Of a stretch of 64,000 nt of DNA, positions 1 to 64,000 are shown piece by piece. The DNA comes from a virus. Lineage: Duplodnaviria; Caudoviricetes. The notes under the pieces were generated by a model. The model made no database searches. It was not told where the DNA came from and saw only the letters and a program-made list of their open reading frames with translations. The position numbers and the translations under genes were made by a program. Positions within the stretch are counted from its first letter, which is position 1. Every line of letters starts with the position of its first letter. The stretch covers positions 192,658 through 256,657 of IMG/VR virus record IMGVR_UViG_3300014590_000001; one strand, written 5' to 3'.

Positions 1-1209
1 CTTTTTCTTTTTCTTGTCGTCAGAAGAAGATTTCTTTTTCTTCTTAGGCTTTTCATCTTCGTCGTCATCATCGTCATCAGACTTTTTAGATTTCTTCGAG
101 GACTTCTTAGACTTCTTATCGTCAGAAGATTTTTTCTTTTTCTTCTTCGGTTTTTCGTCTTCGTCATCGTCGTCATCTTCATCGTCGTCATCTTCATCGT
201 CGTCTAACAGCTTACGCGACTTCGATTTCTTCGAAGATTTTTTAGACTTACGATCATCTTCATCGTCGTCTTCGTCATCATCTTCGTCTTCATCGTCATC
301 CAGTGTGCGACGTTTCTTACCGCCTTTGTCTTTCTTACCGGATTTCTTTTTCTTGCCGAGCGACATGGAATCATCGTCATCGTCGTCTTCGTCATCGTCA
401 CCATCTTCGATAACGCTACCGCCGATAATATCCATGCGTTTGAATTCAGTGAGAGCCGCTTTCTCGTCCAGACGACCGAGCGCGTTATAAATTTCTTCCC
501 ACTTGTCGAAATCCCACGTCAGATATTCTGATTCTTCTTCAGTAATCGGACGATGCTTGCCGCGCTCAACAGTGTATTTGTTCGCTGCCGCAGCTTTCGC
601 GTCGTACTTGATCTCAACGTCGCAGCCGTATTTCGGATCGTTAATCGGGAATGCTTTTTCAACTTTCTTACCGGTTTTCTTATCCTTCACTTTATGGAAG
701 TTACGTTCACCGAGTTGCTTGATCTTGTTCGCGAGGCTGTTCGTAATCGGAACGACAACAACCGGAGTCCACGAATCAGAATCTTTATCTTTCTTACCGG
801 TTTTTTGTTCCTGCTTAGAGTGCTTAGGAAGTTTACGCGGTTTCGATTCTTGCTCGTCGCGAGAGATCGCCTGAACGAACCATTTGAAATCGTACTGCGC
901 TGGCGCACCAGATTTATCGTCGCCGTGTTCCAGAGCGCACCACGGACACTTCATACCACGCAGCGGATCTTTGCTGTCCGGATCGAAGCTGACGCACATC
1001 ATCGGAATTTTGACCAGCTTATCTTTTTCTTTGCCAGCCATAATGCGAACCCAATGCTTCTTGATAGGCAAGAAGTCGAGCGATAAAATGCGAAGCGTTG
1101 TCCACTGTCCTGCCGCTTTCTTCGCGAGCGGGTAGATTTCCCACAGATCGCTTTCACGTAAATTGTCGCGACTGGAGTTATCAGAAACGGCATCAAAACC
1201 ACGGGCCAT
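1..1209 (-). CDS. gp32-like single-stranded DNA-binding protein with long D/E- and K-block C-terminal tail (runs off the window's left edge)
   Basis: Not in the ORF track because it is open at the edge. ATG at 1209 follows GAGGA and reads MARGFDAVSD...RILSLDFLP..KHWVRI...MC..DP...KCPWC. The gp32-like core is followed by alternating DDDEDD/KKKSKK blocks. Confidence 0.7.
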   Translation of the reverse strand, partial: MARGFDAVSDNSSRDNLRESDLWEIYPLAKKAAGQWTTLRILSLDFLPIKKHWVRIMAGKEKDKLVKIPMMCVSFDPDSKDPLRGMKCPWCALEHGDDKSGAPAQYDFKWFVQAISRDEQESKPRKLPKHSKQEQKTGKKDKDSDSWTPVVVVPITNSLANKIKQLGERNFHKVKDKKTGKKVEKAFPINDPKYGCDVEIKYDAKAAAANKYTVERGKHRPITEEESEYLTWDFDKWEEIYNALGRLDEKAALTEFKRMDIIGGSVIEDGDDDEDDDDDDSMSLGKKKKSGKKDKGGKKRRTLDDDEDEDDDEDDDEDDRKSKKSSKKSKSRKLLDDDEDDDDEDDDDDEDEKPKKKKKKSSDDKKSKKSSKKSKKSDDDDDDEDEKPKKKKKSSSDDKKKKK

Positions 1210-1249
1210 GTTAAATCCTCAATATTGAGTTGAATCGGTATACTTGATG

Positions 1250-1259
1250 TTTACAGATT
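1250..1259 (-). promoter_or_regulatory. AATCTGTAAA phage promoter motif (class 1) upstream of SSB
   Basis: Recurring motif 25-60 nt upstream of replication genes. Confidence 0.65.
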
Positions 1260-1269
1260 CGTGTTAGTT

Positions 1270-2307
1270 TTACGACAAGTCTTGTCGGCGCATGTAGGCT
1301 TTCATGAAATCCAATTCTTCCTTTTCGAACGCTTCCCGAATATCCATAGTCAGGCGAGCAATTCCGAATGGATCAACACGTTTCACCAACAGGCCAAGTT
1401 TCTCTGCCTGTCTCGTTCCATTGACTGAATCTTCAAGGTTTTCGCTGCCCATTTTATTGTGAAGGGATGCGTCCATCCCCTCGTCAGAAGTTTCATTCGT
1501 TGGAGTATCAAGACTGACAGAAAAATTCACGGATGTAGTGTCTTCTTTCGTCGCCAAACGTTTCTTCTGCGTTTGCGGAATAGTGTATGCGATACCATAT
1601 TCGTGATCGCTACTGCTACACGTTTGAGCGTTGAGAATCCACCACTTAACATAACTAACGATTGCGCCTTTCGCACTATCGTATTTATTTATTGCGATTA
1701 AAACGTTGCGCAGGAAATTCTGGTTAACATCCTTGCTGTCAAATTGTTTTCCTTTGTTCGTGTCGATATAGAACTTCGCATGTTTCTGACACAGGCGATA
1801 GAAATCTGATACGACTGAATGGAAGTAGTCTTTGAATAAAGGCAACATATCATTCAAACGAACAAGCGCTACGAAAAGTTTGGAACGAGATTCTGCGCCA
1901 GTAGCACGAACAATCGCGTCCAAACGCTTCGCATAAATTTCGCGCTTATCGCTGTCCGTCGTTGAAATAAACATACGGTACAGATCAACGTAAGTGCGAT
2001 AATATTTGTTCAGAACATTTTCTAAAAAGATGTAGATGAAGTTTCGCTCCATCTTAACTTCCACCAAATACTGCATTCGCATTTCACGCGGAGTTGTCAA
2101 AGTTTTAATAACCAGACTAATGGCACGTTCGCGAGTTTCAGCATTGTAGGGCTTTCGTTTTTTGTTGGAAGTAATCAGACTAAGGAGGTAGATCAACTGA
2201 ACGTCAAACAAGTCTGTATTCTCTACAATCTCGCGCAACGAATCATAAAGCAGCGTATCTAAAACGTCCTCAGTCTGACCGCCCGTAAGATTGGACTTGT
2301 CAGACAT
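1270..2307 (-). CDS. sigma70-family RNA polymerase sigma factor-like protein
   Basis: Region-2-like DVNQNFLRNVLIAINKYDSAKGAIVSYVKWWI (cf. DLIQEG..GL..AV.KFD...G..FSTYA.WWI) and region-3-like VSLDTP. Confidence 0.75.
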   Translation of the reverse strand: MSDKSNLTGGQTEDVLDTLLYDSLREIVENTDLFDVQLIYLLSLITSNKKRKPYNAETRERAISLVIKTLTTPREMRMQYLVEVKMERNFIYIFLENVLNKYYRTYVDLYRMFISTTDSDKREIYAKRLDAIVRATGAESRSKLFVALVRLNDMLPLFKDYFHSVVSDFYRLCQKHAKFYIDTNKGKQFDSKDVNQNFLRNVLIAINKYDSAKGAIVSYVKWWILNAQTCSSSDHEYGIAYTIPQTQKKRLATKEDTTSVNFSVSLDTPTNETSDEGMDASLHNKMGSENLEDSVNGTRQAEKLGLLVKRVDPFGIARLTMDIREAFEKEELDFMKAYMRRQDLS

Positions 2308-2341
2308 GTTTCGCACCCACGAATAATTAACTTATCCACTA

Positions 2342-2352
2342 TTTACAGATTT
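2342..2352 (-). promoter_or_regulatory. AAATCTGTAAA class 1 promoter motif upstream of sigma gene
   Basis: Exact motif copy. Confidence 0.65.
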
Positions 2353-2627
2353 CGATTTGTTTCTCGATCAGTGTGAGCAAGTTGTTCTTCTAAAGTTTCA
2401 AACTTCTCAGGCTTGAACTTTCCGAGGTCGGAAGGAGGCGGAGGATTGTCCTGTTCACGCTTTTCTTTCTTCAGCGCTTCCTTTTCCTCTTCCTTCTTCT
2501 TCACTTCATCTTCAGGCATATCGCCATACTCACGAAGTTTTCTGCGTTCTTCGAAACGATCTTGTGCGCGTTTTGCGTTGCCTGAAAGTTCCGGAGTTTC
2601 GCCAGTGAGATCAATTTCGACTTTCAT
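2343..2627 (-). CDS. small charged hypothetical protein
   Basis: 94-aa ORF overlapping the upstream gene end. N-terminus MKVEIDLTG is a weak variant of the shared tag. Confidence 0.65.
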   Translation of the reverse strand: MKVEIDLTGETPELSGNAKRAQDRFEERRKLREYGDMPEDEVKKKEEEKEALKKEKREQDNPPPPSDLGKFKPEKFETLEEQLAHTDRETNRNL

Positions 2628-3060
2628 CGATCATTTCCCGTGATTCGTTATGCAGAACAATTGACAGAGGCGGGGCAATCGGAGACATAACGATGTTATG
2701 CAAACACTCCAGTTCCGCTTCAGTCGCGTTGTGCGCGATAGTGATGTGAGGACGATACGGAATAAAATCAAACGACACGTCCGGATTTGCGTGGATACGC
2801 GCGTGTTCATTTTGCAGGTCTTCAGATTCCAACAGCAGAACCAGAATGTTTGAATCAGCGCCGAACAATTCCACACCGGAGATCGTTGCGCGGAAATCCG
2901 CGTTGCTCAACGGAATATCGTTTTCCGGATTGGTTTTATCGTAAGCCAGTGTTACGTGCAGATCATCCATTTCTTCCGGAGAAGCAACGGCGCTACAGAT
3001 AGCGTGAATGATTTCGGTAGAACGAGCAGAGGGAACAACTTTCCAGTAACCTTGATTCAT
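2611..3060 (-). CDS. 2H phosphoesterase, Acb1/T4 gp57B-like (candidate anti-CBASS nuclease)
   Basis: Two HxT motifs (LHVTLAY, YRPHITIA), plus LVLLLESEDL..EH and DF.PY.PHIT matching the T4 57B pattern. 149 aa. Confidence 0.8.
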   Translation of the reverse strand: MNQGYWKVVPSARSTEIIHAICSAVASPEEMDDLHVTLAYDKTNPENDIPLSNADFRATISGVELFGADSNILVLLLESEDLQNEHARIHANPDVSFDFIPYRPHITIAHNATEAELECLHNIVMSPIAPPLSIVLHNESREMIDESRN

Positions 3061-3611
3061 TTTGTTTTACCCACAGGAGGATGGAATTGACCGAACACAA
3101 TTTCAGTACCGCATTTGAGACAAGACGACTTCCCTTCTGCGGTCATGTATTCAGGATGTAGGGTACACGGATAATCTGCATCAGCGTGTACGCGGAAAAC
3201 AACAGCCACTAACTTTTCTTCTTTATAAAACTTGAATGGCCTTACATGGAAGCCATTTTTATTTACTACACCATGCACGAAATTAAAAATTTCAGTACAC
3301 TGGCTTTCAAACATTTCGAAATCATCCTGTTCCGGACGCATGTTAAACACAATATCCAGAACAGGTTTCGCTTCGACCGGATCGTTGCGATGGAAATAAT
3401 GAAACGTTTTGTGATCAGGAGTAAGCACCGTGGGAACCGCGTGGCTGTCTCTGGCTACGAAATTAAACCAACGTGCAGAGCGTTGCTCGCGTAATGCCAG
3501 ATGCTTAACTAATGAAACAAAACTTATTGCATTAAGACGATCAATCATCGGATTAGTCATTTGTGTTCTCAACAGTGCCGCAATTACACGGCTGTTCAAC
3601 CGTATCAGCAA
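3057..3611 (-). CDS. hypothetical protein with C-terminal CxxH/CxxC zinc-ribbon-like motif
   Basis: 184-aa ORF coupled to neighbours. CTLH...CLKCG. Confidence 0.65.
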   Translation of the reverse strand: MLIRLNSRVIAALLRTQMTNPMIDRLNAISFVSLVKHLALREQRSARWFNFVARDSHAVPTVLTPDHKTFHYFHRNDPVEAKPVLDIVFNMRPEQDDFEMFESQCTEIFNFVHGVVNKNGFHVRPFKFYKEEKLVAVVFRVHADADYPCTLHPEYMTAEGKSSCLKCGTEIVFGQFHPPVGKTK

Positions 3612-3780
3612 ACGCTGAAGGTTCAGAAACTTTTCCGCATTTCACACAAGTGCGCACCCAACCATGAGCAGTAAGTTTCGCTGCGCTCATTGTGTTTGAA
3701 ATCGGAGTCGGATCGGGAAGGGAAACCGTTTCACGCATAACCAATCGCCGTCTACGGTTCCCGCATGTTGCACATGCCAT
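3553..3780 (-). CDS. small Cys-rich (zinc-binding) protein
   Basis: CATC, CVKC and CNC motifs, with GGAG SD upstream. Likely ATG at 3780. Confidence 0.6.
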   Translation of the reverse strand: MACATCGNRRRRLVMRETVSLPDPTPISNTMSAAKLTAHGWVRTCVKCGKVSEPSAFADTVEQPCNCGTVENTND

Positions 3781-3789
3781 TCAATTCTC

Positions 3790-4074
3790 CTACGCTATGC
3801 CGACAGGAAAATTCGGTAGCTCCCATTCAGTTTGCAAGAAAGTCACACAAGGCCGCGAGCAAATACTGAAAGAAACTTTAGGGAAGCTATTTCTTTCTTG
3901 AACGATCTCAAAACCCAAAAGATACAGATCTTTGTGTTTTTCAATGTCATGGCAGAAAGGAGTGAGAAGTTCAATCGCTTCATTATCAATACGCACTGAC
4001 GAATAAAACGGTTCGTTCTTCGCAATCAACTTCGCCCATGCCGCATACAATGCGTTGACATGATCGATGGACAT
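3790..4074 (-). CDS. hypothetical protein
   Basis: ATG at 4074 preceded by GAGGT SD. Confidence 0.6.
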   Translation of the reverse strand: MSIDHVNALYAAWAKLIAKNEPFYSSVRIDNEAIELLTPFCHDIEKHKDLYLLGFEIVQERNSFPKVSFSICSRPCVTFLQTEWELPNFPVGIA

Positions 4075-4245
4075 AAATACCTCAGAACAGTGAAACTGAT
4101 TTCGGCTTTTTGGTTGTGGCGCGACGAACTTCACCGCTCCGACGACCGCGTGGTTTTGTTTGGAACACTTCACGCACAACATCTTTCAGTTGTGCTTTTT
4201 CTTCCGTGTTTAAATCAAAAGAAGGAGAAACTGCGAAACGCATTT

Positions 4246-4905
4246 TTAATCACCGTTGTTTTTAATCTTCACGGCAAGAGCTACAGCATGTTTACACAGC
4301 GCAGGAATATGCGCAGGGTTAGTGTAATCAGGCGGCTCGCCATTACCGTAAATAATTCGACCAGCGCCGTGTTCAGCATTAGCGTACTCCCACATAAAGA
4401 CGTAGTTAGCACACGGACAACTTACCATGACACGTTTTTGTTTTGAGATAGGTTTATTAGGATCATCCAGACCCACAAACATAACATCGTAATCACGAAC
4501 TTCTTTGGAAGGACGCAACGGATCTTTGTGGCGAACTTTTGCCATAACGACCGGAAGCGCTTTTCCTGTTTTAGTTTTCTTGTAGCCGCGAACATAGCAT
4601 TCAGTGCCGTTCTCTCGCATAAGACGCGGAGTGTTTTTTATCAGCGTTGCTAAGTTCACGCCCTTATCCATTTTCGGAGTGCGTGGCGGTTGAGGAACTT
4701 TCTTCGGCACAAACGGAGTTGCAGTTGCAATTCGTTTTTCACCGCTCGTCATACGGCGCGATTTGTCTTTCGACGCGCTAATAGTTTTAACGCCTTTGCC
4801 GTAGTTTCCTTTTTGAATTTGTTTTATTCCTTTCTGCCGCTGTTCGGCCTGTTTAGCAGCAGGACTCTTTTTGGTTGGCTTGGCGAGTGATTTATACTTA
4901 GCCAT
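4246..4905 (-). CDS. basic protein with SWIM-type zinc finger
   Basis: VSCPCANY...LCKHAVAL fits CxC-xn-CxH, with a K-rich N-terminus. Confidence 0.7.
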   Translation of the reverse strand: MAKYKSLAKPTKKSPAAKQAEQRQKGIKQIQKGNYGKGVKTISASKDKSRRMTSGEKRIATATPFVPKKVPQPPRTPKMDKGVNLATLIKNTPRLMRENGTECYVRGYKKTKTGKALPVVMAKVRHKDPLRPSKEVRDYDVMFVGLDDPNKPISKQKRVMVSCPCANYVFMWEYANAEHGAGRIIYGNGEPPDYTNPAHIPALCKHAVALAVKIKNNGD

Positions 4906-5339
4906 TCGAAGATGATCTCCTTCGGTGCATAGAATTTAATTCGATGTTTATCGGAAAGAAATTCTAACGAGGCGCAAGACGCAGGATGGTTAACACGCAC
5001 GTAATTAAAAATGCTATCGCCTGATTCAAAGTTACGACGAGAAGCATTGCCAATCAATGTGCTGTTAAATCCGCTATCAAGAATGATTGGAATGAGATCG
5101 TGATAAAGAGCAATCGCCTCAACGGTTTTAATTAACCATGCTGTATTAATGAGAGCGCCAGTTTCTTTTCTGAAGCGCTCCTGATCGCAAGGTTTCCCAT
5201 AGAACCAAATATTCTCTACCACAAGAAAGTTATTTTTGCGCGTGATCTTAACACTGGAAATGCGCGGATACACACAAGCAGTTTTAAGAAGAGTATCAAG
5301 CGCAATCAAACTTTCAATCAGGCTATCATGATCGCCCAT
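4824..5339 (-). CDS. hypothetical protein
   Basis: Likely starts at MGDHDS (5339). The upstream part of the listed ORF overlaps the next gene out of frame. Confidence 0.55.
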   Translation of the reverse strand: MGDHDSLIESLIALDTLLKTACVYPRISSVKITRKNNFLVVENIWFYGKPCDQERFRKETGALINTAWLIKTVEAIALYHDLIPIILDSGFNSTLIGNASRRNFESGDSIFNYVRVNHPASCASLEFLSDKHRIKFYAPKEIIFEWLSINHSPSQPKRVLLLNRPNSGRKE

Positions 5340-5361
5340 TCCATTTTCGAACGGAGAAAGA

Positions 5362-5787
5362 TTATTCTTCTTCGTCCTCAGAATCTTCTCCAGCGTCATC
5401 AGACTCTTCATCCGAGTCTCCGCTTTCGTCATCTTCTTCGTCTGAATCCGCAGACTTATCTTTTCCTTTGCCCTTTCCACCGGAATTGGTGTCATCGTCA
5501 GCTCCAAAGCCATCTGAATCATCATCGCCAAAGCCCTCGTCGTCAGAGTCTTCTTTCGATTCTTCTGCGCCGTCAGCGTCAGCGCCTTTCTTACTTTTTA
5601 CAGATTTCTTCGGAGTGATCTTTTCTTCAACTTTCTGCTTCGATTTTTCTTCTTCGTGCTGGCGTAAACGTTTCTCCAGATTCGAATATTCAGAAAGATC
5701 GGTGCGCGTTGTGCTGGATTCAGGAGAGTCTAAACTAGACTTTCGTTTGTCGGCAGTGGTTGCGCTAAGTGCGATTAAAATTTCCAT
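5362..5787 (-). CDS. acidic low-complexity protein with MEILIALSA N-terminal tag (probable virion internal protein)
   Basis: GAGG SD, D/E-rich C-terminus and shared N-terminal tag. Confidence 0.7.
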   Translation of the reverse strand: MEILIALSATTADKRKSSLDSPESSTTRTDLSEYSNLEKRLRQHEEEKSKQKVEEKITPKKSVKSKKGADADGAEESKEDSDDEGFGDDDSDGFGADDDTNSGGKGKGKDKSADSDEEDDESGDSDEESDDAGEDSEDEEE

Positions 5788-5794
5788 GCTTACC

Positions 5795-6871
5795 TCAGAT
5801 TTGTAATTGCTTAACGATTCGCTTCTCTACCTTCAGTTTCTTCGGCATCAAACCTTCTTGCTTTTTACGGGCAGCGGAAGGATTCGATTTGACTACCTCA
5901 ACAAACGACAGAGAAGGATCAGCCATAATTCGTTTTTCCATTTCTTCGAGGAACTCCGTAATGCGCGAAGTAATGAAACAGTGATCCACAAATGGGCATG
6001 GATCATAAGTGTGAAACTTTTCCCAATAAAACTCAGGAGAGCTACACGGTTTCTTCTCGATAGCGTAGGAAGGATCTTTCTTGCGAACGGATTTAATCAC
6101 GGCATCCCATGCGTTGATTTGTTTCATCATAAACTTGTAAGCAGTTTTAGATTCTTCTTCATCAAACACAAATGATTTCTCAACAAACTTTTTCGGGTTG
6201 TCGCGAGGAACGTACACCAGCGTGTAATCCACGATGTTGTAGCCGTAGCGCTTTTTGAGAATGTAGGCGTAAGTTGCGATCTGATAACGATGATACTTAA
6301 CGAAGAAAGTTCCATCTGCCGCTTTCGTGACAGTGGTACTTTTCAGATCGATAAGGCTATAGGTTCCATCAAGGTTGTCGATCAGTCCATCCACAAATCC
6401 TTTCAGACTTTTGTAGAGAACTTTTAACTCACTATACGCCATTGCTTTTTTGCATGACGGACAAATGTTGTCGCACGAATGCTTGCGCGTATATTTTCCT
6501 TTCTTGATACGCACACCATTTTCATAAACGCTTTTTGTTTTGGCGTGTTCTTTGCAATCGGTGTTCATACATTTCCAGTGTCCTACCATCTGACCTGTAT
6601 GACCCAAAGCGTTCTGAATGCTTTCGTGCATTCCGGTTCCCGCTTTCGCAAAGATGTTCAGCATAGTTCCATTTTCACCAGTAAGGAACTTGTTATGCTT
6701 TTCGTAAATTCGTGCAGCGTATTCCCTAATGCTACAAATGGGAAACATTGACGGACTAACGCGCTTTTTAGGCCAGCGTTTTTCCGGAACAGTTTGATCT
6801 AATGCTACGTTGATCAAATTGCCTATGCGAGACAGAATTCGTTTATCGTATAAGTCGCGGATTTGTCGCAC
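5795..6871 (-). CDS. Cas4/RecB-like PD-(D/E)xK exonuclease with inserted zinc finger
   Basis: SPS...C..R, GT.MH, GFVDG, IDLKS and Q...Y motifs, a C-terminal C...CPF..HC, and an inserted C....C...CPSC. Confidence 0.8.
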   Translation of the reverse strand: MRQIRDLYDKRILSRIGNLINVALDQTVPEKRWPKKRVSPSMFPICSIREYAARIYEKHNKFLTGENGTMLNIFAKAGTGMHESIQNALGHTGQMVGHWKCMNTDCKEHAKTKSVYENGVRIKKGKYTRKHSCDNICPSCKKAMAYSELKVLYKSLKGFVDGLIDNLDGTYSLIDLKSTTVTKAADGTFFVKYHRYQIATYAYILKKRYGYNIVDYTLVYVPRDNPKKFVEKSFVFDEEESKTAYKFMMKQINAWDAVIKSVRKKDPSYAIEKKPCSSPEFYWEKFHTYDPCPFVDHCFITSRITEFLEEMEKRIMADPSLSFVEVVKSNPSAARKKQEGLMPKKLKVEKRIVKQLQI

Positions 6872-7178
6872 TGTTCACCTCAATTGAAATGTTCCCTTCG
6901 AAATAATACACGTCAAAGAAATAAGCGTTTTGCTTAATCACAGAATGACGCACAGGATCGTTTGTCTCAGACACACGTTGAAGCGTGAAGAATTTCTTAT
7001 CAAATTCCTCAATAAACTTTTCACGATCTTCTGGAATCGGAATATTTAGGCCGATCAGCTTTCCCTCGACAAAGACTCCTATATCGCGAATCTCCAGCTC
7101 TAAAACTTTACAGAATCGCATCCAAAAAGCGGGATATATGCGGTATACAATATTCGATGCAGCTACAGGTTCGCTCAT
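6843..7178 (-). CDS. hypothetical protein
   Basis: ORF heading the minus-strand operon. Start uncertain (7178 or 7208). Confidence 0.55.
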   Translation of the reverse strand: MSEPVAASNIVYRIYPAFWMRFCKVLELEIRDIGVFVEGKLIGLNIPIPEDREKFIEEFDKKFFTLQRVSETNDPVRHSVIKQNAYFFDVYYFEGNISIEVNSATNPRLIR

Positions 7179-7185
7179 AGTTAAT

Positions 7186-7195
7186 ATCTGTAAAT
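7186..7195 (+). promoter_or_regulatory. ATCTGTAAAT class 1 promoter motif upstream of primase
   Basis: Motif copy ~47 nt before the ATG at 7242. Confidence 0.6.
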
Positions 7196-7213
7196 TGTAG
7201 TTAATCAATACTG

Positions 7214-7222
7214 AAAATTAGT
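7214..7222 (-). promoter_or_regulatory. ACTAATTTT class 2 (late-like) promoter motif
   Basis: Reverse complement of aaaattagt. It heads the leftward operon containing a tagged protein. Confidence 0.45.
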
Positions 7223-7241
7223 ATTTCAAACAGGTGTATTT

Positions 7242-8330
7242 ATGAGTAACGACGTTCACCAGATCGTGATGGAAGAAATTTCCAAAATCCCAGGCGATAA
7301 AAAGTTTGCAGCAGAATCTATCATTGTGTGTTGTCCTTTCCACGACGACCGATCACCGAGTTGCGGAATCTATACTTCCGTTGGTATGGAAATTCCGTTG
7401 GGAACTTATCACTGTTTCGGTTGCGGTGTTAAAGGTGGATGGAATGACATTGCAAAGAAATTAAATCTCCAAGAGATTCAAGATTGGAGAATGAAAGATG
7501 CTGGTGAAAACTCTCTGTCTGCATTGCGTCAAACTTACGATAAGATTTCAAACAAAGTCGGAACGTATAACACGGTTGCACTTTTGATGAAAGCGTTACG
7601 CCGTGATAGTTATATGGAATGGCCTGAAGATGTTGAATGGCGAACTTACCCAGGAACTTTAGTTCGTGCGGCAGGTGGTTTGTTGAATGCGCAGCGTACC
7701 GGAACAAATATTTGTTTCTTCCCGTGCAAAGTGGGAACGAAATATATTGGCGGCGTGGCGGCATACCTAACAAAGCAAATGAACGGAACAAGTTACGTTA
7801 ACTCACAAGGCGATTGGGCGAAGTCGAAAGGTTTATTCCCGATTCAACTTGTACGTGACGTGCTGAAGAAATACGGATTGCGTTATGTTGTTTTGGTTGA
7901 AGGGCCACGCGATGCACTTGCGTTATTAAGTTACGGAATTCCGGCGCTTGCGGTATTAGGTGCGGAACAGTTTGGCAATGAGAAACGTCGCATAGTTGAA
8001 ATGATGGGAGTCAGCACAGTTTACACCATGACCGATAATGACGGCGGCGGTAAATTGTTGCGGAATAAAATCGCGGCGGAGTTTGGCAAGTCATCTTTGA
8101 TTCGCGTTAAGCATTTTAAATTGCCGCGTGAGTATGACGAGAAAGGAAAGTTGATCAAACTCGATCCAGACAATGCGCCGTTGAGTATCATCAAGGAAGT
8201 GAAGGAATGTTTGAAAGGAGTTCACGGAGATAAGTGTCTTATTCCGGCGAAGAAGTTAGGATGGAAACGAGAAGTAAAGAAAATCGAAGTAGATGTAAAG
8301 CGTAAGAAAAAACTCACCAACAAAAAATAA
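7242..8330 (+). CDS. DNA primase (CHC2 zinc finger + TOPRIM)
   Basis: CPFHDDRSPS...HCFGCG, VEGPRDAL and TDNDGGG. Confidence 0.9.
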   Translation: MSNDVHQIVMEEISKIPGDKKFAAESIIVCCPFHDDRSPSCGIYTSVGMEIPLGTYHCFGCGVKGGWNDIAKKLNLQEIQDWRMKDAGENSLSALRQTYDKISNKVGTYNTVALLMKALRRDSYMEWPEDVEWRTYPGTLVRAAGGLLNAQRTGTNICFFPCKVGTKYIGGVAAYLTKQMNGTSYVNSQGDWAKSKGLFPIQLVRDVLKKYGLRYVVLVEGPRDALALLSYGIPALAVLGAEQFGNEKRRIVEMMGVSTVYTMTDNDGGGKLLRNKIAAEFGKSSLIRVKHFKLPREYDEKGKLIKLDPDNAPLSIIKEVKECLKGVHGDKCLIPAKKLGWKREVKKIEVDVKRKKKLTNKK

Positions 8331-8350
8331 AGGGGCGAAAGCCCCTTTTT
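8328..8350. terminator. bidirectional intrinsic terminator
   Basis: aaaGGGGC-gaaa-GCCCCttttt between convergent genes. Confidence 0.85.
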
Positions 8351-8371
8351 CATTTCCAAAAACGAACGATG

Positions 8372-9031
8372 TTATTCGTCGTCTTCTTCCTCTTCCTCTT
8401 CGTCATTCATTTTTTCCTGAAGCGCTTCAAGAATCATTTCAGTCAGAGCAGGACGTTTAACTTCTTTACGCAGACGTTCCAGATCTTCCAGAGACAGAAC
8501 GTGCTGGCGAGTCAGAAACTCACGTTGCAGCGAATCGTCGTCTTCGTCATTGTCGTTAGCGCGGTCGATCATCGCGGTGATGAAATCGTCATGAGCGGAA
8601 ACTTTTTTCTTCTTTTTCTTTTTGGAATTAGAAGAGTCGCCAGTGTCCATATCAATTTCTTCTTCAGAGTTACGTTCTTCTGTAACCACTGAACCAACGA
8701 TGTTGTTGATACGCTGATATTCTGCGCGGGCGCGAGGCGTAGAAAGATATTCTTCCGCTTCATCTTTGCGCACGATTACCAGTTGGCCTTTGGCCAGGAT
8801 CTGACGAAGGACAGAACTTTTCAAAAGATTTTCGAGCGGTGCCATCGTGGTAAGGTCAATCGGAATAAAAGTCGCCAAGACCACTACCGGAATAGTGACG
8901 TTAAGTTCATTGATACAGTTGAAAGCGATGTTCCCGTTAGGGTTCGAACGGTTCAACACGTAAAAAGGAGCTACAGGATCGTTACCGTATTCCTTATTGA
9001 ACTGCGTCAGATTGATGGGACGAATTTTCAT
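8372..9031 (-). CDS. hypothetical protein; N-terminal domain paralogous to that of 9136-10893
   Basis: Shared V.N.S.P.G.I.F...DLT..APL.NLL.S..L.Q..A..QL, with poly-K and acidic C-terminal tracts. Confidence 0.75.
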   Translation of the reverse strand: MKIRPINLTQFNKEYGNDPVAPFYVLNRSNPNGNIAFNCINELNVTIPVVVLATFIPIDLTTMAPLENLLKSSVLRQILAKGQLVIVRKDEAEEYLSTPRARAEYQRINNIVGSVVTEERNSEEEIDMDTGDSSNSKKKKKKKVSAHDDFITAMIDRANDNDEDDDSLQREFLTRQHVLSLEDLERLRKEVKRPALTEMILEALQEKMNDEEEEEEDDE

Positions 9032-9135
9032 TTGGTTACTCCAACATTAAATTTTTCAGTAGGCACATCCGTGTGCAGAGGGTTTTATTTGGTCATGCTT
9101 ACATTAGCAAGATCAATTCATGATCGCTGAAAAAT

Positions 9136-10893
9136 TTATTCAGCAGGTTTCGCTGCAACAGTAATCTCAAACGAATTTGAAATGAATCCACGCTTGCTAA
9201 CTTCCAGCGTAATCTTCTCAGCTTCCACGGCAGGAGCGTCGAGAGTTACAGTGAACAGGCCAGCGCCGTCGATTGTCACATTGGCAGCGCGAGCACAAAC
9301 GATAGTCGCATTCGGTTCAGTAGAACCTGTCAGCGTAGTATCGTCAGCAACGATTGGATCATTCATCAGAATCAGAGTTTGCAGCGCTTCAGGCGTTACC
9401 ACTAACGTTTTGTCTGCGTAATGTTCTTTGCGGAACGTGAGAGTTTCAGCAGAGTTCATCGCAGGGCCAGTCAGTGAGTAGGTTCCATCGAGCATCACAG
9501 TACCGACGTTTGCGCCGTCGATATAAATTTCTGCGCCGACTTCACCAGTACCATTGATATCAGTTTCACCAACATAAACTTTTTGTGCAGTTGGATTAAC
9601 TTGTACCAGCAGATCTTTAACTTCGAAGTCCAAAGTTTTGGAATCGAAGAATGCGCTCGTGATCGTAACAGAAGCATCACCAGCATTCAGAGCAGGAACA
9701 TTGAAACTAAACGCGCCGTTCACAACGTTAGCATTGTGAGTGCCGTCCAGAGTTACCAACTCAGCTTTCACATCGTTAGCATTCGGACTAACAACCACAG
9801 TACCGGAAACAACAGTTTCACCTTCGTAAACTTCAGCGACAGTCACCGCACCGAAAGTATTTTTATTCGGAGTGCGAGTTACAGAAGTTTCGGTGAAGCC
9901 TGTAGATTTCACAGTGACTTTCACATCACCTTCAATAGCGCCGCATACCACTTCAAACTCAGTAACGCCATTCGGAATTGCGTCAGTAATCAGAGGCTGT
10001 CCAGCGATTTCAATTTCAACATAAACACCAACTGGCTGCGCTTCGGTCAGCGTAAGAATCACATGCTCGTCCAGATAGTCCGGAGTTTGCATACCGATGT
10101 TTGCAACACGATCCGCCTGATCAACAGTTACGGTCACGTCGAGATAATCTTCGTGAACAAACTTGATTGTCAGAACGCCAGCAGGTTGAGTAACAGTAAG
10201 TTCAAACTTACCATCAACACTCACAACGTCTGCATCCATAACGTTGCCGTCATTGAACAGAGTTACAGCAGCGCCAGCAATTGTGGTGCCGGAAACTTTG
10301 TCACCGTAGATCGTGTACGCATCAATTGTCGGCTGCGGGAACGGTTGCAGTGCCGGAGCTTCAACAGTGAACGAAACTTTTTTAGTTTCGAATTTATCTT
10401 TGATGAAACTTACTTCAACCAAAGCACCGGAAGTTAAACCAGTTGCCGGAATGCTAAAAGTATTTCCAGCTTCGGCAAACACTGCCAGAATATTCCCACC
10501 AACAACCGCCTGAACTTGCGTACCTACCGGAGCCAAACCAGCAATGTGAGTATCGCCAGCAGTTACCGGAAGAGTTACGTTCGTGTAAGCAGGGAATTTC
10601 TGATCGTTCGGTTCAGGCATATCCTGCGGGTTAATCAGTTTCAGTTGGCGGCTTGCGAAAACTTGTTTCAGTTCAGCAGATGCCAACAGATTTGCCAGCG
10701 GTGCGTAATCAGTCAGATCGACAGCAGCACCGGAAACCGGAATGATCACGTCGCGCATACGGAAGTCAGAACCGAGTACGCGGAAAGAAATTTGCCCACG
10801 CGGGAAACTGTTATTGCGTACCCACATGGAAGGATCAGTCAGAATATTCGTTTTCAGAATTTGTTCAAACTGATCGAGAGTAATATAACTCAT
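9136..10893 (-). CDS. virion surface protein with tandem Ig-like repeats
   Basis: Roughly 80-aa V/T/G-rich repeats (D..V.GT...GA.V...G.F.L....) after a ~95-aa N-terminal domain. Confidence 0.7.
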   Translation of the reverse strand: MSYITLDQFEQILKTNILTDPSMWVRNNSFPRGQISFRVLGSDFRMRDVIIPVSGAAVDLTDYAPLANLLASAELKQVFASRQLKLINPQDMPEPNDQKFPAYTNVTLPVTAGDTHIAGLAPVGTQVQAVVGGNILAVFAEAGNTFSIPATGLTSGALVEVSFIKDKFETKKVSFTVEAPALQPFPQPTIDAYTIYGDKVSGTTIAGAAVTLFNDGNVMDADVVSVDGKFELTVTQPAGVLTIKFVHEDYLDVTVTVDQADRVANIGMQTPDYLDEHVILTLTEAQPVGVYVEIEIAGQPLITDAIPNGVTEFEVVCGAIEGDVKVTVKSTGFTETSVTRTPNKNTFGAVTVAEVYEGETVVSGTVVVSPNANDVKAELVTLDGTHNANVVNGAFSFNVPALNAGDASVTITSAFFDSKTLDFEVKDLLVQVNPTAQKVYVGETDINGTGEVGAEIYIDGANVGTVMLDGTYSLTGPAMNSAETLTFRKEHYADKTLVVTPEALQTLILMNDPIVADDTTLTGSTEPNATIVCARAANVTIDGAGLFTVTLDAPAVEAEKITLEVSKRGFISNSFEITVAAKPAE

Positions 10894-11540
10894 TTCGTTT
10901 TCTCCAAAAGAGAGTTTAAGGCGAAACAGAATATCTGATATTTTTTCGGAGTCAGTCCGAGCGCGTTGCCCAAACTAAATTCCGTCGAAGTAAGTGTTGA
11001 GGTTACTTCAGCAAAACGCGCTTCGTCACTCATATGTTGCAGCATCCAAATCTGATATTCAGGAAATGTTTGCTGCAAGAACGAATGCACATAATCGACA
11101 GACGGAACAGTACCGACGTTGTAATCAAAGTCTCTTTCCTTGCAAGAAAGATCCAGAACATTGATAAACGTACTCAAACAAATTGCAAGACGCGCACGAG
11201 TCTGCGCACGACGCACAGTTGCCTCCAGTTGCTTTTGATCAAACTCACCAAGTTCGGAAAACAATCCTTTCTTGTAATAAGCGATCTCTTTGCTACTGAT
11301 AGGACGATCAGAACTTTCTTTTCTATCCTGCGCAAGACAACCTGTTTCGGTTGCAGTCGTGCAATACTGGCAACGAGTCATCGGGCACATACCGCGATAG
11401 CGGAACGGCGTTGAGGATTCTTCCAGTTCAGGACAAAGGTTGATCGGACGTGTATCAACTTTAATCGGAATGCTTTTCTGTTTGCGTTTCTTTGCCACTT
11501 TCGGCAAATCATTTTTGCGTTTCTTTACTGCGGTCGCCAT
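10890..11540 (-). CDS. hypothetical protein, K-rich N-terminus and Cys cluster
   Basis: 216-aa ORF with CP...CP..RCQYC.......GC. Confidence 0.7.
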   Translation of the reverse strand: MATAVKKRKNDLPKVAKKRKQKSIPIKVDTRPINLCPELEESSTPFRYRGMCPMTRCQYCTTATETGCLAQDRKESSDRPISSKEIAYYKKGLFSELGEFDQKQLEATVRRAQTRARLAICLSTFINVLDLSCKERDFDYNVGTVPSVDYVHSFLQQTFPEYQIWMLQHMSDEARFAEVTSTLTSTEFSLGNALGLTPKKYQIFCFALNSLLEKTK

Positions 11541-11595
11541 CTTGAGAATCCTGTATACAGATTTATCTATTAGTATCTATTTACAGTTAAAAGTT

Positions 11596-12255
11596 TCAAA
11601 ACTCAGGATGTGCAATCGCATATTTCAAAGAGGTCACGTTGCGTTTCGGCTGATCGTGGTACGTAGTTTTATGATCGAGAATATAAATCGTCGCACTCTG
11701 TTCATAAGCATTTGCCAGCCCGAAAATAAATTGAGAGGCTCGCGTCTGAAGTTCAGTAATGCCGTACCACGCAAAGGAAGTTTCAATCACACGCAATTCT
11801 TTTCCGTTGCGATCTTTCGGAATTTCATTTTCTGCAACATTGATTGTGTGCGTTCCGGTAGATTCGATCATTCCGATCACAACATCTTCCGGAGAGAAAT
11901 AGCCAGCAGGTTTTTCTTCGGCAACGTAGCCCAACGGATCAACAGAAAAGATAAATGACGTGTAGTTTTTATCTTCCACCCTCTCAGTAACAATTCCGCG
12001 AAGGATAAGTTTGCATCCTATATCTGGATTTACAACAGGCCAAACTTGTTTGCCGACAATCTGGTGAATATCTTTGATAAGTTTTTTAACGTCAGTCCAC
12101 GTAGAACAAAACTGAAATTCTTCCAGTTGAGTTCCATGTGTAGTTTTCGAAACCTGCCCAGGCGCAATGTACTCAATCTTAGCATTGAACAAAGATTCAA
12201 GAAGAGACAGAGCCAGTTTGTTGCACTGCGGAGGATTGAAAGAAAGGTCGGTCAT
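11596..12255 (-). CDS. hypothetical protein
   Basis: 219-aa ORF co-oriented within the operon. Confidence 0.7.
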   Translation of the reverse strand: MTDLSFNPPQCNKLALSLLESLFNAKIEYIAPGQVSKTTHGTQLEEFQFCSTWTDVKKLIKDIHQIVGKQVWPVVNPDIGCKLILRGIVTERVEDKNYTSFIFSVDPLGYVAEEKPAGYFSPEDVVIGMIESTGTHTINVAENEIPKDRNGKELRVIETSFAWYGITELQTRASQFIFGLANAYEQSATIYILDHKTTYHDQPKRNVTSLKYAIAHPEF

Positions 12256-12266
12256 TTTTATCTCGC

Positions 12267-12815
12267 TTATAGTTTGGGGGAATTGAGGAAGCGATCGATT
12301 AACTTATGTATCTGCTTCTGAATTCCAGCAAAGGGTGTGAGTTCGTTGAGCTTATAAAACGTGTACACTCCAATCAACATGGCATCAAATTCGTGAATCG
12401 CTTTCTTACTCTTTTTGGAAGTAAGATTGTATTCAGCGTACAGCGCCTTTAAATTCTCATGTCGATTGAAAGCGTTTTTCCATTGCGATGCAGTGATCAC
12501 AAAGAATGGAATTTTCTTCTTGTGGCAATAGAATGCCATTACACCGAGCATGATACTGATTGCTTCGATGGTGTTACCGCCGAGGCCGCGTGATTGGAAG
12601 CGTTCAAAACACATCGCATCAAACGGGCCATATTGTTTGTCGATTGAGGAAATTTCATCAATGAATTTTTTCGTCACGCTGCGAAGATCGCCAGTCAAAT
12701 TTTGAATTGGACTGCCAAACATTCGTGTCCCAATGATATCAAGTTTATTGCCGTCAACATTGAGAACAGAGAGAGCGAAGTTCACTTTTCCTGGGTCGCC
12801 AGATAAAATGCGCAT
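12267..12815 (-). CDS. RuvC-like Holliday junction resolvase
   Basis: RNase H-fold motifs ILSGDPGKVNFALS, CFERFQ, ITASQWK and HEFDAMLIG, with GGAG SD. Confidence 0.8.
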   Translation of the reverse strand: MRILSGDPGKVNFALSVLNVDGNKLDIIGTRMFGSPIQNLTGDLRSVTKKFIDEISSIDKQYGPFDAMCFERFQSRGLGGNTIEAISIMLGVMAFYCHKKKIPFFVITASQWKNAFNRHENLKALYAEYNLTSKKSKKAIHEFDAMLIGVYTFYKLNELTPFAGIQKQIHKLIDRFLNSPKL

Positions 12816-12883
12816 ACGAATCTCCTTTTATTTGTCCTTATAAATAATCATTCGTACAAGCAAAGGTAGAATAAAATATTATC

Positions 12884-12892
12884 AGTAATTTT
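12884..12892 (+). promoter_or_regulatory. AGTAATTTT class 2 (late-like) promoter motif
   Basis: Recurring STAATTT 25-45 nt upstream of probable virion genes. Confidence 0.5.
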
Positions 12893-12933
12893 CAGCTAGG
12901 TGGTACATAGCGTGCTATTAGAGGAAAGCAATT

Positions 12934-14049
12934 ATGAGTTGGTTAACTGGAGGAAAGCAGCGCAACACATACAAGCGACATAAAACTTATGAACATGATC
13001 GCGTTCAGAAAAGATTGGACAGTGTAATTGAAATTGTCCAATCGAAAGTTGAACAGGCGTTGTCGGTAGACAGCACCAAAGTGATCATTTTCAAGAAAGC
13101 GAAATTCGGTTTGGTATGTAGCTGCAACCGCGTAGAAAATAGTTTCGATGATGTGCTTGAAGGTGGCATGAAAAGTGTCATGAGCGAAAGTGACGGCGAA
13201 GCGCGTGGAAACGGCATTGAAGTTAAGCCCGTTGGAAACACAATGTTTGGCGGCAAAAATCGCGGAGCAATTGCACTGGATGATATGATTCCTGCGAATG
13301 CTCACGCGGTTTTAGATGCAGCCGATATGTTGAGTGATGGCGAAGATGAAGATCAACGTTGGGATGGCGGTAACGTAGTTAACTGCGGCATTTGCTATCG
13401 ACAAGGTTTTCAGCCTGGGTTCCAATCTACGGGTTATATCTACAACGTAATGACGCATCACCACGTTCAAAAACTTTCAGGTTACACTCTGGATCAATCT
13501 ACCGCGCCAACAACGTTTCGTCTTGAGCGTAAAACTGGTTACGTGGAATTCGATACACTGATTCCAAAGTATTTCAAGAAAGCGCAGTTTAGTATTCGCG
13601 TGAACGATGTTGTTCTTTCTCCTTCGAAAAAACTTCTCGCTGTTATCAATGGAACTGAAACTGCGTTGAGTATGGATTTGCTGAAGAAGTATAAAGGCCA
13701 GCACATTCGCATTCGCGTGAAAGATATTGAAGCGTTCACACACGCCACTTTGATTTTTGATTTGGGTGTGGATGATATCAATGGAAACATCAGCGAAGAA
13801 GCAAACATTTTAAACTACGATCAAGAATTGACAGTCGGTAATATTACGGTAGTGCTTCCTGCGCGTAGTGGTATGATCGAACCTGAAGATATTCTCGTTC
13901 TGCCGTTTAAACGTTATGTTTTAAAAGTGACTGAAGCACCAAAGAAACGTACTGCGAAAAATCAGTCGTGGGAATGGGTTGTCACAACGCGTCCGGTACA
14001 GCGAAAGGAATTGCAGTACAACATTAATAAAGGATATGACTTGAGGTAA
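12934..14049 (+). CDS. probable virion structural (neck/head-completion-like) protein
   Basis: CSC...CGICY..GF motif, beta-rich C-terminus (DIL......VL.V.E...), class 2 promoter and GAGG SD. Confidence 0.55.
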   Translation: MSWLTGGKQRNTYKRHKTYEHDRVQKRLDSVIEIVQSKVEQALSVDSTKVIIFKKAKFGLVCSCNRVENSFDDVLEGGMKSVMSESDGEARGNGIEVKPVGNTMFGGKNRGAIALDDMIPANAHAVLDAADMLSDGEDEDQRWDGGNVVNCGICYRQGFQPGFQSTGYIYNVMTHHHVQKLSGYTLDQSTAPTTFRLERKTGYVEFDTLIPKYFKKAQFSIRVNDVVLSPSKKLLAVINGTETALSMDLLKKYKGQHIRIRVKDIEAFTHATLIFDLGVDDINGNISEEANILNYDQELTVGNITVVLPARSGMIEPEDILVLPFKRYVLKVTEAPKKRTAKNQSWEWVVTTRPVQRKELQYNINKGYDLR

Positions 14050-14051
14050 TC

Positions 14052-14591
14052 ATGCAGACACAAATCGTTTTAAATGCGCCCGATCCGGTTGACGATATTC
14101 CAAAGGATTGGTACGCGAAAAACAAACTGACTAACGAAAGTTTGGTTGAAGATGATTCGCGTGAAGGTACAATTTCGCTACGCAAAGATCATGTGCGTCA
14201 GGCCGATGCCGTTGATGTTCGTGAAACGAGTGTACGTGCGGTGAGTGACGCGGAAGAGTGTCGCTTGCGTGAACTGTATAGCGTTCCGGAAGGGCAAGAA
14301 GTTACTCCGATCCAACGTTTGTTTGCTGGCCTCGCGCAAGATCTGCAAAACATTGTGCGCGGATCTGTTCAGCGTAAATCAGGCATTATGCAAAGTGAAT
14401 CGAAAGCAAAATCTAAGAGCGCATTAGCTCGCAGTAAAATGCTGAAGATGATCATGCCTGAATTGAGCCGTGAACAAGGCGAAGCATTGGCGAATGCCAT
14501 TGGAAAGAACGATGGCGATGCTGTAGCGTCGATTATGACGCAGATCGGGCGTAAACTTCAAAAACAACTAAACGAGAAAAAACGAAAGTGA
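14052..14591 (+). CDS. hypothetical protein
   Basis: 179-aa ORF with GAGGT SD. Confidence 0.7.
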   Translation: MQTQIVLNAPDPVDDIPKDWYAKNKLTNESLVEDDSREGTISLRKDHVRQADAVDVRETSVRAVSDAEECRLRELYSVPEGQEVTPIQRLFAGLAQDLQNIVRGSVQRKSGIMQSESKAKSKSALARSKMLKMIMPELSREQGEALANAIGKNDGDAVASIMTQIGRKLQKQLNEKKRK

Positions 14592-15009
14592 GTAGAATAG
14601 GGTCACGGGGGCGTTTTAAGGCACTTCTACACAACTTCGTGATCCGCTCTTTTTAAGAGTCAGACATTCTTCTCATAAATCAATGACTTACAGAATCAAG
14701 CAAAAATTACGCACGAGTTTCGTTTGACGAGCTTTCGCCTTCTTTTGAGTAGATTGCTGTTTCTACGCTGTCTAGGGTAGGGTGTACTGAGTAGAGGTAT
14801 AGTGTGTAGTTATACCTACAGCGGAGCGCAATGCCGGGAGCCACCAGGCCCATGCCAGCCCGGCCCAGCCGTACAGCGCAGAGGATATAGGTTCTATATT
14901 CTGTTATCCTCTAAATGTTTTTAAAATAAAAGATACAAAAAGAAAAGGCGCGGATCGGGATCGAGGTTCGGGAAAATTCTGTAAAGATCCATTGGTTTCT
15001 CGTTAAATC
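14592..15009. other. long non-coding region, candidate replication origin (nested hairpins, IHF box, GC patch, AT-rich tract)
   Basis: Largest gap in the window. Inverted repeats cgctgt/acagcg, aggtata/tatacct and agaggata/tatcctct, plus an A/T tract at ~14912-14946. Confidence 0.4.
14678..14690 (+). promoter_or_regulatory. IHF consensus site
   Basis: AATCAATGACTTA is an exact match to WATCAANNNNTTR. Confidence 0.5.
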
Positions 15010-16671
15010 ATGTTTAGGTATGTTATGGATACTTTCATCATTAAGAATCCTGCATATCAGGAACTTTCCACGGTCGAATGGGTTCGCAAGAATGTTATCT
15101 TTGCGTGTCCTTATGACGGGCCAGCAGAAAAAGAGTGGGAATTCAGGGATCAGATTTCTACTTTCTTCTGGCATATTCTCCACTGCACACTTTATAACAG
15201 CAAGTTCAAAAACGTTAAGCGTCTTCCTGCTATTCCTTTCCCGTTTGTTTTAGGTTCCGCTAAACTGCCTTTAGTTTTCGGATCTGGAAGTGAGACAACG
15301 GCGAAAGCGAATTATTCAGGGAAATCGTCAACGGCAATTACTCGCTCTTTGAATTGGCTTAGGGAAAATGTTCTGGATGTGTCAGGTTATAAGTTTGGCG
15401 CAGCAGGATCGGAGTGTAGAACTTTCCGCATCAAACGTGAAGTGTTTGAGGGTATGTATCCGCACTGTCCAAAAACTCCGGATGAAATTCTCCGGAAGAC
15501 AAGATATTGCAGTCCTAAGTTTTTACGCAGCACTCCTATTGGGAAAACGCTGACTGATATTCTCGCAAAGAAATCGGTTAACGCTTTAGGTTTGCCATCA
15601 CACGATTTTGAAGCGCTGCATCGCAGTACGGATCGTGAGGCACGAAAACTTTATAAGGAAGTTTTATCTCGTCAGGAACCGATCACGTTAACGCTTCTTC
15701 CAATTGCGGAAGAGTTGAGTCGCCTGAGCAATTTCTTTAGTATGCAAGGACGCTCGCGTTATCGTCTTGTGTTTTCCAACACAATGAATATTTTGTCCGG
15801 AAAGTTTACGTGTCACAATCTGGATGAAATGAAAATTTCTTATCTGCCTACATATCGTGTGAGTCCAGTTGGCGGTCGTTTGTATGAATGCGGTGGCGGT
15901 TTTCAAAACATGCCGCGCAGCATTAAAGAGCGGTGCCACATTAAAGGCTACAACCACGATATGAAAAGCAGCCAACTAAACATTTTAAAACTTGAGTTCG
16001 AGCGCAACAATATTCGTTGTAACTCAATTCGAGATTTTAAAAGCGTTGCAGATTTTGGCGCACCTTACGGTTTGTCGAAAGAGGATACGAAAGTTTGTTT
16101 CTATGCGACGGTGTTTAGTATTGGTCAAGCGCTTCACTCAAAGTCTTGTTGGCATAGCGAACCTCTACGCGTGATTGCAAAATCAAAACGCGCTGAGTGT
16201 ATCCGTCGTGCGGCGAAACAATTGAAGAAAAAATATAAGGATCTTTCAATGCTACAACCTGTGATCGATAAGGCTCGCAAGTTGATGGTCAAAGAAACTT
16301 TCCGTATTCGTGATATTTGGAACAAAGAAAATGAATCTTTAACTCTGGCGCTTGAAGCATTGTGTGATACGTATATTTCTAAGGCTCGCAAGGTCAAAGA
16401 AAATTCCGTGTTAACTAATGCAGTCGGTGTGCGATTCTCTTGGCGTTCCGATTCAATTGACTACAAAATTCGCAAACAAATTCTGAGTCACATGATCACT
16501 GGAATCGAAACAAAACTTTTGTTCGATATGATTTTGTCAAACAATGTTAAAGTCTTTTCCTTTGAACACGATGGCGCGTTAATCAGTCGAGCGAAAGTTT
16601 CGTCTGAGGGTATCGAATGGGTTCGTAAACCTTTCGATGAAACTTCTTACCAATATTTCAAAAATCTGTAA
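15010..16671 (+). CDS. divergent PolA/T7-RNAP-fold nucleotidyltransferase-like protein
   Basis: GGRLY...FQNMP, motif A-like NHDMKSSQLNIL, motif B-like TKVCFYATVF and motif C-like SFEHDGAL. No exonuclease motifs seen. Confidence 0.55.
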   Translation: MFRYVMDTFIIKNPAYQELSTVEWVRKNVIFACPYDGPAEKEWEFRDQISTFFWHILHCTLYNSKFKNVKRLPAIPFPFVLGSAKLPLVFGSGSETTAKANYSGKSSTAITRSLNWLRENVLDVSGYKFGAAGSECRTFRIKREVFEGMYPHCPKTPDEILRKTRYCSPKFLRSTPIGKTLTDILAKKSVNALGLPSHDFEALHRSTDREARKLYKEVLSRQEPITLTLLPIAEELSRLSNFFSMQGRSRYRLVFSNTMNILSGKFTCHNLDEMKISYLPTYRVSPVGGRLYECGGGFQNMPRSIKERCHIKGYNHDMKSSQLNILKLEFERNNIRCNSIRDFKSVADFGAPYGLSKEDTKVCFYATVFSIGQALHSKSCWHSEPLRVIAKSKRAECIRRAAKQLKKKYKDLSMLQPVIDKARKLMVKETFRIRDIWNKENESLTLALEALCDTYISKARKVKENSVLTNAVGVRFSWRSDSIDYKIRKQILSHMITGIETKLLFDMILSNNVKVFSFEHDGALISRAKVSSEGIEWVRKPFDETSYQYFKNL

Positions 16672-16672
16672 A
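16662..16672 (+). promoter_or_regulatory. AAATCTGTAAA class 1 promoter motif
   Basis: Exact copy overlapping the stop codon of the upstream gene. Confidence 0.65.
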
Positions 16673-16707
16673 TAAGTTTCAGATACCGCAGTGTTGGAGA
16701 TTATATC

Positions 16708-17880
16708 GTGCCTACTAAAAAAGCACGGCAAAAACCGTTAACAGAAGAGGAAATGCGTAAAGAGGTGCTATTAAAGTCTCCGCTTCCTGCGTGGCAGAAA
16801 GAAGAGATTCGCGCTGGTCGCATTCCTGAAGCGTCGGAAACAAAGGCTGTAAAGAAAGTTAAGAAAGTAAAATCGAAACCTGAAGAAAAAGAGGTTGCTG
16901 ATAAAAAGGTGAAACCCAAACCGAAGGTGAAGATTAAAAAAGAGAGGACGTTGAAAATTTATCAACTGGCTGCGCTATACGAGTATTATCATCGTAACAC
17001 CGTGCTGGAAGATTATTCGCGCTGTCCTCCAATAACGATTGCAGAGGCTACGGAACTGGTCAAAGATATTAAGTCTTCTGATCTGGAATCGTGGCCTGAA
17101 GTTGATCGTTTATTTAAAAATCATCCAACACCTTCACGCGAAAATAAGAACGTTCTCGTGCAACATCAATACGATGACATTCGAGAGTTTCGACACGCTC
17201 TTATCGAGAAGGAAATTTATGTCGGTATCAGTATTCCGTTGTTCATCGAACATTTGAAAATCGATCTGGATGATCCGATCATGCTAAGTTTTTCTTACGT
17301 GTGGTCTGGTTACATTAAGACGATGATCGAACGTAAAAAGAAGCGCGGCGATATTCTTTCGCGTCACGCATCTACCGTTAAGGACGGAGTGTATTGTTTC
17401 GAGATTGAGTGTAACGCAGAGCAAGCAAAAATCTTAGACCGCTATTGTGAAGTTGCGCATGGCACTTTGATCGCTGCCCGTGATTATCTCAAGACTTTAG
17501 GCAAACGCGCTCCGTACAAGCTGGACAAAATCAGCAATAAACTTGCTACTCAAATTCGCGCAGAGCATGGCTTCGAAGATGTTCCGCGCAGTTTGGTTGT
17601 CAGCGCCCTTAACGGCTACGCACATAAAGTAAAATTCGATCCTAGCAAAGAGTTTAAAAAAGAACTCTCTCGGTTCTACCTGAAAGATTCTTTTAAACTG
17701 CAAGAAGATTCTCTGACTGTCGGTAAAGCCAAAGATATTGCTATTCGAAAAGTTGTGAGCGGTGAACCACTGACGTTTAAAGTTGTTGGCGTGAGTTTCC
17801 AGCGCGTTTCTCCTTTGGTGTATACGGTCGCGATTCAGTATTGCGATATCGAATACCAGCGGAGTAAATTTTCTAAATAG
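16708..17880 (+). CDS. hypothetical protein; C-terminal half resembles TnpB N-terminal HTH/REC/WED region, no RuvC
   Basis: YCFEIECNAEQAKILDR...FEDVPRSLVVSAL...LTVGKAKDIAIRK...VGVSFQRVSPLVYTVAIQY parallels the IS605 OrfB pattern, by eye. Confidence 0.5.
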   Translation: MPTKKARQKPLTEEEMRKEVLLKSPLPAWQKEEIRAGRIPEASETKAVKKVKKVKSKPEEKEVADKKVKPKPKVKIKKERTLKIYQLAALYEYYHRNTVLEDYSRCPPITIAEATELVKDIKSSDLESWPEVDRLFKNHPTPSRENKNVLVQHQYDDIREFRHALIEKEIYVGISIPLFIEHLKIDLDDPIMLSFSYVWSGYIKTMIERKKKRGDILSRHASTVKDGVYCFEIECNAEQAKILDRYCEVAHGTLIAARDYLKTLGKRAPYKLDKISNKLATQIRAEHGFEDVPRSLVVSALNGYAHKVKFDPSKEFKKELSRFYLKDSFKLQEDSLTVGKAKDIAIRKVVSGEPLTFKVVGVSFQRVSPLVYTVAIQYCDIEYQRSKFSK

Positions 17881-17883
17881 TTT

Positions 17884-17908
17884 AAGCCTCTTCGGAGGCT
17901 TTTCTTTT
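17884..17908 (+). terminator. intrinsic terminator
   Basis: AAGCCTC-ttcg-GAGGCTT followed by a T-rich tail. Confidence 0.85.
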
Positions 17909-17932
17909 ATCTTATTTTCGGGAAAGATAATT

Positions 17933-18397
17933 ATGAGTAGTAACGAACGTTTAGCGGAATTGATCCGCGAGCGTCATGCTCTTATGCGCGAAACTTTCTG
18001 GAACACTTTCAATGCCTTCGAAAAATCATTCGCTATCACTAACGATCCTTTCTTCCCTGATGCTGAGTGGCTGCTTACTAAGCGCAGTATGCACTTACGC
18101 ATGGGCAAGGGAACCGGTCATAGTACGTTTGCAAAAGAACTGGCAGAGAAACACAACGCCTTTCTTTTAACAATGGATCACGAATCAATTACTGGTGAAT
18201 ATTCTTTCACTCATAATCGGTTGCGTGAGTTATACCATAAAGTTTTTGAATCTGGCGACAAGCCTACCCTGTTCGTTATTGACGATGCTTATCAGTTTGG
18301 TGGACGGATTGAATCCCTCGCACAAAGACTCATTAAGTTCCGCGACGTTTTAGGTGAGGCTTACATTCAGCAGGTTCGCTTTGTGCTTCTAAACTAA
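17933..18397 (+). CDS. small degenerate P-loop NTPase-like protein
   Basis: MGKGTGHSTF (Walker A-like, K>H) and LFVIDDA (Walker B-like). Confidence 0.55.
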   Translation: MSSNERLAELIRERHALMRETFWNTFNAFEKSFAITNDPFFPDAEWLLTKRSMHLRMGKGTGHSTFAKELAEKHNAFLLTMDHESITGEYSFTHNRLRELYHKVFESGDKPTLFVIDDAYQFGGRIESLAQRLIKFRDVLGEAYIQQVRFVLLN

Positions 18398-18408
18398 GGA
18401 GACAGAAA

Positions 18409-18903
18409 ATGTCTGATCTTACCATCGAGCAATTAAATCCGGTTCAACGTTCAATTCTGAATGTGATCGAAACGAGTATGAACTACTCAAAACAAATTCG
18501 CGAAATCACTGCGCCGAAAGGCTTCACTGATCATCGCGTCATTCGTGACTACTGCCGCATCGCCGTTACTGTTCCGCAACGTGCTGGCGTGTCGGTGTTG
18601 TCTCAATTTCTGGCAGACTATCTGTTAGAAAAATTCCCTGAAGCAAACATTATTCGTTTGGGTCAGGAAGAACGCGTTTACGGTGACACCATCGAACCGC
18701 GTATTGATTTTATTCGCGTTGACACTCCTGCCGATTACGGTCGCGCGCGTCAGCGTATTCGTGACAGCGAAAAGAAATATTCTTTCGTTATCGTTGACCA
18801 ATCCGAATGGATCTGCGGTCAAGACAATCGTTTCGAAAAACTTGCGGAAGATATGTTCCGTGTTGGCGTTGATGATCAATACCTGATCAACCTGTCTACG
18901 TGA
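18409..18903 (+). CDS. small degenerate P-loop-like protein, probable paralogue of the preceding gene
   Basis: VPQRAGVSVL and FVIVDQS in the same layout, with GGAG SD. Confidence 0.55.
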   Translation: MSDLTIEQLNPVQRSILNVIETSMNYSKQIREITAPKGFTDHRVIRDYCRIAVTVPQRAGVSVLSQFLADYLLEKFPEANIIRLGQEERVYGDTIEPRIDFIRVDTPADYGRARQRIRDSEKKYSFVIVDQSEWICGQDNRFEKLAEDMFRVGVDDQYLINLST

Positions 18904-18909
18904 GGCACT

Positions 18910-19407
18910 ATGAGCGTAACGATTGAAGAAATTCTGGAAGGTCTGGAGCCTGTATTTGCGGCGCACACTTTCACTGAAAGCAAACAGCATTTCAATGTCG
19001 TCAGCTTCAAAGTTGAATCGCTGTTTCAGGATATGAAAGTTCATCTGATGCCGAAAGAAGATTCAGAATTTCTCGGTAAGATTCGCGGCACGATTCCAGC
19101 GCCTGATTCGATTCGCTGTCTGCGACTTGTTTTCGAAGAGTACAAGTACAGCCGTCAAAAACGTTTCGAACGTTGTGGCGTAACAACCGGACGCACGAGC
19201 CATCAAAATTTGAATCGCTCTGCGCCGCCTCGTAGTGAAGCGCGTAACGAAACTTATCAGCAAGTTTATGCTGGCGATGTTTCGCATACCATTCATCACG
19301 ATCACGTAACGCATCACACTCCATCACCTGCATGTTCGCCGTCATACGATTCAACTCCTTCTGATTCTGGAGGTAGTGATTGTGGCGGCGGTGGCGGTGG
19401 CGATTAA
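18910..19407 (+). CDS. hypothetical protein with H/S/D/G low-complexity tail
   Basis: Ends SYDSTPSDSGGSDCGGGGGGD. GAGG SD. Confidence 0.7.
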   Translation: MSVTIEEILEGLEPVFAAHTFTESKQHFNVVSFKVESLFQDMKVHLMPKEDSEFLGKIRGTIPAPDSIRCLRLVFEEYKYSRQKRFERCGVTTGRTSHQNLNRSAPPRSEARNETYQQVYAGDVSHTIHHDHVTHHTPSPACSPSYDSTPSDSGGSDCGGGGGGD

Positions 19408-19415
19408 GGAAAGTT

Positions 19416-20393
19416 ATGAAACATCGTACTGGTGAATATCTTGTTGTTCGCAGTGGCAACAAAAATGTTTTGGTTCTCGCAACTGGTAAAAGCGTTGGCT
19501 ATCTGGTCAACACTCTTGCAACTGCCGATCCAACTACAATCAAGTTCAGCGCGAAATACGATATCCTCGCCATCCTCGGAAAAGATCCTGAGCCTGGCCA
19601 AAAAGTTTTCGGTGTGAGCGTAACGCCGCACGTTGGACTGAAACAAATTGCAGGAATGCCCGCGCTCAATCTTTACGGACGTGAAGAACAAGTTGGTAAA
19701 GCTATTCGCATCGCGTGTAAAAAGTTTCCTGCGTTTGTTGAAAAGTATGGCGTTGCCGAAGCGCTGCGTCGTTGCAAACAGATTAACTTTAATCAGGTGA
19801 GCGGCGGTAGCAAAACGCATGACTTCAAAACGAAATTCCAGAAAGAAGAATGGAATGACGTGTTCAACATTTGCGTGACTAAGGATAGCTTGTCGCAAGA
19901 CGTTACCAACAATATGTTGCTGGCGCTCGGTGAATCTGTTTATCAGCATTTGGTTCCGACCAAACGCAAAATCAAATGGATTCTTTTGCTGAACAAATTG
20001 CGTAACGTTCAGAAACTTGATCAAGAAACTTTGATCGGTTTCCTCGACGACTTCATTAAAACTGGCGATGCAAAGGATGTGAAAAATTTAGTGTCGGAAG
20101 AACTTCTGCCGTTCACTGATATCATTCTGCGTAGCATTGCGCGTCAGCGTTTGATGACGGTGAAAGAACTTGAGTTGATTGCTCAAAACGACTCTGAGCA
20201 AATCGTTAAGTTCTGGCCCGCTGAATTGGAAGTCAGCGATGCTCGTCCTGATATTGAGAAGTCAGCTATGAAAAGTGCGCGAGCTTTATTTGCGTATTCA
20301 TTCTGCCGATTTGTTCAGGGTGTGGATCTCGGTAAAACTCTAAACAAACAGGTGCGCCTTACTGTTAAGGAGTTTCGCGGGGATGTTGAGTGA
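19416..20393 (+). CDS. hypothetical protein
   Basis: ATG at 19416 after AAGGA, ~325 aa. Confidence 0.75.
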   Translation: MKHRTGEYLVVRSGNKNVLVLATGKSVGYLVNTLATADPTTIKFSAKYDILAILGKDPEPGQKVFGVSVTPHVGLKQIAGMPALNLYGREEQVGKAIRIACKKFPAFVEKYGVAEALRRCKQINFNQVSGGSKTHDFKTKFQKEEWNDVFNICVTKDSLSQDVTNNMLLALGESVYQHLVPTKRKIKWILLLNKLRNVQKLDQETLIGFLDDFIKTGDAKDVKNLVSEELLPFTDIILRSIARQRLMTVKELELIAQNDSEQIVKFWPAELEVSDARPDIEKSAMKSARALFAYSFCRFVQGVDLGKTLNKQVRLTVKEFRGDVE

Positions 20394-20715
20394 CGCACTG
20401 AATCGCAAAGGGGAAGATAATCAAGTCTTCCCTATTACTTTGGATACTCCGCTCGTAATATACGAAACGGACGGTATGATATTTGTTGGCTCTCTTGCTG
20501 ATTACGGTGACGGCATTTGGATTTTAGATCCGCATCTGTACAACACTGAAACCGACTCATACACTCCGGTAAAAATCTCATTCAAGTTTAATGCTGGCGA
20601 AGATATTCGCAAAGTTCTCAACTCTGATGAAATTCGCTTTTATGCGAGGACTGCCAATTTTAATCTCGGAATGATCTCTGGCGTTCCGTTTGTTTTCGAT
20701 ACAAGGATTCATTGA
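20383..20715 (+). CDS. hypothetical protein
   Basis: 110-aa ORF overlapping both neighbours. Confidence 0.65.
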   Translation: MLSDALNRKGEDNQVFPITLDTPLVIYETDGMIFVGSLADYGDGIWILDPHLYNTETDSYTPVKISFKFNAGEDIRKVLNSDEIRFYARTANFNLGMISGVPFVFDTRIH

Positions 20716-21290
20716 TGAAACTCGTTTTTGATTGGGATGATACTGCGCTGCTTACGCATCCTTACTACGTTAAAGTTCTGAAAGAAACTCACGGCGATGA
20801 TCTGCCGCTCGATCAGTATTTCACGAAAGACAACGGCGGCTCTGGTTTCCTCGGTCTGATGGAATCCGGTAGCTTCATGGATAAAGTTGAAATTCGCTCT
20901 GGCTTTATCGAAATGATTCGCCGTCTGGTTGCAGAAGGTCACGAAGTTTATTCGTGTTCGCATCGTGGTTATCATCGCATGGGTCACGTACTCACGCGTA
21001 AACTTTTCACCGAAGAAGAGTGGAATCTTTTCACTGAGCATTACTTCCTCGATCCGTTTGTTGCACCAAACAAAGTTGAGTTTCTGCAAGAAGTGTTCGA
21101 CGGCGAAGATTTTATTATCTTTGATGATCGACCTCACTTCACCTGCGAGCACAACGAAGAAGATGCTGAACATATTATTCTGTTTGATCAGCCGTGGAAC
21201 AAAGAACTTCCTTTCGACCGCGTGTTTGCATTCGACGAAAACTTTATTTCTGTTCTGGATAAGAAGTTGGAAATTTATTCTAATTTCTAA
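20715..21290 (+). CDS. HAD-family 5'(3')-deoxyribonucleotidase-like phosphatase
   Basis: VFDWDDT (DxD motif I), CSHR, NK, IIFDDRP and FDQPWN. Confidence 0.8.
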   Translation: MKLVFDWDDTALLTHPYYVKVLKETHGDDLPLDQYFTKDNGGSGFLGLMESGSFMDKVEIRSGFIEMIRRLVAEGHEVYSCSHRGYHRMGHVLTRKLFTEEEWNLFTEHYFLDPFVAPNKVEFLQEVFDGEDFIIFDDRPHFTCEHNEEDAEHIILFDQPWNKELPFDRVFAFDENFISVLDKKLEIYSNF

Positions 21291-21292
21291 TC

Positions 21293-21569
21293 TCGCACCG
21301 CAAGAAAAAAGTTTCGTTGTGGTACGGCGAGCTTGCATATGTGCGTTTACACGGAGCGCACAACATGGCAGTAAGACTCGCCAAGTGCCTATCACGCTAA
21401 GGCACTTTAATCTGCGTGGGGGTTTGTTCGGAGGTTCCGACAGCTTACGGGCAAACTCCAAAGCGACTAACAAAAAGTTTCTTTGGAGTTTGTCCAAAAC
21501 TAAAATGATGAAATAAGATTTAACTTTACCCTGGAGGGAACCGAAGACGACGCGGTTCCCTTTTTTTTT
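21293..21569 (+). ncRNA. candidate structured non-coding RNA
   Basis: Intergenic, with at least five stems, a CTAATTT motif just upstream and a terminator at the 3' end. Confidence 0.5.
21535..21569 (+). terminator. intrinsic terminator
   Basis: AGGGAACCG...CGGTTCCCT followed by a T run. Confidence 0.85.
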
Positions 21570-21574
21570 GATCC

Positions 21575-21585
21575 AAATCTGTAAA
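21575..21585 (+). promoter_or_regulatory. AAATCTGTAAA class 1 promoter motif
   Basis: Exact copy upstream of the dnaX-like gene. Confidence 0.7.
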
Positions 21586-21623
21586 TTCCATGTATACAAT
21601 CAATCCGGTATGGAACTGAAAGA

Positions 21624-22847
21624 ATGGCGAAAGTAAAGAAACGCTCTTTTGACGGCGAAGGTAAAGTTGTCAAGAAGAAGAAAAAGTCAGGCGTAGAAAT
21701 GGAAGTGCTGTCTACGATTAACTTTGCAAACAAGTATCGTCCGACCAGCATTAAAGATTTCATCGGTCAGCCTCATATTCAAAAACAATATGCAGGTTGG
21801 TTGAAAACTAAAACTTTCCCATCGGTTATTTTAATCAGTGGGCATTTGGGTTCCGGCAAAACTACGTTCGCAGGTATCATCGCTAAAACAATTAACTGCG
21901 ATACGCTTGATGCTTGCGGTGAATGTCCGTCGTGTAAAGCGTATGATGCAAAATGTCACCGCGATGTTCTCACCTACGATATGGGTAACGACAGCGGTAA
22001 AGTTGACGGCGCTCAACGCATTATCGAAAGCAGTAACTTGTCTCCTATGTATCGTCGCCGCGTATACATTCTTGATGAAGCGCATTTGATGACTTCTCAA
22101 GCGGAATCGAAATTCCTTATTCCGTTAGAGAATCCGGCACCGCATACTGTTTGGATTCTGGTGTCAACCGATCCGCAAAAGATTAAGAGCACAATTCTTT
22201 CTCGCTGCGTTAAGCTGCCAATCAACCCAATCGATCCGGAAGTGATAGCTGAACGTATTCGTTATCTGGCGAAGAAAGAAAAGATTCTGCCGAAAGACAA
22301 GAAAGAACTGAAAGCGGCAAACGAAGCGATTGAAACTATCGCTGAATATTCTGGCGGCCAGTTGCGTGGCGCTATCGGTTTATTCCAGACTGTATACAGC
22401 GCGGTGAAAGGTGGTGAAACTTTCAATAATGATTTGGTGCTGGATATGGCGGCATCCGATCCGGAAATCAATTTAGGTGATCTGGCTGTAGAATTTACGG
22501 CAGGTTATTTGAAAATGGATCTGGTTGAAACTATTCGCACCATTCGTTCGACAGGTGATATTCGCGGTCTGCTGCACAAGACACGCTGGCTCTTGCATTA
22601 TATCCTCGGTGATATTGCGAAGACGAATAAGTTTCAAACTGCTGAACTGCGCAAATTCTATGACGTGCGTAAAAAGAACAAGTTTGAAATTTCCCCTATC
22701 TCTGTAATCTATTTGCAGAAAGCGTTGTGTGATATTGAATTGGCGATCAATAGTTCCAGCATTCCCGTAGAAGTGATGTTTGAAAGTACAATCACTGGTT
22801 TAATGTCGGATATCTATTCCGGTAAACTTTCAGTCAAATTGAAGTAA
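21624..22847 (+). CDS. dnaX: DNA polymerase III gamma/tau-like clamp loader ATPase
   Basis: KYRP, GHLGSGKTT, NC...CGECPSC, ILDEAH, LENP and TILSRC. Confidence 0.9.
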   Translation: MAKVKKRSFDGEGKVVKKKKKSGVEMEVLSTINFANKYRPTSIKDFIGQPHIQKQYAGWLKTKTFPSVILISGHLGSGKTTFAGIIAKTINCDTLDACGECPSCKAYDAKCHRDVLTYDMGNDSGKVDGAQRIIESSNLSPMYRRRVYILDEAHLMTSQAESKFLIPLENPAPHTVWILVSTDPQKIKSTILSRCVKLPINPIDPEVIAERIRYLAKKEKILPKDKKELKAANEAIETIAEYSGGQLRGAIGLFQTVYSAVKGGETFNNDLVLDMAASDPEINLGDLAVEFTAGYLKMDLVETIRTIRSTGDIRGLLHKTRWLLHYILGDIAKTNKFQTAELRKFYDVRKKNKFEISPISVIYLQKALCDIELAINSSSIPVEVMFESTITGLMSDIYSGKLSVKLK

Positions 22848-22850
22848 AAC

Positions 22851-22879
22851 AAATGGGTGGCCTTGTGCTGCCCATTTTT
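22851..22879 (+). terminator. intrinsic terminator (GGGTGGC/GCTGCCC family)
   Basis: aaatgggtggc-cttgt-gctgcccattttt. Confidence 0.85.
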
Positions 22880-22888
22880 CGTTTCGAT

Positions 22889-22896
22889 AGTAATTT
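22889..22896 (+). promoter_or_regulatory. AGTAATTT class 2 promoter motif
   Basis: Heads a cluster of tagged proteins. Confidence 0.5.
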
Positions 22897-22931
22897 CATG
22901 GTACAAGGACAATCACAGGAATTACGTCAAA

Positions 22932-23408
22932 ATGCAAATCGTCTTATCTCTTTCTAAAGTTTCGGAGGAACTGCTCTGGACAACTTATTCTGAGCATTTA
23001 AATCCTATCGAACTGAAGCATATCTGCAAGAAGATTTTTGGTAATAATGTTGATTGCCGAAAGTCTCCTATCGGAATTCTGAAGTCTCGCACAAGCGAAC
23101 TGAAGTTTGTTCCGTCAGGTGACGAGGGTGTTGTTTGCATTTTCAACGACAAGACCTTTAAACAGGCATCCGACTTTATGAACGCGATGAAGCCTGTTCC
23201 GGTACGCACTCCTTTCGGCGCAGGGGATTTCTATCTCTCGTTTGAATCCGAAGGCCGCAAACTTGCCTATCTCGTATGGAGCAAGATGAAAGATCAGTTA
23301 GTTTATTTTCCGGATGTTAGCGCACTCGAAGAATACTATTCTACGCTCGGAGTTTCTCCAGGCGTTGATCGCATGAAGTCGTACCCAAGCCGGAGAATCT
23401 TCGGCTAA
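22932..23408 (+). CDS. hypothetical protein with MQIVLSLS tag
   Basis: ATG at 22932 and shared N-terminal tag. Confidence 0.7.
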   Translation: MQIVLSLSKVSEELLWTTYSEHLNPIELKHICKKIFGNNVDCRKSPIGILKSRTSELKFVPSGDEGVVCIFNDKTFKQASDFMNAMKPVPVRTPFGAGDFYLSFESEGRKLAYLVWSKMKDQLVYFPDVSALEEYYSTLGVSPGVDRMKSYPSRRIFG

Positions 23409-23490
23409 TAAGGAGGTGATCCCTATCTCTTCTTTACTGCCAAGAAGTAAAACTTCGGCGGGAGGTACGTTGTGCCGAAATCTATTTTCC

Positions 23491-23514
23491 AAAGGCGGGA
23501 GCAATCCCGCTTTT
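23491..23514 (+). terminator. intrinsic terminator/hairpin
   Basis: GCGGGA-gcaa-TCCCGC-tttt. Confidence 0.7.
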
Positions 23515-23531
23515 CTTATAGGAACTGAATC

Positions 23532-24209
23532 ATGGAAATTTTAATCAGTTTGTCGAAAGCTGTTTCGGCATTTTCAGAAAAAGATCGAGCGGCTTTCGAC
23601 AAATGGTTTGGAAAGTCCGTTGTAAAAGATCCTCAAGGCAATCCGCTTGTTGTGTATCACGGCACAACAGGAGACTTTGATACGTTTGATAAAAAACGTT
23701 TGAGCGCCGGTAACGATGAATACGGCATCGGATTTTATTTCACTGACTCACCTGAGTTTGCGCAATACTATGCCAAGAATAGCGGCAGTACGCTTCCAGT
23801 GTATTTGAAAATCCAGAAGCCGATCATTTTTGAAAAGCAACCGCGCATGACTCTTATGCAAGCAACAAGAATTGCAAACGGATTAACTCGTCCTCACTTC
23901 AATCGCTTCCTTGCTGAAAACTACGATCTCGATTATCAAGGTTTGGCAAGCGCGAAACAAGAATATCTGGAAAACTTCGTCGGCATGGATCTGATCGACG
24001 CAGGGAACAACCTGTTCCAAGATATTTATAAAGGTGAGCCTGAACAGTGGCGCTTCTCTGAAGTGTTCGCTGCTGCAACCGGAAGGGATGGCATCATTGC
24101 AAAACGTGGACAGCATTTCTTCTACGTTGTGTTTAGTCCTACGCAAATCAAATCGGCAGTAGGAAACAAAGGTACGTTTAAACCGCGCACCGAAAACATT
24201 CTGGAGTAA
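23532..24209 (+). CDS. ADP-ribosyltransferase-like (polyvalent-protein ART type) protein with MEILISLS tag
   Basis: PLVVYHGT..DF..F, G.GFYFT...A..YA, PVYL.I.KP, G.DGII and YVVFSPTQIKSA.GN.GTF. Confidence 0.7.
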   Translation: MEILISLSKAVSAFSEKDRAAFDKWFGKSVVKDPQGNPLVVYHGTTGDFDTFDKKRLSAGNDEYGIGFYFTDSPEFAQYYAKNSGSTLPVYLKIQKPIIFEKQPRMTLMQATRIANGLTRPHFNRFLAENYDLDYQGLASAKQEYLENFVGMDLIDAGNNLFQDIYKGEPEQWRFSEVFAAATGRDGIIAKRGQHFFYVVFSPTQIKSAVGNKGTFKPRTENILE

Positions 24210-24212
24210 GCT

Positions 24213-24647
24213 ATGGAAATTCTAATCAGTCTTAGCAAGATGGTTAGCCCGTTGCCGAAACAAAAAGTTGTTTTGCAGAATGCGAAAAGCAATGAAGAGA
24301 AAGCAAAGCGCAGTGTTAAGCTGGCGCAAGATACTCTTCAGCAACGACAACAGGAAAACCGGAATGTTGATGGTGCCAAAAAAGAATTGGGAATCCGTAA
24401 TAAGATACGTCGTCGCGCAACCGAAGTAGTAAGAACGCAGCAACAACGTACCGGACGTGCCGCCACCGTTGATCGCCTTATTGCAGAACTCGAACGTCTG
24501 GAGAAAGTTGAAGACAACGAGACTAACAAAAAGACGAACGAAGAACGCCGCACGAAATTGCGTGAACAGATTGCAGAAGCACGTAAGGCAATGCAGAAAA
24601 TCAAATTGCCTAAATCTACAATCAAGCGCAAGAAACGTCGTTACTAA
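24213..24647 (+). CDS. basic coiled-coil protein with MEILISLS tag
   Basis: R/K/Q-rich, with shared tag. Confidence 0.75.
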   Translation: MEILISLSKMVSPLPKQKVVLQNAKSNEEKAKRSVKLAQDTLQQRQQENRNVDGAKKELGIRNKIRRRATEVVRTQQQRTGRAATVDRLIAELERLEKVEDNETNKKTNEERRTKLREQIAEARKAMQKIKLPKSTIKRKKRRY

Positions 24648-24656
24648 GGAATCACT

Positions 24657-24890
24657 ATGCAAATTTATGTGTCGCTTTCCAGCGCCCCGAATCTCGCGCA
24701 GCAAAGTTGGGATTATACTTTTCTTTGTTACGTAGATGAAACAGCACGTAAATGGCCAGCCGACTTAGGCGCATATGGCGAACGCTATATGAAACTTCTG
24801 AAAGAAAAACTTCGACTCGAAGCCGTGACGGGGCCATTTCTTTTTGACGGCTATTACGACAAAGATCAATTCTTCACGGAACTTCCGTAA
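24657..24890 (+). CDS. small protein with MQIYVSLSSA tag
   Basis: AAGGA SD and shared tag. Confidence 0.7.
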   Translation: MQIYVSLSSAPNLAQQSWDYTFLCYVDETARKWPADLGAYGERYMKLLKEKLRLEAVTGPFLFDGYYDKDQFFTELP

Positions 24891-24895
24891 CTTTG

Positions 24896-24919
24896 AGGGT
24901 GGCTTAGGCTGCCCTTTTT
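24896..24919 (+). terminator. intrinsic terminator (GGGTGGC/GCTGCCC family)
   Basis: agggtggc-ttag-gctgcccttttt. Confidence 0.85.
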
Positions 24920-24926
24920 AACGCCC

Positions 24927-24937
24927 AAATCTGTAAA
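24927..24937 (+). promoter_or_regulatory. AAATCTGTAAA class 1 promoter motif
   Basis: Exact copy upstream of the SbcC operon. Confidence 0.7.
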
Positions 24938-24976
24938 AAGATGAATATAGGTTTAAACTTAACTAAGGTATTCATT

Positions 24977-25177
24977 ATGTTTGCATATGCTCGCCCTACT
25001 CCATGTTTCCATATTTGCCGTCACGCTCTGGATATCAATCCGTACACCAATGAACCTGAAACACAAAAAGAAATCGTTGGTCAGGTGTTCGCGCATCCGG
25101 AAAAGGAATTGGAAAAACTTTCGAAAGATTATCCGAACGATAGTCTATGGTTTGAACCTGCTGATGTTTGGATGTAA
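24977..25177 (+). CDS. small hypothetical protein
   Basis: ATG at 24977 after AAGGT. Confidence 0.55.
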   Translation: MFAYARPTPCFHICRHALDINPYTNEPETQKEIVGQVFAHPEKELEKLSKDYPNDSLWFEPADVWM

Positions 25178-25179
25178 CT

Positions 25180-27480
25180 ATGCCTGGGATTTCTCTCAAA
25201 TCAATTGAACTCAATAACGTTGTGGTGTTCAAAGAATTAAAGCTGACTGAACTTGATCAGCAAGGATTCGTAACTATCTCCGGTTACAACCACGACAGCC
25301 CAAACGTTCGCAACAATAAAAACGGTGTGGGAAAAAGTCTGATGTTTGGTTCGCTTCCAAATTTATTTTATGAAGCAGATCCGCTTGCGCTTACCAAACG
25401 CAGCAAAACAAATATGCTGAAGAAAGGAAGTTCAATCTCACTTGAGTGGCAATCTCCTTTAGGTCAGATGATCAAAATTGAACAGACGGCAAGTAAGTAT
25501 AAAGTTTCTTTGGACGGCGAAGACCAAAAGGTTGAGCGTCAGGACGTAGCGAAGACGTGGATTAAAAAACATTTCCCGCTTTCGCAAGACGAGTTTTATT
25601 CGTACTGCTATATTCAAACGCAGATCGCACATCCGTTCCAACGTGCGAAACCTTCTGAGCGTCTGAAATATTTGACTGAACTGTTTGGCCTCGATGTTTA
25701 TGATCGTATTCGTAGCGCAGTCAAAATCAAACTGGATGCTGCGAAAGACGCAGAGAAAGAAAGCAAAGGCGTTGCCGATCTTTACGACGTTACTGCACGT
25801 AAGCAGGACTCTCTGAAGGTAACAGACAAGACGCGCAAGAAAGCTAAGAAGCTGGAGAAAGAAAGCGATGCACTTAAAGAGCAACGCAACGATCTTTATG
25901 AACGTTTTGCTGAACTGACTTCTGAGCGCAAGGACGCTCGCCGCTACTACGAAATCATGGCAGAGATTTCTGCTCTGAAGATTGTGTCTGAGAATCCGAA
26001 GAAGGAACTGGAAAAACTTAATGCGGTGTTAAAGCGTATTGAGAAATTCGAAGACTATCAGGAAGCGCTGAAGAAATATAAAAAGCGTTTGGCTGAATTC
26101 AAAGCGCAGTTGAAAGAACTTCCGGAATCTGAAGCAGATCCTAAAGCACTCTCAAAGAAACATTCTAAGCTGGTTTCCGAAGAGGAAGAGATTGAAGAAC
26201 TGCTTGAAAGTTTGGATGAAGAGATCGAGGCGTACACCGAATGGAAAGACGATATCAAACGTTTGACCAAAGCACTCGGTAAATTGAAGAAGCCGAAGAA
26301 AACTTCTGAAGAACTGGAGGAAGCATTTACTGAAGCGCAGTCGGTTGTACGCGCTTACGAAAAACTTTCTCACAAGGTTGACGGCAAGACTTGTCCTACG
26401 TGCGGTCAGGACGTGAATCTCAAAGCGCTGAAACGTGCTGCTGATAAAGCTGAAGAAGAGATCAAAAGTCTGCGCAAGCAACAAGAGTATTTCGATTGCA
26501 AAGAAGAATTGAAAGAACTCGAAGGGAAGAAAGTTAAGAAGCCTAAGCACGACAAAGAAGAGTTGCAAAAACGTTTGAAGAAGATCGGCAAGCAGATTGA
26601 TGCTATCGCTGATGAATTCGAAACGATTAAAAAACGTGATGCAATTCAGGCCAAGCTGGATGCTCTGGAGAAGCCGGAAGAAGTTGCTGAACCGAAGAAG
26701 CCGTGTAAGAACGTTGAAAAACGTATCGAGCAACTGGAACAACTTCGCGATCTTAATCAGTCACTGAAAGCATTCAAGCGTCCGTCTAAGTCGGCGCAGG
26801 AAATTGATGAAGAGTATCACGCAGTCGATAAGAAGATTAAAAAGCTCACCTCAAGTATCGGTGAACTTGAGCGTGAAATGCAGAAAGTGATTTCGAAAGT
26901 TCAGGAGTACGATCATTACGAAGACACGTTAGTTGAAATGCGCACAAAACTTTCTAAGTTGCAGCCATTGATTGACAAGCGTGTGTTGTACGAAACACTT
27001 TATAAAGCGTACAGTGGCACGGAATTAAAACTGAAAGCAATGGAAGGACGCTTGCAGTTAATTCAAGACAAGCTGAATGAGAACAGTCATTTGGTTTACC
27101 CTGAGAATATGAAGTTCAATCTATTCACTTGTCCTCAAGGCGTTGGTGCAACTGTTACTCGCGTGTCGTCGGATACCACAACCGATATCAGTATTATGAG
27201 CGGCGCAGAAACTAACTGCTTCCGTTTGTTGTGGGCGATCAGTATTCTTCCGTTTGTGCCTGAATCTCGTCGTACTGACTTCATGATTCTGGATGAACCT
27301 GAATCGAACTGTAGTGATGCCGTTCGTGATCACTTAATCGAAAACTTCCTGCCCATTCTCACAAAGATTGTTCCAAACGTTTATTGGATCTCTCCATTGA
27401 GTGTTGATAGTTTCAGTGACAAGCAATGGATAGTTGAGAAGACAAAGGGCGTTTCCAAACTTGTTAGAAAGGAAATGTAA
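25180..27480 (+). CDS. SbcC/Rad50/gp46-like SMC ATPase
   Basis: Walker A NGVGKS, coiled coils, zinc hook CPTCGQ, signature MSGAE and Walker B ILDEPE. Confidence 0.9.
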   Translation: MPGISLKSIELNNVVVFKELKLTELDQQGFVTISGYNHDSPNVRNNKNGVGKSLMFGSLPNLFYEADPLALTKRSKTNMLKKGSSISLEWQSPLGQMIKIEQTASKYKVSLDGEDQKVERQDVAKTWIKKHFPLSQDEFYSYCYIQTQIAHPFQRAKPSERLKYLTELFGLDVYDRIRSAVKIKLDAAKDAEKESKGVADLYDVTARKQDSLKVTDKTRKKAKKLEKESDALKEQRNDLYERFAELTSERKDARRYYEIMAEISALKIVSENPKKELEKLNAVLKRIEKFEDYQEALKKYKKRLAEFKAQLKELPESEADPKALSKKHSKLVSEEEEIEELLESLDEEIEAYTEWKDDIKRLTKALGKLKKPKKTSEELEEAFTEAQSVVRAYEKLSHKVDGKTCPTCGQDVNLKALKRAADKAEEEIKSLRKQQEYFDCKEELKELEGKKVKKPKHDKEELQKRLKKIGKQIDAIADEFETIKKRDAIQAKLDALEKPEEVAEPKKPCKNVEKRIEQLEQLRDLNQSLKAFKRPSKSAQEIDEEYHAVDKKIKKLTSSIGELEREMQKVISKVQEYDHYEDTLVEMRTKLSKLQPLIDKRVLYETLYKAYSGTELKLKAMEGRLQLIQDKLNENSHLVYPENMKFNLFTCPQGVGATVTRVSSDTTTDISIMSGAETNCFRLLWAISILPFVPESRRTDFMILDEPESNCSDAVRDHLIENFLPILTKIVPNVYWISPLSVDSFSDKQWIVEKTKGVSKLVRKEM

Positions 27481-27773
27481 TGTCCAGTATCGATCAACTT
27501 TGTGAAAGCGCTTATTTGTTTAACGGCTATCGTTTGATTGAAGACGCCACAATGACGCAAAACAAATTTGTTCCTATCGAACGTAACTGGTTTATGCGTA
27601 TCGTTGCGAAAGTTTTCAGACTCAAGAAAGAAACGGTAGTGGTTGAGCCGCTGCCCACTTTCTACTTGTGCCATGACTGCATCATCGCGCATCCGGAAAA
27701 CATCAAACGAATTCGTGATGCCGTTGAACAAAGTAAGAAGAGTTTCAAAACTTCTTCGGTAACTGTTTATTAG
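27480..27773 (+). CDS. hypothetical protein
   Basis: TAATG coupling to SbcC. Confidence 0.7.
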   Translation: MSSIDQLCESAYLFNGYRLIEDATMTQNKFVPIERNWFMRIVAKVFRLKKETVVVEPLPTFYLCHDCIIAHPENIKRIRDAVEQSKKSFKTSSVTVY

Positions 27774-27783
27774 TGAGGAACGT

Positions 27784-28497
27784 ATGCCAGTAGTAGCGGT
27801 TACGAAACAAAGCCCTGAGCAAGTTCTCGGTTGGTTGAAGCAAGAAGATCCTGATGTTCGTGTGACTTACTGCCCTCAAGGAATCGCACTCGATCCGGAT
27901 AAGAAATATCGCAAACATATTTTCGTGATTGGAACGAAAGAGTTCGACCGAAACGCGGTGAGCATTCGCCAAATGCCTCAACACATTTTCTTTGTGTTTG
28001 GTCATAGCGTTCTTCTGGAAAAGTACGGTCTGGAAGTTGATAAGCGAGTTCAGGAACTTGAACCTATTCGTCCGAAGTTGGTTCCGGTTGGATCTTATTT
28101 GAAAGATCTGAAACATCGTGCGATTGAGGGAAGTCTGTTCTATGATTTAATGACTTTCATTTATACGATGCCAAGTAAGACGCACCAGAAACCAATCACC
28201 AGTTTGATTTGCAAATGGATTTACACCGGATGCAAAACAGATATTCGCGAGGATATTGAAGCTCTGGATTTACGCATTAGCAATAGCAACATGGCAAAGC
28301 TAATCTCTATTCTGGAAAAACCTGTTACCTATCGTTTGCGTGATGCTTTTATTGATTTGAATAAAGGCGTTTGTTCTACGATGGGTCAGGCAGTAATAAA
28401 ACATCGTGTTCAGGTTTTCGAATTGGGCTACATCAAAGGTAACGTTGAGAAAATCGCAAACGTCACCGATGAACTAGTTTCCAATCGGGGGATCTAA
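27784..28497 (+). CDS. hypothetical protein
   Basis: 237-aa ORF with GAGG SD. Confidence 0.75.
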   Translation: MPVVAVTKQSPEQVLGWLKQEDPDVRVTYCPQGIALDPDKKYRKHIFVIGTKEFDRNAVSIRQMPQHIFFVFGHSVLLEKYGLEVDKRVQELEPIRPKLVPVGSYLKDLKHRAIEGSLFYDLMTFIYTMPSKTHQKPITSLICKWIYTGCKTDIREDIEALDLRISNSNMAKLISILEKPVTYRLRDAFIDLNKGVCSTMGQAVIKHRVQVFELGYIKGNVEKIANVTDELVSNRGI

Positions 28498-28507
28498 ATT
28501 TTAATAC

Positions 28508-28533
28508 AAAGGGTGGCTTCGGCTGCCCTTTTT
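28508..28533 (+). terminator. intrinsic terminator (GGGTGGC/GCTGCCC family)
   Basis: aaagggtggc-ttcg-gctgcccttttt. Confidence 0.85.
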
Positions 28534-28543
28534 CATTTCTAAT

Positions 28544-28552
28544 GCTAATTTT
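28544..28552 (+). promoter_or_regulatory. GCTAATTTT class 2 promoter motif
   Basis: Upstream of the lysozyme and tagged-protein operon. Confidence 0.5.
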
Positions 28553-28581
28553 TATCGTGTATAGCTTATTGGAGAATTCAA

Positions 28582-29151
28582 ATGATTAACGCATTAAGTA
28601 CGCGAGCAATCATTGAAGTCATCGAACGTGAAGGTGGCTCAAAATATACGAACCGTGCTGCCGACCGTGGTGGCCCGACTCGTTGGGGAGTCACTGAAAA
28701 AACTGCTCGTGCGTATGGGTATACAGGCAGTATGGAAACCTTACCTCAAGAAGTTGCGATTGAAATTTTCCGCAAAAACTTTTGGGATTTCTGCAAGTGC
28801 GATCAGCTCGCTAAATTCAGCGAAGAACTTGCTGTATGGGTTTTCGATTTTGCCGTTAACTCTTCACCTGCAAACGCAATTGCTCCGCTGCAAGGTCTGC
28901 TTAATGTTCTGAATGATCGTCAGAAACTTTATCCGGACTTTGCACCTGCCGCGAACATCGGGCCAAAAACTATTGCTGCGCTTGAGTCGTATTCGAAAGT
29001 GCGCGACGTGAAAATTCTTGCGCGTGTATATAACGGTCTGCGTCTGTCATTCCTTTATAACATCGCTGCCAAAGATGAATCACAAGAATCCAACGTGTAC
29101 GGTTGGTTCAATCGTGTCGTTAATATTACTGCTAACGTGGGCGTGAAGTAA
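28582..29151 (+). CDS. glycoside hydrolase family 108 lysozyme (endolysin-like) with C-terminal PG-binding region
   Basis: EGG..Y.N...DRGGPT.WGVT, FDFAVNS, IGPKT and GWFNR. Confidence 0.88.
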   Translation: MINALSTRAIIEVIEREGGSKYTNRAADRGGPTRWGVTEKTARAYGYTGSMETLPQEVAIEIFRKNFWDFCKCDQLAKFSEELAVWVFDFAVNSSPANAIAPLQGLLNVLNDRQKLYPDFAPAANIGPKTIAALESYSKVRDVKILARVYNGLRLSFLYNIAAKDESQESNVYGWFNRVVNITANVGVK

Positions 29152-29177
29152 CGCCAAATATATTACAGGAAAATAAA

Positions 29178-30044
29178 ATGAAAGTAAGTTTAGATCTTTC
29201 TGGCGCTGCTGTTTCTACTTCTGCCCCGAAAGCAAAAATCAACGCCAAACTCATTACCTCTAAAGGTGAGCGTGTTCTGGTATTCCGCTCTGGCATGAAG
29301 CCTGTTATCGCTACTGTAATGTCGAACCTGAAAACCATCAAACAGAAAGTTGGTGCTCTGGTTAAAGCTGAACACGACGAACATAGCGCAGACGTTGCTA
29401 TGGGTCAGGCCAAAGATCCGGCACGTAAGAAACTGCTCAAAGATAAAAAGAAAACTTCGGGCACTACTGCTAAAAATCTTCGCGCAGAAATGAAAAAGCT
29501 GTACAGCGATTCTCATGCCCTGCTGCGTAAAAATAATCTGTCCAGCGTTTCTCTGCCGATCATTCAACGTGATCTGGAAGGTAACGCCAAGAGTATTAAG
29601 TCAGATCTGGATCGTCTGGATTTGAAGAAACTGCGCTTTAAAAATCTGCATAGTATTCCTGGCCATCGCGATCCGGATTACACGCCGAAATTTATGGCTG
29701 ACGAAAAGTTTGAAGCTCTGGAAGCGGCACCTACCAAACTGCGCTCGGTTAAAAAGCCTGAAACAGTTGGACGTAAACGCGTGAAACCTTCAGGACGCAC
29801 TGCCGATTCAAAAGGTAAGGCGATTTCTCCTGCAACTGTTATCAAACGTTTGGGTGAAGCCTTTGGTGAAAAATTCACTGCAAGCCAATTGAAAGCCTAC
29901 TCGATTGTTGAATCGAATGATGGTGGTCTGATTATGGTTCCGCCAACTGGTAAGAAATTGAAAATGTCTCGCGCCAAACTCGCTAAGTTCAACGTAACTC
30001 CTGCTGATGCTGAGTCTCTGAAACCTACCCGCCGTGTGCGTTAA
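29178..30044 (+). CDS. basic probable virion protein (tag variant MKVSLDLS..VSTSA)
   Basis: K-rich, strongly biased codon use, similar layout to the next gene. Confidence 0.7.
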   Translation: MKVSLDLSGAAVSTSAPKAKINAKLITSKGERVLVFRSGMKPVIATVMSNLKTIKQKVGALVKAEHDEHSADVAMGQAKDPARKKLLKDKKKTSGTTAKNLRAEMKKLYSDSHALLRKNNLSSVSLPIIQRDLEGNAKSIKSDLDRLDLKKLRFKNLHSIPGHRDPDYTPKFMADEKFEALEAAPTKLRSVKKPETVGRKRVKPSGRTADSKGKAISPATVIKRLGEAFGEKFTASQLKAYSIVESNDGGLIMVPPTGKKLKMSRAKLAKFNVTPADAESLKPTRRVR

Positions 30045-30062
30045 TATTTAAGGGAAACCAAA

Positions 30063-31034
30063 ATGAAATTGATGATTAATCTTGCAGAAGAAACTTCTTC
30101 TCTGTCTGCTGCTAAAACCCCAAAGTTCAAAATCACCAAAGTTGGCGCAAAGAAATCTCTGACGGTTGCTAAGTCTGCTTCCCGTGATTTCAAGAAAGCT
30201 CTCGGCCTTGCAGCTAAGGCACATAAAGGCGTTGGCGTTCTGCAAAAGCAACGTGCAAATCTGGAAAACGCGCAGGAAAAACTTTCCAAAGCAACTGCGA
30301 TGAACAAAGATCATATGCGCGGTCTGGTGAAAACTGCAAAAGGTAAAATTGCAGACACCAAAAAACTGATCAAGCAGTATAACTCTGAAGCGTCAAAACT
30401 TCTGAAATCGAACTTCGGTTTGGCTATCACTGTTCCGTTCTCCACTGAAGATCTGTGCTCACCAACGAAAGCAAAATCTGCGAAGATGAAAACTTTCGAA
30501 GGTCTGAAAGTTAAGGGCATGTCTGGTTTTGTTAAGACCATCGTTTCTGTGAAAGACGATGTTATCACTGGCAAAACTGTGAAAGAAGTGAAGAACAAAG
30601 ACGGCTCTACTCGCAAGTCTGGTTTCAAATCTCTGGACGAAATCGAAGACAGCATGGTATCAACTCCGGCTAGTCGCCGCCGTCGCGAAGATTCAAAAAT
30701 TCGCAGCAACGCAGAAGCAAAGAAACGTACTAAAGCTCGCGTAGAGGACGCGCGTAAGATTGCCGCCAAAGTTGAAAAACAGATGCCTAAGATTCTCGAT
30801 GACGTAGGCATTACTTTTGACCAGACCAAAAAATCTGGCAAACTGATGTATAACATTCAGGGCGAACGCAAAACCTCCGTGGGTAAAAATAACATCGTAA
30901 TGACCGAAATGCAGATGCACTTGGAAGATAAAAAGATTCCAGTGACTAAGCTGAAAAACGGATTCGAGATCCCCGGTATTATTCGCTTTACGCGAGGCGA
31001 AAATGGCGTGACGTTCAAACGTCTGGATAAATAA
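30063..31034 (+). CDS. basic probable virion protein (tag variant MKLMINLA..SSLSA)
   Basis: K-rich, probable paralogue of 29178 (K.Y.S....LL..N......P). Confidence 0.7.
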   Translation: MKLMINLAEETSSLSAAKTPKFKITKVGAKKSLTVAKSASRDFKKALGLAAKAHKGVGVLQKQRANLENAQEKLSKATAMNKDHMRGLVKTAKGKIADTKKLIKQYNSEASKLLKSNFGLAITVPFSTEDLCSPTKAKSAKMKTFEGLKVKGMSGFVKTIVSVKDDVITGKTVKEVKNKDGSTRKSGFKSLDEIEDSMVSTPASRRRREDSKIRSNAEAKKRTKARVEDARKIAAKVEKQMPKILDDVGITFDQTKKSGKLMYNIQGERKTSVGKNNIVMTEMQMHLEDKKIPVTKLKNGFEIPGIIRFTRGENGVTFKRLDK

Positions 31035-31057
31035 TCACTGCTCAGTGTGAGGCACAA

Positions 31058-31624
31058 ATGGAAATTTTTATTTCCCTTTCAGCGAACCTGTCTGATCGCG
31101 CCTTGCAAGAAGTTTTGAACCGTGGAAAACTTGATGTTCGCGTTGTTGCTTCCCGTAAGATCAGCAACACGCTTTATCTTTTCGCATATATAAATGCAGA
31201 CGGCGATTACGTTGTCTGCCGCGCTACTCTGTCACAAGCTGGACTTGTAGCGAATAAATTTGTGCTGCGTAAAGTTGAACCTCTTTCTACGGAAGAAACT
31301 CTTTGGCACGTAGATAAGGCTTTCGATAAATTTGATAGCGCTGGCAAAAGTCTTTCCGCTCCTCCCCCTCTCTGCTCGTTCATCTATCCGCTTTCTGATT
31401 TCGGTATCGAAAAAACTCCAGACTTAGATGACATTCTTCGTGATTGGAAATTGAAGTTTGAAATTGCAATTCCTCTCAAGTGGGTTGGTGTAGATTGGAG
31501 TGCGGAGAAAATTGAAATCCGCATGGAAGATCCATCGTGTCAGGATCAACGTCCTGTACTCGGCACGAAAGATGCGGTGTTCGATTGCCTGCAAAACTAT
31601 TTCAGATACAGAGGAAAATGTTGA
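31058..31624 (+). CDS. hypothetical protein with MEIFISLSA tag
   Basis: GAGG SD and shared tag. Confidence 0.75.
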   Translation: MEIFISLSANLSDRALQEVLNRGKLDVRVVASRKISNTLYLFAYINADGDYVVCRATLSQAGLVANKFVLRKVEPLSTEETLWHVDKAFDKFDSAGKSLSAPPPLCSFIYPLSDFGIEKTPDLDDILRDWKLKFEIAIPLKWVGVDWSAEKIEIRMEDPSCQDQRPVLGTKDAVFDCLQNYFRYRGKC

Positions 31625-31989
31625 TGTGGACTTATCATATTTCAACTGGCGTAATGCTGGATAAAAACGGCAAGCAAGTTGCAAAAGGCTACAGCGGTAA
31701 AGGCGCTCACAAAAACGTTGTTGCAGATACGCATATCGTTAATGAAGGGCCACTGCCGATTGGCATTTATAAAATCAATGCGCCGCGCACCAGTGCGAAG
31801 ACCGGACCATACGCGATGGATCTTACGCCTGATGCAAACAATAAAATGTTTGGTCGCGGAAGTTTCCAGATTCACGGTGACAGTGTTAAAAATCCTGGGA
31901 CTGCTTCCAGTGGTTGCATTATTATGCCGCGCAACATTCGTGAACTGATCTGGAACAGCAACGATCACTCTATCGAAGTTAAAGCGTAA
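31624..31989 (+). CDS. Tlde1/DUF2778-like L,D-transpeptidase-fold protein
   Basis: GYSG...GPLP.G.Y.I...GR..FQIHGD......ASSGCI (HxxxxSxGC catalytic motif). ATG at 31624. Confidence 0.8.
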   Translation: MWTYHISTGVMLDKNGKQVAKGYSGKGAHKNVVADTHIVNEGPLPIGIYKINAPRTSAKTGPYAMDLTPDANNKMFGRGSFQIHGDSVKNPGTASSGCIIMPRNIRELIWNSNDHSIEVKA

Positions 31990-32000
31990 GGAGATTCGCA

Positions 32001-33785
32001 ATGGAAATCGAAGTAAGTCTAAGCGCATTGACTCCTTCGCAGTACAGGCCATTCATGAAAATGTTTAAGCCTGATCCGCAACTGCTGAAACTGTTTCAGA
32101 AAATAAGCGGTCGTATCGGAAATCGTGCAATGCGTTTGTACTTCGATTTTCAAAGCGACAAGCTGCTTAAAAACTTTGCGCCCGAATGCCCTTCAGAGAT
32201 CAAAGATTATTTGGTTGAGAAGGGTTTTGTGCTTGAGGACTATGTTTCCGGAACGGCTCGCGATAAACATGATCGCGTTGTGCGTATCGGGAAGATTCTT
32301 TCCAAACAGCCTGAACTGGCTAAAACTTTTGAAACCGATCCAAACCGTAAAGCAATCGTGAGTGTTACGCGTGGCAAGAAAACTGTTTGCCTGAGTATGC
32401 ACCCATACGATATTGCTGGCATGAGTACAGGCCGTGGTTGGACAAGTTGTATGAATCTGGATGACGGCATAAATAAACAGTATGTGGCTGACGATATTAA
32501 GCATCACACTCTGGTTGCCTATCTGATCGATTCCTCGGACAAAGATTTGAAACGTCCTTTGTCTCGCGTACTGATTAAACGTTTTTACGCGATGAACAAA
32601 AAAGATTTCTTCTATCATGTTGAGCGCGTTTATCCGACTCCGAACGAACCGTTTATTTCTTCGGTTCAGGAATTCATTAACGAGCATATCAACAAACCGC
32701 TTATCGGCGATAAAGCGATGGAAGACGTTACGTATCGTCTGCATGAAGATCTGTATTCCGATACGAACACAAACATCTTCCCTGATTTGAGTATGAAAGA
32801 TTCAGATCCGGAACGTGTGAAAAATATTCTCGGAACATACTCTCCTACGCTTGTTCCAGATCAGCAATGGCCTATGCTTGCTCGTCGTTTTGGCGAAGAT
32901 TTATTTTCAATGGTGTTTACTGAAGCTCGCGTTGGCGAACCTGATAAGTTTAATAACTCCACTCTGGTTCTGTTCTGCGATGCAATGCGTGACGTTCTCT
33001 CCAAAGAGAAATTTGATCGCATGATGTTGAGTATGGGCGCGTACATGATGCGTACCAAACGAAACTATTTGGTTAACACTGTTTTCTATATGTCGCTCTA
33101 TTATCGCTCATATAGTTTCTTACGCTTGTGTGGGCGTACTCCTGAGATTGATGTTTTGATGCGAGACTTAGGACGAAACATTGGTGTACTGGAACCGCGT
33201 CTGCGTGATACTGATGCGCGTCTGCAATTCTTTGAAGACCTCGTTCCTCAAATGCACGAGTATATCAAAGACAGAGGATTGTTTATTCGATCCTTCGCTC
33301 TGCTGTGTGGTGAACTCACGCACTTTATGGAACTTGATAGTTTCGTCCACTACATTAAAAAGTTTGAGAAGTATATTGAGTTTGATACGGTTGTGGATTA
33401 TGCAAGTTACTTCAATCGTCCGGAACATAAACTCAAAGCGCTGGCGCTGGCATACGATACAGATCAGATCAAAGAAGTTAATATCGGAACGTTCATGTAT
33501 CGTGTTTATGAGAAAGAATTCTCTGACGGCATGAAACAGAAATTCTTTGCAGCAATGAACGAAGACGATATGCTTCAAGCGTGTCTGAAGTGGAGCCATG
33601 ATAAACGCTTCGAAGAAATGCTGAAAGCCAACGGCGAATCAATGGGCTTCAATTATTTCCGCGAACGTCATCGCGAATCAATGGTAACGTTCTATCCTAC
33701 TATTCGTCATAATGATCAGGCTGAATTCCTGTTCGTTGTTGCGGAGTCTCTGTTGGATACTGCCTATCAATTAACGGATCAATAA
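32001..33785 (+). CDS. tagged (MEIEVSLSA) protein, paralogue 1 with HPYD.AGMST.RGWTSCM domain
   Basis: N-terminal ~260 aa clearly homologous to the next ORF. Confidence 0.8.
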   Translation: MEIEVSLSALTPSQYRPFMKMFKPDPQLLKLFQKISGRIGNRAMRLYFDFQSDKLLKNFAPECPSEIKDYLVEKGFVLEDYVSGTARDKHDRVVRIGKILSKQPELAKTFETDPNRKAIVSVTRGKKTVCLSMHPYDIAGMSTGRGWTSCMNLDDGINKQYVADDIKHHTLVAYLIDSSDKDLKRPLSRVLIKRFYAMNKKDFFYHVERVYPTPNEPFISSVQEFINEHINKPLIGDKAMEDVTYRLHEDLYSDTNTNIFPDLSMKDSDPERVKNILGTYSPTLVPDQQWPMLARRFGEDLFSMVFTEARVGEPDKFNNSTLVLFCDAMRDVLSKEKFDRMMLSMGAYMMRTKRNYLVNTVFYMSLYYRSYSFLRLCGRTPEIDVLMRDLGRNIGVLEPRLRDTDARLQFFEDLVPQMHEYIKDRGLFIRSFALLCGELTHFMELDSFVHYIKKFEKYIEFDTVVDYASYFNRPEHKLKALALAYDTDQIKEVNIGTFMYRVYEKEFSDGMKQKFFAAMNEDDMLQACLKWSHDKRFEEMLKANGESMGFNYFRERHRESMVTFYPTIRHNDQAEFLFVVAESLLDTAYQLTDQ

Positions 33786-33786
33786 C

Positions 33787-35757
33787 ATGGAAATACTGGT
33801 AAGCCTTAGTGCGCTGCAACTTTCTCAATATCGCCAATACGCAAAGGGCTGGAAACCAGATCCGCAATTGCTGGAAATATTTGAGAAGCAATCCCACAAG
33901 CGCGGAAAGAAAGCGTTTCGAATTTATTTCGACTACGCCACGGATAAAGATATTCGAATTTCTGATGCACAAATTCCTTCGCAGATTACCGCGTTCCTTC
34001 AGCAAAATGGATATCAGCTTTTGGATTACGCCGCAGGTACAGTAAAGGATAAGCATGAACGTGTAACGCGTTTGGGTAAAGTTCTTTCTAAACAGCCTGA
34101 CCTGAAAAAACTTTTTGATAACGATGCAAATCGTCGTCAGATTGTTACAGCGTCCAAAGGAAATAAACTGGTGTGTTTAAGTATGCACCCGTATGACGTT
34201 GCAGGTATGAGTACGGATCGCGGCTGGACAAGTTGCATGAACTTAGTTTCTGGTTCAAACAAGCAATATGTTAAAGCTGATGTGGAAGCGAATACGCTTA
34301 TCGCCTATCTGATCAACGAAGACGATAAGAATATTAATGCACCGATCATGCGCGTGTTGTTGAAGAAATATTTTGCAACCTCTGGCGATTCGTACCGCTA
34401 TATTGCAGAAGTTGTCTATCCGGACGCCAAAGATAAAATGTTCCTGACGAAAGTTCAGGAGTGGGTTGATGAAAATATTAACACACAATCAGACAGGACT
34501 CGTACCACTACTGTAATGCGTAAATCTGCGCAGGTGTACAACGACGACAACTCTGATTACATTTTCACTAACCTCGGACAGCTTGGGGATAAAACTCTGG
34601 CGCAGGTTGAGAAAATTCTTGATGGCATTCTTGCGAAACTTCCGAGAGCCAGAACTAACAACTTCAATCCTGCTTCAATCGGCAAACTCTTTAAAACTTC
34701 ACCGCAAGCTATTCTTGCGAAAAATATTTCCAGATTCTCAATGCAGGTTGGAAAGATTTGGGCGAAGTCTATTCAGAGTAAACCAAATAAGTTGGAATTG
34801 GTTTCGAAAGTTTTTGCGGAGTTGGCTTCACGTCAAAACTCGTCACTCCCGGATCGTGTTCTTGGCGGTTTGGTTGCGGAGCGTGATTTCGATTCCTTGC
34901 GTGTAGCAGGTGAGTATATTGATCTGCCTGAGTTTATTCTTTCAGGTGCGCTTGATTCTGTAATTGGTAAATTGTATAACGATCCAGCTAAACCTCAAGC
35001 GGTGTTTGATGTTGCTTCCAATCTTGCGCAGCTAACGAATATACCTGATGAAACTTTCTGGCGCGTTCTCTCGCAGACTACTGATCTTGAAACGCTTGAG
35101 GATATTGAAGATCAATCAAGACGAGATAACATGTACGCGTCTTATGTTCCAGCGTTCAAAGCTATTTCGGAAATCCAATCACCGTTCACCACATTGAAGT
35201 CTTTGAAGAAAGCGAAGGAAACTATTCCTCGGCATGTAACTGAGATCTTTAAATTCTTCCTTAGTAAAAAGGATAAGAATTTAATTGAGTTCACACTCAA
35301 GGATTACGGAATCAGTGGCTACAAAGATCGCTACCGTTCGTGGGATGTAATTGACGAAGCATTAGAGGAAATGGAAAATCCTCCAGTGTTGAAAGTGGCA
35401 ACGATTTCTGCCCCGTCAGACACTCCCATCTATTTAGGTTTCGATGTACCAGTATCTAAAGAAGAAATTCTTTCTCTTGTTCAAAAGGCAATTGAAGATC
35501 CTTCTAACGGAGAAACGTATACCGAAACAATTCCGTATAAAAACTGTCGTGTAATTAACGATGGAAAAGATCTTCTGTTGGTTGATAGGCGCGGAAGAGA
35601 ACACGGTACGTTGACCGAAGCTCTGGAAGAAGATGATATCAGTGTTGAGTTTACTATTTACGAAGACGAGAAAACTCATATCCCGATGGTGAGATATGAG
35701 GGCGAAGAAGAAGAAGTTGAAAATGCAATTGATTCCGTGCGCTACTATGTGACTTAA
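33787..35757 (+). CDS. tagged (MEILVSLSA) protein, paralogue 2 with HPYD.AGMST.RGWTSCM domain
   Basis: Tandem paralogue with an unrelated C-terminus. Confidence 0.8.
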   Translation: MEILVSLSALQLSQYRQYAKGWKPDPQLLEIFEKQSHKRGKKAFRIYFDYATDKDIRISDAQIPSQITAFLQQNGYQLLDYAAGTVKDKHERVTRLGKVLSKQPDLKKLFDNDANRRQIVTASKGNKLVCLSMHPYDVAGMSTDRGWTSCMNLVSGSNKQYVKADVEANTLIAYLINEDDKNINAPIMRVLLKKYFATSGDSYRYIAEVVYPDAKDKMFLTKVQEWVDENINTQSDRTRTTTVMRKSAQVYNDDNSDYIFTNLGQLGDKTLAQVEKILDGILAKLPRARTNNFNPASIGKLFKTSPQAILAKNISRFSMQVGKIWAKSIQSKPNKLELVSKVFAELASRQNSSLPDRVLGGLVAERDFDSLRVAGEYIDLPEFILSGALDSVIGKLYNDPAKPQAVFDVASNLAQLTNIPDETFWRVLSQTTDLETLEDIEDQSRRDNMYASYVPAFKAISEIQSPFTTLKSLKKAKETIPRHVTEIFKFFLSKKDKNLIEFTLKDYGISGYKDRYRSWDVIDEALEEMENPPVLKVATISAPSDTPIYLGFDVPVSKEEILSLVQKAIEDPSNGETYTETIPYKNCRVINDGKDLLLVDRRGREHGTLTEALEEDDISVEFTIYEDEKTHIPMVRYEGEEEEVENAIDSVRYYVT

Positions 35758-35763
35758 TTTTCC

Positions 35764-35774
35764 AAATCTGTAAA
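35764..35774 (+). promoter_or_regulatory. AAATCTGTAAA class 1 promoter motif
   Basis: Exact copy. Confidence 0.7.
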
Positions 35775-35803
35775 GTGTCTATGCTTATTAAGAGGATTCA
35801 AAA

Positions 35804-36355
35804 ATGATTCTCGGATTTACAGGACACCGACCAAACAGACTTGGAGGATATTCCTCATGCGCTAAGAAAAAGTTGTATCGTTTTGCACACCGAATTTTGT
35901 TGAGGATGGATGACGACGTTACGATAGTGCAAGGATGCGCTCTTGGTTTCGATCAGGCGATAGCGACCGCCGCGATTGAGCAAGGACACAAGGTAATCAG
36001 CATGGTTCCGTTTTTAGGTTTCAATAAAAACTGGCCTGTTGAAAGTGTTTTCGAATTGGACGGCATTCTAAATCAGAGTAGCGAAGTTCGTGTGTGCATT
36101 ACGAAAGATGTGATGGAAACAATCGACAACATTCCCTTTGCGTTAGACTACCGCAATCAAATGATTGTGAAAGAAAGCGATACGTTATTCGCTCTGGCAT
36201 GTGGCGCAAAGTCTGGTACGCAGAACTGTATTGATTTTGCAATCCAGCAACAAGTTCCTGTAGTTAACTTGTGGAAAGATTGGCTCTCGTTTAAAGAGAC
36301 AGGAAGATTTGCAACACTGAAATCTAAGTCTCGATCTATTTCAGATTTGATGTAA
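35804..36355 (+). CDS. YspA/DUF1273 SLOG-family protein
   Basis: GFTGHRP, GCALGFDQ, VPF, RNQMIV and SGTQNCI. Confidence 0.85.
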   Translation: MILGFTGHRPNRLGGYSSCAKKKLYRFAHRILLRMDDDVTIVQGCALGFDQAIATAAIEQGHKVISMVPFLGFNKNWPVESVFELDGILNQSSEVRVCITKDVMETIDNIPFALDYRNQMIVKESDTLFALACGAKSGTQNCIDFAIQQQVPVVNLWKDWLSFKETGRFATLKSKSRSISDLM

Positions 36356-36358
36356 AAC

Positions 36359-36388
36359 AAATGGGTGGCCTAAGTGCTGCCCATTTTT
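36359..36388 (+). terminator. intrinsic terminator (GGGTGGC/GCTGCCC family)
   Basis: aaatgggtggc-ctaagt-gctgcccattttt. Confidence 0.85.
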
Positions 36389-36431
36389 ATTTCTGTAAAG
36401 AGTAGATAAGAAAACTCGGCGGTTCGAAACA

Positions 36432-37487
36432 ATGAAAGAATTTTTAGAAGCTGTTGTCTGCTCTGACTGGCATTTGGAAGGACTCGCAAATCATTTCCCT
36501 AACGATCATGTTGAGCGTCAGTTGGAAACGATAGATCGTATCTACCAGTACGCGATTGAAAACGGAATTGATCATGTGATTATCCCAGGCGATATCACTG
36601 ACAAGTATCGTATGAGCGACGATACAAAATATCTGCTCATGAAATTCTTCATGAAGTATGACGGCATTATTAATTCGTGGTACTGCGGAGGCAACCACGA
36701 TTGGGGCGACAAAACTCAAACCAGTATGGATCTGATTAAAAGTTTCTGTGAGTGGAATTTCTTGAAGACACTCAAGATTATGTTGCGTCCTGAACAAATT
36801 GAAATTGACGGAGTGATTGTTAACTTCCTTCCTCACCCTGCTGAAGAAAGTATCAAACATAAAAAACCGTGTTTGAATTTCTGTCACGTTGAAGCAATCG
36901 GTGCGTTAGGTGATAACGGTCGTCCACTGAAAACGAAAAAAGATATTAAGGTGAACGAACGCGATTACACAATCAGCGGTCACATTCACTTATATCAGGA
37001 TTTAATTAAGAAGCGTTTTCTTTATTGCGGCTCACCTTATCAGAAAACCTACGGTGAAGGATTGCCAAAAGGTTTCGTTCATATCAAAGCGGGATACAAA
37101 GGAAAGAAACTTATTGTCAAACATAAATTCGTTGACAGTAAACCTGGGTTCCGTTTGCAAACTGTTGTGATTGAAGACCAGAAAGATTGGTCGGTGCTTG
37201 AAGCGAATCCTGCAATTCGTTATCGTGTTATTGTTGCAGACGGTGTTCAGATTCCTGCTGATATCCGTGTACGTGTACCGAACATTTCTCTTCTGACTTC
37301 TGCAAATAAAAACGCGGATCTCAATAATATAATGGAAGTAGATATTTCAGAGAAAGTTCTCTCTGACATACATCCTAAAGATGGCTTGAAGCAATTTCTC
37401 AAGGCGTCTGGGATAAAAAAATCTCTGCGCATCGAGGCGGCTAACGAGGTAGATGCAATCCTGTCGGAGATCGGATATAGTGCGTAA
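36432..37487 (+). CDS. SbcD/Mre11/gp47-like metallophosphoesterase nuclease
   Basis: SDWH, PGDITD, GGNHD, GHIH and YCGSP. TCTGTAAA motif upstream at 36392. Confidence 0.9.
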   Translation: MKEFLEAVVCSDWHLEGLANHFPNDHVERQLETIDRIYQYAIENGIDHVIIPGDITDKYRMSDDTKYLLMKFFMKYDGIINSWYCGGNHDWGDKTQTSMDLIKSFCEWNFLKTLKIMLRPEQIEIDGVIVNFLPHPAEESIKHKKPCLNFCHVEAIGALGDNGRPLKTKKDIKVNERDYTISGHIHLYQDLIKKRFLYCGSPYQKTYGEGLPKGFVHIKAGYKGKKLIVKHKFVDSKPGFRLQTVVIEDQKDWSVLEANPAIRYRVIVADGVQIPADIRVRVPNISLLTSANKNADLNNIMEVDISEKVLSDIHPKDGLKQFLKASGIKKSLRIEAANEVDAILSEIGYSA

Positions 37488-37523
37488 CGAAATATTTCTT
37501 TTGAGAAAAATCTTAAATCAAAT

Positions 37524-37531
37524 ACTAATTT
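37524..37531 (+). promoter_or_regulatory. ACTAATTT class 2 promoter motif in AT-rich spacer
   Basis: Upstream of the histone-like gene. Confidence 0.4.
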
Positions 37532-37621
37532 AATTGTAAGAGATTTAATTTCATTTTCTGAATTGAAATAATAATTTCTTTGTGCATAGAGAAATGTTTT
37601 TATTAATGAGGATATACCATC

Positions 37622-38284
37622 ATGGCTAAAGTAAATCGTAAACTGACCAGCCCAACCGATCCGGTTAAAGGCGGTTCTAAGAAAAAAGCATCTACCAAAC
37701 CGGCTACTACTTCCAAGCCGAAAACCACTGGTAAGAAAACCAGCACCAAACCCGCGACCACTGCGAAAGCAAAACCTGGCCGTAAGCCGAAAGAGAAAGA
37801 CGCTGCGGATAAAAAATTCGACAAAGAGCGTAACAAGCATCTGGCAACTCAGCGTAAAAAAGGCAAAGCTGCTTCTCTGGAACAGCGCCTGAAAAAACGT
37901 CTGGAACTGTACAGCAACGGCCTGAAGAAAGCTAAAAAATCTCAGGGTCTGGTTCGTAAACTGCTGGTAGCGCGTCAGAAAGTTGCTCGCGGCAACCTGG
38001 CTGCAAAACAGTCTGCTGCAAAAACCAACCTGCTGGCTCGTCAGAAAGCACGTATGGCGCAGCGTCTGGCTCGTAAGCCAGCAATCGTGAAAGGCAAAAT
38101 CACCACGCCTAAAGCGAAGAAGACCAAAGTGAAAATCGTCAAGCCTACCCTGAAGCCGATGCCGCATCTGAAAGATGGCAAGATCGTGACTACCAAACAC
38201 AAAGGTAAGAAAGGCACTGCCGCTCAGAAGAAAGGCGCAACTCAGGCTGCGAAAACCAAGAAAAAAGGTTCCGTAGAAGTTTAA
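37622..38284 (+). CDS. histone H1/Hc1-like lysine-rich DNA-condensing protein
   Basis: Very K/A/T-rich (KKASTKPATT repeats), GAGGA SD, optimal codons and its own terminator. Confidence 0.7.
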   Translation: MAKVNRKLTSPTDPVKGGSKKKASTKPATTSKPKTTGKKTSTKPATTAKAKPGRKPKEKDAADKKFDKERNKHLATQRKKGKAASLEQRLKKRLELYSNGLKKAKKSQGLVRKLLVARQKVARGNLAAKQSAAKTNLLARQKARMAQRLARKPAIVKGKITTPKAKKTKVKIVKPTLKPMPHLKDGKIVTTKHKGKKGTAAQKKGATQAAKTKKKGSVEV

Positions 38285-38304
38285 TCTTCAACGGCGCTGA
38301 TCAG

Positions 38305-38331
38305 AAAGGAGGGCTTCGGCTCTCCTTTTTT
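38305..38331 (+). terminator. intrinsic terminator
   Basis: aaaGGAGGGC-ttcg-GCTCTCCtttttt. Confidence 0.85.
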
Positions 38332-38422
38332 CGTTTCTGCTGCGAATTTTTATTTTCTGTAAACTCTATTTAGACAGTAATTTAACCGTGTACATTCCGT
38401 AATACATTCGTAGAGGAAAACT

Positions 38423-39697
38423 ATGAAAACTTCTACCAATGAGGCGCAACTCAGTGCTTCTGTAGATTATAACTCCAAGAATATGAACGCACTCCGCAAT
38501 GCGCGAACCGCTACGGAGTTCAAAAAAATTCTGGATGGCGTTGTTGAATCAGTATCATCCGTGAAAGTTCCGCGCAACCTGCTTTCTCTTTCTGCTAAAG
38601 CAATTGAACTTTCTGATATCAAACCTGGCGTTAAGACAGCGCAGACCAAAACTCTGGACTTGAATAGCGTAATTGATATTTCAAAAATCGATCTGAATAA
38701 CGTTCGCGACAAAGCGAAATATAATCGTCAGGTCAATCAGCTTTCTCAGGCAATCGCTGAACTGAATTCCGCTTACACAATCCTGAACAGCAAAGCATTC
38801 ACTGCTTTTAAAGATCAGGGCAAAGCGGCGCAACACCTGCTGAACATCATCAAAGAAGCAACTGACCTGCGCACAAATCTCGTTCGTGTTATGAGCATTG
38901 ACGTTAAGAAAGACGCGCCTCCGGAACACACCAAACTCGCTGGCTCTATTGCAAACTATTTGAAAACCATTCTGAACAAAGAACAGTATTCAAATATTCG
39001 TATTCGTACTTTCGTTGCGTCGGCAGTCGATCCAATTATTTTCCAGACGTATGTTTTCGTCGATAACTTTGTTAACTCTGATGGCATTCATTATCAGAAC
39101 TATGCAGTAGTTATCTCAACGTCTGTTGCAGTCGCTTCCGGTATTTCTGCGAACTACATTACAACTCTGGTTGATGATAAAGTTCCAGGCAGTTTCCCGC
39201 TGGGTCGTACCGTTGAAACTCCTGCGCAAATGAAGAAAGCAATTAACAGCTTGCTTGCTATTGATGGCTTCCTGAACTTCAGCGAACGCAAGCCGATTAA
39301 CAAAGGCACCAATGCTCTGCGTAACACTACAATGTTAGGCGGCGGTAGCGTAATGGTGAAAGGCAAGTCGCTGGAAATCTTCGACAACATTCGCGTACAG
39401 AATGACAAACTTTATGTGCGTCTGGTTCCTGGGTTATCTAAACAAGAACGTCAGATCGCAACCGAAGAAATTCTGGCGCAAGCATCTACCGCATTACGCG
39501 CTGGCATGTCCGGTAAAAACAGTTTGATTCATCGCTTCGTTAAAGGTCGCGGCGGTCGTGAGTTTATCGAAATCGCATTGACCACAAGCGGCGGCGCAGC
39601 GAAAGGAACACTGACGCTGGCGAAAATTGATCAACTGTCTGAAGCGTTAGGTTTAACTAACGATCAGAAACGTCTGCTGAAACAGTCCGTGAAATAA
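38423..39697 (+). CDS. probable virion structural protein
   Basis: Both promoter motifs upstream (38355, 38376), and QLSA and LSLSA sites near the N-terminus. Confidence 0.65.
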   Translation: MKTSTNEAQLSASVDYNSKNMNALRNARTATEFKKILDGVVESVSSVKVPRNLLSLSAKAIELSDIKPGVKTAQTKTLDLNSVIDISKIDLNNVRDKAKYNRQVNQLSQAIAELNSAYTILNSKAFTAFKDQGKAAQHLLNIIKEATDLRTNLVRVMSIDVKKDAPPEHTKLAGSIANYLKTILNKEQYSNIRIRTFVASAVDPIIFQTYVFVDNFVNSDGIHYQNYAVVISTSVAVASGISANYITTLVDDKVPGSFPLGRTVETPAQMKKAINSLLAIDGFLNFSERKPINKGTNALRNTTMLGGGSVMVKGKSLEIFDNIRVQNDKLYVRLVPGLSKQERQIATEEILAQASTALRAGMSGKNSLIHRFVKGRGGREFIEIALTTSGGAAKGTLTLAKIDQLSEALGLTNDQKRLLKQSVK

Positions 39698-40794
39698 TGC
39701 AGCATCACAAAGTAGACCGGACGTTCAAAGAAGGTGCTTATATCGGGCAGTATCGCCCGAACCAAATGAGAAGTGCTTCGCCTTATATTGTTGCGCCGAT
39801 TCTGAAAAAAGTAATCGAAGAAATGATTGCAGCGAAAGCGCCTTTCAAACTGGAACAAAACTTCTGCTTAGTGAACGTCTATTCACCAGACAATGAAATG
39901 TCGATGGGATATTCAGGCATTCCAGATCCGTCCGTCATTATGGTTGATACGGGTTTGGTTTTCACATTCTGTTTGAAAGCACGGCAGAATAGGAAGTTGC
40001 CTACTCCTACTCAGTCAATTGGAATGGCTAAGTATTGGAGACTGTGGGGTGAGAAAAGTGCGAGCGAATATCTGACAATCAGTATTCCTCGTTCTTACGT
40101 GTTTGGTCTGAATGGAAACGGAATTGAATTTCTGAATGTGTTGTACAACACAATTGGAATGGTAACGCGCAACTATGTGCAAAAAGTTTCGACTCCTTCA
40201 TTTACTCCTGCATATGTCACCCACGATATAAGCACGATGGCGGATCTTTATCGCGATCAATCTATTCAGCATATGGTTCGAAATGTCTCTTATGAAGAGT
40301 GGCAATACAACCTGACTGTTTGGAAGAATTATTCTGTTTGTATTTCTCCCGATTTGCTGGATAAAAACTTTCCGCTCTACTTCCTCATGTATTTGAGTAA
40401 CAGTCTGTACATTCCGGATCTCGGAAAGACAGCAACTGAATATGTGGAAACGAAAGTATCAGAATTTCTGGCGCGTGGCTTCATGAAAATGAGCGCAACA
40501 ATCGTAACCGGATATCCTGAAGATAGCCCCGAACTGTATGCAGCGTTATATGCTCTGGTAGGTGAAGCGCAGGACGCTTCGGAAATGGAAGCGAATCAGG
40601 TTGGGCGTGTGAACTTTACTCGCGCTTTCTTTTACAAACTGATGCAGAATTTCCAAAACCTTCCGGAGTATCAATCGAAGATCGTTCAGTACCTTTCTTC
40701 GAATCACACTGCGATGGCAAAAGCGTTTATCTCAGGTTCGTACAACGAGCAATTGAAAAATTTAATTGCTTACATCAATCTGACAGAGGTGTGA
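39697..40794 (+). CDS. hypothetical (probable virion) protein
   Basis: TAATG coupling, 365 aa. Confidence 0.75.
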   Translation: MQHHKVDRTFKEGAYIGQYRPNQMRSASPYIVAPILKKVIEEMIAAKAPFKLEQNFCLVNVYSPDNEMSMGYSGIPDPSVIMVDTGLVFTFCLKARQNRKLPTPTQSIGMAKYWRLWGEKSASEYLTISIPRSYVFGLNGNGIEFLNVLYNTIGMVTRNYVQKVSTPSFTPAYVTHDISTMADLYRDQSIQHMVRNVSYEEWQYNLTVWKNYSVCISPDLLDKNFPLYFLMYLSNSLYIPDLGKTATEYVETKVSEFLARGFMKMSATIVTGYPEDSPELYAALYALVGEAQDASEMEANQVGRVNFTRAFFYKLMQNFQNLPEYQSKIVQYLSSNHTAMAKAFISGSYNEQLKNLIAYINLTEV

Positions 40795-40795
40795 T

Positions 40796-41953
40796 ATGCG
40801 TGTAGTAGAAGGCAACGTTATCTCTGTGGATGAAGTTTTTCTTGATGACAACGACGAACCGATTTACCCGCGCGATGACAGCATGGGGCCAATCGTAACT
40901 CTTATCGATCCGGACGGTGAAATAGTTGCTGAAGTTGTGGCAACCACTTCCGAAATTCCAGGCGGTTGGACGGCAGACCTTGCTGTTCCTGATATGGAAT
41001 TGGTCGATGATACGATCATGACGATTCGCTGGCGCTACGAAACTGAAGAAGGTTTATTACGCGCCAAGCAGGATCTGACTGTAGAACCTGCAATGGAAAA
41101 CCGTGTGACAGATATTGTCTGTCTCTTCGGTGAAGATACAACGTTCGACGTTATGTTGCCTTTCCATTTGAACATTCAAAAGGACGAGTTGAAGTTTCAG
41201 TTATCACTGAACAACGAAATCTTAATGGATAACGTTTCCCACAAAGAAGCGGGTGTTCAAATGACGGCGAACCGTGCGAAGACTTGTTCCTTCAGAGTTC
41301 CATTGTGGGCTGCAAGTTATCGCCTCGAACCAATGTCGTTGATTGCAAAACATCTGCGCGGTGATCGTAAAATTGAACGCATGTACACCTATAAGTTATG
41401 GGTTGTCACTCCGCAAATTCTTATTGCTGCAAGTTTGATTGAAGATCATATCGACAAAGCACGAGCGCGAAATGTGATTCCTGAATTGGAATACACACAA
41501 GCAGATATTCTCGGATATTTGTATCGCGGTCTTGCTCTCTTCAATCAGATTGGCCCTCGCGTTACTGGTTTTTATGGAACCAATATGCAGGGAACAATCA
41601 TGGACGGTTGGGTAACGTGTTCGTGTTATTACGCACTCGCTGCGCAGTTGCAAGCTGAAGGACAACTTGCATTTGATTTTACCGGACAGGTTGTTAACTT
41701 GAATATGGATCGAACTCCTTCTATCGAAGCTGCGTTAGGAAGAATCGAAACTCAGATTCAAGGGCCAGTTACAAACTTGAAACGTTTGCTGACGAAAGCT
41801 GGTGTTAACGATGGCGACGGATCACAAGGCGGTAAAGCAATTGATGGCTCTCGCAGTCTCGGCAGACTCGGAGTTATTAACAGTCCAACTACGAAGTACG
41901 CAACCACTGGCAACCGTAGTATCTGGAATAACGCTCGCTATCGTTCCAACTAA
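40796..41953 (+). CDS. probable virion structural protein (neck/adaptor-like)
   Basis: 385 aa with a beta-rich N-half and helical C-half. GAGGT SD. Confidence 0.6.
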   Translation: MRVVEGNVISVDEVFLDDNDEPIYPRDDSMGPIVTLIDPDGEIVAEVVATTSEIPGGWTADLAVPDMELVDDTIMTIRWRYETEEGLLRAKQDLTVEPAMENRVTDIVCLFGEDTTFDVMLPFHLNIQKDELKFQLSLNNEILMDNVSHKEAGVQMTANRAKTCSFRVPLWAASYRLEPMSLIAKHLRGDRKIERMYTYKLWVVTPQILIAASLIEDHIDKARARNVIPELEYTQADILGYLYRGLALFNQIGPRVTGFYGTNMQGTIMDGWVTCSCYYALAAQLQAEGQLAFDFTGQVVNLNMDRTPSIEAALGRIETQIQGPVTNLKRLLTKAGVNDGDGSQGGKAIDGSRSLGRLGVINSPTTKYATTGNRSIWNNARYRSN

Positions 41954-41965
41954 GTGAACGCAAAT

Positions 41966-41974
41966 ACTAATTTT
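41966..41974 (+). promoter_or_regulatory. ACTAATTTT class 2 promoter motif
   Basis: Upstream of the ATG at 42005. Confidence 0.5.
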
Positions 41975-42004
41975 GAATACGAATCCAATTGGGAGATTTT
42001 TCTG

Positions 42005-42808
42005 ATGCAAACTACTATTAAACAGATTGATTCGATTTCTGCGAATCAGTGTGTCGTTCTCGTTCAGGTAACTCACGCTGCTGGCGAAGATATTTCTGAT
42101 AACTTTGCTGGCGTAGTTTCTGAATCAACTTCTCGCGAATTTGTTCCGGTCGCTGGCGCAACTGTAAATATTCAACAGGGGCGCACTCAGAGTTTCGTTC
42201 GCACTATCATGCAACGCGCTACTGACATTCTGCCTCTGGAAGACGCTCGCGAAATGCAAGCGCTGTCTGCAAACATGTATATGGATAAAGCCAAACGCAT
42301 GTGGGCTGTTCGTCATAGCGAAAGCGGTCAGGATATTCTTGTTCGCACTAGCGACATGAACGACACTCAAGAACTGATGGATATGATCCGTTCAGTTTCA
42401 AACGTGAATCCGGCTGGCATTCGCGGCACCAATCCAGACGTTGCTCGCGCAATGGATCGTTTCAATCTGGATCTGGCTGGCGCTCAGGGCGGCGACATGG
42501 TTAGCTATGTTTCCGAATCTGGCGAACTGCGTGTTGGTTTCGTTGTTGCTGAAGTTCAAGACGGCGAAAATCACGGCTTCTCAGTTGTTGATAAAGCTGG
42601 CAACGCTGAAGTGATTTCTTCCCTGTCTATGGTCTGCCTGTTAAACGGCGACGAGATCGAAGAACGTCATTTCCCTGAAATGGATTCTGTTTCCGCTGCT
42701 GGTAGCGCCACCGTTGAAAAACTGGTGAACTACTATCGTCAGGTGTTCAACTACTCGCCGGAGTATATGAGCAAGCTGGAAAACATTATCCGTAATCACG
42801 GCTTCTAA
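42005..42808 (+). CDS. probable abundant virion protein
   Basis: GGGAG SD, own promoter motif and terminator, optimal codons and internal ALSA/SVSA sites. Confidence 0.7.
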   Translation: MQTTIKQIDSISANQCVVLVQVTHAAGEDISDNFAGVVSESTSREFVPVAGATVNIQQGRTQSFVRTIMQRATDILPLEDAREMQALSANMYMDKAKRMWAVRHSESGQDILVRTSDMNDTQELMDMIRSVSNVNPAGIRGTNPDVARAMDRFNLDLAGAQGGDMVSYVSESGELRVGFVVAEVQDGENHGFSVVDKAGNAEVISSLSMVCLLNGDEIEERHFPEMDSVSAAGSATVEKLVNYYRQVFNYSPEYMSKLENIIRNHGF

Positions 42809-42821
42809 GCCTGTACGAAAT

Positions 42822-42848
42822 GGGGGAGCCACAATGGTTCCCCTTTTT
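42822..42848 (+). terminator. intrinsic terminator
   Basis: GGGGAGCCA-caa-TGGTTCCCC-ttttt. Confidence 0.8.
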
Positions 42849-42868
42849 GCATTTAGGGGTAAATTTTT

Positions 42869-43648
42869 ATGCCAGCAATTTCTCTGGACGATTGGGATTC
42901 TTCAGGTTCCGGAAAGTCTCCTAAAAAGAAAAAATCCGGTGCAACTGTCAAAGCAAAATCTACTGCTAAAAAAGCAAAGACTGTTTCGGCGGTGAAGATT
43001 AAAAAGAAAAAGAAAACAAAGAAAGAAGACAAGATTGAAGATTTGAAAGTCGCTCTCGATCCTGTAACGCTCTACGATGAAGCGGCAGCGGCAGGAAAGA
43101 AAGCTACTGATAAAAAGAAGAAAGATCCAAAGGAAAAGAAAAGTAAAAAGAAGCAAGTTCCTGCAACGCTGGATACTGCGGCGCTGGAGAACGAAGCACA
43201 ACAATACATTGAAGCTATTCCTGATATTGTGCGTCAGGAAAACGAACAGATTGATGAATACATTCGTATGTTCGAACAGCTTAAATTGATTGTGCGTAAA
43301 GCTGAAAATCAATATCTGCAAAGTGGGCAAGGCCGTGACCTTTATCCGCTTATGCAAGTGTACAACCAAATGCGCGAACTGATTGCTGACTTACGCGCTC
43401 TGCGTGATGTTGGTCAGTTAGGCGAAGTAATCAGTACGGAAGTTGTCACACCGTTTGCGCAGTTAGGCGGTAACGGACTCGTTAAGATGGCGCAGGAAAT
43501 TAACGCATGGATCAAATCCAACTGCGATGACCTGTCAATGATCGAAAACAGTAAGACCGCAATCGAAGCAATTTTACGTCGCACCGCAAAAGATTTCCAA
43601 ATCTCTTACGAAGCGGCATTGAATAAAACTATTGAAGTGTTCGGGTAA
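42869..43648 (+). CDS. hypothetical protein, K-rich N-terminus and helical C-terminus
   Basis: 259-aa ORF. Confidence 0.75.
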   Translation: MPAISLDDWDSSGSGKSPKKKKSGATVKAKSTAKKAKTVSAVKIKKKKKTKKEDKIEDLKVALDPVTLYDEAAAAGKKATDKKKKDPKEKKSKKKQVPATLDTAALENEAQQYIEAIPDIVRQENEQIDEYIRMFEQLKLIVRKAENQYLQSGQGRDLYPLMQVYNQMRELIADLRALRDVGQLGEVISTEVVTPFAQLGGNGLVKMAQEINAWIKSNCDDLSMIENSKTAIEAILRRTAKDFQISYEAALNKTIEVFG

Positions 43649-43653
43649 AATCT

Positions 43654-44013
43654 ATGGCGTACAGACCGCGTGGTGGAATTGCTGCTCGTCAAAATGGCGG
43701 GTTCGGGAAACGTTCTACAGCACAACGAATTGCTGGCGTTTCAAGTATGGATCGTTTACGCGCCGGAACAAATGCGCGAATGGAACGTAGCGAGTGGTCG
43801 TCACTGAAAGCTGATATTATGGCTGAACGTGGTTGTGCTTGCGAGAAATGTGGAACACCAACTTCACAATTAATCCTCGATCACATCGTTACTCATGCGC
43901 AGGGCGGCAGCAATGCAAGACGAAACTTAATGCTGGTCTGTTACGAATGCGATAAAAAGAAACTCGGTAGCGCAAACAAACGCGGTTCCAAACTTTTACA
44001 CGGAGGCCGTTAA
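43654..44013 (+). CDS. HNH endonuclease
   Basis: CEKCG...LDHIV....GG.N...NL...CYEC. Confidence 0.85.
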   Translation: MAYRPRGGIAARQNGGFGKRSTAQRIAGVSSMDRLRAGTNARMERSEWSSLKADIMAERGCACEKCGTPTSQLILDHIVTHAQGGSNARRNLMLVCYECDKKKLGSANKRGSKLLHGGR

Positions 44014-44781
44014 GTGATTAAAGCAAAAGACTACGGCGCTGGTGATCGTCTGGATGCAAATGCTTTTCCGGATGCTCTTGCGCCTGAATATTTCGAAGCA
44101 TGGACGGCATACGTTGATACTCAAACAGCACAAGATCTTTTCAATAGCGGAAAGAATGGAATGCTGTATGCGGTACAGGGATTTATTAGTGGCCTGAATC
44201 GTACAGTTTCAAAACCTCAGATTCGAAACATTCCTGGGGTTTCAAAAACTTCTCTCGAACGTTATCAATCCTTTTTGAAACTTCGATACAAAGAAGTTAA
44301 TGAGTTCTTTGCGCGTATGCTGGTTCGCCGCAATATGCGTGTTGCCGATGTTCGCACTCGTATCAATTCGATCTACAATCCGGTAGCCAATTGCATTGTG
44401 CTGACGGCTGAAGTCTACATGACTTTTATTCCTATCTCTGCGAAACAAAAGATTGGTGAGATACTGAATGCCAATAAACAATTGTGGTTTTCGGGAAAAA
44501 GTCCTGCCTCAGTATTCAAAACTGATAATTTAACAAAGTTATTAGCTAAATCGGCTCAACAAAATGTTCCCGATACTTATCCGAATTTAGTTTCAGTAAT
44601 CGGTAAGCGGAAGTTAATGGCTGAATGGAACCAATCGTTAGGCGTTGATTGTTGCCGCACAAAAGGAAATTCATTTACCGTTCGCATTCGCTTAGAACAT
44701 CAAATTTTCTTCTTAGGGAAGCACAAGCAATCCGAAGTTGAACGTCTGATTAATCGGAGCATTAAACAAGTCTTCGTTTAG
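44014..44781 (+). CDS. hypothetical protein
   Basis: GTG start after GGAGG. Confidence 0.7.
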   Translation: MIKAKDYGAGDRLDANAFPDALAPEYFEAWTAYVDTQTAQDLFNSGKNGMLYAVQGFISGLNRTVSKPQIRNIPGVSKTSLERYQSFLKLRYKEVNEFFARMLVRRNMRVADVRTRINSIYNPVANCIVLTAEVYMTFIPISAKQKIGEILNANKQLWFSGKSPASVFKTDNLTKLLAKSAQQNVPDTYPNLVSVIGKRKLMAEWNQSLGVDCCRTKGNSFTVRIRLEHQIFFLGKHKQSEVERLINRSIKQVFV

Positions 44782-44791
44782 GAGAAGAAAC

Positions 44792-45292
44792 GTGTCACAA
44801 CAAAACTTTCAATCTTCATTGAAAACTCTGTTAGGTGAGCTTGCGCGATCCAACAGAGGATACAGTGTGATTGCAGGTAGTTTGCAGGAATCTCTTTCTG
44901 CTGATCTGCCAGCTATCGCGCTTCCCGATTCTGTCATTACTCTGATGGATATGGGTATCATCGAAAGCAAGATCGCGTACACGCAAGAAGACCTGCTTGC
45001 GATTCTGGCTAAAAGTTCCGATATTCTTCTCGCCATTAAATCGGCCTCCGAAGCAGAAGACGGAAATGATTTAAGTCTGTCAGATCACATCGCGCACTAT
45101 AAAGAAGAACTTGAACCGAAAACGAACAAGGAACTTCTCGATTACGATCTGAAAGATTCTTTCGCTGCGTTGGCTTCAGATGCTGAACGTTACGCACTCG
45201 CAATGGTATTAAACGATATGGCAACTGATCGCAAAATTGTAAATCAACCATATCTGTGGCGTTCCATTCTCAACAATCGCGGGAAACTGTAG
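44792..45292 (+). CDS. hypothetical protein
   Basis: AGGAG SD and an internal ESLSA site. Confidence 0.7.
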   Translation: MSQQNFQSSLKTLLGELARSNRGYSVIAGSLQESLSADLPAIALPDSVITLMDMGIIESKIAYTQEDLLAILAKSSDILLAIKSASEAEDGNDLSLSDHIAHYKEELEPKTNKELLDYDLKDSFAALASDAERYALAMVLNDMATDRKIVNQPYLWRSILNNRGKL

Positions 45293-45302
45293 GGAATAAA
45301 TA

Positions 45303-48300
45303 ATGCGAATTTTTAGCACCTCTGCACCTCAACAGTCGAGCACGGGTCAACTTACTGAAGCTATTACGAAAGTTTTAAGCGTCAATCAGTTGCCGCCGGA
45401 AGACGACGAAAAATACAAAGAGCTTTATGTTTCGGCAGCGAACAAAAAACTCTATGCACAACTCGGTTTGTTTGCGGCTGAAACTTCGGCGCGTATTCAA
45501 ATCGCTTTCAACTTCCTGAATATGCTTGTTATAAGATCGGCAGAAATGGAAGACCTGTTAGAAGTTGATCCTGATGGATTCTATTCCGTGTGTCGTCGCT
45601 TCCTTTGGGAAAGTGTTTCGCGCATTGAATCTATTACTGCTGCACCTTCTTCTGATATGTTGGGTGTGCTTTCTCAGAATCTGCAATATCCATCCGGTCT
45701 GGTCGTAAAAAATTCCGCACGTTATCCAGGCGGTAGCGATATCATCAACTCCGGTATTCCATGCGCAACGAGTGAACTGGCGGCGTCTGGTAACTTCACC
45801 ATGATTCGTCCGAATCCTGCGGCTGGAATTGATTCACGCATTGACGCGAACTTTGAACAGGCCAACACTCGCATTTACTCTGCGGAAATTTCTCAGGCTG
45901 CTATTCGTGCTGCGAATCAATTGTATCAAGCGATCATCGGCACTAAACGTCCTGAAGGTCGTGCGATGTTCTCGCCTGATACGAAAGTTATTCAGTTGAA
46001 TTTCAAATGGTCACAACTTAACGCGATCATTTCTGCAATTCATCCGACGCTGGGACAACTTGACGTAGAAGTTTTCCGCGATGCAGATCCGAAGATGACG
46101 AAAGTTATCGGTAGCTTTATGTCTATCGGTGTTCGTCTGATGCCGTCTAAATCTATGGTTATTCGCCAGATGCAAAACATGCGAGCGGATAAAGGCGATA
46201 TCGACGTTAACCCTGTAGCCCACTCGCTGCAAATCGAAGCTGAATCTGGTCTGGTTCTTTCTCTGCGTAAAGAGTTTGTGGAATACATTTCACAAGGCGA
46301 CACCGCACTGAAAACTCTGTGCCTGTATCGTTGGTACACTGGCTGGGCCAGCTACTACATGACGGCTGGACGTTCGAAAAAGAAAAAAGGTGCTACTGGT
46401 GCGAATCGCCTGTACACAAAAATTTCTCAGATTCCTCGTTACGTAACTTCTGCAACTTCAATTCCGAAACTGCAAGACGTGCGTAAAGATTGCGGCTATA
46501 GCGTTACGGATACTCAGGCAGATGAAAACGGTCTGACCATGATGCCGAATGGTATGCCAGCGGTTCTGCCAAAGCGTGACGATATTGATATGGATACCGT
46601 TGCGAAATTCGAAAGCGAATTTAACAGCGTACTGGAAGAACTTTATTCCAAAGGCATTCCGTTCAGTGAATCTCACCAGTCACTACGTTCTGATGTTTTC
46701 ACTGTGTTCGAAAATGATTTGTCGTTTGAACGCAACACTCAGGATCGTGCTACGTCACTGGCGAAATATCGTGGTATTTGTTTGGGCGTTGATCCGGACT
46801 TCTCCACTATCGTTCGTTCTGCTGCAATGTCTATCGGTATTGCAAGTTCTCGTACTATCGGTGCGAAAGCGCCAACAAGTTTGGACACTGCTGATATTCT
46901 CGGTTTCGATTTTGCAGAGCCGGGCGAATCTCCAAACTTCCGTAGTTCTGGCGAAATTCTTCAGTCGCTTTATCACTCTGCTTCTGAAAGCCACACTGCC
47001 GCAACAATTCTGTTTAATGACTCTGGCGCTGCTGAAGCAAGCCCAGGAAAAATCATTAGCGGAAGTTCTGCGAAATCCATTTCTCTGATGGGTGAATCTG
47101 GAAGTGGTACAGAAGAAATTCTGAAACTGTGCGCTGAAGTTGCAGCGACTTACGGCTATCTTTCTCTCCACGCGAAACTTCCTAACCTGCAACAACTGGT
47201 TAAGAATGCTTGCGCTGCGTTGGGCTACGAAGAAGGTAGCAATCTCGCAGACTCGAATTATGATCGCGGAATTTACGCGGGCATTATCGAAAACGATCTG
47301 ACAGTAAACGGCCAAATGCCGATTGAACGTGCGCTGTTCCGTCTGATGGTTCGTACTCTGAACGATGCTGCGGGTCTGCGTGGTTCAAACCTGCTGGCAA
47401 CTTTGATTGCTGAAACTGGCTCTATCTCTGCTGCTGTAGAAGCAATGGAAGAAGATCCGCATTATTTCAAAACTGGCAAAGACGCGAAACTGGCGGATAT
47501 GGGTCACTTGGTTAACTACCTCGGCGGCGCAATTTTCCGTGAAGCGTGTGAACAAATTCTGAATCTGAATCGTAAGAAACTTTATGCGACTCTGGCAGAA
47601 TCAATCGACGCTCCAAACAGTAACCGTCTGCAACACGTAACTCTGCCGTTCGCAACTCTGTACGCACGTTGCGCTCCAAACGCATTGGAAATTTTCAGTG
47701 CTGCGGAAGAAGAAGTTGCGCGTTTGAAACCAGACACTTCAATCACTGCGGAAGATATTCAATTCCCTGGGTTGAAATCTGGTACTGCGTTAATGCCTCA
47801 CCAGTTGGGTGCGCATCAAACTCTGCGTCGTCGTCCTCGTTATGCAACGATCTTTATTGCACCGGGCGGCGGTAAAACAATCATCGGCCTGATGGATATC
47901 GGCTGTATGATGAAAGAGCTTGAGGATATGGGTGCGGAACAAATTCGTCCGTTGATTCTGTGTCCGTCAAACCTCGTTGCAAACTGGTGTGATGATTTGC
48001 ACAAAATTGCTGATGGTTGGAACGCCGTACCAATCACAAGCGACACTGTGAAAACTTGGGGCGAAGATCGTCTGTATGACGTAATCACTCAGGCACCACA
48101 AAACACAATTTTCGTTGCAGGTCTTTCTTTCCTGTCTACTGGTACGCTCGACGTTGATATCGGCGGTGTGCGTGTTCGTATTCGTGGCGCGGTTGAATTC
48201 GTTAAGCGTTTCAACTTCAGTTACGTTCTGCTGGATGAAAGTCACAAAGCGAAAAACATGGCTGGCGGTTCTGCTGTTCACCTGAACACCAAAGCAGTAT

Positions 48301-51143
48301 TCACCGTTCCTTCTGTTCGTTATGCGCGTATCGCAACTGGCACTCTGGTTACGGATATCGTGACGGACGTTGTAGGTCAGGCCGCGTTAATGTCACCGAC
48401 AATTTTCGGTAACGATCTTTCTACGCTGGATAAAGGCGATGGTGATCTTGCTGCGATTCGTCGTGCGCACTCTCGACTGTCTAACCACACGGCATTCATC
48501 GCGTACAAACGTAAGCATTGGGCATTCATGCTGCCGTCACCAATTGATACTTTCTATCCGGTTGATATTGATGATTCAACTGTGCCGCATTCTGACTTGC
48601 ACAAGCAAGTTTACGAAGCAATGTATCAACAGCTTTTCGATATGTTGAATGAAGCTGCTGAAACTGCGAAGAAGAAAACTGGCGACGATGATGATGAAGG
48701 TGGTTCCGACGATAACGACAACGACGGCAACCCTGATTTCGATCCATCGGAAGAGGAAGAAGGTGATGTGCTCGGTTCCCTGCTGGCGAATAACGTTGAG
48801 TTGAACGTTTATTTTCAGCGTATGGAACAGATGCTGACAGATCCAATGGGCGATGATATTGCTCGCGAAACTTTCGAAGCTGCTGGCGTTAAAAACTTTA
48901 CGTCTGCCAAAGTTGTTACGATCATTGATCGAATCAAACAACACTTCGAAGTTCAGGCGAAGCGTGATCCGGAAGTTAAGACTCACCAGATTTTCGAATG
49001 GAAAGCTGGCGTTGAACCTCGTGAATTGGATATCGCAGTTTACGAAGGTAAAAAATATCTGGCACGTAAGCATAGCGAAGGTTACGGTCGTGAATACCTG
49101 CCGCCGTCTATGACTCCACCGCCACAAGATCCGGATTACTGGAAAGAAGAGAAGGTTGGTAAACTGATCGTGTTTACTCGCTACACTCGTTCCGCAAACG
49201 CGATCTACAATGCGCTGCCGCCGAACTACAAAAAGATTGCTGTAGTGTTCCACGGCGAAGTAAATAAACTCGGTCAGGACAAAGTTGCAAACCTCGACGC
49301 ATTCAAAACTGATCCATCGGTTCAGATTCTGATTGCGAACGAACAAGCGATTTCCGAAGGTCACAACATGCAGATGGGTAGTCGTATCATCCGCTGTGAT
49401 ACTCCGTGGTCGCCTGGGGTTTACGATCAGTCTACCGCTCGTATTTTCCGTCCTGATGTTTCTGCGGCAACGCTGGACGAAAACGGCAAGCCGGGCGATA
49501 TGGCGCGTGAAGTTGTGTTCATCGACTGGATCATGACGAACAAAACTTTGGAAGTTGGTAAAGTTGCTCGACTGATGTGGAAAACACTTCAGAAAACTCA
49601 GTTCGATGAAAAAGGAAACGAGCTGTACGAGCCGCTGGACAAATACGATCTGCAACCAATTCGCATGAATGCGCAACTGCTCATTCAGAATAACGAAATG
49701 AATGACTTCGCAGATTACTTCAGTGCGAAAGCAGAGCTTAACTCTATCGAACAGAAAGAGTTTGCTGACATGCGTAAGTCCACCGTTGCTCAGATGATTG
49801 CGTTGACTCCTTCCGAACCACTGAAAGGATTCAAAGTAATGGAAGCTGCGCCGATTGTTGCGAACCAGAAAATTCCGGATCGCAATGGTTACGGCTTAAC
49901 GCGTCTGCGCGATTGGACTAAGCAGAACGAATTTGTTGACGGCGAAATCCTGCGTCGTTCTCTGCACATGATGCCAGTAGTTACTGAATTTGGTAACGGT
50001 CAGATTGTTGGTATTCAGGTGCGTAATGAGCCGGGCACAAACCGTCTGCGCGTTGACGATCCGATTAGTACAGTGAAAGTTCGTATTCACGGAAGCGATG
50101 AATTGATTCCAATTCCTGCTACGAAAATTCACCTTGCGCTCAAAGTAACTCCGAAACAGCTTGAAGAGTTTTTCAAAACGAACAAGCCGTGGGCGAACGA
50201 AACTGAACGCAAACGTGCGGTGCGTACTGCTAACAACAAACGCGCTAAGGATCAGATTCAGGACGAGAAAGAAGCGCAAAATAAAGAGGAAACGCGCGAG
50301 CGTCTTCCGAAGATTGAACGCGAAGCTGCTCGCCAGAATAGACGCGAAGAAAACAAACGTGAAGGTAAGCCGATCAACGATGGCGTTACAGAAGCTGCTG
50401 GCAAAGTGCGTCCTGCACCGAAACCGCTGAAGCCTCTGGACAACACTATCAAACCTGCGGTGATTTCTCCACGCGATAACAAAGTGAAACCGAAAGATAA
50501 AACTGATATGGCGTTTGAACTTACGCCGACAGTTTATAACGGATTTATTTCTCTGTATGCTGACGTAACCGATCCGGATACGAAGATGCTGAAAGAGCAA
50601 GAGTTCGTTGAATTCGGTGCGTACACGTACATTGACTTCTATTACTATTCTGACTTCGAAAACTTCCTCGATTATGTGGAAGAAAAACTGAAGATGGAAT
50701 TCGACAATGCCAGTGCGAAACGCCTTGAGCATGTAATGGATGTGTTCTCTGATACTGGACGCATGAGCTTTAATCAGAAGCAGTCTGTTAAAGTTGCTTC
50801 CGATCTGAAACTCTTCTTCACCGTTCGTCACCGTGCGGCAAGCGATAAGAAACACCTGAAAGTTTATCCGATGGTGATGGAAGATCGTCTGCGCCTGATG
50901 ATTGACAACGGAACGAACCCAATGACTTCGAAACTGGTTGGTAAGAAAATTCCAAACACTCGTAAGTTCGGTACGTTCGAGAAAGCTGCTGGTATGTGGA
51001 TCGGTTTCGTCAATACTGTTCCAAAAGCAAAAGCACGTATCAACAAGATTGTGAAAGCGGGTTACACCGTTACCAACTTGAAGAAATGTGTTGCTGCTCT
51101 GGACAAGATCAAAGCGACGAAAGATAAATCCAAAACGTCGTAA
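45303..51143 (+). CDS. giant (1946 aa) SNF2/SF2-like helicase-ATPase with long N-terminal extension
   Basis: LMPHQ, APGGGKT, ILCP..LV.NW, LLDESH, ATGT, IVFT, EGHNMQ and PWSP..YDQ..ARIFR. N-terminus MRIFSTSA. Confidence 0.85.
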   Translation: MRIFSTSAPQQSSTGQLTEAITKVLSVNQLPPEDDEKYKELYVSAANKKLYAQLGLFAAETSARIQIAFNFLNMLVIRSAEMEDLLEVDPDGFYSVCRRFLWESVSRIESITAAPSSDMLGVLSQNLQYPSGLVVKNSARYPGGSDIINSGIPCATSELAASGNFTMIRPNPAAGIDSRIDANFEQANTRIYSAEISQAAIRAANQLYQAIIGTKRPEGRAMFSPDTKVIQLNFKWSQLNAIISAIHPTLGQLDVEVFRDADPKMTKVIGSFMSIGVRLMPSKSMVIRQMQNMRADKGDIDVNPVAHSLQIEAESGLVLSLRKEFVEYISQGDTALKTLCLYRWYTGWASYYMTAGRSKKKKGATGANRLYTKISQIPRYVTSATSIPKLQDVRKDCGYSVTDTQADENGLTMMPNGMPAVLPKRDDIDMDTVAKFESEFNSVLEELYSKGIPFSESHQSLRSDVFTVFENDLSFERNTQDRATSLAKYRGICLGVDPDFSTIVRSAAMSIGIASSRTIGAKAPTSLDTADILGFDFAEPGESPNFRSSGEILQSLYHSASESHTAATILFNDSGAAEASPGKIISGSSAKSISLMGESGSGTEEILKLCAEVAATYGYLSLHAKLPNLQQLVKNACAALGYEEGSNLADSNYDRGIYAGIIENDLTVNGQMPIERALFRLMVRTLNDAAGLRGSNLLATLIAETGSISAAVEAMEEDPHYFKTGKDAKLADMGHLVNYLGGAIFREACEQILNLNRKKLYATLAESIDAPNSNRLQHVTLPFATLYARCAPNALEIFSAAEEEVARLKPDTSITAEDIQFPGLKSGTALMPHQLGAHQTLRRRPRYATIFIAPGGGKTIIGLMDIGCMMKELEDMGAEQIRPLILCPSNLVANWCDDLHKIADGWNAVPITSDTVKTWGEDRLYDVITQAPQNTIFVAGLSFLSTGTLDVDIGGVRVRIRGAVEFVKRFNFSYVLLDESHKAKNMAGGSAVHLNTKAVFTVPSVRYARIATGTLVTDIVTDVVGQAALMSPTIFGNDLSTLDKGDGDLAAIRRAHSRLSNHTAFIAYKRKHWAFMLPSPIDTFYPVDIDDSTVPHSDLHKQVYEAMYQQLFDMLNEAAETAKKKTGDDDDEGGSDDNDNDGNPDFDPSEEEEGDVLGSLLANNVELNVYFQRMEQMLTDPMGDDIARETFEAAGVKNFTSAKVVTIIDRIKQHFEVQAKRDPEVKTHQIFEWKAGVEPRELDIAVYEGKKYLARKHSEGYGREYLPPSMTPPPQDPDYWKEEKVGKLIVFTRYTRSANAIYNALPPNYKKIAVVFHGEVNKLGQDKVANLDAFKTDPSVQILIANEQAISEGHNMQMGSRIIRCDTPWSPGVYDQSTARIFRPDVSAATLDENGKPGDMAREVVFIDWIMTNKTLEVGKVARLMWKTLQKTQFDEKGNELYEPLDKYDLQPIRMNAQLLIQNNEMNDFADYFSAKAELNSIEQKEFADMRKSTVAQMIALTPSEPLKGFKVMEAAPIVANQKIPDRNGYGLTRLRDWTKQNEFVDGEILRRSLHMMPVVTEFGNGQIVGIQVRNEPGTNRLRVDDPISTVKVRIHGSDELIPIPATKIHLALKVTPKQLEEFFKTNKPWANETERKRAVRTANNKRAKDQIQDEKEAQNKEETRERLPKIEREAARQNRREENKREGKPINDGVTEAAGKVRPAPKPLKPLDNTIKPAVISPRDNKVKPKDKTDMAFELTPTVYNGFISLYADVTDPDTKMLKEQEFVEFGAYTYIDFYYYSDFENFLDYVEEKLKMEFDNASAKRLEHVMDVFSDTGRMSFNQKQSVKVASDLKLFFTVRHRAASDKKHLKVYPMVMEDRLRLMIDNGTNPMTSKLVGKKIPNTRKFGTFEKAAGMWIGFVNTVPKAKARINKIVKAGYTVTNLKKCVAALDKIKATKDKSKTS

Positions 51144-51149
51144 ACTGAT

Positions 51150-51171
51150 AAGGGGGCTTCGGCCTCCTTTT
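51150..51171 (+). terminator. intrinsic terminator
   Basis: aaGGGGGC-ttcg-GCCTCCtttt. Confidence 0.8.
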
Positions 51172-51186
51172 CTTTAAGGAGTTTTT

Positions 51187-51720
51187 ATGCTTGGTGAATT
51201 TTATCAACAGATTCAAGTCATCATGACGTTCCTCGGATTTTATGACGGCGCGTGTGATGGTGTGTGGGGGCCGAAGTGCATCGCCGCTAAACGCAAGTGG
51301 GAATTCGATGATAGTTTTGAACCTGCTGTGCCGTCTAACGGCTTGCCTTTCACTGGTAAAGATCGTTTGCCGAAAGGTCTGATTTATTTGCATCGCGGAT
51401 TGCATATCAAGTGTCTGAAAATGACCAAAGAGGATATTGAAAAAATCCTGTGTGAGAAAGGTGAGTTGATTACTTGCGCTCACATTGATAAGCATTTCGC
51501 GCAGCCGGAACCTGAAGCGAAACCAACTGCGGTTGTTGCTGATGTTCCTGCGCCAAAAGTTTCCTCACTGGTTGAAACACCAATCGACGTGAAACCTGAA
51601 CCGGTAATTGATCCGGAACCGGAAGAAGTTGAAGAGGACGAAGAAGTTGTTGAGGAAGTTGAAACCAAAACTCAGCAACAGACTCAGAAAAATAACTGGA
51701 CTCAACAGAGGAAGAAATAA
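51187..51720 (+). CDS. protein with N-terminal peptidoglycan-binding-like motif and P/E-rich tail
   Basis: IQ..M..LGFY.G..DGVWGPKC..A...W resembles PG_binding_1. Confidence 0.6.
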   Translation: MLGEFYQQIQVIMTFLGFYDGACDGVWGPKCIAAKRKWEFDDSFEPAVPSNGLPFTGKDRLPKGLIYLHRGLHIKCLKMTKEDIEKILCEKGELITCAHIDKHFAQPEPEAKPTAVVADVPAPKVSSLVETPIDVKPEPVIDPEPEEVEEDEEVVEEVETKTQQQTQKNNWTQQRKK

Positions 51721-52031
51721 TGAGTACGATTACTCTTCTGTCTGAATCTGCGACTAAGAAACAGAATACCAATGCGAAAGTTTTGTTTGGCGCGAAAGGC
51801 GAAACGATTGTGAAGACAATTGAACTGCTGATCAAATCGAAAGAACTGGACACCAGTGTTCTGTCTCACGTAATGGAAGTTTTGAAAGACGACGCGAAAA
51901 CTGCAAAGTACGCGACGAATGCTGTAGGCAAAAAGAACGTGCTCGCACTGAAACTTTTGCTGAAAGCTAAATCTGTCTTCGCTGCCATTGACGTGATTAC
52001 GAAAGTCAAAGTTCCTAAAGCGTTTGCCTAA
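51720..52031 (+). CDS. small basic protein (tag variant LLSESA)
   Basis: TAATG coupling. Confidence 0.7.
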   Translation: MSTITLLSESATKKQNTNAKVLFGAKGETIVKTIELLIKSKELDTSVLSHVMEVLKDDAKTAKYATNAVGKKNVLALKLLLKAKSVFAAIDVITKVKVPKAFA

Positions 52032-52037
52032 TAAATT

Positions 52038-52061
52038 GGGGTGCATTTTGCGCCCCTTTTT
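52038..52061 (+). terminator. intrinsic terminator
   Basis: GGGGTGC..GCGCCCC-ttttt. Confidence 0.8.
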
Positions 52062-52078
52062 CATTTGTTCTGCGGATC

Positions 52079-52089
52079 AAATCTGTAAA
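52079..52089 (+). promoter_or_regulatory. AAATCTGTAAA class 1 promoter motif
   Basis: Exact copy upstream of the DNA polymerase. Confidence 0.7.
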
Positions 52090-52126
52090 TATACAGAGTG
52101 ATTGTCTATTGTGACTATTGGGCGAT

Positions 52127-55100
52127 ATGAAAACAAAACACCTAAACCTTGATTATGATGCGCCAAAGGAATTTGAGGATCAACAGACGTATGATTTCGT
52201 CAGAATCCTCAAAGGCGTAGCAGATAAGAAGTCTGCGAAAAAAGCCCTGATTGTCGTTGACCATATGCCGTCTGAAGATTTGGAATCTGGCAAAATATTC
52301 AGTGGCGTAACAGGTCAAACTTTTCTGAATCAAATTCAGTATCTGGAAGATACGTTCCCGCTTAAAACAACGCTGGATGATTGGAATTTTATTGTCGTTA
52401 GTTTCAACATGTTTAAGACTTACGACAAGTCGGAACAGTTTAAATCAGATGCAGAAGCGGCGTTCGCGGATCGCATTAAAGATATCATCGTAACGTACAA
52501 GCCAGAAATCGTTTTGACTTTTGGTTACGCTCCATTCAACGCATTGAACCGTGAAAAAGGTCAACGTGCGGTTGATGCGAAAGGCGATATCAGTAACTGG
52601 TACGGCGTGACAATTCCAACACGCGTTAAGTACGGCGACAAGTCGCACAAGTTTACTCACTTGCCGAACGTGAGTTACGAACGTGTGTTACATCCGCGTA
52701 GTATTGTTGGCACCAGTTACACGCTGGGTTACATGGCGCGTTGGATGTTGCCGTGGTTCAACGATTGTGAAATGCCTTACAAGATTCGCAAAGTAAAAAG
52801 CGGTGCGGATCGAAACTGGAAGTTGAAGTATCTGACTAAATACAGTCATGTGAAAAAACTTTTTGAAGAACTGAAGAAAGCCGAAAAGGTTGCAGTCGAT
52901 AGCGAAACGGAAAACCTCAACCGTATCGTGAACAAAGTGTTGACGCTTCAGTTTAGTACGGACGGCAAGACGGCGTATGTGTTGCCTGTGTTCCACCGTG
53001 ACAGTCCATTCAGTCCGAAAGAACTTAAAAAGATTTCGCGCTTGATTCAGGACTACTTCGAAGAGAACGATAACAAGTATCAGATTTACGCAAACGCGAA
53101 GTTTGATTTAAACGTTATTCGTAGCAACTTTGGAGTACGGTGTTTTAAAGCTGACGTATGGGATGTTCAGGCGGGTGAGTTTGCGTTCGATGAAAACGCG
53201 AAGTCATTGCAACTGGTAACAGGCAAAGGTTATTACAACTTAGCTAACCTCACTATGCAGTATGGCTGTGAAATGTATTTGGATCTTGCGTTTGGTAAAG
53301 CGCAACGTGCAACAATTGCGGATGTTGATCTCGATGAATCGGTGCAAGAGTATGCTGGCGCTGACGTAATCATTCCGTTCCTGATTCACGAAAAACAAAT
53401 ACAACGTGCGAAGGATATCGGCTACGAAAAATATGAGTCGATGGTCAGTCAACAGATTAGCGATCAGATTCATGCGTTTAGTATTCTGGAAAGTACAGGT
53501 GCTGGCGCGGATATAGACTATCTGTTTAAACTGAATCTGCCTAACAGTCCGATCAACCAAGAAATCAAAAACGTTGAGCGCGAATTCTTAGACAGTCCGG
53601 AAGTAGCGAAAGCGAACCAAATCATTCTGAAGACTTCGAACATTCCGAAGTTTGGTTTGATGGGCGCGGTGAATGTTCAGAAGTTTGATTTGAGTTCACA
53701 AGAGCACAAACAGATTCTGTTCTTCGACGTGATGAAATTGAAACCGTTAAAAGAGAGTGACAAACTCCGGCCTAACGGTAAGCCAATGGGTAAACTGGAT
53801 AAAGATTTCCAAGCGGCATATGCCGATAACCCAATGGTGGCGCTGTATTCGAAACTGAATAAAGCGTACAAGTTACGAAACGCTTACGTGAATAGTCTGC
53901 TTAAACTTTGGGGTGAGTCAGACGATTTCAAACACGACAGATCAATTCGTCCGTCGTATGGATATCTCGGCGTTGTAACAGGTCGTACTTCTGCGCGTGA
54001 CCCCAATCTCCAACAGGTTCCTAGTCGTTCTGAAATGGGTAAACTGATTAAGCGTATTTTGATTGCGCGTAAAAATCGTATGCTCATTAAGGTGGACTAC
54101 TCTGCGCACGAAGTTCGTGGTTGGTCAATTATTTCCGGCGATCAGGGCGTTGCGGATGTATTCGAACAAGGCGCGATCTTGCGTCGTCGTTTCCGTACTG
54201 TTCCGGACAAATGGATTGCGCACCGCGTAGAAGTTGAGGGTGACGTTCACAAAATTAACGCAGCGTACTTCTTTGGTATTGATATCATGGAAGTTACGAA
54301 GTCAATTCGTAACGCGGTTAAGACAGTTATCTTTGGTCTGATTTATCAGCAAGGCGATAAAGGTCTTGCGAAGAGTACCGGACGCGAAGTTGACGAGATT
54401 GTGGAAATCAAAGGCAAGTTCCTTAAACGTTTCCCTGTAGGTCTGAAGTGGTTTGATGCAGTTAAACGATTCGCACACAAAAACTTCTTTGTTGAATCTC
54501 CGGTTGGTCGTCGTCGTCACTTGTGGGGCTTCTTGCTTCCTAAGTCACATCAGGACAGCGACAACGTTTATGCGTCTTGTGATCGTCGCGCAGTAAACTC
54601 ACCTGTTCAGGGTTTCGGTTCTGACTTGATGATGTCTGCAATTCGAATTCTTGATCGCATGAAATATGAATACTGGAAAGCGAACGGTGTTTATCCTGAT
54701 TTCGTTCTGAACGTTTCGGTTCACGATAGCTTGACGGTTGACTGTGATTACAACTGGATTTTCCTTGCGCTTGATATGATCGAACGTGCGATGACAAGTG
54801 CGGTTGTTGAGGAAGTTCAGAAACGTCACCCAGGATTTGAGTTCACGTCTATTCCGGAAATCGACTTTGAAATCGGTGCGTCGGAAAAAGATGTTGAGGG
54901 TTGGGATTTCAGCTATCAGGCTCTGTTCGATATTCTGCGTAAAGGTCTGGAGATCAAGCGCGATGAATTGGGCGAGAAAGATCTGGACGTTGAGAAAACT
55001 CTCGATAGCATTATGCAAGACCAATACGATCTCATGTCCGTCTGGATGAAGAAACAGATTTGGGCAAACGATATTGAAATGCGTTCGAAGTCTAAGAAGA

Positions 55101-55282
55101 ATCCATTGACCAACGAAGATAAGAAAAACGTTGAGCAATGGAAGAAAGAGATTCCGAGCAACTTGCAGAAGCTGGCTGATTGGAAAGCATCGCAGGTTAA
55201 AGCTGCTGCGCCTACCAAAGAGAAAATCAAAATCAGTACCAAACTACTCAAACGTGCGATGAAAGGAATTGCGAAAAAGTGA
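52127..55282 (+). CDS. family A DNA polymerase with N-terminal UDG-like domain and 3'-5' exonuclease
   Basis: Exo motifs VDSET, NAKFD and YAGAD. Pol motifs TGRTS..PNLQQ, DYSAHEVR, RNAVKTVIFGLIY, NSPVQG and VHDS. Confidence 0.93.
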   Translation: MKTKHLNLDYDAPKEFEDQQTYDFVRILKGVADKKSAKKALIVVDHMPSEDLESGKIFSGVTGQTFLNQIQYLEDTFPLKTTLDDWNFIVVSFNMFKTYDKSEQFKSDAEAAFADRIKDIIVTYKPEIVLTFGYAPFNALNREKGQRAVDAKGDISNWYGVTIPTRVKYGDKSHKFTHLPNVSYERVLHPRSIVGTSYTLGYMARWMLPWFNDCEMPYKIRKVKSGADRNWKLKYLTKYSHVKKLFEELKKAEKVAVDSETENLNRIVNKVLTLQFSTDGKTAYVLPVFHRDSPFSPKELKKISRLIQDYFEENDNKYQIYANAKFDLNVIRSNFGVRCFKADVWDVQAGEFAFDENAKSLQLVTGKGYYNLANLTMQYGCEMYLDLAFGKAQRATIADVDLDESVQEYAGADVIIPFLIHEKQIQRAKDIGYEKYESMVSQQISDQIHAFSILESTGAGADIDYLFKLNLPNSPINQEIKNVEREFLDSPEVAKANQIILKTSNIPKFGLMGAVNVQKFDLSSQEHKQILFFDVMKLKPLKESDKLRPNGKPMGKLDKDFQAAYADNPMVALYSKLNKAYKLRNAYVNSLLKLWGESDDFKHDRSIRPSYGYLGVVTGRTSARDPNLQQVPSRSEMGKLIKRILIARKNRMLIKVDYSAHEVRGWSIISGDQGVADVFEQGAILRRRFRTVPDKWIAHRVEVEGDVHKINAAYFFGIDIMEVTKSIRNAVKTVIFGLIYQQGDKGLAKSTGREVDEIVEIKGKFLKRFPVGLKWFDAVKRFAHKNFFVESPVGRRRHLWGFLLPKSHQDSDNVYASCDRRAVNSPVQGFGSDLMMSAIRILDRMKYEYWKANGVYPDFVLNVSVHDSLTVDCDYNWIFLALDMIERAMTSAVVEEVQKRHPGFEFTSIPEIDFEIGASEKDVEGWDFSYQALFDILRKGLEIKRDELGEKDLDVEKTLDSIMQDQYDLMSVWMKKQIWANDIEMRSKSKKNPLTNEDKKNVEQWKKEIPSNLQKLADWKASQVKAAAPTKEKIKISTKLLKRAMKGIAKK

Positions 55283-55548
55283 TTAGCATAGAAGAGGTCT
55301 GTGAGTTTTTAAACAGAAATCTTGTAGAGCGATCCGAAACTTTCAATGCGGTGCTACGAACTTTGTGGCACCTTAATCCGAACGATGTTCCGGAAGATAT
55401 TGAAGTTTACGCCGCTACTTCAGGCAGTCACGTAACGGATTTCATTGGGATTATCAATGGCCTCTTCTGTAAATCAAATAAGAGGATCGTATCCGTGCGT
55501 GTGAATGATCAAATTCAATTTGTGGTGGAGTCGAATGAAAAAGTGTAA
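55279..55548 (+). CDS. hypothetical protein
   Basis: GTGA coupling to the polymerase gene. Confidence 0.6.
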   Translation: MISIEEVCEFLNRNLVERSETFNAVLRTLWHLNPNDVPEDIEVYAATSGSHVTDFIGIINGLFCKSNKRIVSVRVNDQIQFVVESNEKV

Positions 55549-56710
55549 GTTGCCTGAACGTCCAGCAACGGGCGTAGGATTTAAATTTGATGCCAAAGAG
55601 TTGGCTGGTGTTTTAAAGAAAGTCGATAACGTTACAAGATTTTCTCAAAGTAACGACAAGCTGACGCACATTCATTTAATTTGTAGCTACAAGTCGCAAG
55701 TGTTTGTTATCGGTCGTACTCCGGACACGTTTGTTGCTTATCTGCTTCCAAATGCGATGGCAGATGGCGATACGGTATTCAACATCGATCCGGTTCAATT
55801 GGCTGGCCTGATTGCGAAACGTAGTTCAATGACTGCGACGTATGAAGGGCGCGAAGTTGATATGCGTGAAGTGAAAGGACGTTATCAAACTAAATTTAAA
55901 GTGCGTCCTCTTTCGCCTGAACAGATTCCAATGGTTAACGAAGGTCTGCGTCACCATTTGCAGGGCGGCAATGAAATGTCTGAAGAAGTTATTCAGAAAA
56001 TGGTTGAGGGTGTGCGTCTGTGTCGTCTGAAAGATACGATCACTCAAGAATCAATTATTTGTCGCGTTGAATGTGACCAGAAAGATATGCGCGTGTCTTC
56101 GGTTTCGAATTGGGCAAGCAGTAAGTTCACAACGAAGCTGAAAGAAAAAGTAGCGGCGTTTCGTTTCAGCTTGTCGGTTGAAATGTTCGATCTGGTTATG
56201 CAGTTCTGCGGTAAAAACAAAGTGAGTTTCTTTGCAGACTCAAACAGCTTTGCGGCAGAGTCAGAAGAATTTGTTCTGACGTTACCGCCGATTCAAAGTA
56301 CCGATCAGGATTATCAGTATATCGACGTGATGGAAAATGCAATGGGCGCTCCGCTTATTGCACTCACGTTGAAAGGTGATATTACCGCGCCGTTCGAAAA
56401 CATCATGACGCTGGTTGACGTGAAAGCGAATACTCGTGTTGATGTTAAGTTCGAAAAGAAAAACATGCACATCGGTTTTGATAACGATAGCGGCAGCGTT
56501 CGTGATAGTGTCAATCTGGAAAAAGCGGTTGAACGTGAAATCGCAACGCAGTTTGATATTCGTATTCTGCGTGAAATGCTGCGTAACATCGGCAAAGAAA
56601 ACGAACACCGTTTAGGTTTGCACGGTACGCTGAAGAAATTCAAATCAATGAGTCTACAATATGATTTGAAAGAAGGTAAACTCGTTTACTTTGGATTCAT
56701 TCCAGTATGA
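55535..56710 (+). CDS. probable beta sliding clamp (DnaN-like)
   Basis: ~390 aa with a three-fold alpha/beta repeat pattern (F.FDAKEL..VL.KV...L..I.L; QFD.R.L.E.L..I). Located next to the polymerase, and dnaX is present in the window. Confidence 0.55.
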   Translation: MKKCKLPERPATGVGFKFDAKELAGVLKKVDNVTRFSQSNDKLTHIHLICSYKSQVFVIGRTPDTFVAYLLPNAMADGDTVFNIDPVQLAGLIAKRSSMTATYEGREVDMREVKGRYQTKFKVRPLSPEQIPMVNEGLRHHLQGGNEMSEEVIQKMVEGVRLCRLKDTITQESIICRVECDQKDMRVSSVSNWASSKFTTKLKEKVAAFRFSLSVEMFDLVMQFCGKNKVSFFADSNSFAAESEEFVLTLPPIQSTDQDYQYIDVMENAMGAPLIALTLKGDITAPFENIMTLVDVKANTRVDVKFEKKNMHIGFDNDSGSVRDSVNLEKAVEREIATQFDIRILREMLRNIGKENEHRLGLHGTLKKFKSMSLQYDLKEGKLVYFGFIPV

Positions 56711-57135
56711 GTTCAATCTCATTTCGTCGGGGTCAAATTGTTGGCCCTGTTTCCGAAGTCCCTCGCGATATACTTTTTGAAATCGAAGGTGGTCGCGGGA
56801 TTCGCAGGTTCATCATTATCACTAAGCCTGTGTACGGAACTTCAATAGATTGTGATAGCGCTGCTCCACTGCAACACGGAACTAATTTCAAACAATCTTA
56901 TTTGCGTTTGTCGGGTACGATTGTTGGATCACTTTTAGAAGTTACTGCGCGTTGGTGTAAGTTCAATCGTCTATCGGTTGCGTTCTCTCCACCAAGCGAA
57001 ATTCTTCACACTTTCACTTGTCCTACGGAGGCGCAGTCCGGTGGGCTGTTAGTTTACCACGATAACAGCGGAAGTTTCTTTGCGGTTCCTGCTAAGGTTC
57101 CGGAAAGTAGTCTGCTTGTTACGGATAAGGATTGA
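56707..57135 (+). CDS. hypothetical protein
   Basis: ATGA coupling. Confidence 0.65.
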   Translation: MSSISFRRGQIVGPVSEVPRDILFEIEGGRGIRRFIIITKPVYGTSIDCDSAAPLQHGTNFKQSYLRLSGTIVGSLLEVTARWCKFNRLSVAFSPPSEILHTFTCPTEAQSGGLLVYHDNSGSFFAVPAKVPESSLLVTDKD

Positions 57136-57136
57136 T

Positions 57137-57703
57137 ATGGGAAAGAAAACGCCAATGGATGATCTGTCTCGCATTCGACTGAAAGTAAAAGACGATCCGC
57201 GTTACAAGAAAATCCGTAAGCTGTTTAAGCACGAAGATTTATTCCAGTTGCCTCTCGCTGAATACTCGCGGGAGGTGGATGATCTTTTTGCAATGCGTAA
57301 GGTTCGCTCGATTAACATTGGTAGTCAGGACGCACTCAATAAACTGGCAGAAAGTATCGTGCAAGACCAGAGCTATCGTTCGCGCATGACAGAAATTCTC
57401 GCCATCATTTCTAACAGTCATAAAACGCTGGAAGATTTATTGAGTCGCTTTCAAGATTATATCACCGTGTCATACGGCAACGATCTGAAAGCGGTAGGCG
57501 CAGCGAAAGAACGTGAACGTGCTGTAAAAAATATTATGGCTGAGTATTACCGCTATTGCGATAATTTAAGTACGTTGATTTCCAAAATTGATTTATATGT
57601 AAAAGATATAGACAAGGCTGGATATGCGTTTAAATCGTTGGTCGATACTTTAGGCATTATTAATCAGCGTGAATACGGTCTACCTAATACGAATAGGAAA
57701 TAA
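57137..57703 (+). CDS. helical hypothetical protein (possibly UvsY-like recombination mediator)
   Basis: All-helical ~190 aa next to the UvsW-like helicase. The function is a guess. Confidence 0.55.
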   Translation: MGKKTPMDDLSRIRLKVKDDPRYKKIRKLFKHEDLFQLPLAEYSREVDDLFAMRKVRSINIGSQDALNKLAESIVQDQSYRSRMTEILAIISNSHKTLEDLLSRFQDYITVSYGNDLKAVGAAKERERAVKNIMAEYYRYCDNLSTLISKIDLYVKDIDKAGYAFKSLVDTLGIINQREYGLPNTNRK

Positions 57704-57705
57704 TC

Positions 57706-59316
57706 GTGGCGAAGAAAAAGAAAGACGATGATCGAATTGGTATCGTCGTGGATAGTCGCTTACATATTCCTGTTAAAGTCGTAGATGCGCCGAAGATTAT
57801 TAAAAAACTCACACGTTACCAGTTTGAAGATGGTATTTGTAAGACGTGTGAGTTTCGGCCTTTGCGCCCTAGCGCGGAATGTAATGTTTGCGAAACTGGC
57901 GGTTTGGTCGGCGTAACTGTGTTGGGTAAACTTGACACGGTAGAAGGGAAAAAAGTTGTTTCGATTCCATATGGCGAAATGCACCGCTTCCCTAAGTTGA
58001 CCGGACTGCCATTAGATCGTGTACGCTTCATTAATAAAACTACTCGCGTACCTTATGACTACGATGTGAAATTCACTGGTGAGTTGCGTGAGTATCAGAA
58101 AAAACCTGTATCCGATTTAATGGATGAACTGTGCGGATTATTAAAAGCGCCGCCACGTTCAGGTAAAACAGTTTGCGGTACTTATGTTGCGTGTACGCAC
58201 GGATATAAAACTGTGATCATGGCTGACCAGAAAGACTTCCTCGATGGTTTCTATGAGACAATCGAAAGCATGACGAATCTTCCTGAACTGGAAGAAGAAC
58301 ATGGGAAGAAACTTTATGGTTTCCCGAAAAAACTCGAAGACTTTGAGAACTTCCAGATCATCCTGATAACGTATCAATCGTTACTGGAAAAAAGTAAGGT
58401 TGCGAAGAAGCGTTTAAAACTTCTGAACAAACACTTTGGAACAATCGTAGTTGATGAAATTCATGCGGCAGGTGCTCCGACTTACACGAAGATTCTTGCC
58501 AGCCTGAAAATGAAATATCGTTACGGTCTGACTGCAACGCCAAAACGAAAAGACAGTTTGCATTATCGCGTCGAAAGTACGTTTGGCCCTGTGGTTGCTG
58601 AAGCGTTTGTTGATGAAATGGTTCCGAAGATTACGATTCATAAAACTTCGAAGCACGTTCATAGCAAACAGAAATTTGCTGGTAAAGCAGGTTGGACTTA
58701 TCTCAATAAGTTTCTTGCGAACCACAAAGATCGTAACGACAAAATCTTTGAGTGGATTATCAAAGATCTTGATGCAGGTCGTTCGCTTGCAATTCCGATT
58801 ATGTTTACTGACCAAGCGCATAAACTTGTGCGTCGAATCAACGAGCATTATTGCGAAGAAGTGGCGGCAGTATTCTTAGGCGGTGCGCGTGAGGCGAAAC
58901 GTCGTAAGCCGATTGTTGATGCGGCTCGCGAAGGTAAAATTCGTTGTATCGTTGGAATGCGAAAACTTATGCAGCGCGGTATCAACATTCCTAAATGGGA
59001 TACGCTGTATTACATAATGCCGATGAATAACGAACCGAACTGGAAACAGGAATCGTGTCGTATTCTAACGCCGATGGAAGGAAAGAAAACTCCGGTTATC
59101 CGAATGTTTATCGATCCTAACTTTGATAAGTCTATGGGCTTTGCGCGGTCGGTATTAAAAATGTGTTGGAAGTTTGGCTACGAAAAAGCGAAACGTACTC
59201 CGGCGAAACTGGAGAAATATTTCGGTGTGACTGATCGCGATGATGTTTTAGGTGATGGTCTTCCGGATTACTTTACTCCTAACGACGAGCAATCACGAAG
59301 AAGTTTATTTGGATAA
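57706..59316 (+). CDS. SF2 DNA helicase (UvsW/ResIII-like)
   Basis: LREYQ, APPRSGKT, VDEIH, GLTATP.R.D, RGINIP and QESCRILT. Confidence 0.9.
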   Translation: MAKKKKDDDRIGIVVDSRLHIPVKVVDAPKIIKKLTRYQFEDGICKTCEFRPLRPSAECNVCETGGLVGVTVLGKLDTVEGKKVVSIPYGEMHRFPKLTGLPLDRVRFINKTTRVPYDYDVKFTGELREYQKKPVSDLMDELCGLLKAPPRSGKTVCGTYVACTHGYKTVIMADQKDFLDGFYETIESMTNLPELEEEHGKKLYGFPKKLEDFENFQIILITYQSLLEKSKVAKKRLKLLNKHFGTIVVDEIHAAGAPTYTKILASLKMKYRYGLTATPKRKDSLHYRVESTFGPVVAEAFVDEMVPKITIHKTSKHVHSKQKFAGKAGWTYLNKFLANHKDRNDKIFEWIIKDLDAGRSLAIPIMFTDQAHKLVRRINEHYCEEVAAVFLGGAREAKRRKPIVDAAREGKIRCIVGMRKLMQRGINIPKWDTLYYIMPMNNEPNWKQESCRILTPMEGKKTPVIRMFIDPNFDKSMGFARSVLKMCWKFGYEKAKRTPAKLEKYFGVTDRDDVLGDGLPDYFTPNDEQSRRSLFG

Positions 59317-59321
59317 AACGT

Positions 59322-59669
59322 ATGTATGATATTTCGGTTCAAGATATTATCCGTGCGGGGCGTGAACAGAGTATGCGAATCTCCCATGAGGCCAGCGATG
59401 GCTTCATTGGTGATCGTCAGGTGACTGTAACCTTCAACGAATGTTGTCATCGTGAATCTGTTGTGCGTTCTATCGTTAATTCAATTTTCGATTACGGCGA
59501 TAAGGTTACAATCTGCGGCGATGTAAGATTCCGCGCTCATAAGGAAGACGAATCAACATTCGATATGTTTGTTTCTTTCCGAATTGATCCGGATAGCATT
59601 GTCATGAGTAAATCAGTGGAGGAAACGAATGAGACAGGATCAAGTTCAGCACCTGTTCCAGAAAATTGA
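59322..59669 (+). CDS. hypothetical protein
   Basis: ORF in operon. Confidence 0.6.
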   Translation: MYDISVQDIIRAGREQSMRISHEASDGFIGDRQVTVTFNECCHRESVVRSIVNSIFDYGDKVTICGDVRFRAHKEDESTFDMFVSFRIDPDSIVMSKSVEETNETGSSSAPVPEN

Positions 59670-60012
59670 GATTCCGGGGCTTAGTGCTCAGGTGGCTCGT
59701 GTGTTGGGATTCAACCATTTCGAATGGATCTCAAAAGACGTTGACGCTTATTTTGCACACGTTCCACAACGCCATAAAATCACGTATGAAATTCCTGAAA
59801 CAGCTTTGCAGACGGGCATTAGTCCAGACGCAGTTGCTGAAGTAATTAAAGGAACGAAATACTATGAGCAATATATGGCGACTGTTCCGGACGGTGAAGT
59901 AGGCCGTAGCTTAATTCATGACTATCAAATTTTCCCTTCTGAAAAATCAACTTCAGGTTGGAAAGTTACGTTTAGTTATTCGTTAGTTCAGTACGATACG
60001 CCGTACTGGTAA
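59629..60012 (+). CDS. hypothetical protein
   Basis: GGAGG SD. Confidence 0.65.
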   Translation: MRQDQVQHLFQKIEIPGLSAQVARVLGFNHFEWISKDVDAYFAHVPQRHKITYEIPETALQTGISPDAVAEVIKGTKYYEQYMATVPDGEVGRSLIHDYQIFPSEKSTSGWKVTFSYSLVQYDTPYW

Positions 60013-60026
60013 CAGAGATTCCCTTC

Positions 60027-60323
60027 ATGCCTACAACTATCAGCACTTCAAAAGTCGTTATTGAAATTCCACCTCACCTTATCCAAAAGATTTATGCCGA
60101 TACGGTTAAGCGTGTTTTCTCTCGCACTAATGAACCTGTAACTTTCGAAATTGAAGGGATTATTGCTATCCCTAACGTTGTCGAACTCTATGCTGTGTCC
60201 TACGATATGGGTGATGTTTTCTTTAATCCGGACGGCACTTATCATAAAGGCAGTTTCTATGATCGTGCGGTAGGACAGGCTACACTTACTCTTAGCATGG
60301 TACGTGTGTTTCCAGATCTGTAA
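60027..60323 (+). CDS. hypothetical protein
   Basis: ORF in operon. Confidence 0.6.
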   Translation: MPTTISTSKVVIEIPPHLIQKIYADTVKRVFSRTNEPVTFEIEGIIAIPNVVELYAVSYDMGDVFFNPDGTYHKGSFYDRAVGQATLTLSMVRVFPDL

Positions 60324-60324
60324 A
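60314..60324 (+). promoter_or_regulatory. AGATCTGTAAA class 1 promoter motif
   Basis: Near-exact copy. Confidence 0.6.
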
Positions 60325-60359
60325 TATAAGGCATAAGCTCTTTAATACTGGATTTGATT

Positions 60360-60989
60360 ATGTCTGCAAAACTTTTGGATTTCGCTTTCAAAACAGAAGT
60401 TTCAAACAAGCTGCGTACATTGGGCTGTGACCCAGGAATGTTGTTCGGCGAAAAGCGTGAATACGATTTGATGGAATCGGTGCAAGATTACAAAACAATT
60501 TCACCGTACTTCAAAACAAAACTTGTTTCGAAACGCAAGCAGCTAAATCTGGCCGCGAAACTTTTGGATGAACCGTTGAAAGCTGACGGCATCCATGTTG
60601 TGAGTAGTTTCCCGAATGATACGCGAGCGAAGATGTTCGCGCTTCATGTTATGCGTAATGCGTATATGGATTCTATAGCAACTTCACGTAAACCGAAGTG
60701 GGTTACGTTGTATGGCGATAAACTTGATTACGAACGTGTGAAATCAGGTCGCCCGAATTTTATTGTTATCAGTAACGTTGTGATTGATAGCACTCAGTAT
60801 AAAATGGAACGTCTTCGTGATCTGCTTTCAATGTTTGGTGATATTCCTCGCCTCGTTGTGACAGGCGGCACGATTGATCCGACTGAACTTTTTAATAACC
60901 GTTTGTATCTGGAATGCGATAGCGCTCTTAGTATCGGGCCAGATAACGTTGTAGCTAACTTACTCGACTTGATGATGGAAAACGTATAA
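60360..60989 (+). CDS. hypothetical protein
   Basis: ~209-aa ORF after the promoter motif. Confidence 0.75.
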   Translation: MSAKLLDFAFKTEVSNKLRTLGCDPGMLFGEKREYDLMESVQDYKTISPYFKTKLVSKRKQLNLAAKLLDEPLKADGIHVVSSFPNDTRAKMFALHVMRNAYMDSIATSRKPKWVTLYGDKLDYERVKSGRPNFIVISNVVIDSTQYKMERLRDLLSMFGDIPRLVVTGGTIDPTELFNNRLYLECDSALSIGPDNVVANLLDLMMENV

Positions 60990-61186
60990 TGACACTACTG
61001 GATGAATTGAATGCTCTTTTGGAAAACTCTGATCTCAATCTGCCTACGTTCCGTTGCAGCGTTTCGCGCTCAGGAAATAATAAGCAGTGGTTGGAAAAGA
61101 ATCTCAAACGCCATCCAACGTGTCCGGCACGAATCAAAGAATTGGTGGCTATGCCGCTTTCGGTTCTGCTCTCTGAAAAATCCTAA
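60989..61186 (+). CDS. small hypothetical protein
   Basis: TAATG coupling. Confidence 0.6.
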   Translation: MTLLDELNALLENSDLNLPTFRCSVSRSGNNKQWLEKNLKRHPTCPARIKELVAMPLSVLLSEKS

Positions 61187-61199
61187 CTGGACAACATCA

Positions 61200-62066
61200 A
61201 TGGAAAAATCTTTTAGCCTTGTGCCTGTATCCACTTCTAAACACGTCGTTGAAACTGACTACCTGACCGAAGAAGCGCAAACAGTCATGACTGCTGATGC
61301 AGAAGAACATGCTTTGTCTCAGTACGAAGAACTCACGCAAGAAATTGAGCGTCTGGAATTCGAAAAGGAAATGACAGAAGTTCGCGCAGAGAACACTCGT
61401 AAATATTACGAGAACGAATTTGCCGAACTGTTGGATGAAATCGAAGAACTCGGAATTCAAATCGAAGAGAAGTATTCAGACGTTGATTCTGAATACGATC
61501 TCGAAGATGAAGACGATCCGGACGACGACACCGACCGCCACAAGAAAGGCAAGAGCGGTGCCGATAAGGATATTGAAGATTATCTGCGTGAAGCTATGGA
61601 AGGTGCTCAAGACCGCGATGAAGTTTCAGACATTGACGAAGATGATAAAGGTTTCAACCACAACGATGGTACTGCGGCTTCCCTGCGTAAGAAATGCCGC
61701 AAACTTTATCTCGCCATTGCTTCTAAAACACATCCGGATCGTTGTGGCAACACAAGCAAAGTTCATTTGTTCCGTTCTGCTGTCGAAGCCTTTGAAGTCC
61801 TTAATTTAAAAGTTCTGGAATCCATTTACGAAAAAGTATTTGGAAAACCGTTTGGTAAAACAAATCTCATGGAAAGACTTATCGCATTGCGTATGCGTAA
61901 AGCTATTCTGGAAAATGAGATTCGTTTAATCCGTCAATCAAATAGCTGGGCGCTGCACCTTCTGGAAATTGAAGAAGGACGTGCTTTTGCTAGACAACAA
62001 TACGAAGCTGCACTCAGGAATAAAATCTCTGAAATGCGAGCAATCTTACGAGGCGAATACCCCTAA
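61200..62066 (+). CDS. J-domain (DnaJ-like) co-chaperone with acidic coiled-coil N-terminus
   Basis: LRKKCRKLYLAIASKTHPDR...F....EAFE contains the HPD motif. ATG at 61200. Confidence 0.8.
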   Translation: MEKSFSLVPVSTSKHVVETDYLTEEAQTVMTADAEEHALSQYEELTQEIERLEFEKEMTEVRAENTRKYYENEFAELLDEIEELGIQIEEKYSDVDSEYDLEDEDDPDDDTDRHKKGKSGADKDIEDYLREAMEGAQDRDEVSDIDEDDKGFNHNDGTAASLRKKCRKLYLAIASKTHPDRCGNTSKVHLFRSAVEAFEVLNLKVLESIYEKVFGKPFGKTNLMERLIALRMRKAILENEIRLIRQSNSWALHLLEIEEGRAFARQQYEAALRNKISEMRAILRGEYP

Positions 62067-63142
62067 TGCGAATTTTGATTCTTTATCATAATGCCTGTTC
62101 TGATGGATCATTCGCTGCTGCAACAATATCTCTGGCGTTCCCAATGGATGAAATTCATTACATCGCATTGGACTATGTTCAACCTAATGACTCTGATATC
62201 GTTACGGCAGACGGAATTCCTCTTCACCTGCATCCAGAAATTCGATCCTATGATCGATTGTACTTTGTTGACTTCTCAATTAATGAGCGTCAACTTGCAG
62301 ACTTGACGGCGTTCTATAAGAATAACCTGTACGTATTCGATCATCACAATGTGCGTGACCTTGAGAAGTATCGCGAGTGTTGCAATGCAATTCCTGTATC
62401 GAATCCAAACTCCGGTGAATCGCCTGTTGTTCAGCCAAGCACTAACGTAACTTTCGCCTCGAATGTTTCCGGCGCGATGGTAAGTTATTTTGGCGTACTC
62501 ACTCATTTTTCTCCTTCATCGCCACGCGTTATGGCAATGATCGGAAATCTGATTCGCATTGTTCAATTGGTTAGTGATCGCGATACGTGGCAGACTGATA
62601 AGCCTCGCGCATTCGCTTTCTATGACGGCTATGCGAAAGAAATGTTTGCCGATAAAGAAGAAACTGGTGTGCTGTATTCGACGGTGCCTAACACTGTTGC
62701 TTATGCGCGTAACCTGATTCTGAACGGTAACGTTGAAGAGATTATCGCTCGTGGTTTTGAACGTATCGAAGAACGTAATCAGCATATTGATAAACTGTAT
62801 GCTGCTAACGGTGGAATCTTTGAAGCGAATGAAATCATTCCTCACCGCCACGCAATTACGAGTACGAGTCGTGCAATCGGTTCTGATGCCGCTCAACGTA
62901 TTCGCGATCAAACTGGCGTTCAGTTAGTTCTGGTTGTTCGTTGCGCACCGAATAATGCTGAACCTGAAAAAGTTTTCTGTTCTGTTCGTAGTGATGCAGA
63001 TAGTCCGTACACTGCTAAAATGGTTGCGGAAAGTTTCGGCGGTAGTGGTCATCCTAATGCTTCAGGTTGCGTTATTCCTCGCGAAACTTTTGAAAAGTTT
63101 TATCCAAGCATTAATCCTGATTACAAACAGATTCAAATTTAA
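62066..63142 (+). CDS. DHH/DHHA1-family phosphoesterase
   Basis: YH..CSDG, VDFS, FDHH, D.D.W, SVRS and GGSGHPNASG. Confidence 0.88.
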   Translation: MRILILYHNACSDGSFAAATISLAFPMDEIHYIALDYVQPNDSDIVTADGIPLHLHPEIRSYDRLYFVDFSINERQLADLTAFYKNNLYVFDHHNVRDLEKYRECCNAIPVSNPNSGESPVVQPSTNVTFASNVSGAMVSYFGVLTHFSPSSPRVMAMIGNLIRIVQLVSDRDTWQTDKPRAFAFYDGYAKEMFADKEETGVLYSTVPNTVAYARNLILNGNVEEIIARGFERIEERNQHIDKLYAANGGIFEANEIIPHRHAITSTSRAIGSDAAQRIRDQTGVQLVLVVRCAPNNAEPEKVFCSVRSDADSPYTAKMVAESFGGSGHPNASGCVIPRETFEKFYPSINPDYKQIQI

Positions 63143-63145
63143 TCC

Positions 63146-63175
63146 AAAAGGGCGGCCAAATGTGCTGCCCTTTTT
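63146..63175 (+). terminator. intrinsic terminator (GGGCGGC/GCTGCCC family)
   Basis: aaaagggcggc...gctgcccttttt. Confidence 0.85.
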
Positions 63176-63193
63176 CATTTCTCCTGCGATCTC

Positions 63194-63202
63194 ACTAATT
63201 TT
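63194..63202 (+). promoter_or_regulatory. ACTAATTTT class 2 promoter motif upstream of tail sheath
   Basis: Motif copy 27 nt before the ATG. Confidence 0.55.
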
Positions 63203-63228
63203 TATTAGTCCTTATAGGAGATATGAAG

Positions 63229-64000
63229 ATGCCAATTAACAGCAATCATACGTCTGCTGGCGTTTATACTGGAGTCCGTGATCTTTCTGCGGGTGAAGGT
63301 AATACGCTGTCAACGTCAGTCGTTGGGATCGTAGGTGGAGCAAGACGCGGGCCTGTTAATCAACGCGTACCTGTTCTTAATCCTTCCGCTCTCAGCAATA
63401 CTTTCGGTAAACGCGATCCGAAATACGGATTGAGTCTTTACATCGCGCGTCAAATTTCTAAACAGACTAATCAACTGTTTTATGTGCGACTCACGAAGAA
63501 TGCAAAATATGCCGTACTGGTTGTGTCAGTCGATGATCCAGAAGCAGTAGTTCCAAAAATCAGTATCACTCCTTACGTGGATGATGCCGGAAATATTGTT
63601 GGCGTTGACGATCCAAAACAGTTAGGTTTCCTGCCAACTGATGTTCTCAATGACAACGTTATTGGTTACATCATTTGCGAAAACCCAGGCGAATGGAATA
63701 ACGAGATTAGCGTTCAGATTCGTCCAGCCGTTCCAAAAGGTTTGGATGCAGTACGTGATCGTAAAATCTATAACGCGAAACTTTTCTACGTAGAAGTTTT
63801 CCAAAACTATCAGCAAGGCAGTGCGCCTATCGAACAGATGCAATGCACTCTGGAAGATTACGCTGATGATTTGGGTCGTCAGTATCGTTTCGAAACTGCG
63901 CTTGTTAACGAAAGCTCAAACATTCGCTTTATTCGTAACGAATACTTCACGCATGATATCGACTTCCTCACAAGTGATTTCGCATTCATGGCGGGTGGTA
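63229..64000 (+). CDS. contractile tail sheath protein (5' part; runs off window)
   Basis: Not in the ORF track because it is open at the edge. AGGAG SD, then MPINSNHTSAGVYTGVRDLS...VVGIVGGARRGPVNQ.......FG, a typical sheath N-terminus. Confidence 0.8.
   Translation, partial: MPINSNHTSAGVYTGVRDLSAGEGNTLSTSVVGIVGGARRGPVNQRVPVLNPSALSNTFGKRDPKYGLSLYIARQISKQTNQLFYVRLTKNAKYAVLVVSVDDPEAVVPKISITPYVDDAGNIVGVDDPKQLGFLPTDVLNDNVIGYIICENPGEWNNEISVQIRPAVPKGLDAVRDRKIYNAKLFYVEVFQNYQQGSAPIEQMQCTLEDYADDLGRQYRFETALVNESSNIRFIRNEYFTHDIDFLTSDFAFMAGG

Follow-up and report, generated by a model that had tools for sequence, protein, structure and literature searches.

A jumbo-phage protein predicted to carry the WED and REC lobe of TnpB without its nuclease

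The locus studied here raises the question of whether a phage can keep the recognition half of a TnpB protein without its nuclease and, if so, what such a protein would do. The initial annotation of this DNA had described a 390-aa protein, here called g390, as a possible domesticated TnpB fragment fused to a novel N-terminal domain. The gene lies in a 64-kb stretch of DNA (the window), which is the 3' terminal part of a complete 256,657-bp jumbo-phage record with direct terminal repeats. The Salmondvirus Dickeya phages JA11, JA13, JA29 and JA33 show ~80% DNA identity to the window. These phages belong to the PaBG/Lu11-like jumbo phages, which use host RNA polymerase and phage sigma factors (PMC7412058).

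The open reading frame of g390 was exactly as first annotated, and its coordinates are listed with those of the other features in Table 1. The N-terminus, MP.KKAR, was kept in 15 homologs in the alignment. The gene was thought to have its own promoter and terminator, and this agreed with the promoter-like motif AAATCTGTAAAT found upstream and with the hairpin and T-run found after the stop codon. Only 52 nt separate the stop codon from the next ATG (17933), and this spacer is filled by the terminator, which leaves no space for a downstream omega-RNA, as had been stated. The four protein strings quoted in support of a likeness to TnpB were all present in the translation and in the order given, but the one that reads YCFEIECNAEQ... 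begins at nucleotide 17392 (residue 229) rather than at ~17389.

Table 1. Features at and around g390. Positions are those of the window unless another record is named.
Feature	Position	Strand	Description
Non-coding gap	14592..15009		Upstream of g553
IHF-consensus site	14679..14691		Single copy, in the non-coding gap
g553	15010..16671	+	553 aa; PHROG 30690, a family with no assigned function; directly 5' of g390
Promoter-like motif AAATCTGTAAAT	16662..16673	+	~35 nt 5' of g390 GTG; overlaps g553 stop codon
AAATCTGTAAAT copies	16662-16673, 21575-21586
ATCTGTAA (core), starts	7186, 24929, 35766, 52081, 60316	+
ATCTGTAA (core), starts	1251, 2343	-
Shine-Dalgarno GGAG	16696..16699	+	8 nt 5' of g390 GTG; read from sequence
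g390 CDS	16708..17880	+	390 aa; GTG start, TAG stop; read from sequence
g390 residues 1-79	16708..16944	+	Conserved MP.KKAR start, two short predicted helices, then variable Lys/Pro-rich (KPKPK) tail, mostly disordered
g390 residues 80-222	16945..17373	+	Compact, mostly helical domain; confident; no known relatives
g390 residues 225-389	17380..17874	+	Predicted TnpB/Cas12-type REC lobe (WED+REC); no RuvC, no TNB
Intrinsic-terminator-like element	17884..17910	+	7-bp stem, 4-nt loop, then T-run, directly 3' of g390 stop; hairpin proper 17884-17901
154-aa protein	17933..18397	+	Next gene after g390
Structured-RNA candidate	21291..21570	+	Between g192 and the clamp-loader gene, 3.4 kb 3' of g390
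165-175-aa proteins	L088:5087-5584; L090:5079-5603; L089:5060-5584		In the slot after the g553 homolog; Alexandravirus-type phages and Yersinia phage fHe-Yen9-02

An AlphaFold2 model of g390 was built on an alignment of 19 sequences, and three parts were distinguished (Table 1). The pLDDT was below 50 over residues 40-78 and about 90 over the C-terminal module from residue 225. Residues 80-222 had no detectable relatives, structural or other, in keeping with their earlier description as a novel domain. In the C-terminal module, the model places WED strand β1 at residues 228-234, followed by three inserted REC helices (237-267, 277-287 and 294-310), the other WED strands (322-378) and a terminal helix (380-388). 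The module is thus modeled as a WED OB-barrel with the REC bundle between β1 and β2.

Comparison of the model with TnpB and Cas12f structures had been set beforehand as the test on which the TnpB reading could fail, and a clear match to TnpB WED/REC was obtained. When searched against the PDB with Foldseek, the model matched ISDra2 TnpB first (8exa_A, 8ex9_A and 8h1j_A; E 1.5e-4 to 4.9e-4, probability 1.0), followed by Cas12f, Cas12k, Cas12n and Fanzor2. All of the top 30 matches among representative solved chains belonged to one superfamily, in which TnpB, not the larger Cas12 proteins, was nearest. Structure searches of BFVD and the ESM Atlas returned, beyond g390's own family, solely TnpB-type proteins ("transposases"), and an independent ESM Atlas model of g390 agreed with a TnpB-type fold. 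The split topology, with β1, a helical insertion and then the rest of the barrel, is common to the g390 module and to residues 3-180 of TnpB along the full length. In ISDra2 TnpB the WED domain, an OB fold, comprises residues 1-12 and 117-176, REC (13-116) is inserted after β1, and RuvC starts at 185 (PMC10097598). Because of these borders, the module corresponds to the entire WED+REC lobe and ends at the start of RuvC; its C-terminus lies at the position equivalent to TnpB residue ~180. The annotation of a WED/REC region without RuvC was borne out in that the Foldseek match covers the whole lobe and stops at the RuvC boundary. As modeled, the C-terminal module of g390 very probably has the TnpB-type WED+REC fold.

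The signal at the level of sequence was much fainter. Searches of g390 against Pfam, PHROGs, NCBIfam and PDB sequences gave no significant match. PF12323 (HTH_OrfB_IS605) reached 12 bits in 3 of 19 family members (E 0.04-0.15), below its cut-off of 21, and aligned in register, with g390 residues 229-249 on profile positions 6-26. With hhalign, the C-terminal profile of g390 aligned in register (7-36 with 7-36) to a 79-sequence N-lobe profile of the InsQ clade at E 0.31, and its alignment to InsQ alone was not significant. A homolog search seeded with InsQ, intended to sample TnpB diversity, recovered only ~98%-identical E. coli copies. Free-end pairwise alignment of g390 with TnpB was at chance level (z ~0). 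End-to-end global alignment of g390 residues 227-380 with seven TnpB N-lobes scored z 3.2-4.3 above shuffles, compared to z 1.1 for residues 80-222 as a control domain, and identity between g390 and TnpB was 12-14%. The TnpB motifs first picked out by eye were therefore right in order and register, with statistics that are sub-threshold by sequence. As sequence homology falls under every curated threshold, descent of g390 from TnpB rests on fold and topology. Judged from the model, g390 most likely arose from a TnpB gene that lost its nuclease lobe and became fused to a phage domain.

None of the other parts of a TnpB element was found. PF01385 (the OrfB_IS605/RuvC region) was absent from g390 and from a six-frame search of the complete genome, and PF07282 (TNB, or zinc ribbon) was absent from g390 and from the whole genome. 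PF01797 (Y1 TnpA) was likewise absent from a six-frame search of the complete phage genome, and the annotated lack of IS ends and tnpA was upheld. There was no Rfam match in 14000-22000. On the features that define a TnpB, g390 is not one: it is without nuclease, TNB, guide RNA and IS context.

We examined conservation in related phages, as the initial annotation had proposed. Two large protein searches recovered 18 relatives of g390 at 22-93% identity, from Dickeya and Erwinia jumbo phages and from metagenomes, and the phage family spans a narrow range of taxa. The phage genome carries one copy of the gene, whose position is the same across phage genera, being constant in Salmondvirus, Yoloswag and metagenomic contigs. 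Relative to two related metagenomic phages and JA13, dN/dS was 0.10-0.20 in each of the three parts of g390, and was 0.10 for the WED/REC part relative to the closest relative. Residues T281, R284 and V292-P293-R294 were invariant in 19 of 19 sequences; the model puts them in REC helix 2 and at the beginning of helix 3. T281, R284 and R294, together with the likewise invariant S295, would be expected along the WED/REC cleft. g390 is a working gene under purifying selection.

The core of the AAATCTGTAAAT motif is enriched in the intergenic DNA of the whole phage genome. Copies precede g390, the primase, the clamp loader, two DNA polymerase genes, the SSB and a sigma-like factor, at 30-50 nt upstream, and g553 carries a one-mismatch copy that is exact in L092 and JA13. 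We infer from these sequences that AAATCTGTAAAT is a promoter, a candidate class for replication genes. Since the motif is common to g390 and the replication genes, g390 is likely made alongside them. A second motif of ~27 nt, CTCTGCAAATAAGTGTCCAAAATACCG, was seen in 11 well-conserved copies outside the window, all on the minus strand (window-relative -57888 to -10403) and ~45-50 nt 5' of TAnAAT-like elements; the motif probably marks a further class of promoter.

In TnpB the TAM duplex is gripped by the WED+REC cleft, and the omega-RNA scaffold is bound by WED and RuvC (PMC10097598). For this reason, the half retained in g390 would be best suited to protein-only reading of a short DNA motif or a DNA junction. 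We propose, with a probability of roughly 0.5 for the statement as a whole, that g390 belongs to the replication regulon and recognizes DNA without a nuclease of its own, probably in concert with g553, the product of the gene directly upstream. It would be made together with the replication machinery, would recognize a short DNA motif or a DNA junction through the WED/REC cleft without RNA, and would help to start or control phage transcription or DNA synthesis. Interaction or tethering would be the role of the novel domain and the Lys/Pro-rich tail.

The neighborhood of g390 bears on how close the tie to g553 could be. The two genes were adjacent wherever the upstream flank was visible (JA13, Yoloswag, L086, L091 and L092), down to 24-26% identity, and both diverge far faster than the flanking genes. 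Invariant residues of g553 were D317 (D317..SSQLNI), K361 (K361.CFY..G372) and D521 (SFEHD521G), and these motifs resemble motifs A, B and C of family-A polymerases in order and rough spacing. In an Atlas feature search with g553, DNA_pol_A was the sole named family, at weak scores of 0.76 and 0.83. However, profile searches of g553 against Pfam, NCBIfam and PDB gave no significant polymerase-family match, nor did hhalign against T7 RNAP, T7 DNAP, E. coli PolA and the phage's own PolA. On its motifs, g553 may be a polymerase. Homologs of g553 appear to be under-annotated in JA13 (a 285-aa CDS where tblastn aligns a 542-aa homolog), JA33 (405 aa) and AD1 (a 351-aa CDS).

These observations suggest a reading in which g553 and g390 together make up a polymerase or primase, with g390 as the subunit that binds the template, by analogy with the PolA-SSB (CcPol-MP) primases of mobile elements. 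In the account of Rice 2022 (10.1101/2022.12.02.518924; Bebel 2020 as cited there), the polymerase is a minimal family-A enzyme that becomes able to start without a primer through an OB-fold ssDNA-binding protein, whose gene follows immediately after its own. The WED of g390 would be an OB fold, as in the PolA-SSB partner (PMC10097598), and g390 is likewise encoded directly downstream of a putative polymerase gene. TV-Pol neighborhoods contain IS605-type genes (Iyer 2008, PMC2579912), which offers a route for TnpB to arrive next to g553. Against this, g553 homologs are more widespread than g390 (43 versus 22 phage records), and in Alexandra, AD1 and fHe-Yen9-02 the next gene downstream of the g553 homolog encodes an unrelated protein of 165-175 aa, so g553 is not strictly dependent on g390. 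We considered whether these small proteins were diverged pieces of g390, but hmmsearch and hhalign found no significant relation to either g390 domain. The genes 3' of g390 encode the 154-aa protein, proteins with no assigned function and a peptidase, and the recombinase or helicase neighbors of PolA-SSB operons are not present there. The phage also already encodes a DnaG-like primase. Complex prediction for g553 with g390 residues 80-390 scored 0.02, which is below the mark and speaks neither for nor against binding. As an analogy, the polymerase pair is an unlikely but serious alternative. The 154-aa protein itself is 80% identical in JA13 and has a marginal match to the AAA ATPase family PF00004 (E 1.5e-4, 22.7 bits against a cut-off of 21.2).

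A bolder form of the same idea would have jumbo phages synthesize nucleic acid with a new two-component system whose specificity subunit is the detached TnpB REC lobe. Here g390 would recognize a DNA motif, or still bind a guide or template RNA, and bring a minimal polymerase-like g553 to a defined start. We consider this a speculative and rather improbable proposal.

If the WED surface were used to bind RNA, g390 could instead be an RNA-guided or RNA-binding regulator with a partner RNA elsewhere in the phage. The WED of TnpB contributes to omega-RNA scaffold binding (PMC10097598), and TldR proteins, which are nuclease-dead TnpB relatives, are described as RNA-guided repressors (10.1101/2023.11.30.569447). 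RuvC, however, forms the second half of the surface that binds the scaffold and also contributes to the heteroduplex channel, and it is absent from g390; measured against TldR, which has a catalytically dead RuvC scaffold and a guide RNA, g390 has no RuvC and no adjacent RNA. The terminator-filled 52 nt after the gene and the lack of an Rfam match in 14000-22000 also weigh against an RNA partner close by. The initial annotation had named two trans candidates, 21293-21569 and the gap upstream of g553, and neither fared well. The first falls in the structured-RNA candidate, which has 86% column identity in four phages, 80 RNAalifold pairs of which 4 have compensatory changes, an intrinsic terminator at its end, and no Rfam family. 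BLAST was too insensitive for tracing this RNA, and a covariance model of its core was used; it matched Yoloswag (L001:10025-10156), which has g390, and Yersinia phage fHe-Yen9-02 (L100:2555-2761), which has no detectable g390 homolog. The RNA does not track g390, and we rejected it as a partner in spite of its conservation, covariation and position downstream of g390. As for the second, a gap of 420-500 nt upstream of g553 is kept in all related phages, but its sequence is poorly conserved between close genera; between the closest phages it is conserved, and beyond them only the IHF-like site and an AAAATT block persist. An RNA partner of g390 is therefore not supported, and binding of RNA through the WED surface is decidedly improbable.

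GAGTAGA-like repeats were also seen in this gap. The ATCAATSACTTAC block within it was considered as an operator for g390 and rejected: it is a single-copy IHF-consensus site, and near-matches were no commoner than in shuffled sequence. A search for a repeated candidate operator found none, the one conserved block in the upstream gap being this single IHF-like site.

A further alternative is that the WED/REC-like fold was not derived from TnpB, being either an old or convergent combination of OB-barrel and helical bundle or the source of TnpB's own REC lobe. OB folds and helical bundles are common building blocks, and there is no significant sequence similarity between g390 and TnpB. This reading is nonetheless hard to reconcile with the specific split topology that matches TnpB along its full length, with a top-30 list drawn wholly from one superfamily with TnpB nearest, and with the in-register PF12323 match, sub-threshold as it is, and the collinear global signal. 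The g390 family is, moreover, taxonomically narrow, whereas TnpB is ubiquitous. We give a non-TnpB origin only a small chance.

Phages often copy host parts as inhibitors, and g390 might be a counter-defense decoy, a copy of a TnpB/Cas12 recognition lobe that competes for the PAM/TAM sites or guide RNAs of host nucleases. A weak Pfam match to Gabija anti-defense 1 (Gad1; E 0.067) would fit, but it lies in the low-complexity Lys-rich tail (residues 49-104) at 13 bits against a cut-off of 27, and we rejected it as an artefact. The promoter motif of g390 is common to replication genes, not to genes of early unassigned function, and synteny is kept inside the replication and morphogenesis block, which makes a decoy very improbable. 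That g390 is a functionless, decaying IS200/IS605 remnant, comparable to the Atlas clusters of PF12323-only TnpB fragments of ~196 aa, can practically be dismissed, as it is contradicted by the dN/dS values and the constant position across phage genera, by the in-frame fusion to a conserved novel domain, by the gene's own ribosome site, promoter-like motif and terminator, and by the lack of TnpA in the genome.

Compared to IS200/IS605 TnpB (ISDra2 TnpB, PDB 8H1J/8EXA; E. coli InsQ), g390 has the PF12323 N-terminal signature in weakly recognizable form and in register. It differs in having no RuvC, TNB, C-terminal domain, omega-RNA locus, TnpA or IS ends, in not being mobile, and in carrying ~220 extra N-terminal residues (the tail and the novel domain). 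In circumstance it resembles TldR and the other exapted, inactivated TnpBs (sigma-, FlgL- and DppD-associated; Cas12k and Cas12m), which are also TnpB-derived, have lost cleavage, are immobilized and lie beside a fixed partner gene. Those proteins keep the RuvC scaffold and RNA guidance, whereas g390 lacks the NUC lobe entirely and shows no sign of a guide RNA. A large survey of TnpBs found exapted members with a dead or partly truncated RuvC, and even the most heavily truncated of these lack RuvC-III alone (PMC10691335). The PF12323-only "TnpB fragment" proteins of the ESM Atlas (~196-231 aa) resemble g390 in having a REC lobe without the nuclease half (TM 0.56-0.65, normalized to the shorter protein), but they are annotated as mobile TnpB fragments and, unlike g390, gave no evidence of a fused extra domain or conserved phage synteny. 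The g390 locus resembles PolA-SSB (CcPol-MP of SCCmec) and TV-Pol in that an OB-fold nucleic-acid-binding gene lies directly 3' of a gene with family-A-polymerase-like motifs in a mobile genome. MP, however, is a small, plain OB-fold SSB without a REC bundle or extra domain, the g553-g390 operon contains no helicase or recombinase, and g553 is polymerase-like by motif. In the literature searched, of which coverage was incomplete, no description of a conserved RuvC-less REC-lobe protein was found, and g390 is best called a variant among TnpB derivatives that was not described before in that literature.

The exapted TnpB and Cas12 proteins in the literature searched all keep a RuvC scaffold and an RNA guide. 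g390 suggests that the recognition lobe can persist alone under selection, fused to other domains. If g390 binds DNA without RNA, the TAM/PAM-reading cleft would work as a DNA-binding module by itself, and would be very small for a natural one. A two-component system with g553, if true, would be a previously unknown mode of priming or transcription built from transposon parts. The analysis also provides a testable annotation for two "hypothetical proteins" in more than 20 deposited phage genomes. If g390 works with g553, transposon-derived parts would be tied to replication initiation in the little-studied PaBG/Lu11-like jumbo phages, which include Dickeya and Erwinia biocontrol phages.

What the first reader, a model, noticed from the sequence alone, without database searches (positions are those of the whole stretch)
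21293..21569. Structured intergenic RNA candidate with mutually exclusive stems
Seen stems: accgcaa/ttgtggt (21297-21323); ggcgag-cttgc/gtaag-a-ctcgcc (21326-21382) enclosing tgtgcgtt/agcgcaca; aagtgcct/aggcactt (21383-21407); and the 15-bp gggcaaactccaaag/ctttggagtttgtcc (21449-21495). The 5' arm of that last stem can instead pair with ggggtttgttc (21419-21429). A strong terminator follows. Several G-U pairs favour RNA-level structure on the + strand, and CTAATTT at 21280 could supply a promoter. I do not recognise it as tRNA, tmRNA or a known riboswitch. Inference: a novel phage ncRNA or conformational switch.
Basis: partly seen in the sequence, partly recalled or inferred. Interest (0 to 1): 0.7.

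Follow-up and report, generated by a model that had tools for sequence, protein, structure and literature searches.

The report
New pseudoknotted jumbo-phage RNA switch
The gap in front of this giant phage's DNA clamp-loader gene holds a roughly 270-base non-coding RNA with a knotted fold and a built-in two-state hairpin; it is conserved in six lineages of giant phages of Dickeya, Erwinia and Yersinia, matches no catalogued RNA family, and its job is still unknown.

Summary
The region folds far better than shuffles (z = -5.3). It has no Rfam, tRNA or tmRNA match and lacks coding signatures.

I found 25 distinct homologues in six lineages of 250-270 kb Enterobacterales jumbo phages. They always lie between a HAD-phosphatase-like gene and the clamp loader, on the gene strand.

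They share four features:
- a bulged P2 helix;
- an H-type pseudoknot (window 21393-21397 with 21414-21418);
- a small C-rich-loop hairpin;
- a long hairpin P4 with an invariant ACUCCAA/UUGGAGU base.

The pseudoknot pairs perfectly through eight lineage-specific sequences.

In the Salmondvirus and Yersinia lineages, the strand after the pseudoknot and the 3' arm of P4 both stay complementary to one partner (10-12 bp, different sequences). The nascent RNA should form one hairpin and then refold into P4. In the Erwinia lineages the overlap is only 4 bp.

Best reading: a new stand-alone structured phage RNA with a folding switch. Its function is unknown. It is unlikely to be a classical riboswitch for the clamp loader. 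Transcription rests on weak metatranscriptome hints only. Another first-stage reading of this same stretch also flagged a possible pseudoknot.

The parts
21281..21286 (+). TAATTT, a possible -10-like promoter element. It lies inside the last codons of the upstream gene.
   Evidence: CTAATT(T/A) recurs 15-25 nt upstream of the first RNA helix in the Salmondvirus, Yoloswag, Alexandra and Y3 lineages. In the Erwinia phages it is non-coding. The Yersinia phage shows only a looser TAATAT-type box there. No sigma-70 consensus promoter was found. The promoter role is inferred, not shown.
21297..21323 (+). P1 hairpin: 21297-21303 with 21317-21323, and an inner part 21304-21307 with 21312-21315.
   Evidence: 93.8% of cells are paired in the Salmondvirus alignment. 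Changes are pair-preserving transitions (C-G/U-G, G-U/A-U), and the tip varies in length.
21326..21382 (+). P2: outer helix 21326-21331 with 21377-21382, a conserved GUAAGA on the 3' side (21371-21376), and a variable apical hairpin 21340-21362.
   Evidence: The outer helix covaries: GGCGAG:CUCGCC, GAACGAG:CUCGUUC, GAGAG:CUCUC, GCGAGG:CCUCGC, GCGG:CCGC, (AU)GUGAG:CUCAC(GU). The apical part is replaced or much enlarged in other lineages.
21383..21407 (+). P3 hairpin, stem 1 of the pseudoknot (21383-21390 with 21400-21407).
   Evidence: 100% of cells are paired. C-G swaps to G-C at the inner pair, independently in two lineages, and U-A swaps to C-G.
21393..21418 (+). Pseudoknot helix: CACGC (21393-21397, in the P3 loop) with GCGUG (21414-21418). 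The A-rich loop 3 is 21408-21413.
   Evidence: Perfect Watson-Crick pairing in all 25 homologues, through eight lineage-specific sequences. In the six 5-mer classes tested, each strand matches only its own lineage's loop.
21419..21430 (+). Segment 1, the G-rich strand just after the pseudoknot. It is the 5' strand of the alternative helix P5.
   Evidence: It pairs with 21448-21459 over 12 bp. The same relation holds in JA13/JA29 (11 bp), L007 (11 bp) and the Yersinia phage (10 bp, a different sequence).
21432..21446 (+). P3b mini-hairpin: AGG with CUU, and a conserved UUCCGACAG loop.
   Evidence: The three pairs covary (A-U/G-C) in Salmondvirus. The homologous hairpin in Alexandravirus and Y3 is about 11 bp with a CCGUCA loop and many compensatory changes.
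21448..21495 (+). P4 long hairpin (21449-21463 with 21481-21495, inner part 21465-21468 with 21476-21479). Its 5' arm (21448-21459) is the strand shared with P5.
   Evidence: The base ACUCCAA/UUGGAGU is invariant in all homologues, while the tip covaries. P4 is 12-14 kcal/mol more stable than the P5 state.
21496..21535 (+). A/U-rich unstructured linker containing the invariant TTACCCTG (21526-21533).
   Evidence: TTACCCTG is invariant in the four Salmondvirus-type sequences, while its flanks vary. Its role is unknown.
21536..21569 (+). Intrinsic terminator: 8-bp GC-rich stem, 9-nt loop and a run of nine U.
   Evidence: It can be read from the sequence. All four Salmondvirus-type sequences keep a terminator hairpin and U-run here, with the stem sequence changed in L007 and JA13 (in MAFFT alignment A2 these indel-shifted stems count as only 78.6% paired). 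Metatranscriptome contigs end at 21560 (adapter-flanked) and at 21582.
21578..21586 (+). Context only, not part of the RNA: TCTGTAAAT, a recurrent phage promoter-like motif in front of the clamp loader gene (21624-22847).
   Evidence: There are 7 exact copies in the window and 34 with at most one mismatch, against 20.7 +/- 4.8 expected. It is conserved before the clamp loader in all lineages.

Best explanation
This is the gene for a non-coding RNA of about 270 nt, from about 21293 to the terminator at 21560-21569 on the + strand. It belongs to a previously uncatalogued family confined to 250-270 kb jumbo phages of Enterobacterales.

Shown here: the RNA folds into a 5' hairpin (P1), a long bulged helix (P2, with a conserved GUAAGA), a classical H-type pseudoknot (P3 plus its loop pairing with 21414-21418), a small hairpin with a C-rich loop (P3b), and a long hairpin P4 whose base is invariant.

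Also shown: the strand right after the pseudoknot and the 3' arm of P4 are near-repeats, and both pair with the same strand (21448-21459).

Inferred: during transcription the P5+P3b hairpin forms first. P4 then displaces it and frees the G-rich GGRG strand next to the pseudoknot.

Inferred and weakest: the RNA works as a stand-alone structured RNA, a protein-binding or regulatory scaffold of the replication module. Its toggle would control access to the GGAG-like and CUCC elements. I do not think it is a classical riboswitch of the clamp loader gene.
For: Fold: z = -5.28 against shuffles.

Distribution: 23 distinct core sequences plus Y3 and Yersinia fHe-Yen9-02. All are syntenic and on the gene strand, and the RNA is single copy in this genome.

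Covariation:
- The pseudoknot is perfect in every homologue through eight sequence classes.
- In the six classes tested, the matrix of strand against own-lineage loop is block-diagonal.
- In the Salmondvirus alignment 92.9% of cells are paired.
- Ten pairs have changes on both sides, against 3.5 +/- 1.5 in shuffles (0 of 500) and 0-3 in slid controls.
- P2 outer, P3b and the P4 tip also covary.

Switch:
- P5 is 10-12 bp in four Salmondvirus-type sequences and in the Yersinia phage, with different sequences.
- Nascent folds give P5+P3b at -21 to -24 kcal/mol. Full-length folds give P4 at -34 to -39 kcal/mol.
- A second toggle of the same kind exists around the P2 outer helix in the Yolo and Yersinia lineages.

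Not coding:
- Substitutions by codon position are 15/17/21, against 30/18/69 and 57/46/164 in the flanking genes.
- Most indels are not multiples of three.

Stand-alone unit:
- In this lineage the RNA has its own terminator, followed by the clamp loader's own promoter-like motif.
- What lies downstream differs between lineages: clamp loader, a membrane-protein ORF, or a promoter plus a small ORF.

Known families: no Rfam, tRNA or tmRNA match.
Against: - No direct proof of a discrete transcript, of its ends or of its strand. Contigs cannot show these.
- No consensus promoter.
- In the Erwinia and Yersinia lineages a hairpin and a terminator lie upstream of the RNA, with no room for a promoter between them. 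There the RNA may arise by read-through.
- In this lineage the RNA starts 3-6 nt after the stop codon of the upstream gene, so it could be a 3' UTR.
- The extended P5 is absent from the Erwinia lineages, which have only 4 bp.
- The effective number of independent sequences is small: six lineages, and 3.18 effective sequences in the model.
- No partner, target or ligand has been identified.
Confidence: 0.6

Rival explanations
1. A cis-acting attenuator or riboswitch. The 5' domain and pseudoknot would sense a ligand or a phage protein, and the P5/P4 toggle would set read-through from the upstream operon into the clamp loader and later replication genes.
For: The three-segment alternative pairing sits directly next to a conserved pseudoknotted core, as in riboswitch expression platforms. 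A strong terminator lies downstream in this lineage. The RNA is on the same strand as the replication genes and just upstream of them.
Against: - The terminator takes no part in the alternative pairing and lies about 40 nt of unstructured RNA away.
- The only candidate antiterminator pairing (GGUUCC with GGAACC) is not kept in L007.
- The clamp loader has its own conserved promoter-like motif after the terminator.
- The downstream gene differs between lineages, and the Erwinia and Yersinia RNAs have no terminator after P4.
- No Rfam riboswitch matches.
Confidence: 0.17
2. A structured 3' UTR of the upstream operon (the peptidase to HAD-phosphatase genes). It would stabilise or process that mRNA and might be cut into a 3'-derived small RNA that uses the terminator as an Hfq-binding module.
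For: The RNA begins 3-6 nt after the stop codon at 21288-21290 and ends in a terminator with nine U, preceded by an A-rich stretch. A metatranscriptome contig flanked by adapters spans 21419-21560 and ends at the terminator stem.
Against: A stabiliser needs only a terminal hairpin. It does not need a covarying pseudoknot, a conserved bulge and two toggles kept over six lineages. In the Erwinia and Yersinia lineages a terminator separates the upstream gene from the RNA.
Confidence: 0.12
3. A replication-origin or primer transcript, like ColE1 RNA II or the T4 origin transcripts. Its programmed refolding would decide whether it primes DNA synthesis.
For: It lies in the replication module, next to an A/T-rich stretch (62-66% A+T at 21450-21600). 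Sequential alternative folding and a conserved G-run recall RNA II (from my own knowledge of ColE1, not tested). In the related Alcaligenes phage Afa-NA1 the syntenic gap holds iteron-like repeats.
Against: The cumulative GC-skew minimum is at about 199-205 kb of the genome, 10-15 kb from the RNA at 213.9 kb. There are no iterons or DnaA-like boxes here. The terminator would end the transcript before any downstream priming site.
Confidence: 0.06
4. A protein-coding stretch: the +1-frame ORF 20929-21516, or a frameshift extension of the upstream gene.
For: JA13, JA29 and L007 each have a stop-free + frame across the whole region (97-99 codons, shuffle p = 0.009-0.026). The window has a 74-codon run. 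The window also has an ORF at 20929-21516.
Against: - There is no third-position bias: 15/17/21, against 30/18/69 and 57/46/164 in the flanking genes.
- The open frames share codon phase in only 54 of 274 columns.
- 4 to 9 indels per pair are not multiples of three.
- The other five lineages have no unusual open frame, except a marginal run in Yoloswag itself (124 codons, p = 0.029).
- In JA13 the frame would run through the terminator and the promoter.
Confidence: 0.03

Closest known systems
GOLLD (RF01998), ROOL (RF03087) and similar large ornate non-coding RNAs carried by phages
   Same: Phage-borne RNAs of several hundred nucleotides with a complex pseudoknotted fold. They are conserved through covariation, and no function could be assigned to them from sequence.
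   Different: No covariance-model match. This RNA is smaller: about 270 nt here and about 400-480 nt in the Erwinia phages. It is not next to tRNA genes (none in the window). It is confined to one group of Enterobacterales jumbo phages and has conserved alternative pairings.
Sequentially folding RNAs with three-segment alternative pairing: riboswitch and attenuator expression platforms, ColE1 RNA II, hok mRNA
   Same: One strand has two mutually exclusive partners. The upstream partner is transcribed first and the downstream one gives the more stable helix.
   Different: Here neither helix overlaps a terminator, an RBS of a conserved downstream gene, or a known priming site. The output of the toggle is unknown. 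No ligand or antisense RNA is known.
T4 gene 32 mRNA pseudoknot, the translational operator of a replication protein
   Same: An H-type pseudoknot in a phage replication module, followed by A/U-rich unstructured RNA.
   Different: The T4 element is a small pseudoknot in the 5' leader of the gene it regulates. This RNA is a multi-domain molecule, separated from the next gene by a terminator and a promoter. I recalled the resemblance from memory and did not test it by alignment; the csRNA survey PMC10690425 notes that the gene 32 element has no Rfam model.
Omega/reRNA of TnpB and IscB nucleases
   Same: A pseudoknotted scaffold RNA of similar size. A RuvC-less TnpB-like protein is encoded 3.4 kb upstream (earlier finding e1-5482110). 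By tblastn it is found only in the lineages that carry the RNA.
   Different: Omega RNAs overlap the 3' end of their nuclease gene. This RNA is six genes away. No Rfam match. The co-occurrence is within one conserved synteny block and is not independent evidence.

Membership tests
Any Rfam 15 family (4227 models, including riboswitches, ribozymes, GOLLD, ROOL, HEARO) | Covariance-model score at or above the family's gathering threshold | tested here: not met
   No hits at gathering over the whole window. Only chance-level hits below 19 bits at E up to 10 in 21200-21650. Nothing relevant in five relatives' loci, which include the larger Erwinia versions.
tRNA / tmRNA | Cloverleaf or tRNA-like domain found by ARAGORN | tested here: not met
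   No genes in the 64-kb window.
H-type pseudoknot (structural class) | A hairpin whose loop pairs with a downstream strand, with short loop 1 and longer loop 3, supported by covariation | tested here: met
   Stem 1 is 5-8 bp, loop 1 is 1-6 nt, stem 2 is 5-7 bp, and loop 3 is 6-8 nt and A-rich, in all 23 core sequences and in Y3 and Yersinia. The cross matrix is block-diagonal. 100% of cells are paired, with 2 double changes within Salmondvirus alone.
Riboswitch / transcription attenuator | An alternative helix of the expression platform overlaps the terminator or the RBS of the regulated gene | tested here: not met
   P5 and P4 share 21448-21459, but neither touches the terminator at 21536-21560. 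The candidate GGUUCC:GGAACC pairing is lost in L007. Downstream genes differ between lineages.
Riboswitch / transcription attenuator | Binding of a specific ligand to the conserved core | not testable with these tools
   Needs in-line probing or ITC.
Intrinsic (Rho-independent) terminator | GC-rich hairpin directly followed by a U-run | tested here: met
   An 8-bp stem with 6 G-C pairs, a 9-nt loop and nine U at 21536-21569. All four Salmondvirus-type sequences keep a hairpin plus U-run, with a changed stem sequence in L007 and JA13. The scanner's loop limit of 8 nt explains its miss.
Protein-coding gene | Third-position excess of substitutions and frame-preserving indels | tested here: not met
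   15/17/21 substitutions by codon position, against 30/18/69 and 57/46/164 in the flanking genes. 4-9 indels per pair are not multiples of three. The frames are not in phase.
Omega/reRNA of TnpB-IscB | Encoded at or overlapping the 3' end of the nuclease gene, with a guide at one end | tested here: not met
   The TnpB-like ORF ends at 17880 and the RNA starts at about 21293, with six ORFs between them. No Rfam omega-RNA match.
Hfq-dependent 3'-UTR-derived sRNA | Terminator hairpin with a U-tail plus a conserved single-stranded seed; Hfq binding | tested here: inconclusive
   The terminator with nine U and an A-rich linker are present in this lineage only and absent after P4 in the other lineages. 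Seed and Hfq binding cannot be tested here.

The most novel reading that the evidence does not exclude
The RNA is the cognate scaffold RNA of the nuclease-less TnpB-derived protein (and perhaps the TV-Pol polymerase) encoded a few kilobases upstream. The RNP would be built on the pseudoknotted core and used to start or target phage DNA replication, and the two folding toggles would time its assembly during transcription. That would be an RNA-guided or RNA-scaffolded replication factor derived from a transposon nuclease.
Probability: 0.05. Interest if true: 0.9.

Novelty: categorically new. Interest (0 to 1): 0.68.

Why it matters
Jumbo phages of Dickeya and Erwinia are being developed for biocontrol of soft rot and fire blight, yet their RNA biology is almost unexplored.

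This RNA is multi-domain and pseudoknotted. It is kept at one fixed place in the replication module of six phage lineages, so it is very likely important to the phage.

It also offers a compact natural example of programmed refolding. Two toggles are each maintained by three-way covariation, and both could be studied directly by co-transcriptional probing.

The RNA overlaps small 'hypothetical protein' CDSs annotated in Yoloswag and in Yersinia phage fHe-Yen9-02, which are probably wrong.

If the RNA turns out to have a protein partner, such as the neighbouring TnpB-derived protein, the ribosome, or a host RNA-binding regulator, it would define a new kind of phage RNP.

The family is new, but the broad category of orphan structured phage RNAs is not unprecedented.

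Tried and rejected
Searches that found nothing:
- Rfam at gathering and at permissive thresholds, on the window and on relatives: nothing.
- ARAGORN: nothing.
- The metagenome pattern scan added only one new variant, L102, among 14 hits.
- A second IMG/VR pattern scan gave 16 new loci, none confirmed by the model.

Chance hits that I discarded:
- 21 hits to the 15-mer GCACTTTAATCTGCG.
- L034, a terminator in a 378-kb contig that happens to share the P4 words.
- A family of about 40-kb prophages that match the gapped core pattern inside other sequence.
- A 14.5-bit model hit in Serratia phage Moabite.

More distant jumbo relatives:
- Lu11, PaBG, NCTB, Afa-NA1 and KpLz-2_45 gave no significant model hit.
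- They also have no matching gap.

Alignment problems:
- MAFFT alignments across lineages put the pseudoknot strands one or two columns out of register.
- I therefore used the official pair counter only within the Salmondvirus lineage and parsed the other lineages by script.

Structural and functional ideas that failed:
- Antiterminator: GGUUCC with the terminator's GGAACC is not conserved in L007.
- CsrA/RsmA sponge: counting by eye, GGA motifs are not more frequent than chance. Only two or three are conserved.
- GUAAGA as a kink-turn: the opposite strand lacks the required G-A (by eye).
- Origin of replication: the GC-skew minimum lies 10-15 kb away.
- Frameshift or read-through stimulator: the pseudoknot is about 100 nt (here) to about 400 nt (Erwinia phages) beyond the stop codon.

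Sequencing runs:
- These are contigs only. Gaps in cover over the clamp loader gene and depth differences between contigs cannot be used as evidence.
- The contig ends at 21560 and 21582 are at most a weak hint.

Literature: searches found no description of this RNA.

Full report
**What is there**

The finding lies in a 333-nt gap between a 192-aa gene (20712-21290, +) and the clamp loader gene (21624-22847, +).
- The 192-aa gene weakly resembles HAD-type phosphatase or polynucleotide-kinase families.
- The clamp loader matches Pfam DNA_pol3_delta2 at 5e-28.
- The window is part of a complete 256,657-bp virus record with terminal repeats.
- Its closest named relatives are the Dickeya solani jumbo phages JA11, JA13, JA29 and JA33 (Salmondvirus), at about 78% nucleotide identity.

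This includes the alternative partner 21419-21429 and a strong terminator (stem 21536-21543 with 21553-21560, then nine T).

The + strand folds at -104.6 kcal/mol, against -75.9 +/- 5.5 for dinucleotide shuffles (z = -5.28). The reverse strand scores lower (z = -4.65).

There is no tRNA, tmRNA or Rfam family here. This holds at gathering thresholds over the whole window and at E up to 10 over the region.

**Homologues**

The gap is about as conserved as the flanking genes in JA13, JA29 and JA11.
- A more distant copy sits in a metagenomic contig (L007, clamp loader 79% identical).
- Reading the syntenic gaps of the Erwinia jumbo phages showed a larger version, about 400-480 nt. It shares the core words (G/A)UAAGAC, GGGGAG and ACUCCAA...UUGGAGU.
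- A gapped pattern built from those words recovered many Alexandravirus-type genomes from IMG/VR.
- The single metagenome scan added one more variant.

This gave 23 distinct core sequences. A covariance model of the 156-position core (R1) recovers all of them at 78-158 bits. It finds one copy only in the window's own genome.

The model also detects the RNA at the same syntenic place in two further phages:
- Erwinia phage Y3 (Sasquatchvirus, E = 5e-28);
- Yersinia phage fHe-Yen9-02 (E = 2e-10).

More distant jumbo relatives (Lu11, PaBG, NCTB) have no gap there and no hit. Alcaligenes phage Afa-NA1 has a gap filled with iteron-like repeats instead.

The family therefore spans six lineages of 250-270 kb phages of Dickeya, Erwinia and Yersinia. 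I found it nowhere else.

**Conserved architecture**

P2 outer helix. Its sequences are GGCGAG:CUCGCC (window, JA), GAACGAG:CUCGUUC (L007), GAGAG:CUCUC (Yolo lineage), GCGAGG:CCUCGC and GCGG:CCGC (the two Alexandra groups), and GUGAG:CUCAC (Yersinia). Its 3' strand is always preceded by (G/A)U(A/C)AG(A/C).

P3 and the pseudoknot. A script that knew only the anchors found the same arrangement in every sequence. The 5-7 nt immediately 5' of the G-run have a perfect Watson-Crick complement inside the loop of P3. The pairs are:
- CACGC:GCGUG (window, 21393-21397 with 21414-21418);
- CCCGC:GCGGG (JA);
- CCCAC:GUGGG (L007);
- CCCUC:GAGGG (Yolo lineage);
- CCGCAC:GUGCGG (Alexandra group A);
- CCGUGUC:GACACGG and CCGUGCU:AGCACGG (Alexandra group B);
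- CCUGCAC:GUGCAGG (Y3) and CCUCU:AGAGG (Yersinia).

In the six classes tested, each downstream strand matches only the loop of its own lineage. The chance of such a match in a shuffled upstream segment is 1-6% per sequence. The combined p of 7e-8 treats ten types as independent, and only six 5-mer classes truly are.

The loop lengths are those of a classical H-type pseudoknot: loop 1 of 1-6 nt and an A-rich loop 3 of 6-8 nt.

P3b and P4. P3b has a C-rich loop: CCGACA here and CCGUCA in Alexandra and Y3. It shows many compensatory changes where it is long. P4 has an invariant base, ACUCCAA/UUGGAGU, and a freely covarying tip.

Official pair count. This was possible only within the Salmondvirus lineage, because MAFFT puts the pseudoknot out of register between lineages. 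It gives:
- 92.9% of cells paired;
- ten pairs with changes on both sides, against 3.5 +/- 1.5 in shuffles (0 of 500);
- 0-3 such pairs when the partners are slid.

G-U and U-G pairs occur in several helices. The model hits are always on the strand of the flanking genes, so the folded molecule is the + strand.

**The switch**

The strand right after the pseudoknot (21419-21430) and the 3' arm of P4 are near-repeats. Both pair with 21448-21459.
- The alternative helix P5 is 12 bp in the window, 11 in JA13 and JA29, and 11 in L007.
- The variable eighth pair follows its partner (G-C, A-U, U-G).
- In the Yersinia phage P5 is a perfect 10 bp with a quite different sequence (GGAGUAUGCC twice, GGCAUACUCC once).

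Folding the transcript cut before the P4 3' arm gives P5 with P3b at its tip (-21 to -24 kcal/mol). The full sequence gives P4 (-34 to -39 kcal/mol).

So the upstream hairpin should form first and then be displaced, which frees the G-rich strand. In the Erwinia lineages P3b is a long independent hairpin, and only GGRG:CUCC (4 bp) competes with P4. The extended switch is therefore lineage-specific. A three-way constraint on CUCC may still explain why the P4 base never changes.

A second toggle of the same kind surrounds the P2 outer helix in the Yolo and Yersinia lineages. Its sequences are ACUCUCAC:GUGAGAGU against GAGAG:CUCUC, and GCUCACGU:AUGUGAGC against AUGUGAG:CUCACGU.

**Not coding**

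One oddity came up. JA13, JA29 and L007 each have a stop-free + frame across the whole region (shuffle p about 0.01-0.03), and the window has an ORF at 20929-21516.

Four results argue against coding:
- The frames are in the same codon phase in only 54 of 274 columns.
- Substitutions are spread evenly over codon positions (15/17/21), unlike the flanking genes (30/18/69 and 57/46/164).
- Most indels are not multiples of three.
- The other lineages have no unusual open frame, apart from a marginal run in Yoloswag itself (p = 0.029).

**Transcription unit**

In this lineage the RNA starts 3-6 nt after the upstream stop codon and ends in its own terminator. Directly behind the terminator is TCTGTAAAT, which recurs seven times exactly in the window and precedes the clamp loader in all lineages. 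The clamp loader thus seems to have its own promoter.

A CTAATT(T/A) motif lies at a short, fixed distance upstream of the first RNA element in the Salmondvirus, Yoloswag, Alexandra and Y3 lineages, and in the Erwinia phages it is non-coding. The Yersinia phage has only a looser TAATAT-type box there. There is no sigma-70 consensus. The promoter role is inferred.

The Erwinia and Yersinia RNAs are preceded by a small hairpin with an A-N-GGAG-U loop and by a terminator. After P4 come different things:
- a membrane-protein ORF in the Yolo lineage;
- a promoter motif and a 65-74 aa ORF in Alexandra, Y3 and Yersinia.

This variable downstream context, and the fact that the terminator takes no part in the toggle, argue against a classical riboswitch of the clamp loader.

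**Expression evidence is weak**

Public metatranscriptome assemblies hold parts of the stretch. One study has an adapter-flanked contig spanning 21419-21560. Another has a contig spanning 21364-21582. Contigs cannot give strand, ends or level.

**Other readings**

The GC-skew minimum of the genome lies 10-15 kb away, so an origin role gains no support.

By tblastn, the TnpB-like protein noted by earlier readers (window 16708-17880) is found only in lineages that carry the RNA. These lineages share the whole gene block, so this is a lead and not evidence.

**Verdict**

This is a genuine, conserved, pseudoknotted non-coding RNA of a new family. It has a comparatively supported folding switch. 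Its function is unknown.

My best guess is a stand-alone structured RNA (scaffold or regulator) of the replication module. I put about 0.9 on the RNA and its fold, and about 0.35 on the stand-alone reading. The rivals are a cis attenuator, a structured 3' UTR and a primer or origin transcript.

Another first-stage reading of the same stretch (e1-5482100) had also flagged a possible pseudoknot. A different pseudoknotted jumbo-phage RNA was reported by this scan in another genome (e1-5402620).

Noticed in passing
L114:1960-2330 (Alcaligenes phage Afa-NA1, gap upstream of its clamp loader): The syntenic gap holds no RNA homologue. It carries at least five copies of an iteron-like repeat (CAACTGATACATGAG and variants) and then the same AATCTGTAAA promoter-like motif. 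It could be a replication origin.
   Followed up: no
window 2341(-), 7187, 16665, 21578, 52082, 55466, 60317 (+): TCTGTAAAT recurs exactly seven times, and 34 times with at most one mismatch against 20.7 expected. It typically lies just upstream of genes, and it is conserved before the clamp loader in all related phages. It is probably a phage-specific promoter element.
   Followed up: partly
L037:1715-1825, L008:1670-1765, L110:3120-3195 (upstream of the RNA in the Erwinia and Yersinia phages): A small hairpin with an A-N-GGAG-U loop is followed by a strong terminator, just before the main RNA. It is absent in the window's lineage. It could be a separate small RNA of about 75 nt, or an attenuator that gates synthesis of the large RNA. 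Its GGAGU loop matches the ACUCC strand of P4.
   Followed up: partly
L038:1682-1846 (Yoloswag gp204); L110:3256-3462 (fHeYen902_106c): These annotated 'hypothetical protein' CDSs overlap the conserved RNA and are probably annotation errors.
   Followed up: partly
window 20929-21516 (+); L001, L002 and L007 RNA regions: A +1-frame ORF overlaps the 3' half of the upstream gene and runs through most of the RNA. In JA13, JA29 and L007 one + frame is stop-free across the whole RNA (p about 0.01-0.03). There is no coding signature, and the oddity is unexplained.
   Followed up: yes
window 21422 (run X20, seed metatranscriptome contig): A 1074-nt contig of a relative follows the window up to 21422, just after the pseudoknot strand. 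It then continues with 30 unrelated letters that read like the reverse complement of a pseudoknot-plus-GGGGAG region. This may be a template-switch artefact at the structured RNA.
   Followed up: no
window 16708-17880 and its homologues: By tblastn, the RuvC-less TnpB-like protein noted by earlier readers is found only in the phage lineages that carry this RNA (22 records). It always lies 3-5 kb upstream in the same gene block.
   Followed up: partly
run X17 ('organism B' metatranscriptome): A 42.7-kb contig covers the whole 2.7-kb stretch at about 92% identity. So a close, unsampled relative of this phage exists in public data and would add an independent sequence for covariation.
   Followed up: no

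Follow-up and report, generated by a model that had tools for sequence, protein, structure and literature searches.

Tagged genes and their cargo

The stretch of DNA analyzed here (the window, 64,000 nucleotides) belongs to the 257-kb genome of a giant phage of the Dickeya/Erwinia type and contains two clusters of genes whose products share a short N-terminal peptide (Table 1). In this genome about a dozen otherwise unrelated proteins start with a short tag of 8-9 residues, M-x-I-x-I/V-S-L-S-A/K. Its general form is M-x-φ-x-φ-S-φ-S-[A/K/S], and in a longer form a φ-x-φ-x-L strand is followed by a linker and S-x-S-A. Short or long forms of the tag are found on ten proteins encoded in the window and on four encoded in other parts of the genome. 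Translation recovered every N-terminus listed in the sequence-only reading that preceded this analysis at its start, and a ribosome binding site of the AGGA/GGAG type lies 6-12 nt upstream of each tagged start. MNIGLNLTK at 24941, which had not been listed before, was rejected as a tag because this start is overlapped by a promoter-like box and lies upstream of the start used by the JA11 orthologue.

Table 1. Coordinates of tagged genes and associated features (window positions unless marked as genome positions)
Feature	Position	Strand	Remarks
MQIVLSLSK protein, 158 aa	22932..23408	+	phrog_31786; JA11 orthologue start MQIVFSLSK
MEILISLSK ADP-ribosyltransferase, 225 aa	23532..24209	+	PF18760 ART-PolyVal, E 1.8e-28; JA11 orthologue MELLISLSK
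MEILISLSK very basic protein, 144 aa	24213..24647	+	pI 10.8; phrog_28362; orthologues: Alexandra MKILISLSV, Y3 MKILISLSA
MQIYVSLSS small protein, 77 aa	24657..24890	+	JA11 orthologue MQILVSLSN
Long-variant tag MKVSLDLSGAAVSTSA, basic protein, 288 aa	29178..30044	+	pI 10.3; weak homology to Alexandra and Y3 long-tag basic proteins
Long-variant tag MKLMINLAEETSSLSA, basic protein, 323 aa	30063..31034	+	pI 10.2; JA11 homologue gp180, 31% identity, E 2e-8
MEIFISLSA protein, 188 aa	31058..31624	+	Orthologues: JA11 MEILVSISA, Alexandra MEIFVSLAK
MEIEVSLSA protein, 594 aa	32001..33785	+	N-terminal 250-aa domain widespread in giant phages
MEILVSLSA paralogue, 656 aa	33787..35757	+	E 1e-76 to 32001 protein over about the first 260 residues; JA11 orthologue MKTVVSISA
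MEILIALSA acidic protein, 141 aa	5362..5787	-	35% Asp+Glu; orthologues: JA11 MHVLISLGA, Alexandra MEIYVSLSQ
Loose tag MRIFSTSA, SNF2/helicase-like protein, 1946 aa	45303..51143	+	PF00176 and PF00271; PaBG orthologue gp202
Loose tag MSTITLLSESA, 103-aa protein	51720..52031	+	S-E-S-A is the usual site form in Y3 and Alexandra long tags
MKTVISLSA protein, outside window	genome 94605-95057	-	
MLFFVSVSA protein, outside window	genome 31264		
MQIEVALAAKEFTSLSA protein, outside window	genome 85419		
MENFSAISA protein, outside window	genome 112788	-	
[CG]TAATTT promoter-like box	22890..22896	+	Heads tagged cluster 1, 42 nt before 22932 start
[CG]TAATTT promoter-like box	28545..28551	+	Heads endolysin gene and tagged cluster 2
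Head-module protein, 267 aa, candidate internal cleavage site	42005..42808	+	Invariant D-S-[VLI]-S-[AT]-A, residues 227-232 (17 homologues)
Head protease	genome 21485-22264		phrog_18299 'head maturation protease'; predicted model pLDDT 86.7

A position matrix scored above 20 at six N-termini, while all internal sites reached 12 or less (81,464 positions). With a loose regular expression, 13 N-terminal matches were obtained versus 1.03 expected (Poisson P ~1e-10), about two of the 13 probably being spurious. The earlier claim that similarity ends right after the tag held up, as only the 32001/33787 pair was still alike once the first 16 residues were removed (E 1e-76). Ser6 and Ser8 are encoded by TCT, TCG, TCC, TCA, AGT and AGC, and Leu7 by CTT, CTA, TTG and TTA; since serine and leucine codons are mixed at fixed positions of the tag, conservation acts at the peptide level, in agreement with the selection previously deduced from the use of both TCN and AGY serine codons. 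Clearly faster evolution of the tagged genes compared to other genes was not seen.

The cargo was found to be as diverse as first described, comprising an ADP-ribosyltransferase (PF18760), three very basic proteins (pI 10.2-10.8) and the loose-tagged 1946-aa SNF2-type helicase-like protein. The statement that no replication enzyme carries the tag is correct for this genome but fails in Lu11, where a protein annotated as topoisomerase I is tagged. The ART-PolyVal (PF18760) and KMPT-N (PF20294) domains present in the cargo are among the types that Pfam names after 'polyvalent proteins', which have been proposed to travel with phage DNA.

The [CG]TAATTT box that heads both clusters also occurs in front of structural genes, among them the tail-sheath gene, at a distance of 36-49 nt. 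A late-type motif in front of the tagged operons had been suggested; the box does precede both clusters, while its 'late' character follows only from its being shared with structural genes.

Forms of the tag in related phages

The tag is present clade-wide in lineage-specific forms, with SLS in the Dickeya and Erwinia phages, AVA in Lu11 and ALA in HRDY3. The consensus in JA11 is MxφxφS[LI]S, Alexandra and Y3 carry MxIFVSLS as well as long forms ending in S-E-S-A, S-T-S-A or S-V-S-A, and the HRDY3 tag reads MEMxLALA. In Lu11, MKIQLAVA occurs on at least 12 adjacent genes (21 matches versus 2.9 expected), and in PaBG the short tag was not enriched (7 matches versus 3.3 expected). The switch from S to A among lineages parallels genome G+C content and may therefore stem from a shared requirement for small residues instead of from co-evolution with the protease. 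No paper describing the tag was found in the literature.

Comparison of individual proteins supports the modularity that had been claimed for the tag, with conservation of the peptide across different codons and, apart from the 32001/33787 pair, no further similarity beyond it. The protein at genome position 94605 (MKTVISLSA-PQIYFHGT) and Lu11 gp211 (VKIQLAVAT-AKVYYHGT) are 57% identical and only the tag is re-coded. Similarly, homologues of the 32001 protein start with MRIQLAVAA in Lu11 and MELQLALAA in HRDY3, while the Atu_ph07 homologue has the domain and lacks the tag. The long tag of the 30063 protein corresponds to a short tag, MKVILSLSA, on its JA11 homologue gp180.

Head protease, small-residue word and virion proteins

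The best PDB match of the predicted protease model was T4 gp21 (5jbl_A; Z 10.0, rmsd 2.8 Å, 137 aligned residues), followed by herpesvirus assemblins (Z 6.4, 5.1 and 3.6), and on the basis of this model the genome encodes a protease of the T4 gp21 fold. In the protease alignment H123 and S180 are invariant and H207 is almost invariant, a candidate His/Ser/His set. The genome gave no match to PF03420 (peptidase S77) even at E <= 10 and none to PF00716 (S21 assemblin) at E <= 10, a search in which the positive control was also unmatched. The protease's own N-terminal S-x-S-F word is of the S-type in all lineages.

A small-residue word, S-x-S or A-x-A, is found at conserved sites of the capsid, scaffold-like and 42005 proteins, and its use of S or A follows the tag type. 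Capsid site 2 reads VSES in this phage and JA11, STSA in Alexandra, VATA in Lu11, IATA in HRDY3 and AVAAA in PaBG, with Glu-containing words (S-R-E, S-K-E, A-A-E and V-S-E) nearby. At sites 380 and 621 of the scaffold-like 643-aa protein the forms are ES[EQ]SS versus EATAS. The word in the 42005 protein (DSVSA here, VVATA in Lu11, AV-AA in PaBG and IATAS in HRDY3) precedes a conserved C-terminal tail; structure comparison of this protein gave no fold match. Across the proteome S-[LIVTEM]-S-A occurs 31 times versus 11.5 in shuffles. Within the tag, residue 8 is invariant and residue 9 variable (A/K/S here; G/S/T/A/K/C in Lu11), so that a cut after the second Ser (S-x-S|x) is more likely than one within S-x-S/A, where it had tentatively been placed.

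The bands of the PaBG virion include gp83 and the helicase-like gp202 (PMC7412058 Table 1), the latter being band 1 and the orthologue of the 45303 protein. Both are tag-bearing, with N-termini MLIKINLLEAVAAK (gp83) and MGSLFTLNSLSAA (gp202). Tag-bearing proteins are so far known from virions of this relative only; among the 14 proteins identified in the PaBG table just these two have a tag-like N-terminus, and the tail and baseplate proteins are without it. The PaBG capsid protein loses ~20% on maturation (PMC7412058), which fits the predicted AVAAA site, as this word ends at residue 80 of 368 (21.7%). The Y3 GenBank record contains no structural-protein marks from mass spectrometry.

Possible functions and comparison with known systems

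We consider it probable that the tag is a T4-like capsid-targeting peptide that is clipped off at a new Ser/Ala cutting word, with both packaging and cleavage deduced rather than observed. Late in infection, varied proteins would be synthesized bearing an amphipathic strand (φ-x-φ-x-φ) at the N-terminus, which continues directly into the small-residue word S-x-S (A-x-A in Lu11-type relatives) or is joined to it by a short linker. This set would include the ADP-ribosyltransferase together with a second ART-like protein, a protein with a KMPT-N domain, the two large paralogues and several very basic proteins that probably bind DNA; the giant SNF2-type helicase-like protein probably belongs to it as well. 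The strand would dock the cargo into the assembling prohead core, and the gp21-type head protease would cut behind the second small residue of a word that it would also use in the N-terminal region of the capsid protein, in the scaffold-like protein and in another head protein. Mature cargo would remain in the head and probably be delivered with the DNA.

The tag might instead dock into the prohead or virion without being removed, for example as a β-strand added to a scaffold, portal or shell partner; the protease would then keep Glu at P1, and the likeness of S-x-S to the head sites would reflect a preference for small residues. T4 gp21 cuts at L/I-x-E. The SPN3US head protease cuts at A-x-E, and all gp21-type proteases with measured specificity cut after Glu (PMC10052503). 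Glu words adjoin capsid site 2, and the cut at this site may be Glu-specific; the tags, having no conserved Glu, would then stay uncleaved. The presence of gp83 and gp202 in PaBG virions, identified at the protein level with unmapped N-termini, agrees with retention as well. We nevertheless regard permanent docking as unlikely, because the fixed residue 8 and free residue 9 resemble a P1/P1' boundary and because the same four-residue word is invariant in the disordered linkers before the conserved C-terminal tails of the scaffold-like and 42005 proteins, which are typical maturation sites.

Somewhat less likely still is that the tag serves another purpose, such as a masking propeptide that holds toxic enzymes inactive, recognition by an AAA+ protease or chaperone of host or phage for timed turnover, or a signal for sorting to a different compartment. 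Short hydrophobic motifs at the N-terminus can mark a protein for degradation, and several cargo proteins (such as the ART) are potentially toxic enzymes. However, non-enzymatic basic and acidic proteins carry the tag too, tag-bearing proteins are found in PaBG virions, the promoter box is common to tagged and structural genes, and signal-peptide features are absent, as the tag lacks a basic n-region and contains just five or so hydrophobic residues. That the shared start is a nucleic-acid feature (initiation enhancer, mRNA structure or recombination homology box), or that it is left over from a common ancestry of the genes, seems very improbable. Codon 2 is mostly GAA, CAA or AAA and codon 3 mostly ATT or ATC, an A/T-richness that could favour initiation, but both serine codon families and four leucine codons are used at fixed positions, amino-acid replacements between relatives are conservative, the switch from SLS to AVA between lineages keeps the tag pattern, no similarity extends beyond residue 16, and the long variants part the strand from the S-x-S word.

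Beyond the preferred reading of a cleaved capsid-targeting tag in this phage, we tentatively suggest, with the balance slightly against it, that a clade of cultured jumbo phages (Salmondvirus, Alexandravirus, Sasquatchvirus Y3, Lu11, HRDY3 and PaBG) uses a two-module address code of amphipathic strand and S-x-S or A-x-A, which would be read by a gp21-fold protease with a P1 specificity that, as in herpesviruses, has changed from Glu to Ser/Ala. If this were true, sequence alone could tell which effectors each phage packages and injects, and foreign proteins could be loaded into heads by means of the 8-residue tag.

The T4 capsid targeting sequence (CTS) is found on IPI, IPII, IPIII and Alt and is removed by gp21 (Mullaney & Black 1996, cited in PMC10052503). 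Like the tag described here, it consists of about ten residues at the very N-terminus of proteins that are otherwise unrelated. Its cargo likewise comprises an ADP-ribosyltransferase along with small basic proteins and varies while the tag is kept, its terminal word recurs in head proteins, and the present phage, too, encodes a gp21-fold protease (Z 10 to 5jbl). On the other hand, MKTYQEFIAE is unlike M-[EQK]-I-x-[IV]-S-L-S, the cut word is predicted to be S-x-S or A-x-A instead of L/I-x-E, a second, two-part long form occurs here, and the phage itself is not T4-like, with no match to Pfam S77 and scattered head genes. In the giant phages SPN3US, phiKZ and 201phi2-1, gp245/gp175-type proteases cut N-terminal propeptides of head and ejection proteins at A/S/G-x-E (PMC10052503, PMC7411985). 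These phages are likewise jumbo myoviruses whose heads contain many internal proteins; they have a gp21-like protease, and both cargo and structural proteins lose propeptides, but these propeptides are mostly 20-254 residues long, share no single peptide and have Glu at P1, whereas a single Glu-less tag of 8-9 residues is reused here on a dozen or more proteins. Herpesvirus assemblins (MEROPS S21), which cleave release and maturation sites of the form (V/L/I)-x-A|S, share the protease fold (Z 6.4 for VZV and 5.1 for HCMV), the small residues predicted at P1 and P1' and a predicted site just before the C-terminal tail of a scaffold-like protein; they belong to other sequence families, the specificity here is a prediction only, and we know of no N-terminal cargo tag in herpesviruses. 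The polyvalent proteins of phages and conjugative elements contain the same types of effector domains and have been proposed to accompany the DNA into the host, but as one giant fused polypeptide rather than separate small tagged proteins.

A shared N-terminal peptide and its upstream boxes

The phage record comprises 256,657 bp with direct terminal repeats, and the window corresponds to its bases 192,658-256,657. All N-termini on which the sequence-only reading had based a shared tag were found where it had placed them, and every one of these starts is preceded by an AGGA/GGAG-type ribosome-binding site. The core tag follows the pattern M-[E/Q/K]-[I/V]-x-[I/V/L]-S-[L/V]-S-[A/K/S], while the long form consists of a strand, a linker and then S-x-S-A. 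With a position matrix derived from eight tags, six N-termini scored above 20 and no internal position of 81,464 scored above 12; a deliberately loose pattern matched 13 N-termini versus 1.03 expected. After removal of the first 16 residues only the paralogues at 32001 and 33787 were still similar, which agrees with the earlier statement that similarity ends after the tag. The mixed synonymous codon usage was reproduced as well, with the invariant serines encoded by TCT, TCG, TCC, TCA, AGT and AGC and the leucine by four codons, which argues for selection on the peptide rather than the DNA. The shared tag is thereby confirmed. MNIGLNLTK (24941) was considered as a further tag and rejected.

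Tagged genes, promoter-like boxes and a head-module protein (window positions unless marked as genome, i.e. whole-record, positions)
Feature	Position	Strand	Description
Core tag	22932, 23532, 24213, 24657, 31058, 32001, 33787	+	N-terminal sequence
Core tag	5787	-	N-terminal sequence
Long-form tag MKVSLDLSGAAVSTSA	29178		N-terminal sequence
Long-form tag MKLMINLAEETSSLSA	30063		N-terminal sequence
Loose tag MRIFSTSA	45303		1946-aa helicase-like protein
Loose tag MSTITLLSESA			N-terminal sequence of a 103-aa protein
Four further tagged genes outside the window	genome 94605, 31264, 85419, 112788		
TCTGTAAA box	7187, 14978, 16665, 21578, 24930, 35767, 36392, 38356, 52082, 55466, 60317	+	
TCTGTAAA box	1257, 5604	-	
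Head-module protein, phrog_17573	42005-42808	+	N-terminal half beta-rich, conserved C-terminal helical tail

The tagged operons had been proposed to be headed by a late-type motif. A [CG]TAATTT box is indeed present at both clusters, 42 nt upstream of the 22932 start and 37 nt upstream of the endolysin gene heading the 29178-35757 cluster, and it recurs at the same distance upstream of the tail-sheath and other structural genes; its late action is suggested by this sharing between tagged and structural genes. A different class of box, TCTGTAAA, precedes many gene starts by 37-79 nt, among them those of the clamp loader, SbcD and DprA-like genes, and matches the Lu11 box 'ATACTGTAAATA', which is annotated as a putative middle/late promoter. 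One of these boxes, together with a terminator, ends the 908-bp stretch at 20716-21623, the first two thirds of which contain an ORF homologous to JA11 gp193 (191 aa) and the last ~300 nt of which look non-coding and hairpin-rich. The endolysin-like gene that heads the operon of the second cluster (28582-29151) encodes GH108 and PG_binding_3 domains, and an untagged 121-aa protein within this cluster (31624-31989, + strand) carries a Tlde1/YkuD domain (L,D-transpeptidase-like, T6SS-effector-type).

Lineage-specific versions of the tag

Across 50-61% of its length, the region at window positions 22000-36000 shares ~77% DNA identity with the Dickeya phages vB_DsoM_JA11, JA13, JA29 and JA33 (genus Salmondvirus). 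The jumbo-phage group of these phages also includes Erwinia phages Alexandra, Yoloswag and Y3, Dickeya phage AD1 and Pseudomonas phages Lu11 and PaBG (PMC7412058). The tag is a clade-wide property with its own version in each lineage. The JA11 orthologues carry conservative changes (e.g. MQIVFSLSK, MELLISLSK, MQVLISLSK, MEILVSISA and MKTVVSISA), and Alexandra and Y3 have MKILISLS, MEIFVSLS and MQ[VI]FVSLS as well as long forms with S-E-S-A, S-T-S-A or S-V-S-A as their second part. In Lu11, at least 12 neighbouring genes carry MKIQLAVA, with G, S, T, A, K or C as the next residue, and HRDY3 uses MEMxLALA. The copies in PaBG are few and degenerate, and the loose-pattern count revealed no enrichment of the short tag there.

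Three comparisons show the tag to be a separable module. The protein at genome position 94605 and Lu11 gp211 are 57% identical throughout but start with MKTVISLSA and VKIQLAVAT, respectively; the 30063 protein has the long form whereas its homologue JA11 gp180 has the short one (MKVILSLSA); and the homologue of the 32001 protein in Agrobacterium phage Atu_ph07 starts exactly where the tag ends. Hypervariability of the tagged genes was not supported, as their identities to JA11 range from 44-90% versus a genome median of 69%. JA11 matches are missing for 3 of ~14 tagged genes versus 9% of the other genes, and the tagged genes show no clearly higher rate of evolution than other genes.

The earlier claim that no replication enzyme is tagged held for this stretch, in which the clamp loader, SbcC, SbcD and DprA-like genes lack the tag, but not for the clade: Lu11 gp203, annotated as a putative topoisomerase I (7481-9166 of the Lu11 record), carries the Lu11-form tag MNVHIAVAAASA. 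In PaBG the counterpart, gp84, begins with MHTSLSAV and adjoins the gene for virion protein gp83; the phage under study has no orthologue of gp203. Three PaBG tail-fibre-region proteins (198038-198727, 198742-199263 and 203107-203913) share another N-terminal motif, M-[TSI]-GLTR[IV]P-x-x-MI, which probably forms an attachment module and bears no relation to the head tag.

Head protease and candidate cleavage sites

The head protease was recognised through PHROGs and its fold. PHROGs labels the 259-aa product of genome positions 21485-22264 as 'head maturation protease', while Pfam models of S77, S78, ClpP and S21 proteases had no match anywhere in the genome. Its gene lies in the head module; a scaffold-like gene follows ~1.2 kb downstream and the capsid gene ~4 kb downstream. 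The model built with 38 homologues (mean pLDDT 86.7) matched T4 gp21 best among 48,161 PDB representatives (5jbl_A; Z 10.0, rmsd 2.8 Å over 137 residues), followed by the varicella-zoster, cytomegalovirus and KSHV proteases, and within the family H123 and S180 are invariant and H207 is nearly so. When the protease was co-folded with residues 1-40 of the 31058 protein, the score was 0.01, which speaks neither for nor against binding.

Two other protease candidates were rejected. The 325-aa 'peptidase' (phrog_17197; 19416-20393, + strand), which lies in the replication module and has no Pfam match, led in the Atlas to Zn-metallopeptidase-like clusters (M90/ATLF). The 643-aa protein encoded upstream of the capsid gene (genome 23457-25388) appeared scaffold-like in the alignment, with two CxxGC...CPxC zinc-ribbon-like repeats, an Asp/Glu run of ~130 residues in the middle and a C-terminal domain; the 'ATPase' or 'ribosomal-like protein' annotation of its relatives looks wrong. 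A phmmer search of PDB sequences returned nothing informative for these two proteins or the protease.

Position 8 of the tag is fixed (as Ser in this phage and as Ala in Lu11 and HRDY3) and position 9 is not constrained, as would be expected at a P1/P1' boundary. The same four-residue word, of S-x-S or A-x-A type, recurs at conserved positions of head proteins. Around residues 65-80 the capsid protein has VSES in this phage and JA11, STSA in Alexandra, VATA in Lu11, IATA in HRDY3 and AVAAA in PaBG; the PaBG word ends at residue 80 of 368 (21.7%), and the PaBG capsid protein loses ~20% of its mass on maturation (PMC7412058). In the 643-aa protein, ES[EQ]SS immediately precedes the conserved C-terminal tail and corresponds to EATAS in the Lu11-type homologues, and F[DN]SLS[AT] corresponds to φ-A-φ-A in them. 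The 42005 protein, which had no PDB fold match and a poor AlphaFold2 model (pLDDT 61.7), contains an invariant D-S-[VLI]-S-[AT]-A in a poorly ordered linker before its tail, aligned with VVATA (Lu11), IATAS (HRDY3) and AV-AA (PaBG). Across the proteome S-[LIVTEM]-S-A was counted 31 times versus 11.5 in shuffled proteins. The switch from S to A tracks genome G+C content and so may stem from a common requirement for small residues instead of co-evolution; in the protease itself, the N-terminal S-x-S-F word keeps its S-type form across all lineages.

The cut at the VSES/STSA/VATA-type capsid site may instead be Glu-specific: Glu-containing words lie close to this site, and the gp21-type proteases with mapped specificity all cut after Glu (SPN3US, A-x-E; PMC10052503). 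The tags would then act as docking strands and remain attached to their proteins. We consider capsid targeting, with the tag loading cargo into the head and then being clipped off by the gp21-type protease, to be the best explanation and on balance a probable one, packaging and cleavage both being predicted.

Cargo, virion proteins and known systems

The earlier description of the cargo as diverse (ADP-ribosyltransferase, helicase, basic DNA binders) was borne out at the level of domains and charge, its loading into the head being a prediction. The 23532 protein is an ART-PolyVal ADP-ribosyltransferase (Pfam PF18760), to which the protein at genome position 94605 is matched below the Pfam threshold (E 3.4e-4); the one at genome position 31264 has a KMPT-N domain, and SNF2 and helicase-C domains were identified in the 45303 protein. 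The 24213, 29178 and 30063 proteins are very basic (pI 10.2-10.8), and Asp and Glu make up 35% of the 5787 protein. Pfam, PHROGs, NCBIfam and Atlas suggested no function for the 594/656-aa paralogues or the 158-, 77- and 188-aa cargo proteins, and none of the remaining tagged proteins falls into a recognisable family.

The virion data behind head loading are those of PaBG, whose table lists 14 proteins including gp83, of unknown function, and gp202 (PMC7412058). The N-terminus of gp83, MLIKINLLEAVAAK, is a long-form tag, and gp202, the orthologue of the 45303 protein, starts with MGSLFTLNSLSAA; no such beginning is seen in the tail and baseplate proteins of the table, and the virion proteins gp257, gp261, gp263, gp81 and gp93 are untagged. 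A literature search found no proteomics for Alexandravirus, Salmondvirus or fHe-Yen9-02, and the Y3 GenBank record flags no proteins as detected by mass spectrometry.

If capsid targeting is correct, the tag would provide a sequence-only list of head-carried and probably injected proteins of these giant phages, comprising ADP-ribosyltransferases, DNA-binding proteins and a giant SNF2-type helicase-like protein, which would be the likeliest first actors against host defences. Gp21-type head proteases would then not be restricted to Glu cuts, linking the maturation codes of phages and herpesviruses, and a tag of 8-9 residues would be convenient for packaging proteins. Several phages of the clade (JA11, JA13, Alexandra, Y3, Lu11 and PaBG) are cultured, so the prediction is directly testable.

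A search of the literature for capsid targeting sequences together with 'jumbo' brought up nothing that deals with this clade. The closest system in function is the T4 capsid targeting sequence, which, as cited in PMC10052503, sits on IPI-III and Alt (Mullaney & Black 1996). Both systems combine a short shared N-terminal peptide, ADP-ribosyltransferase and basic cargo and a gp21-fold protease. By sequence, however, the tag is not a member of the T4 family, lacking L/I-x-E and showing no similarity to that of T4. A small residue at P1, as predicted here, recalls herpesvirus assemblin sites, and one 8-residue tag is reused here, in contrast to SPN3US and phiKZ, whose propeptides are long and individual.
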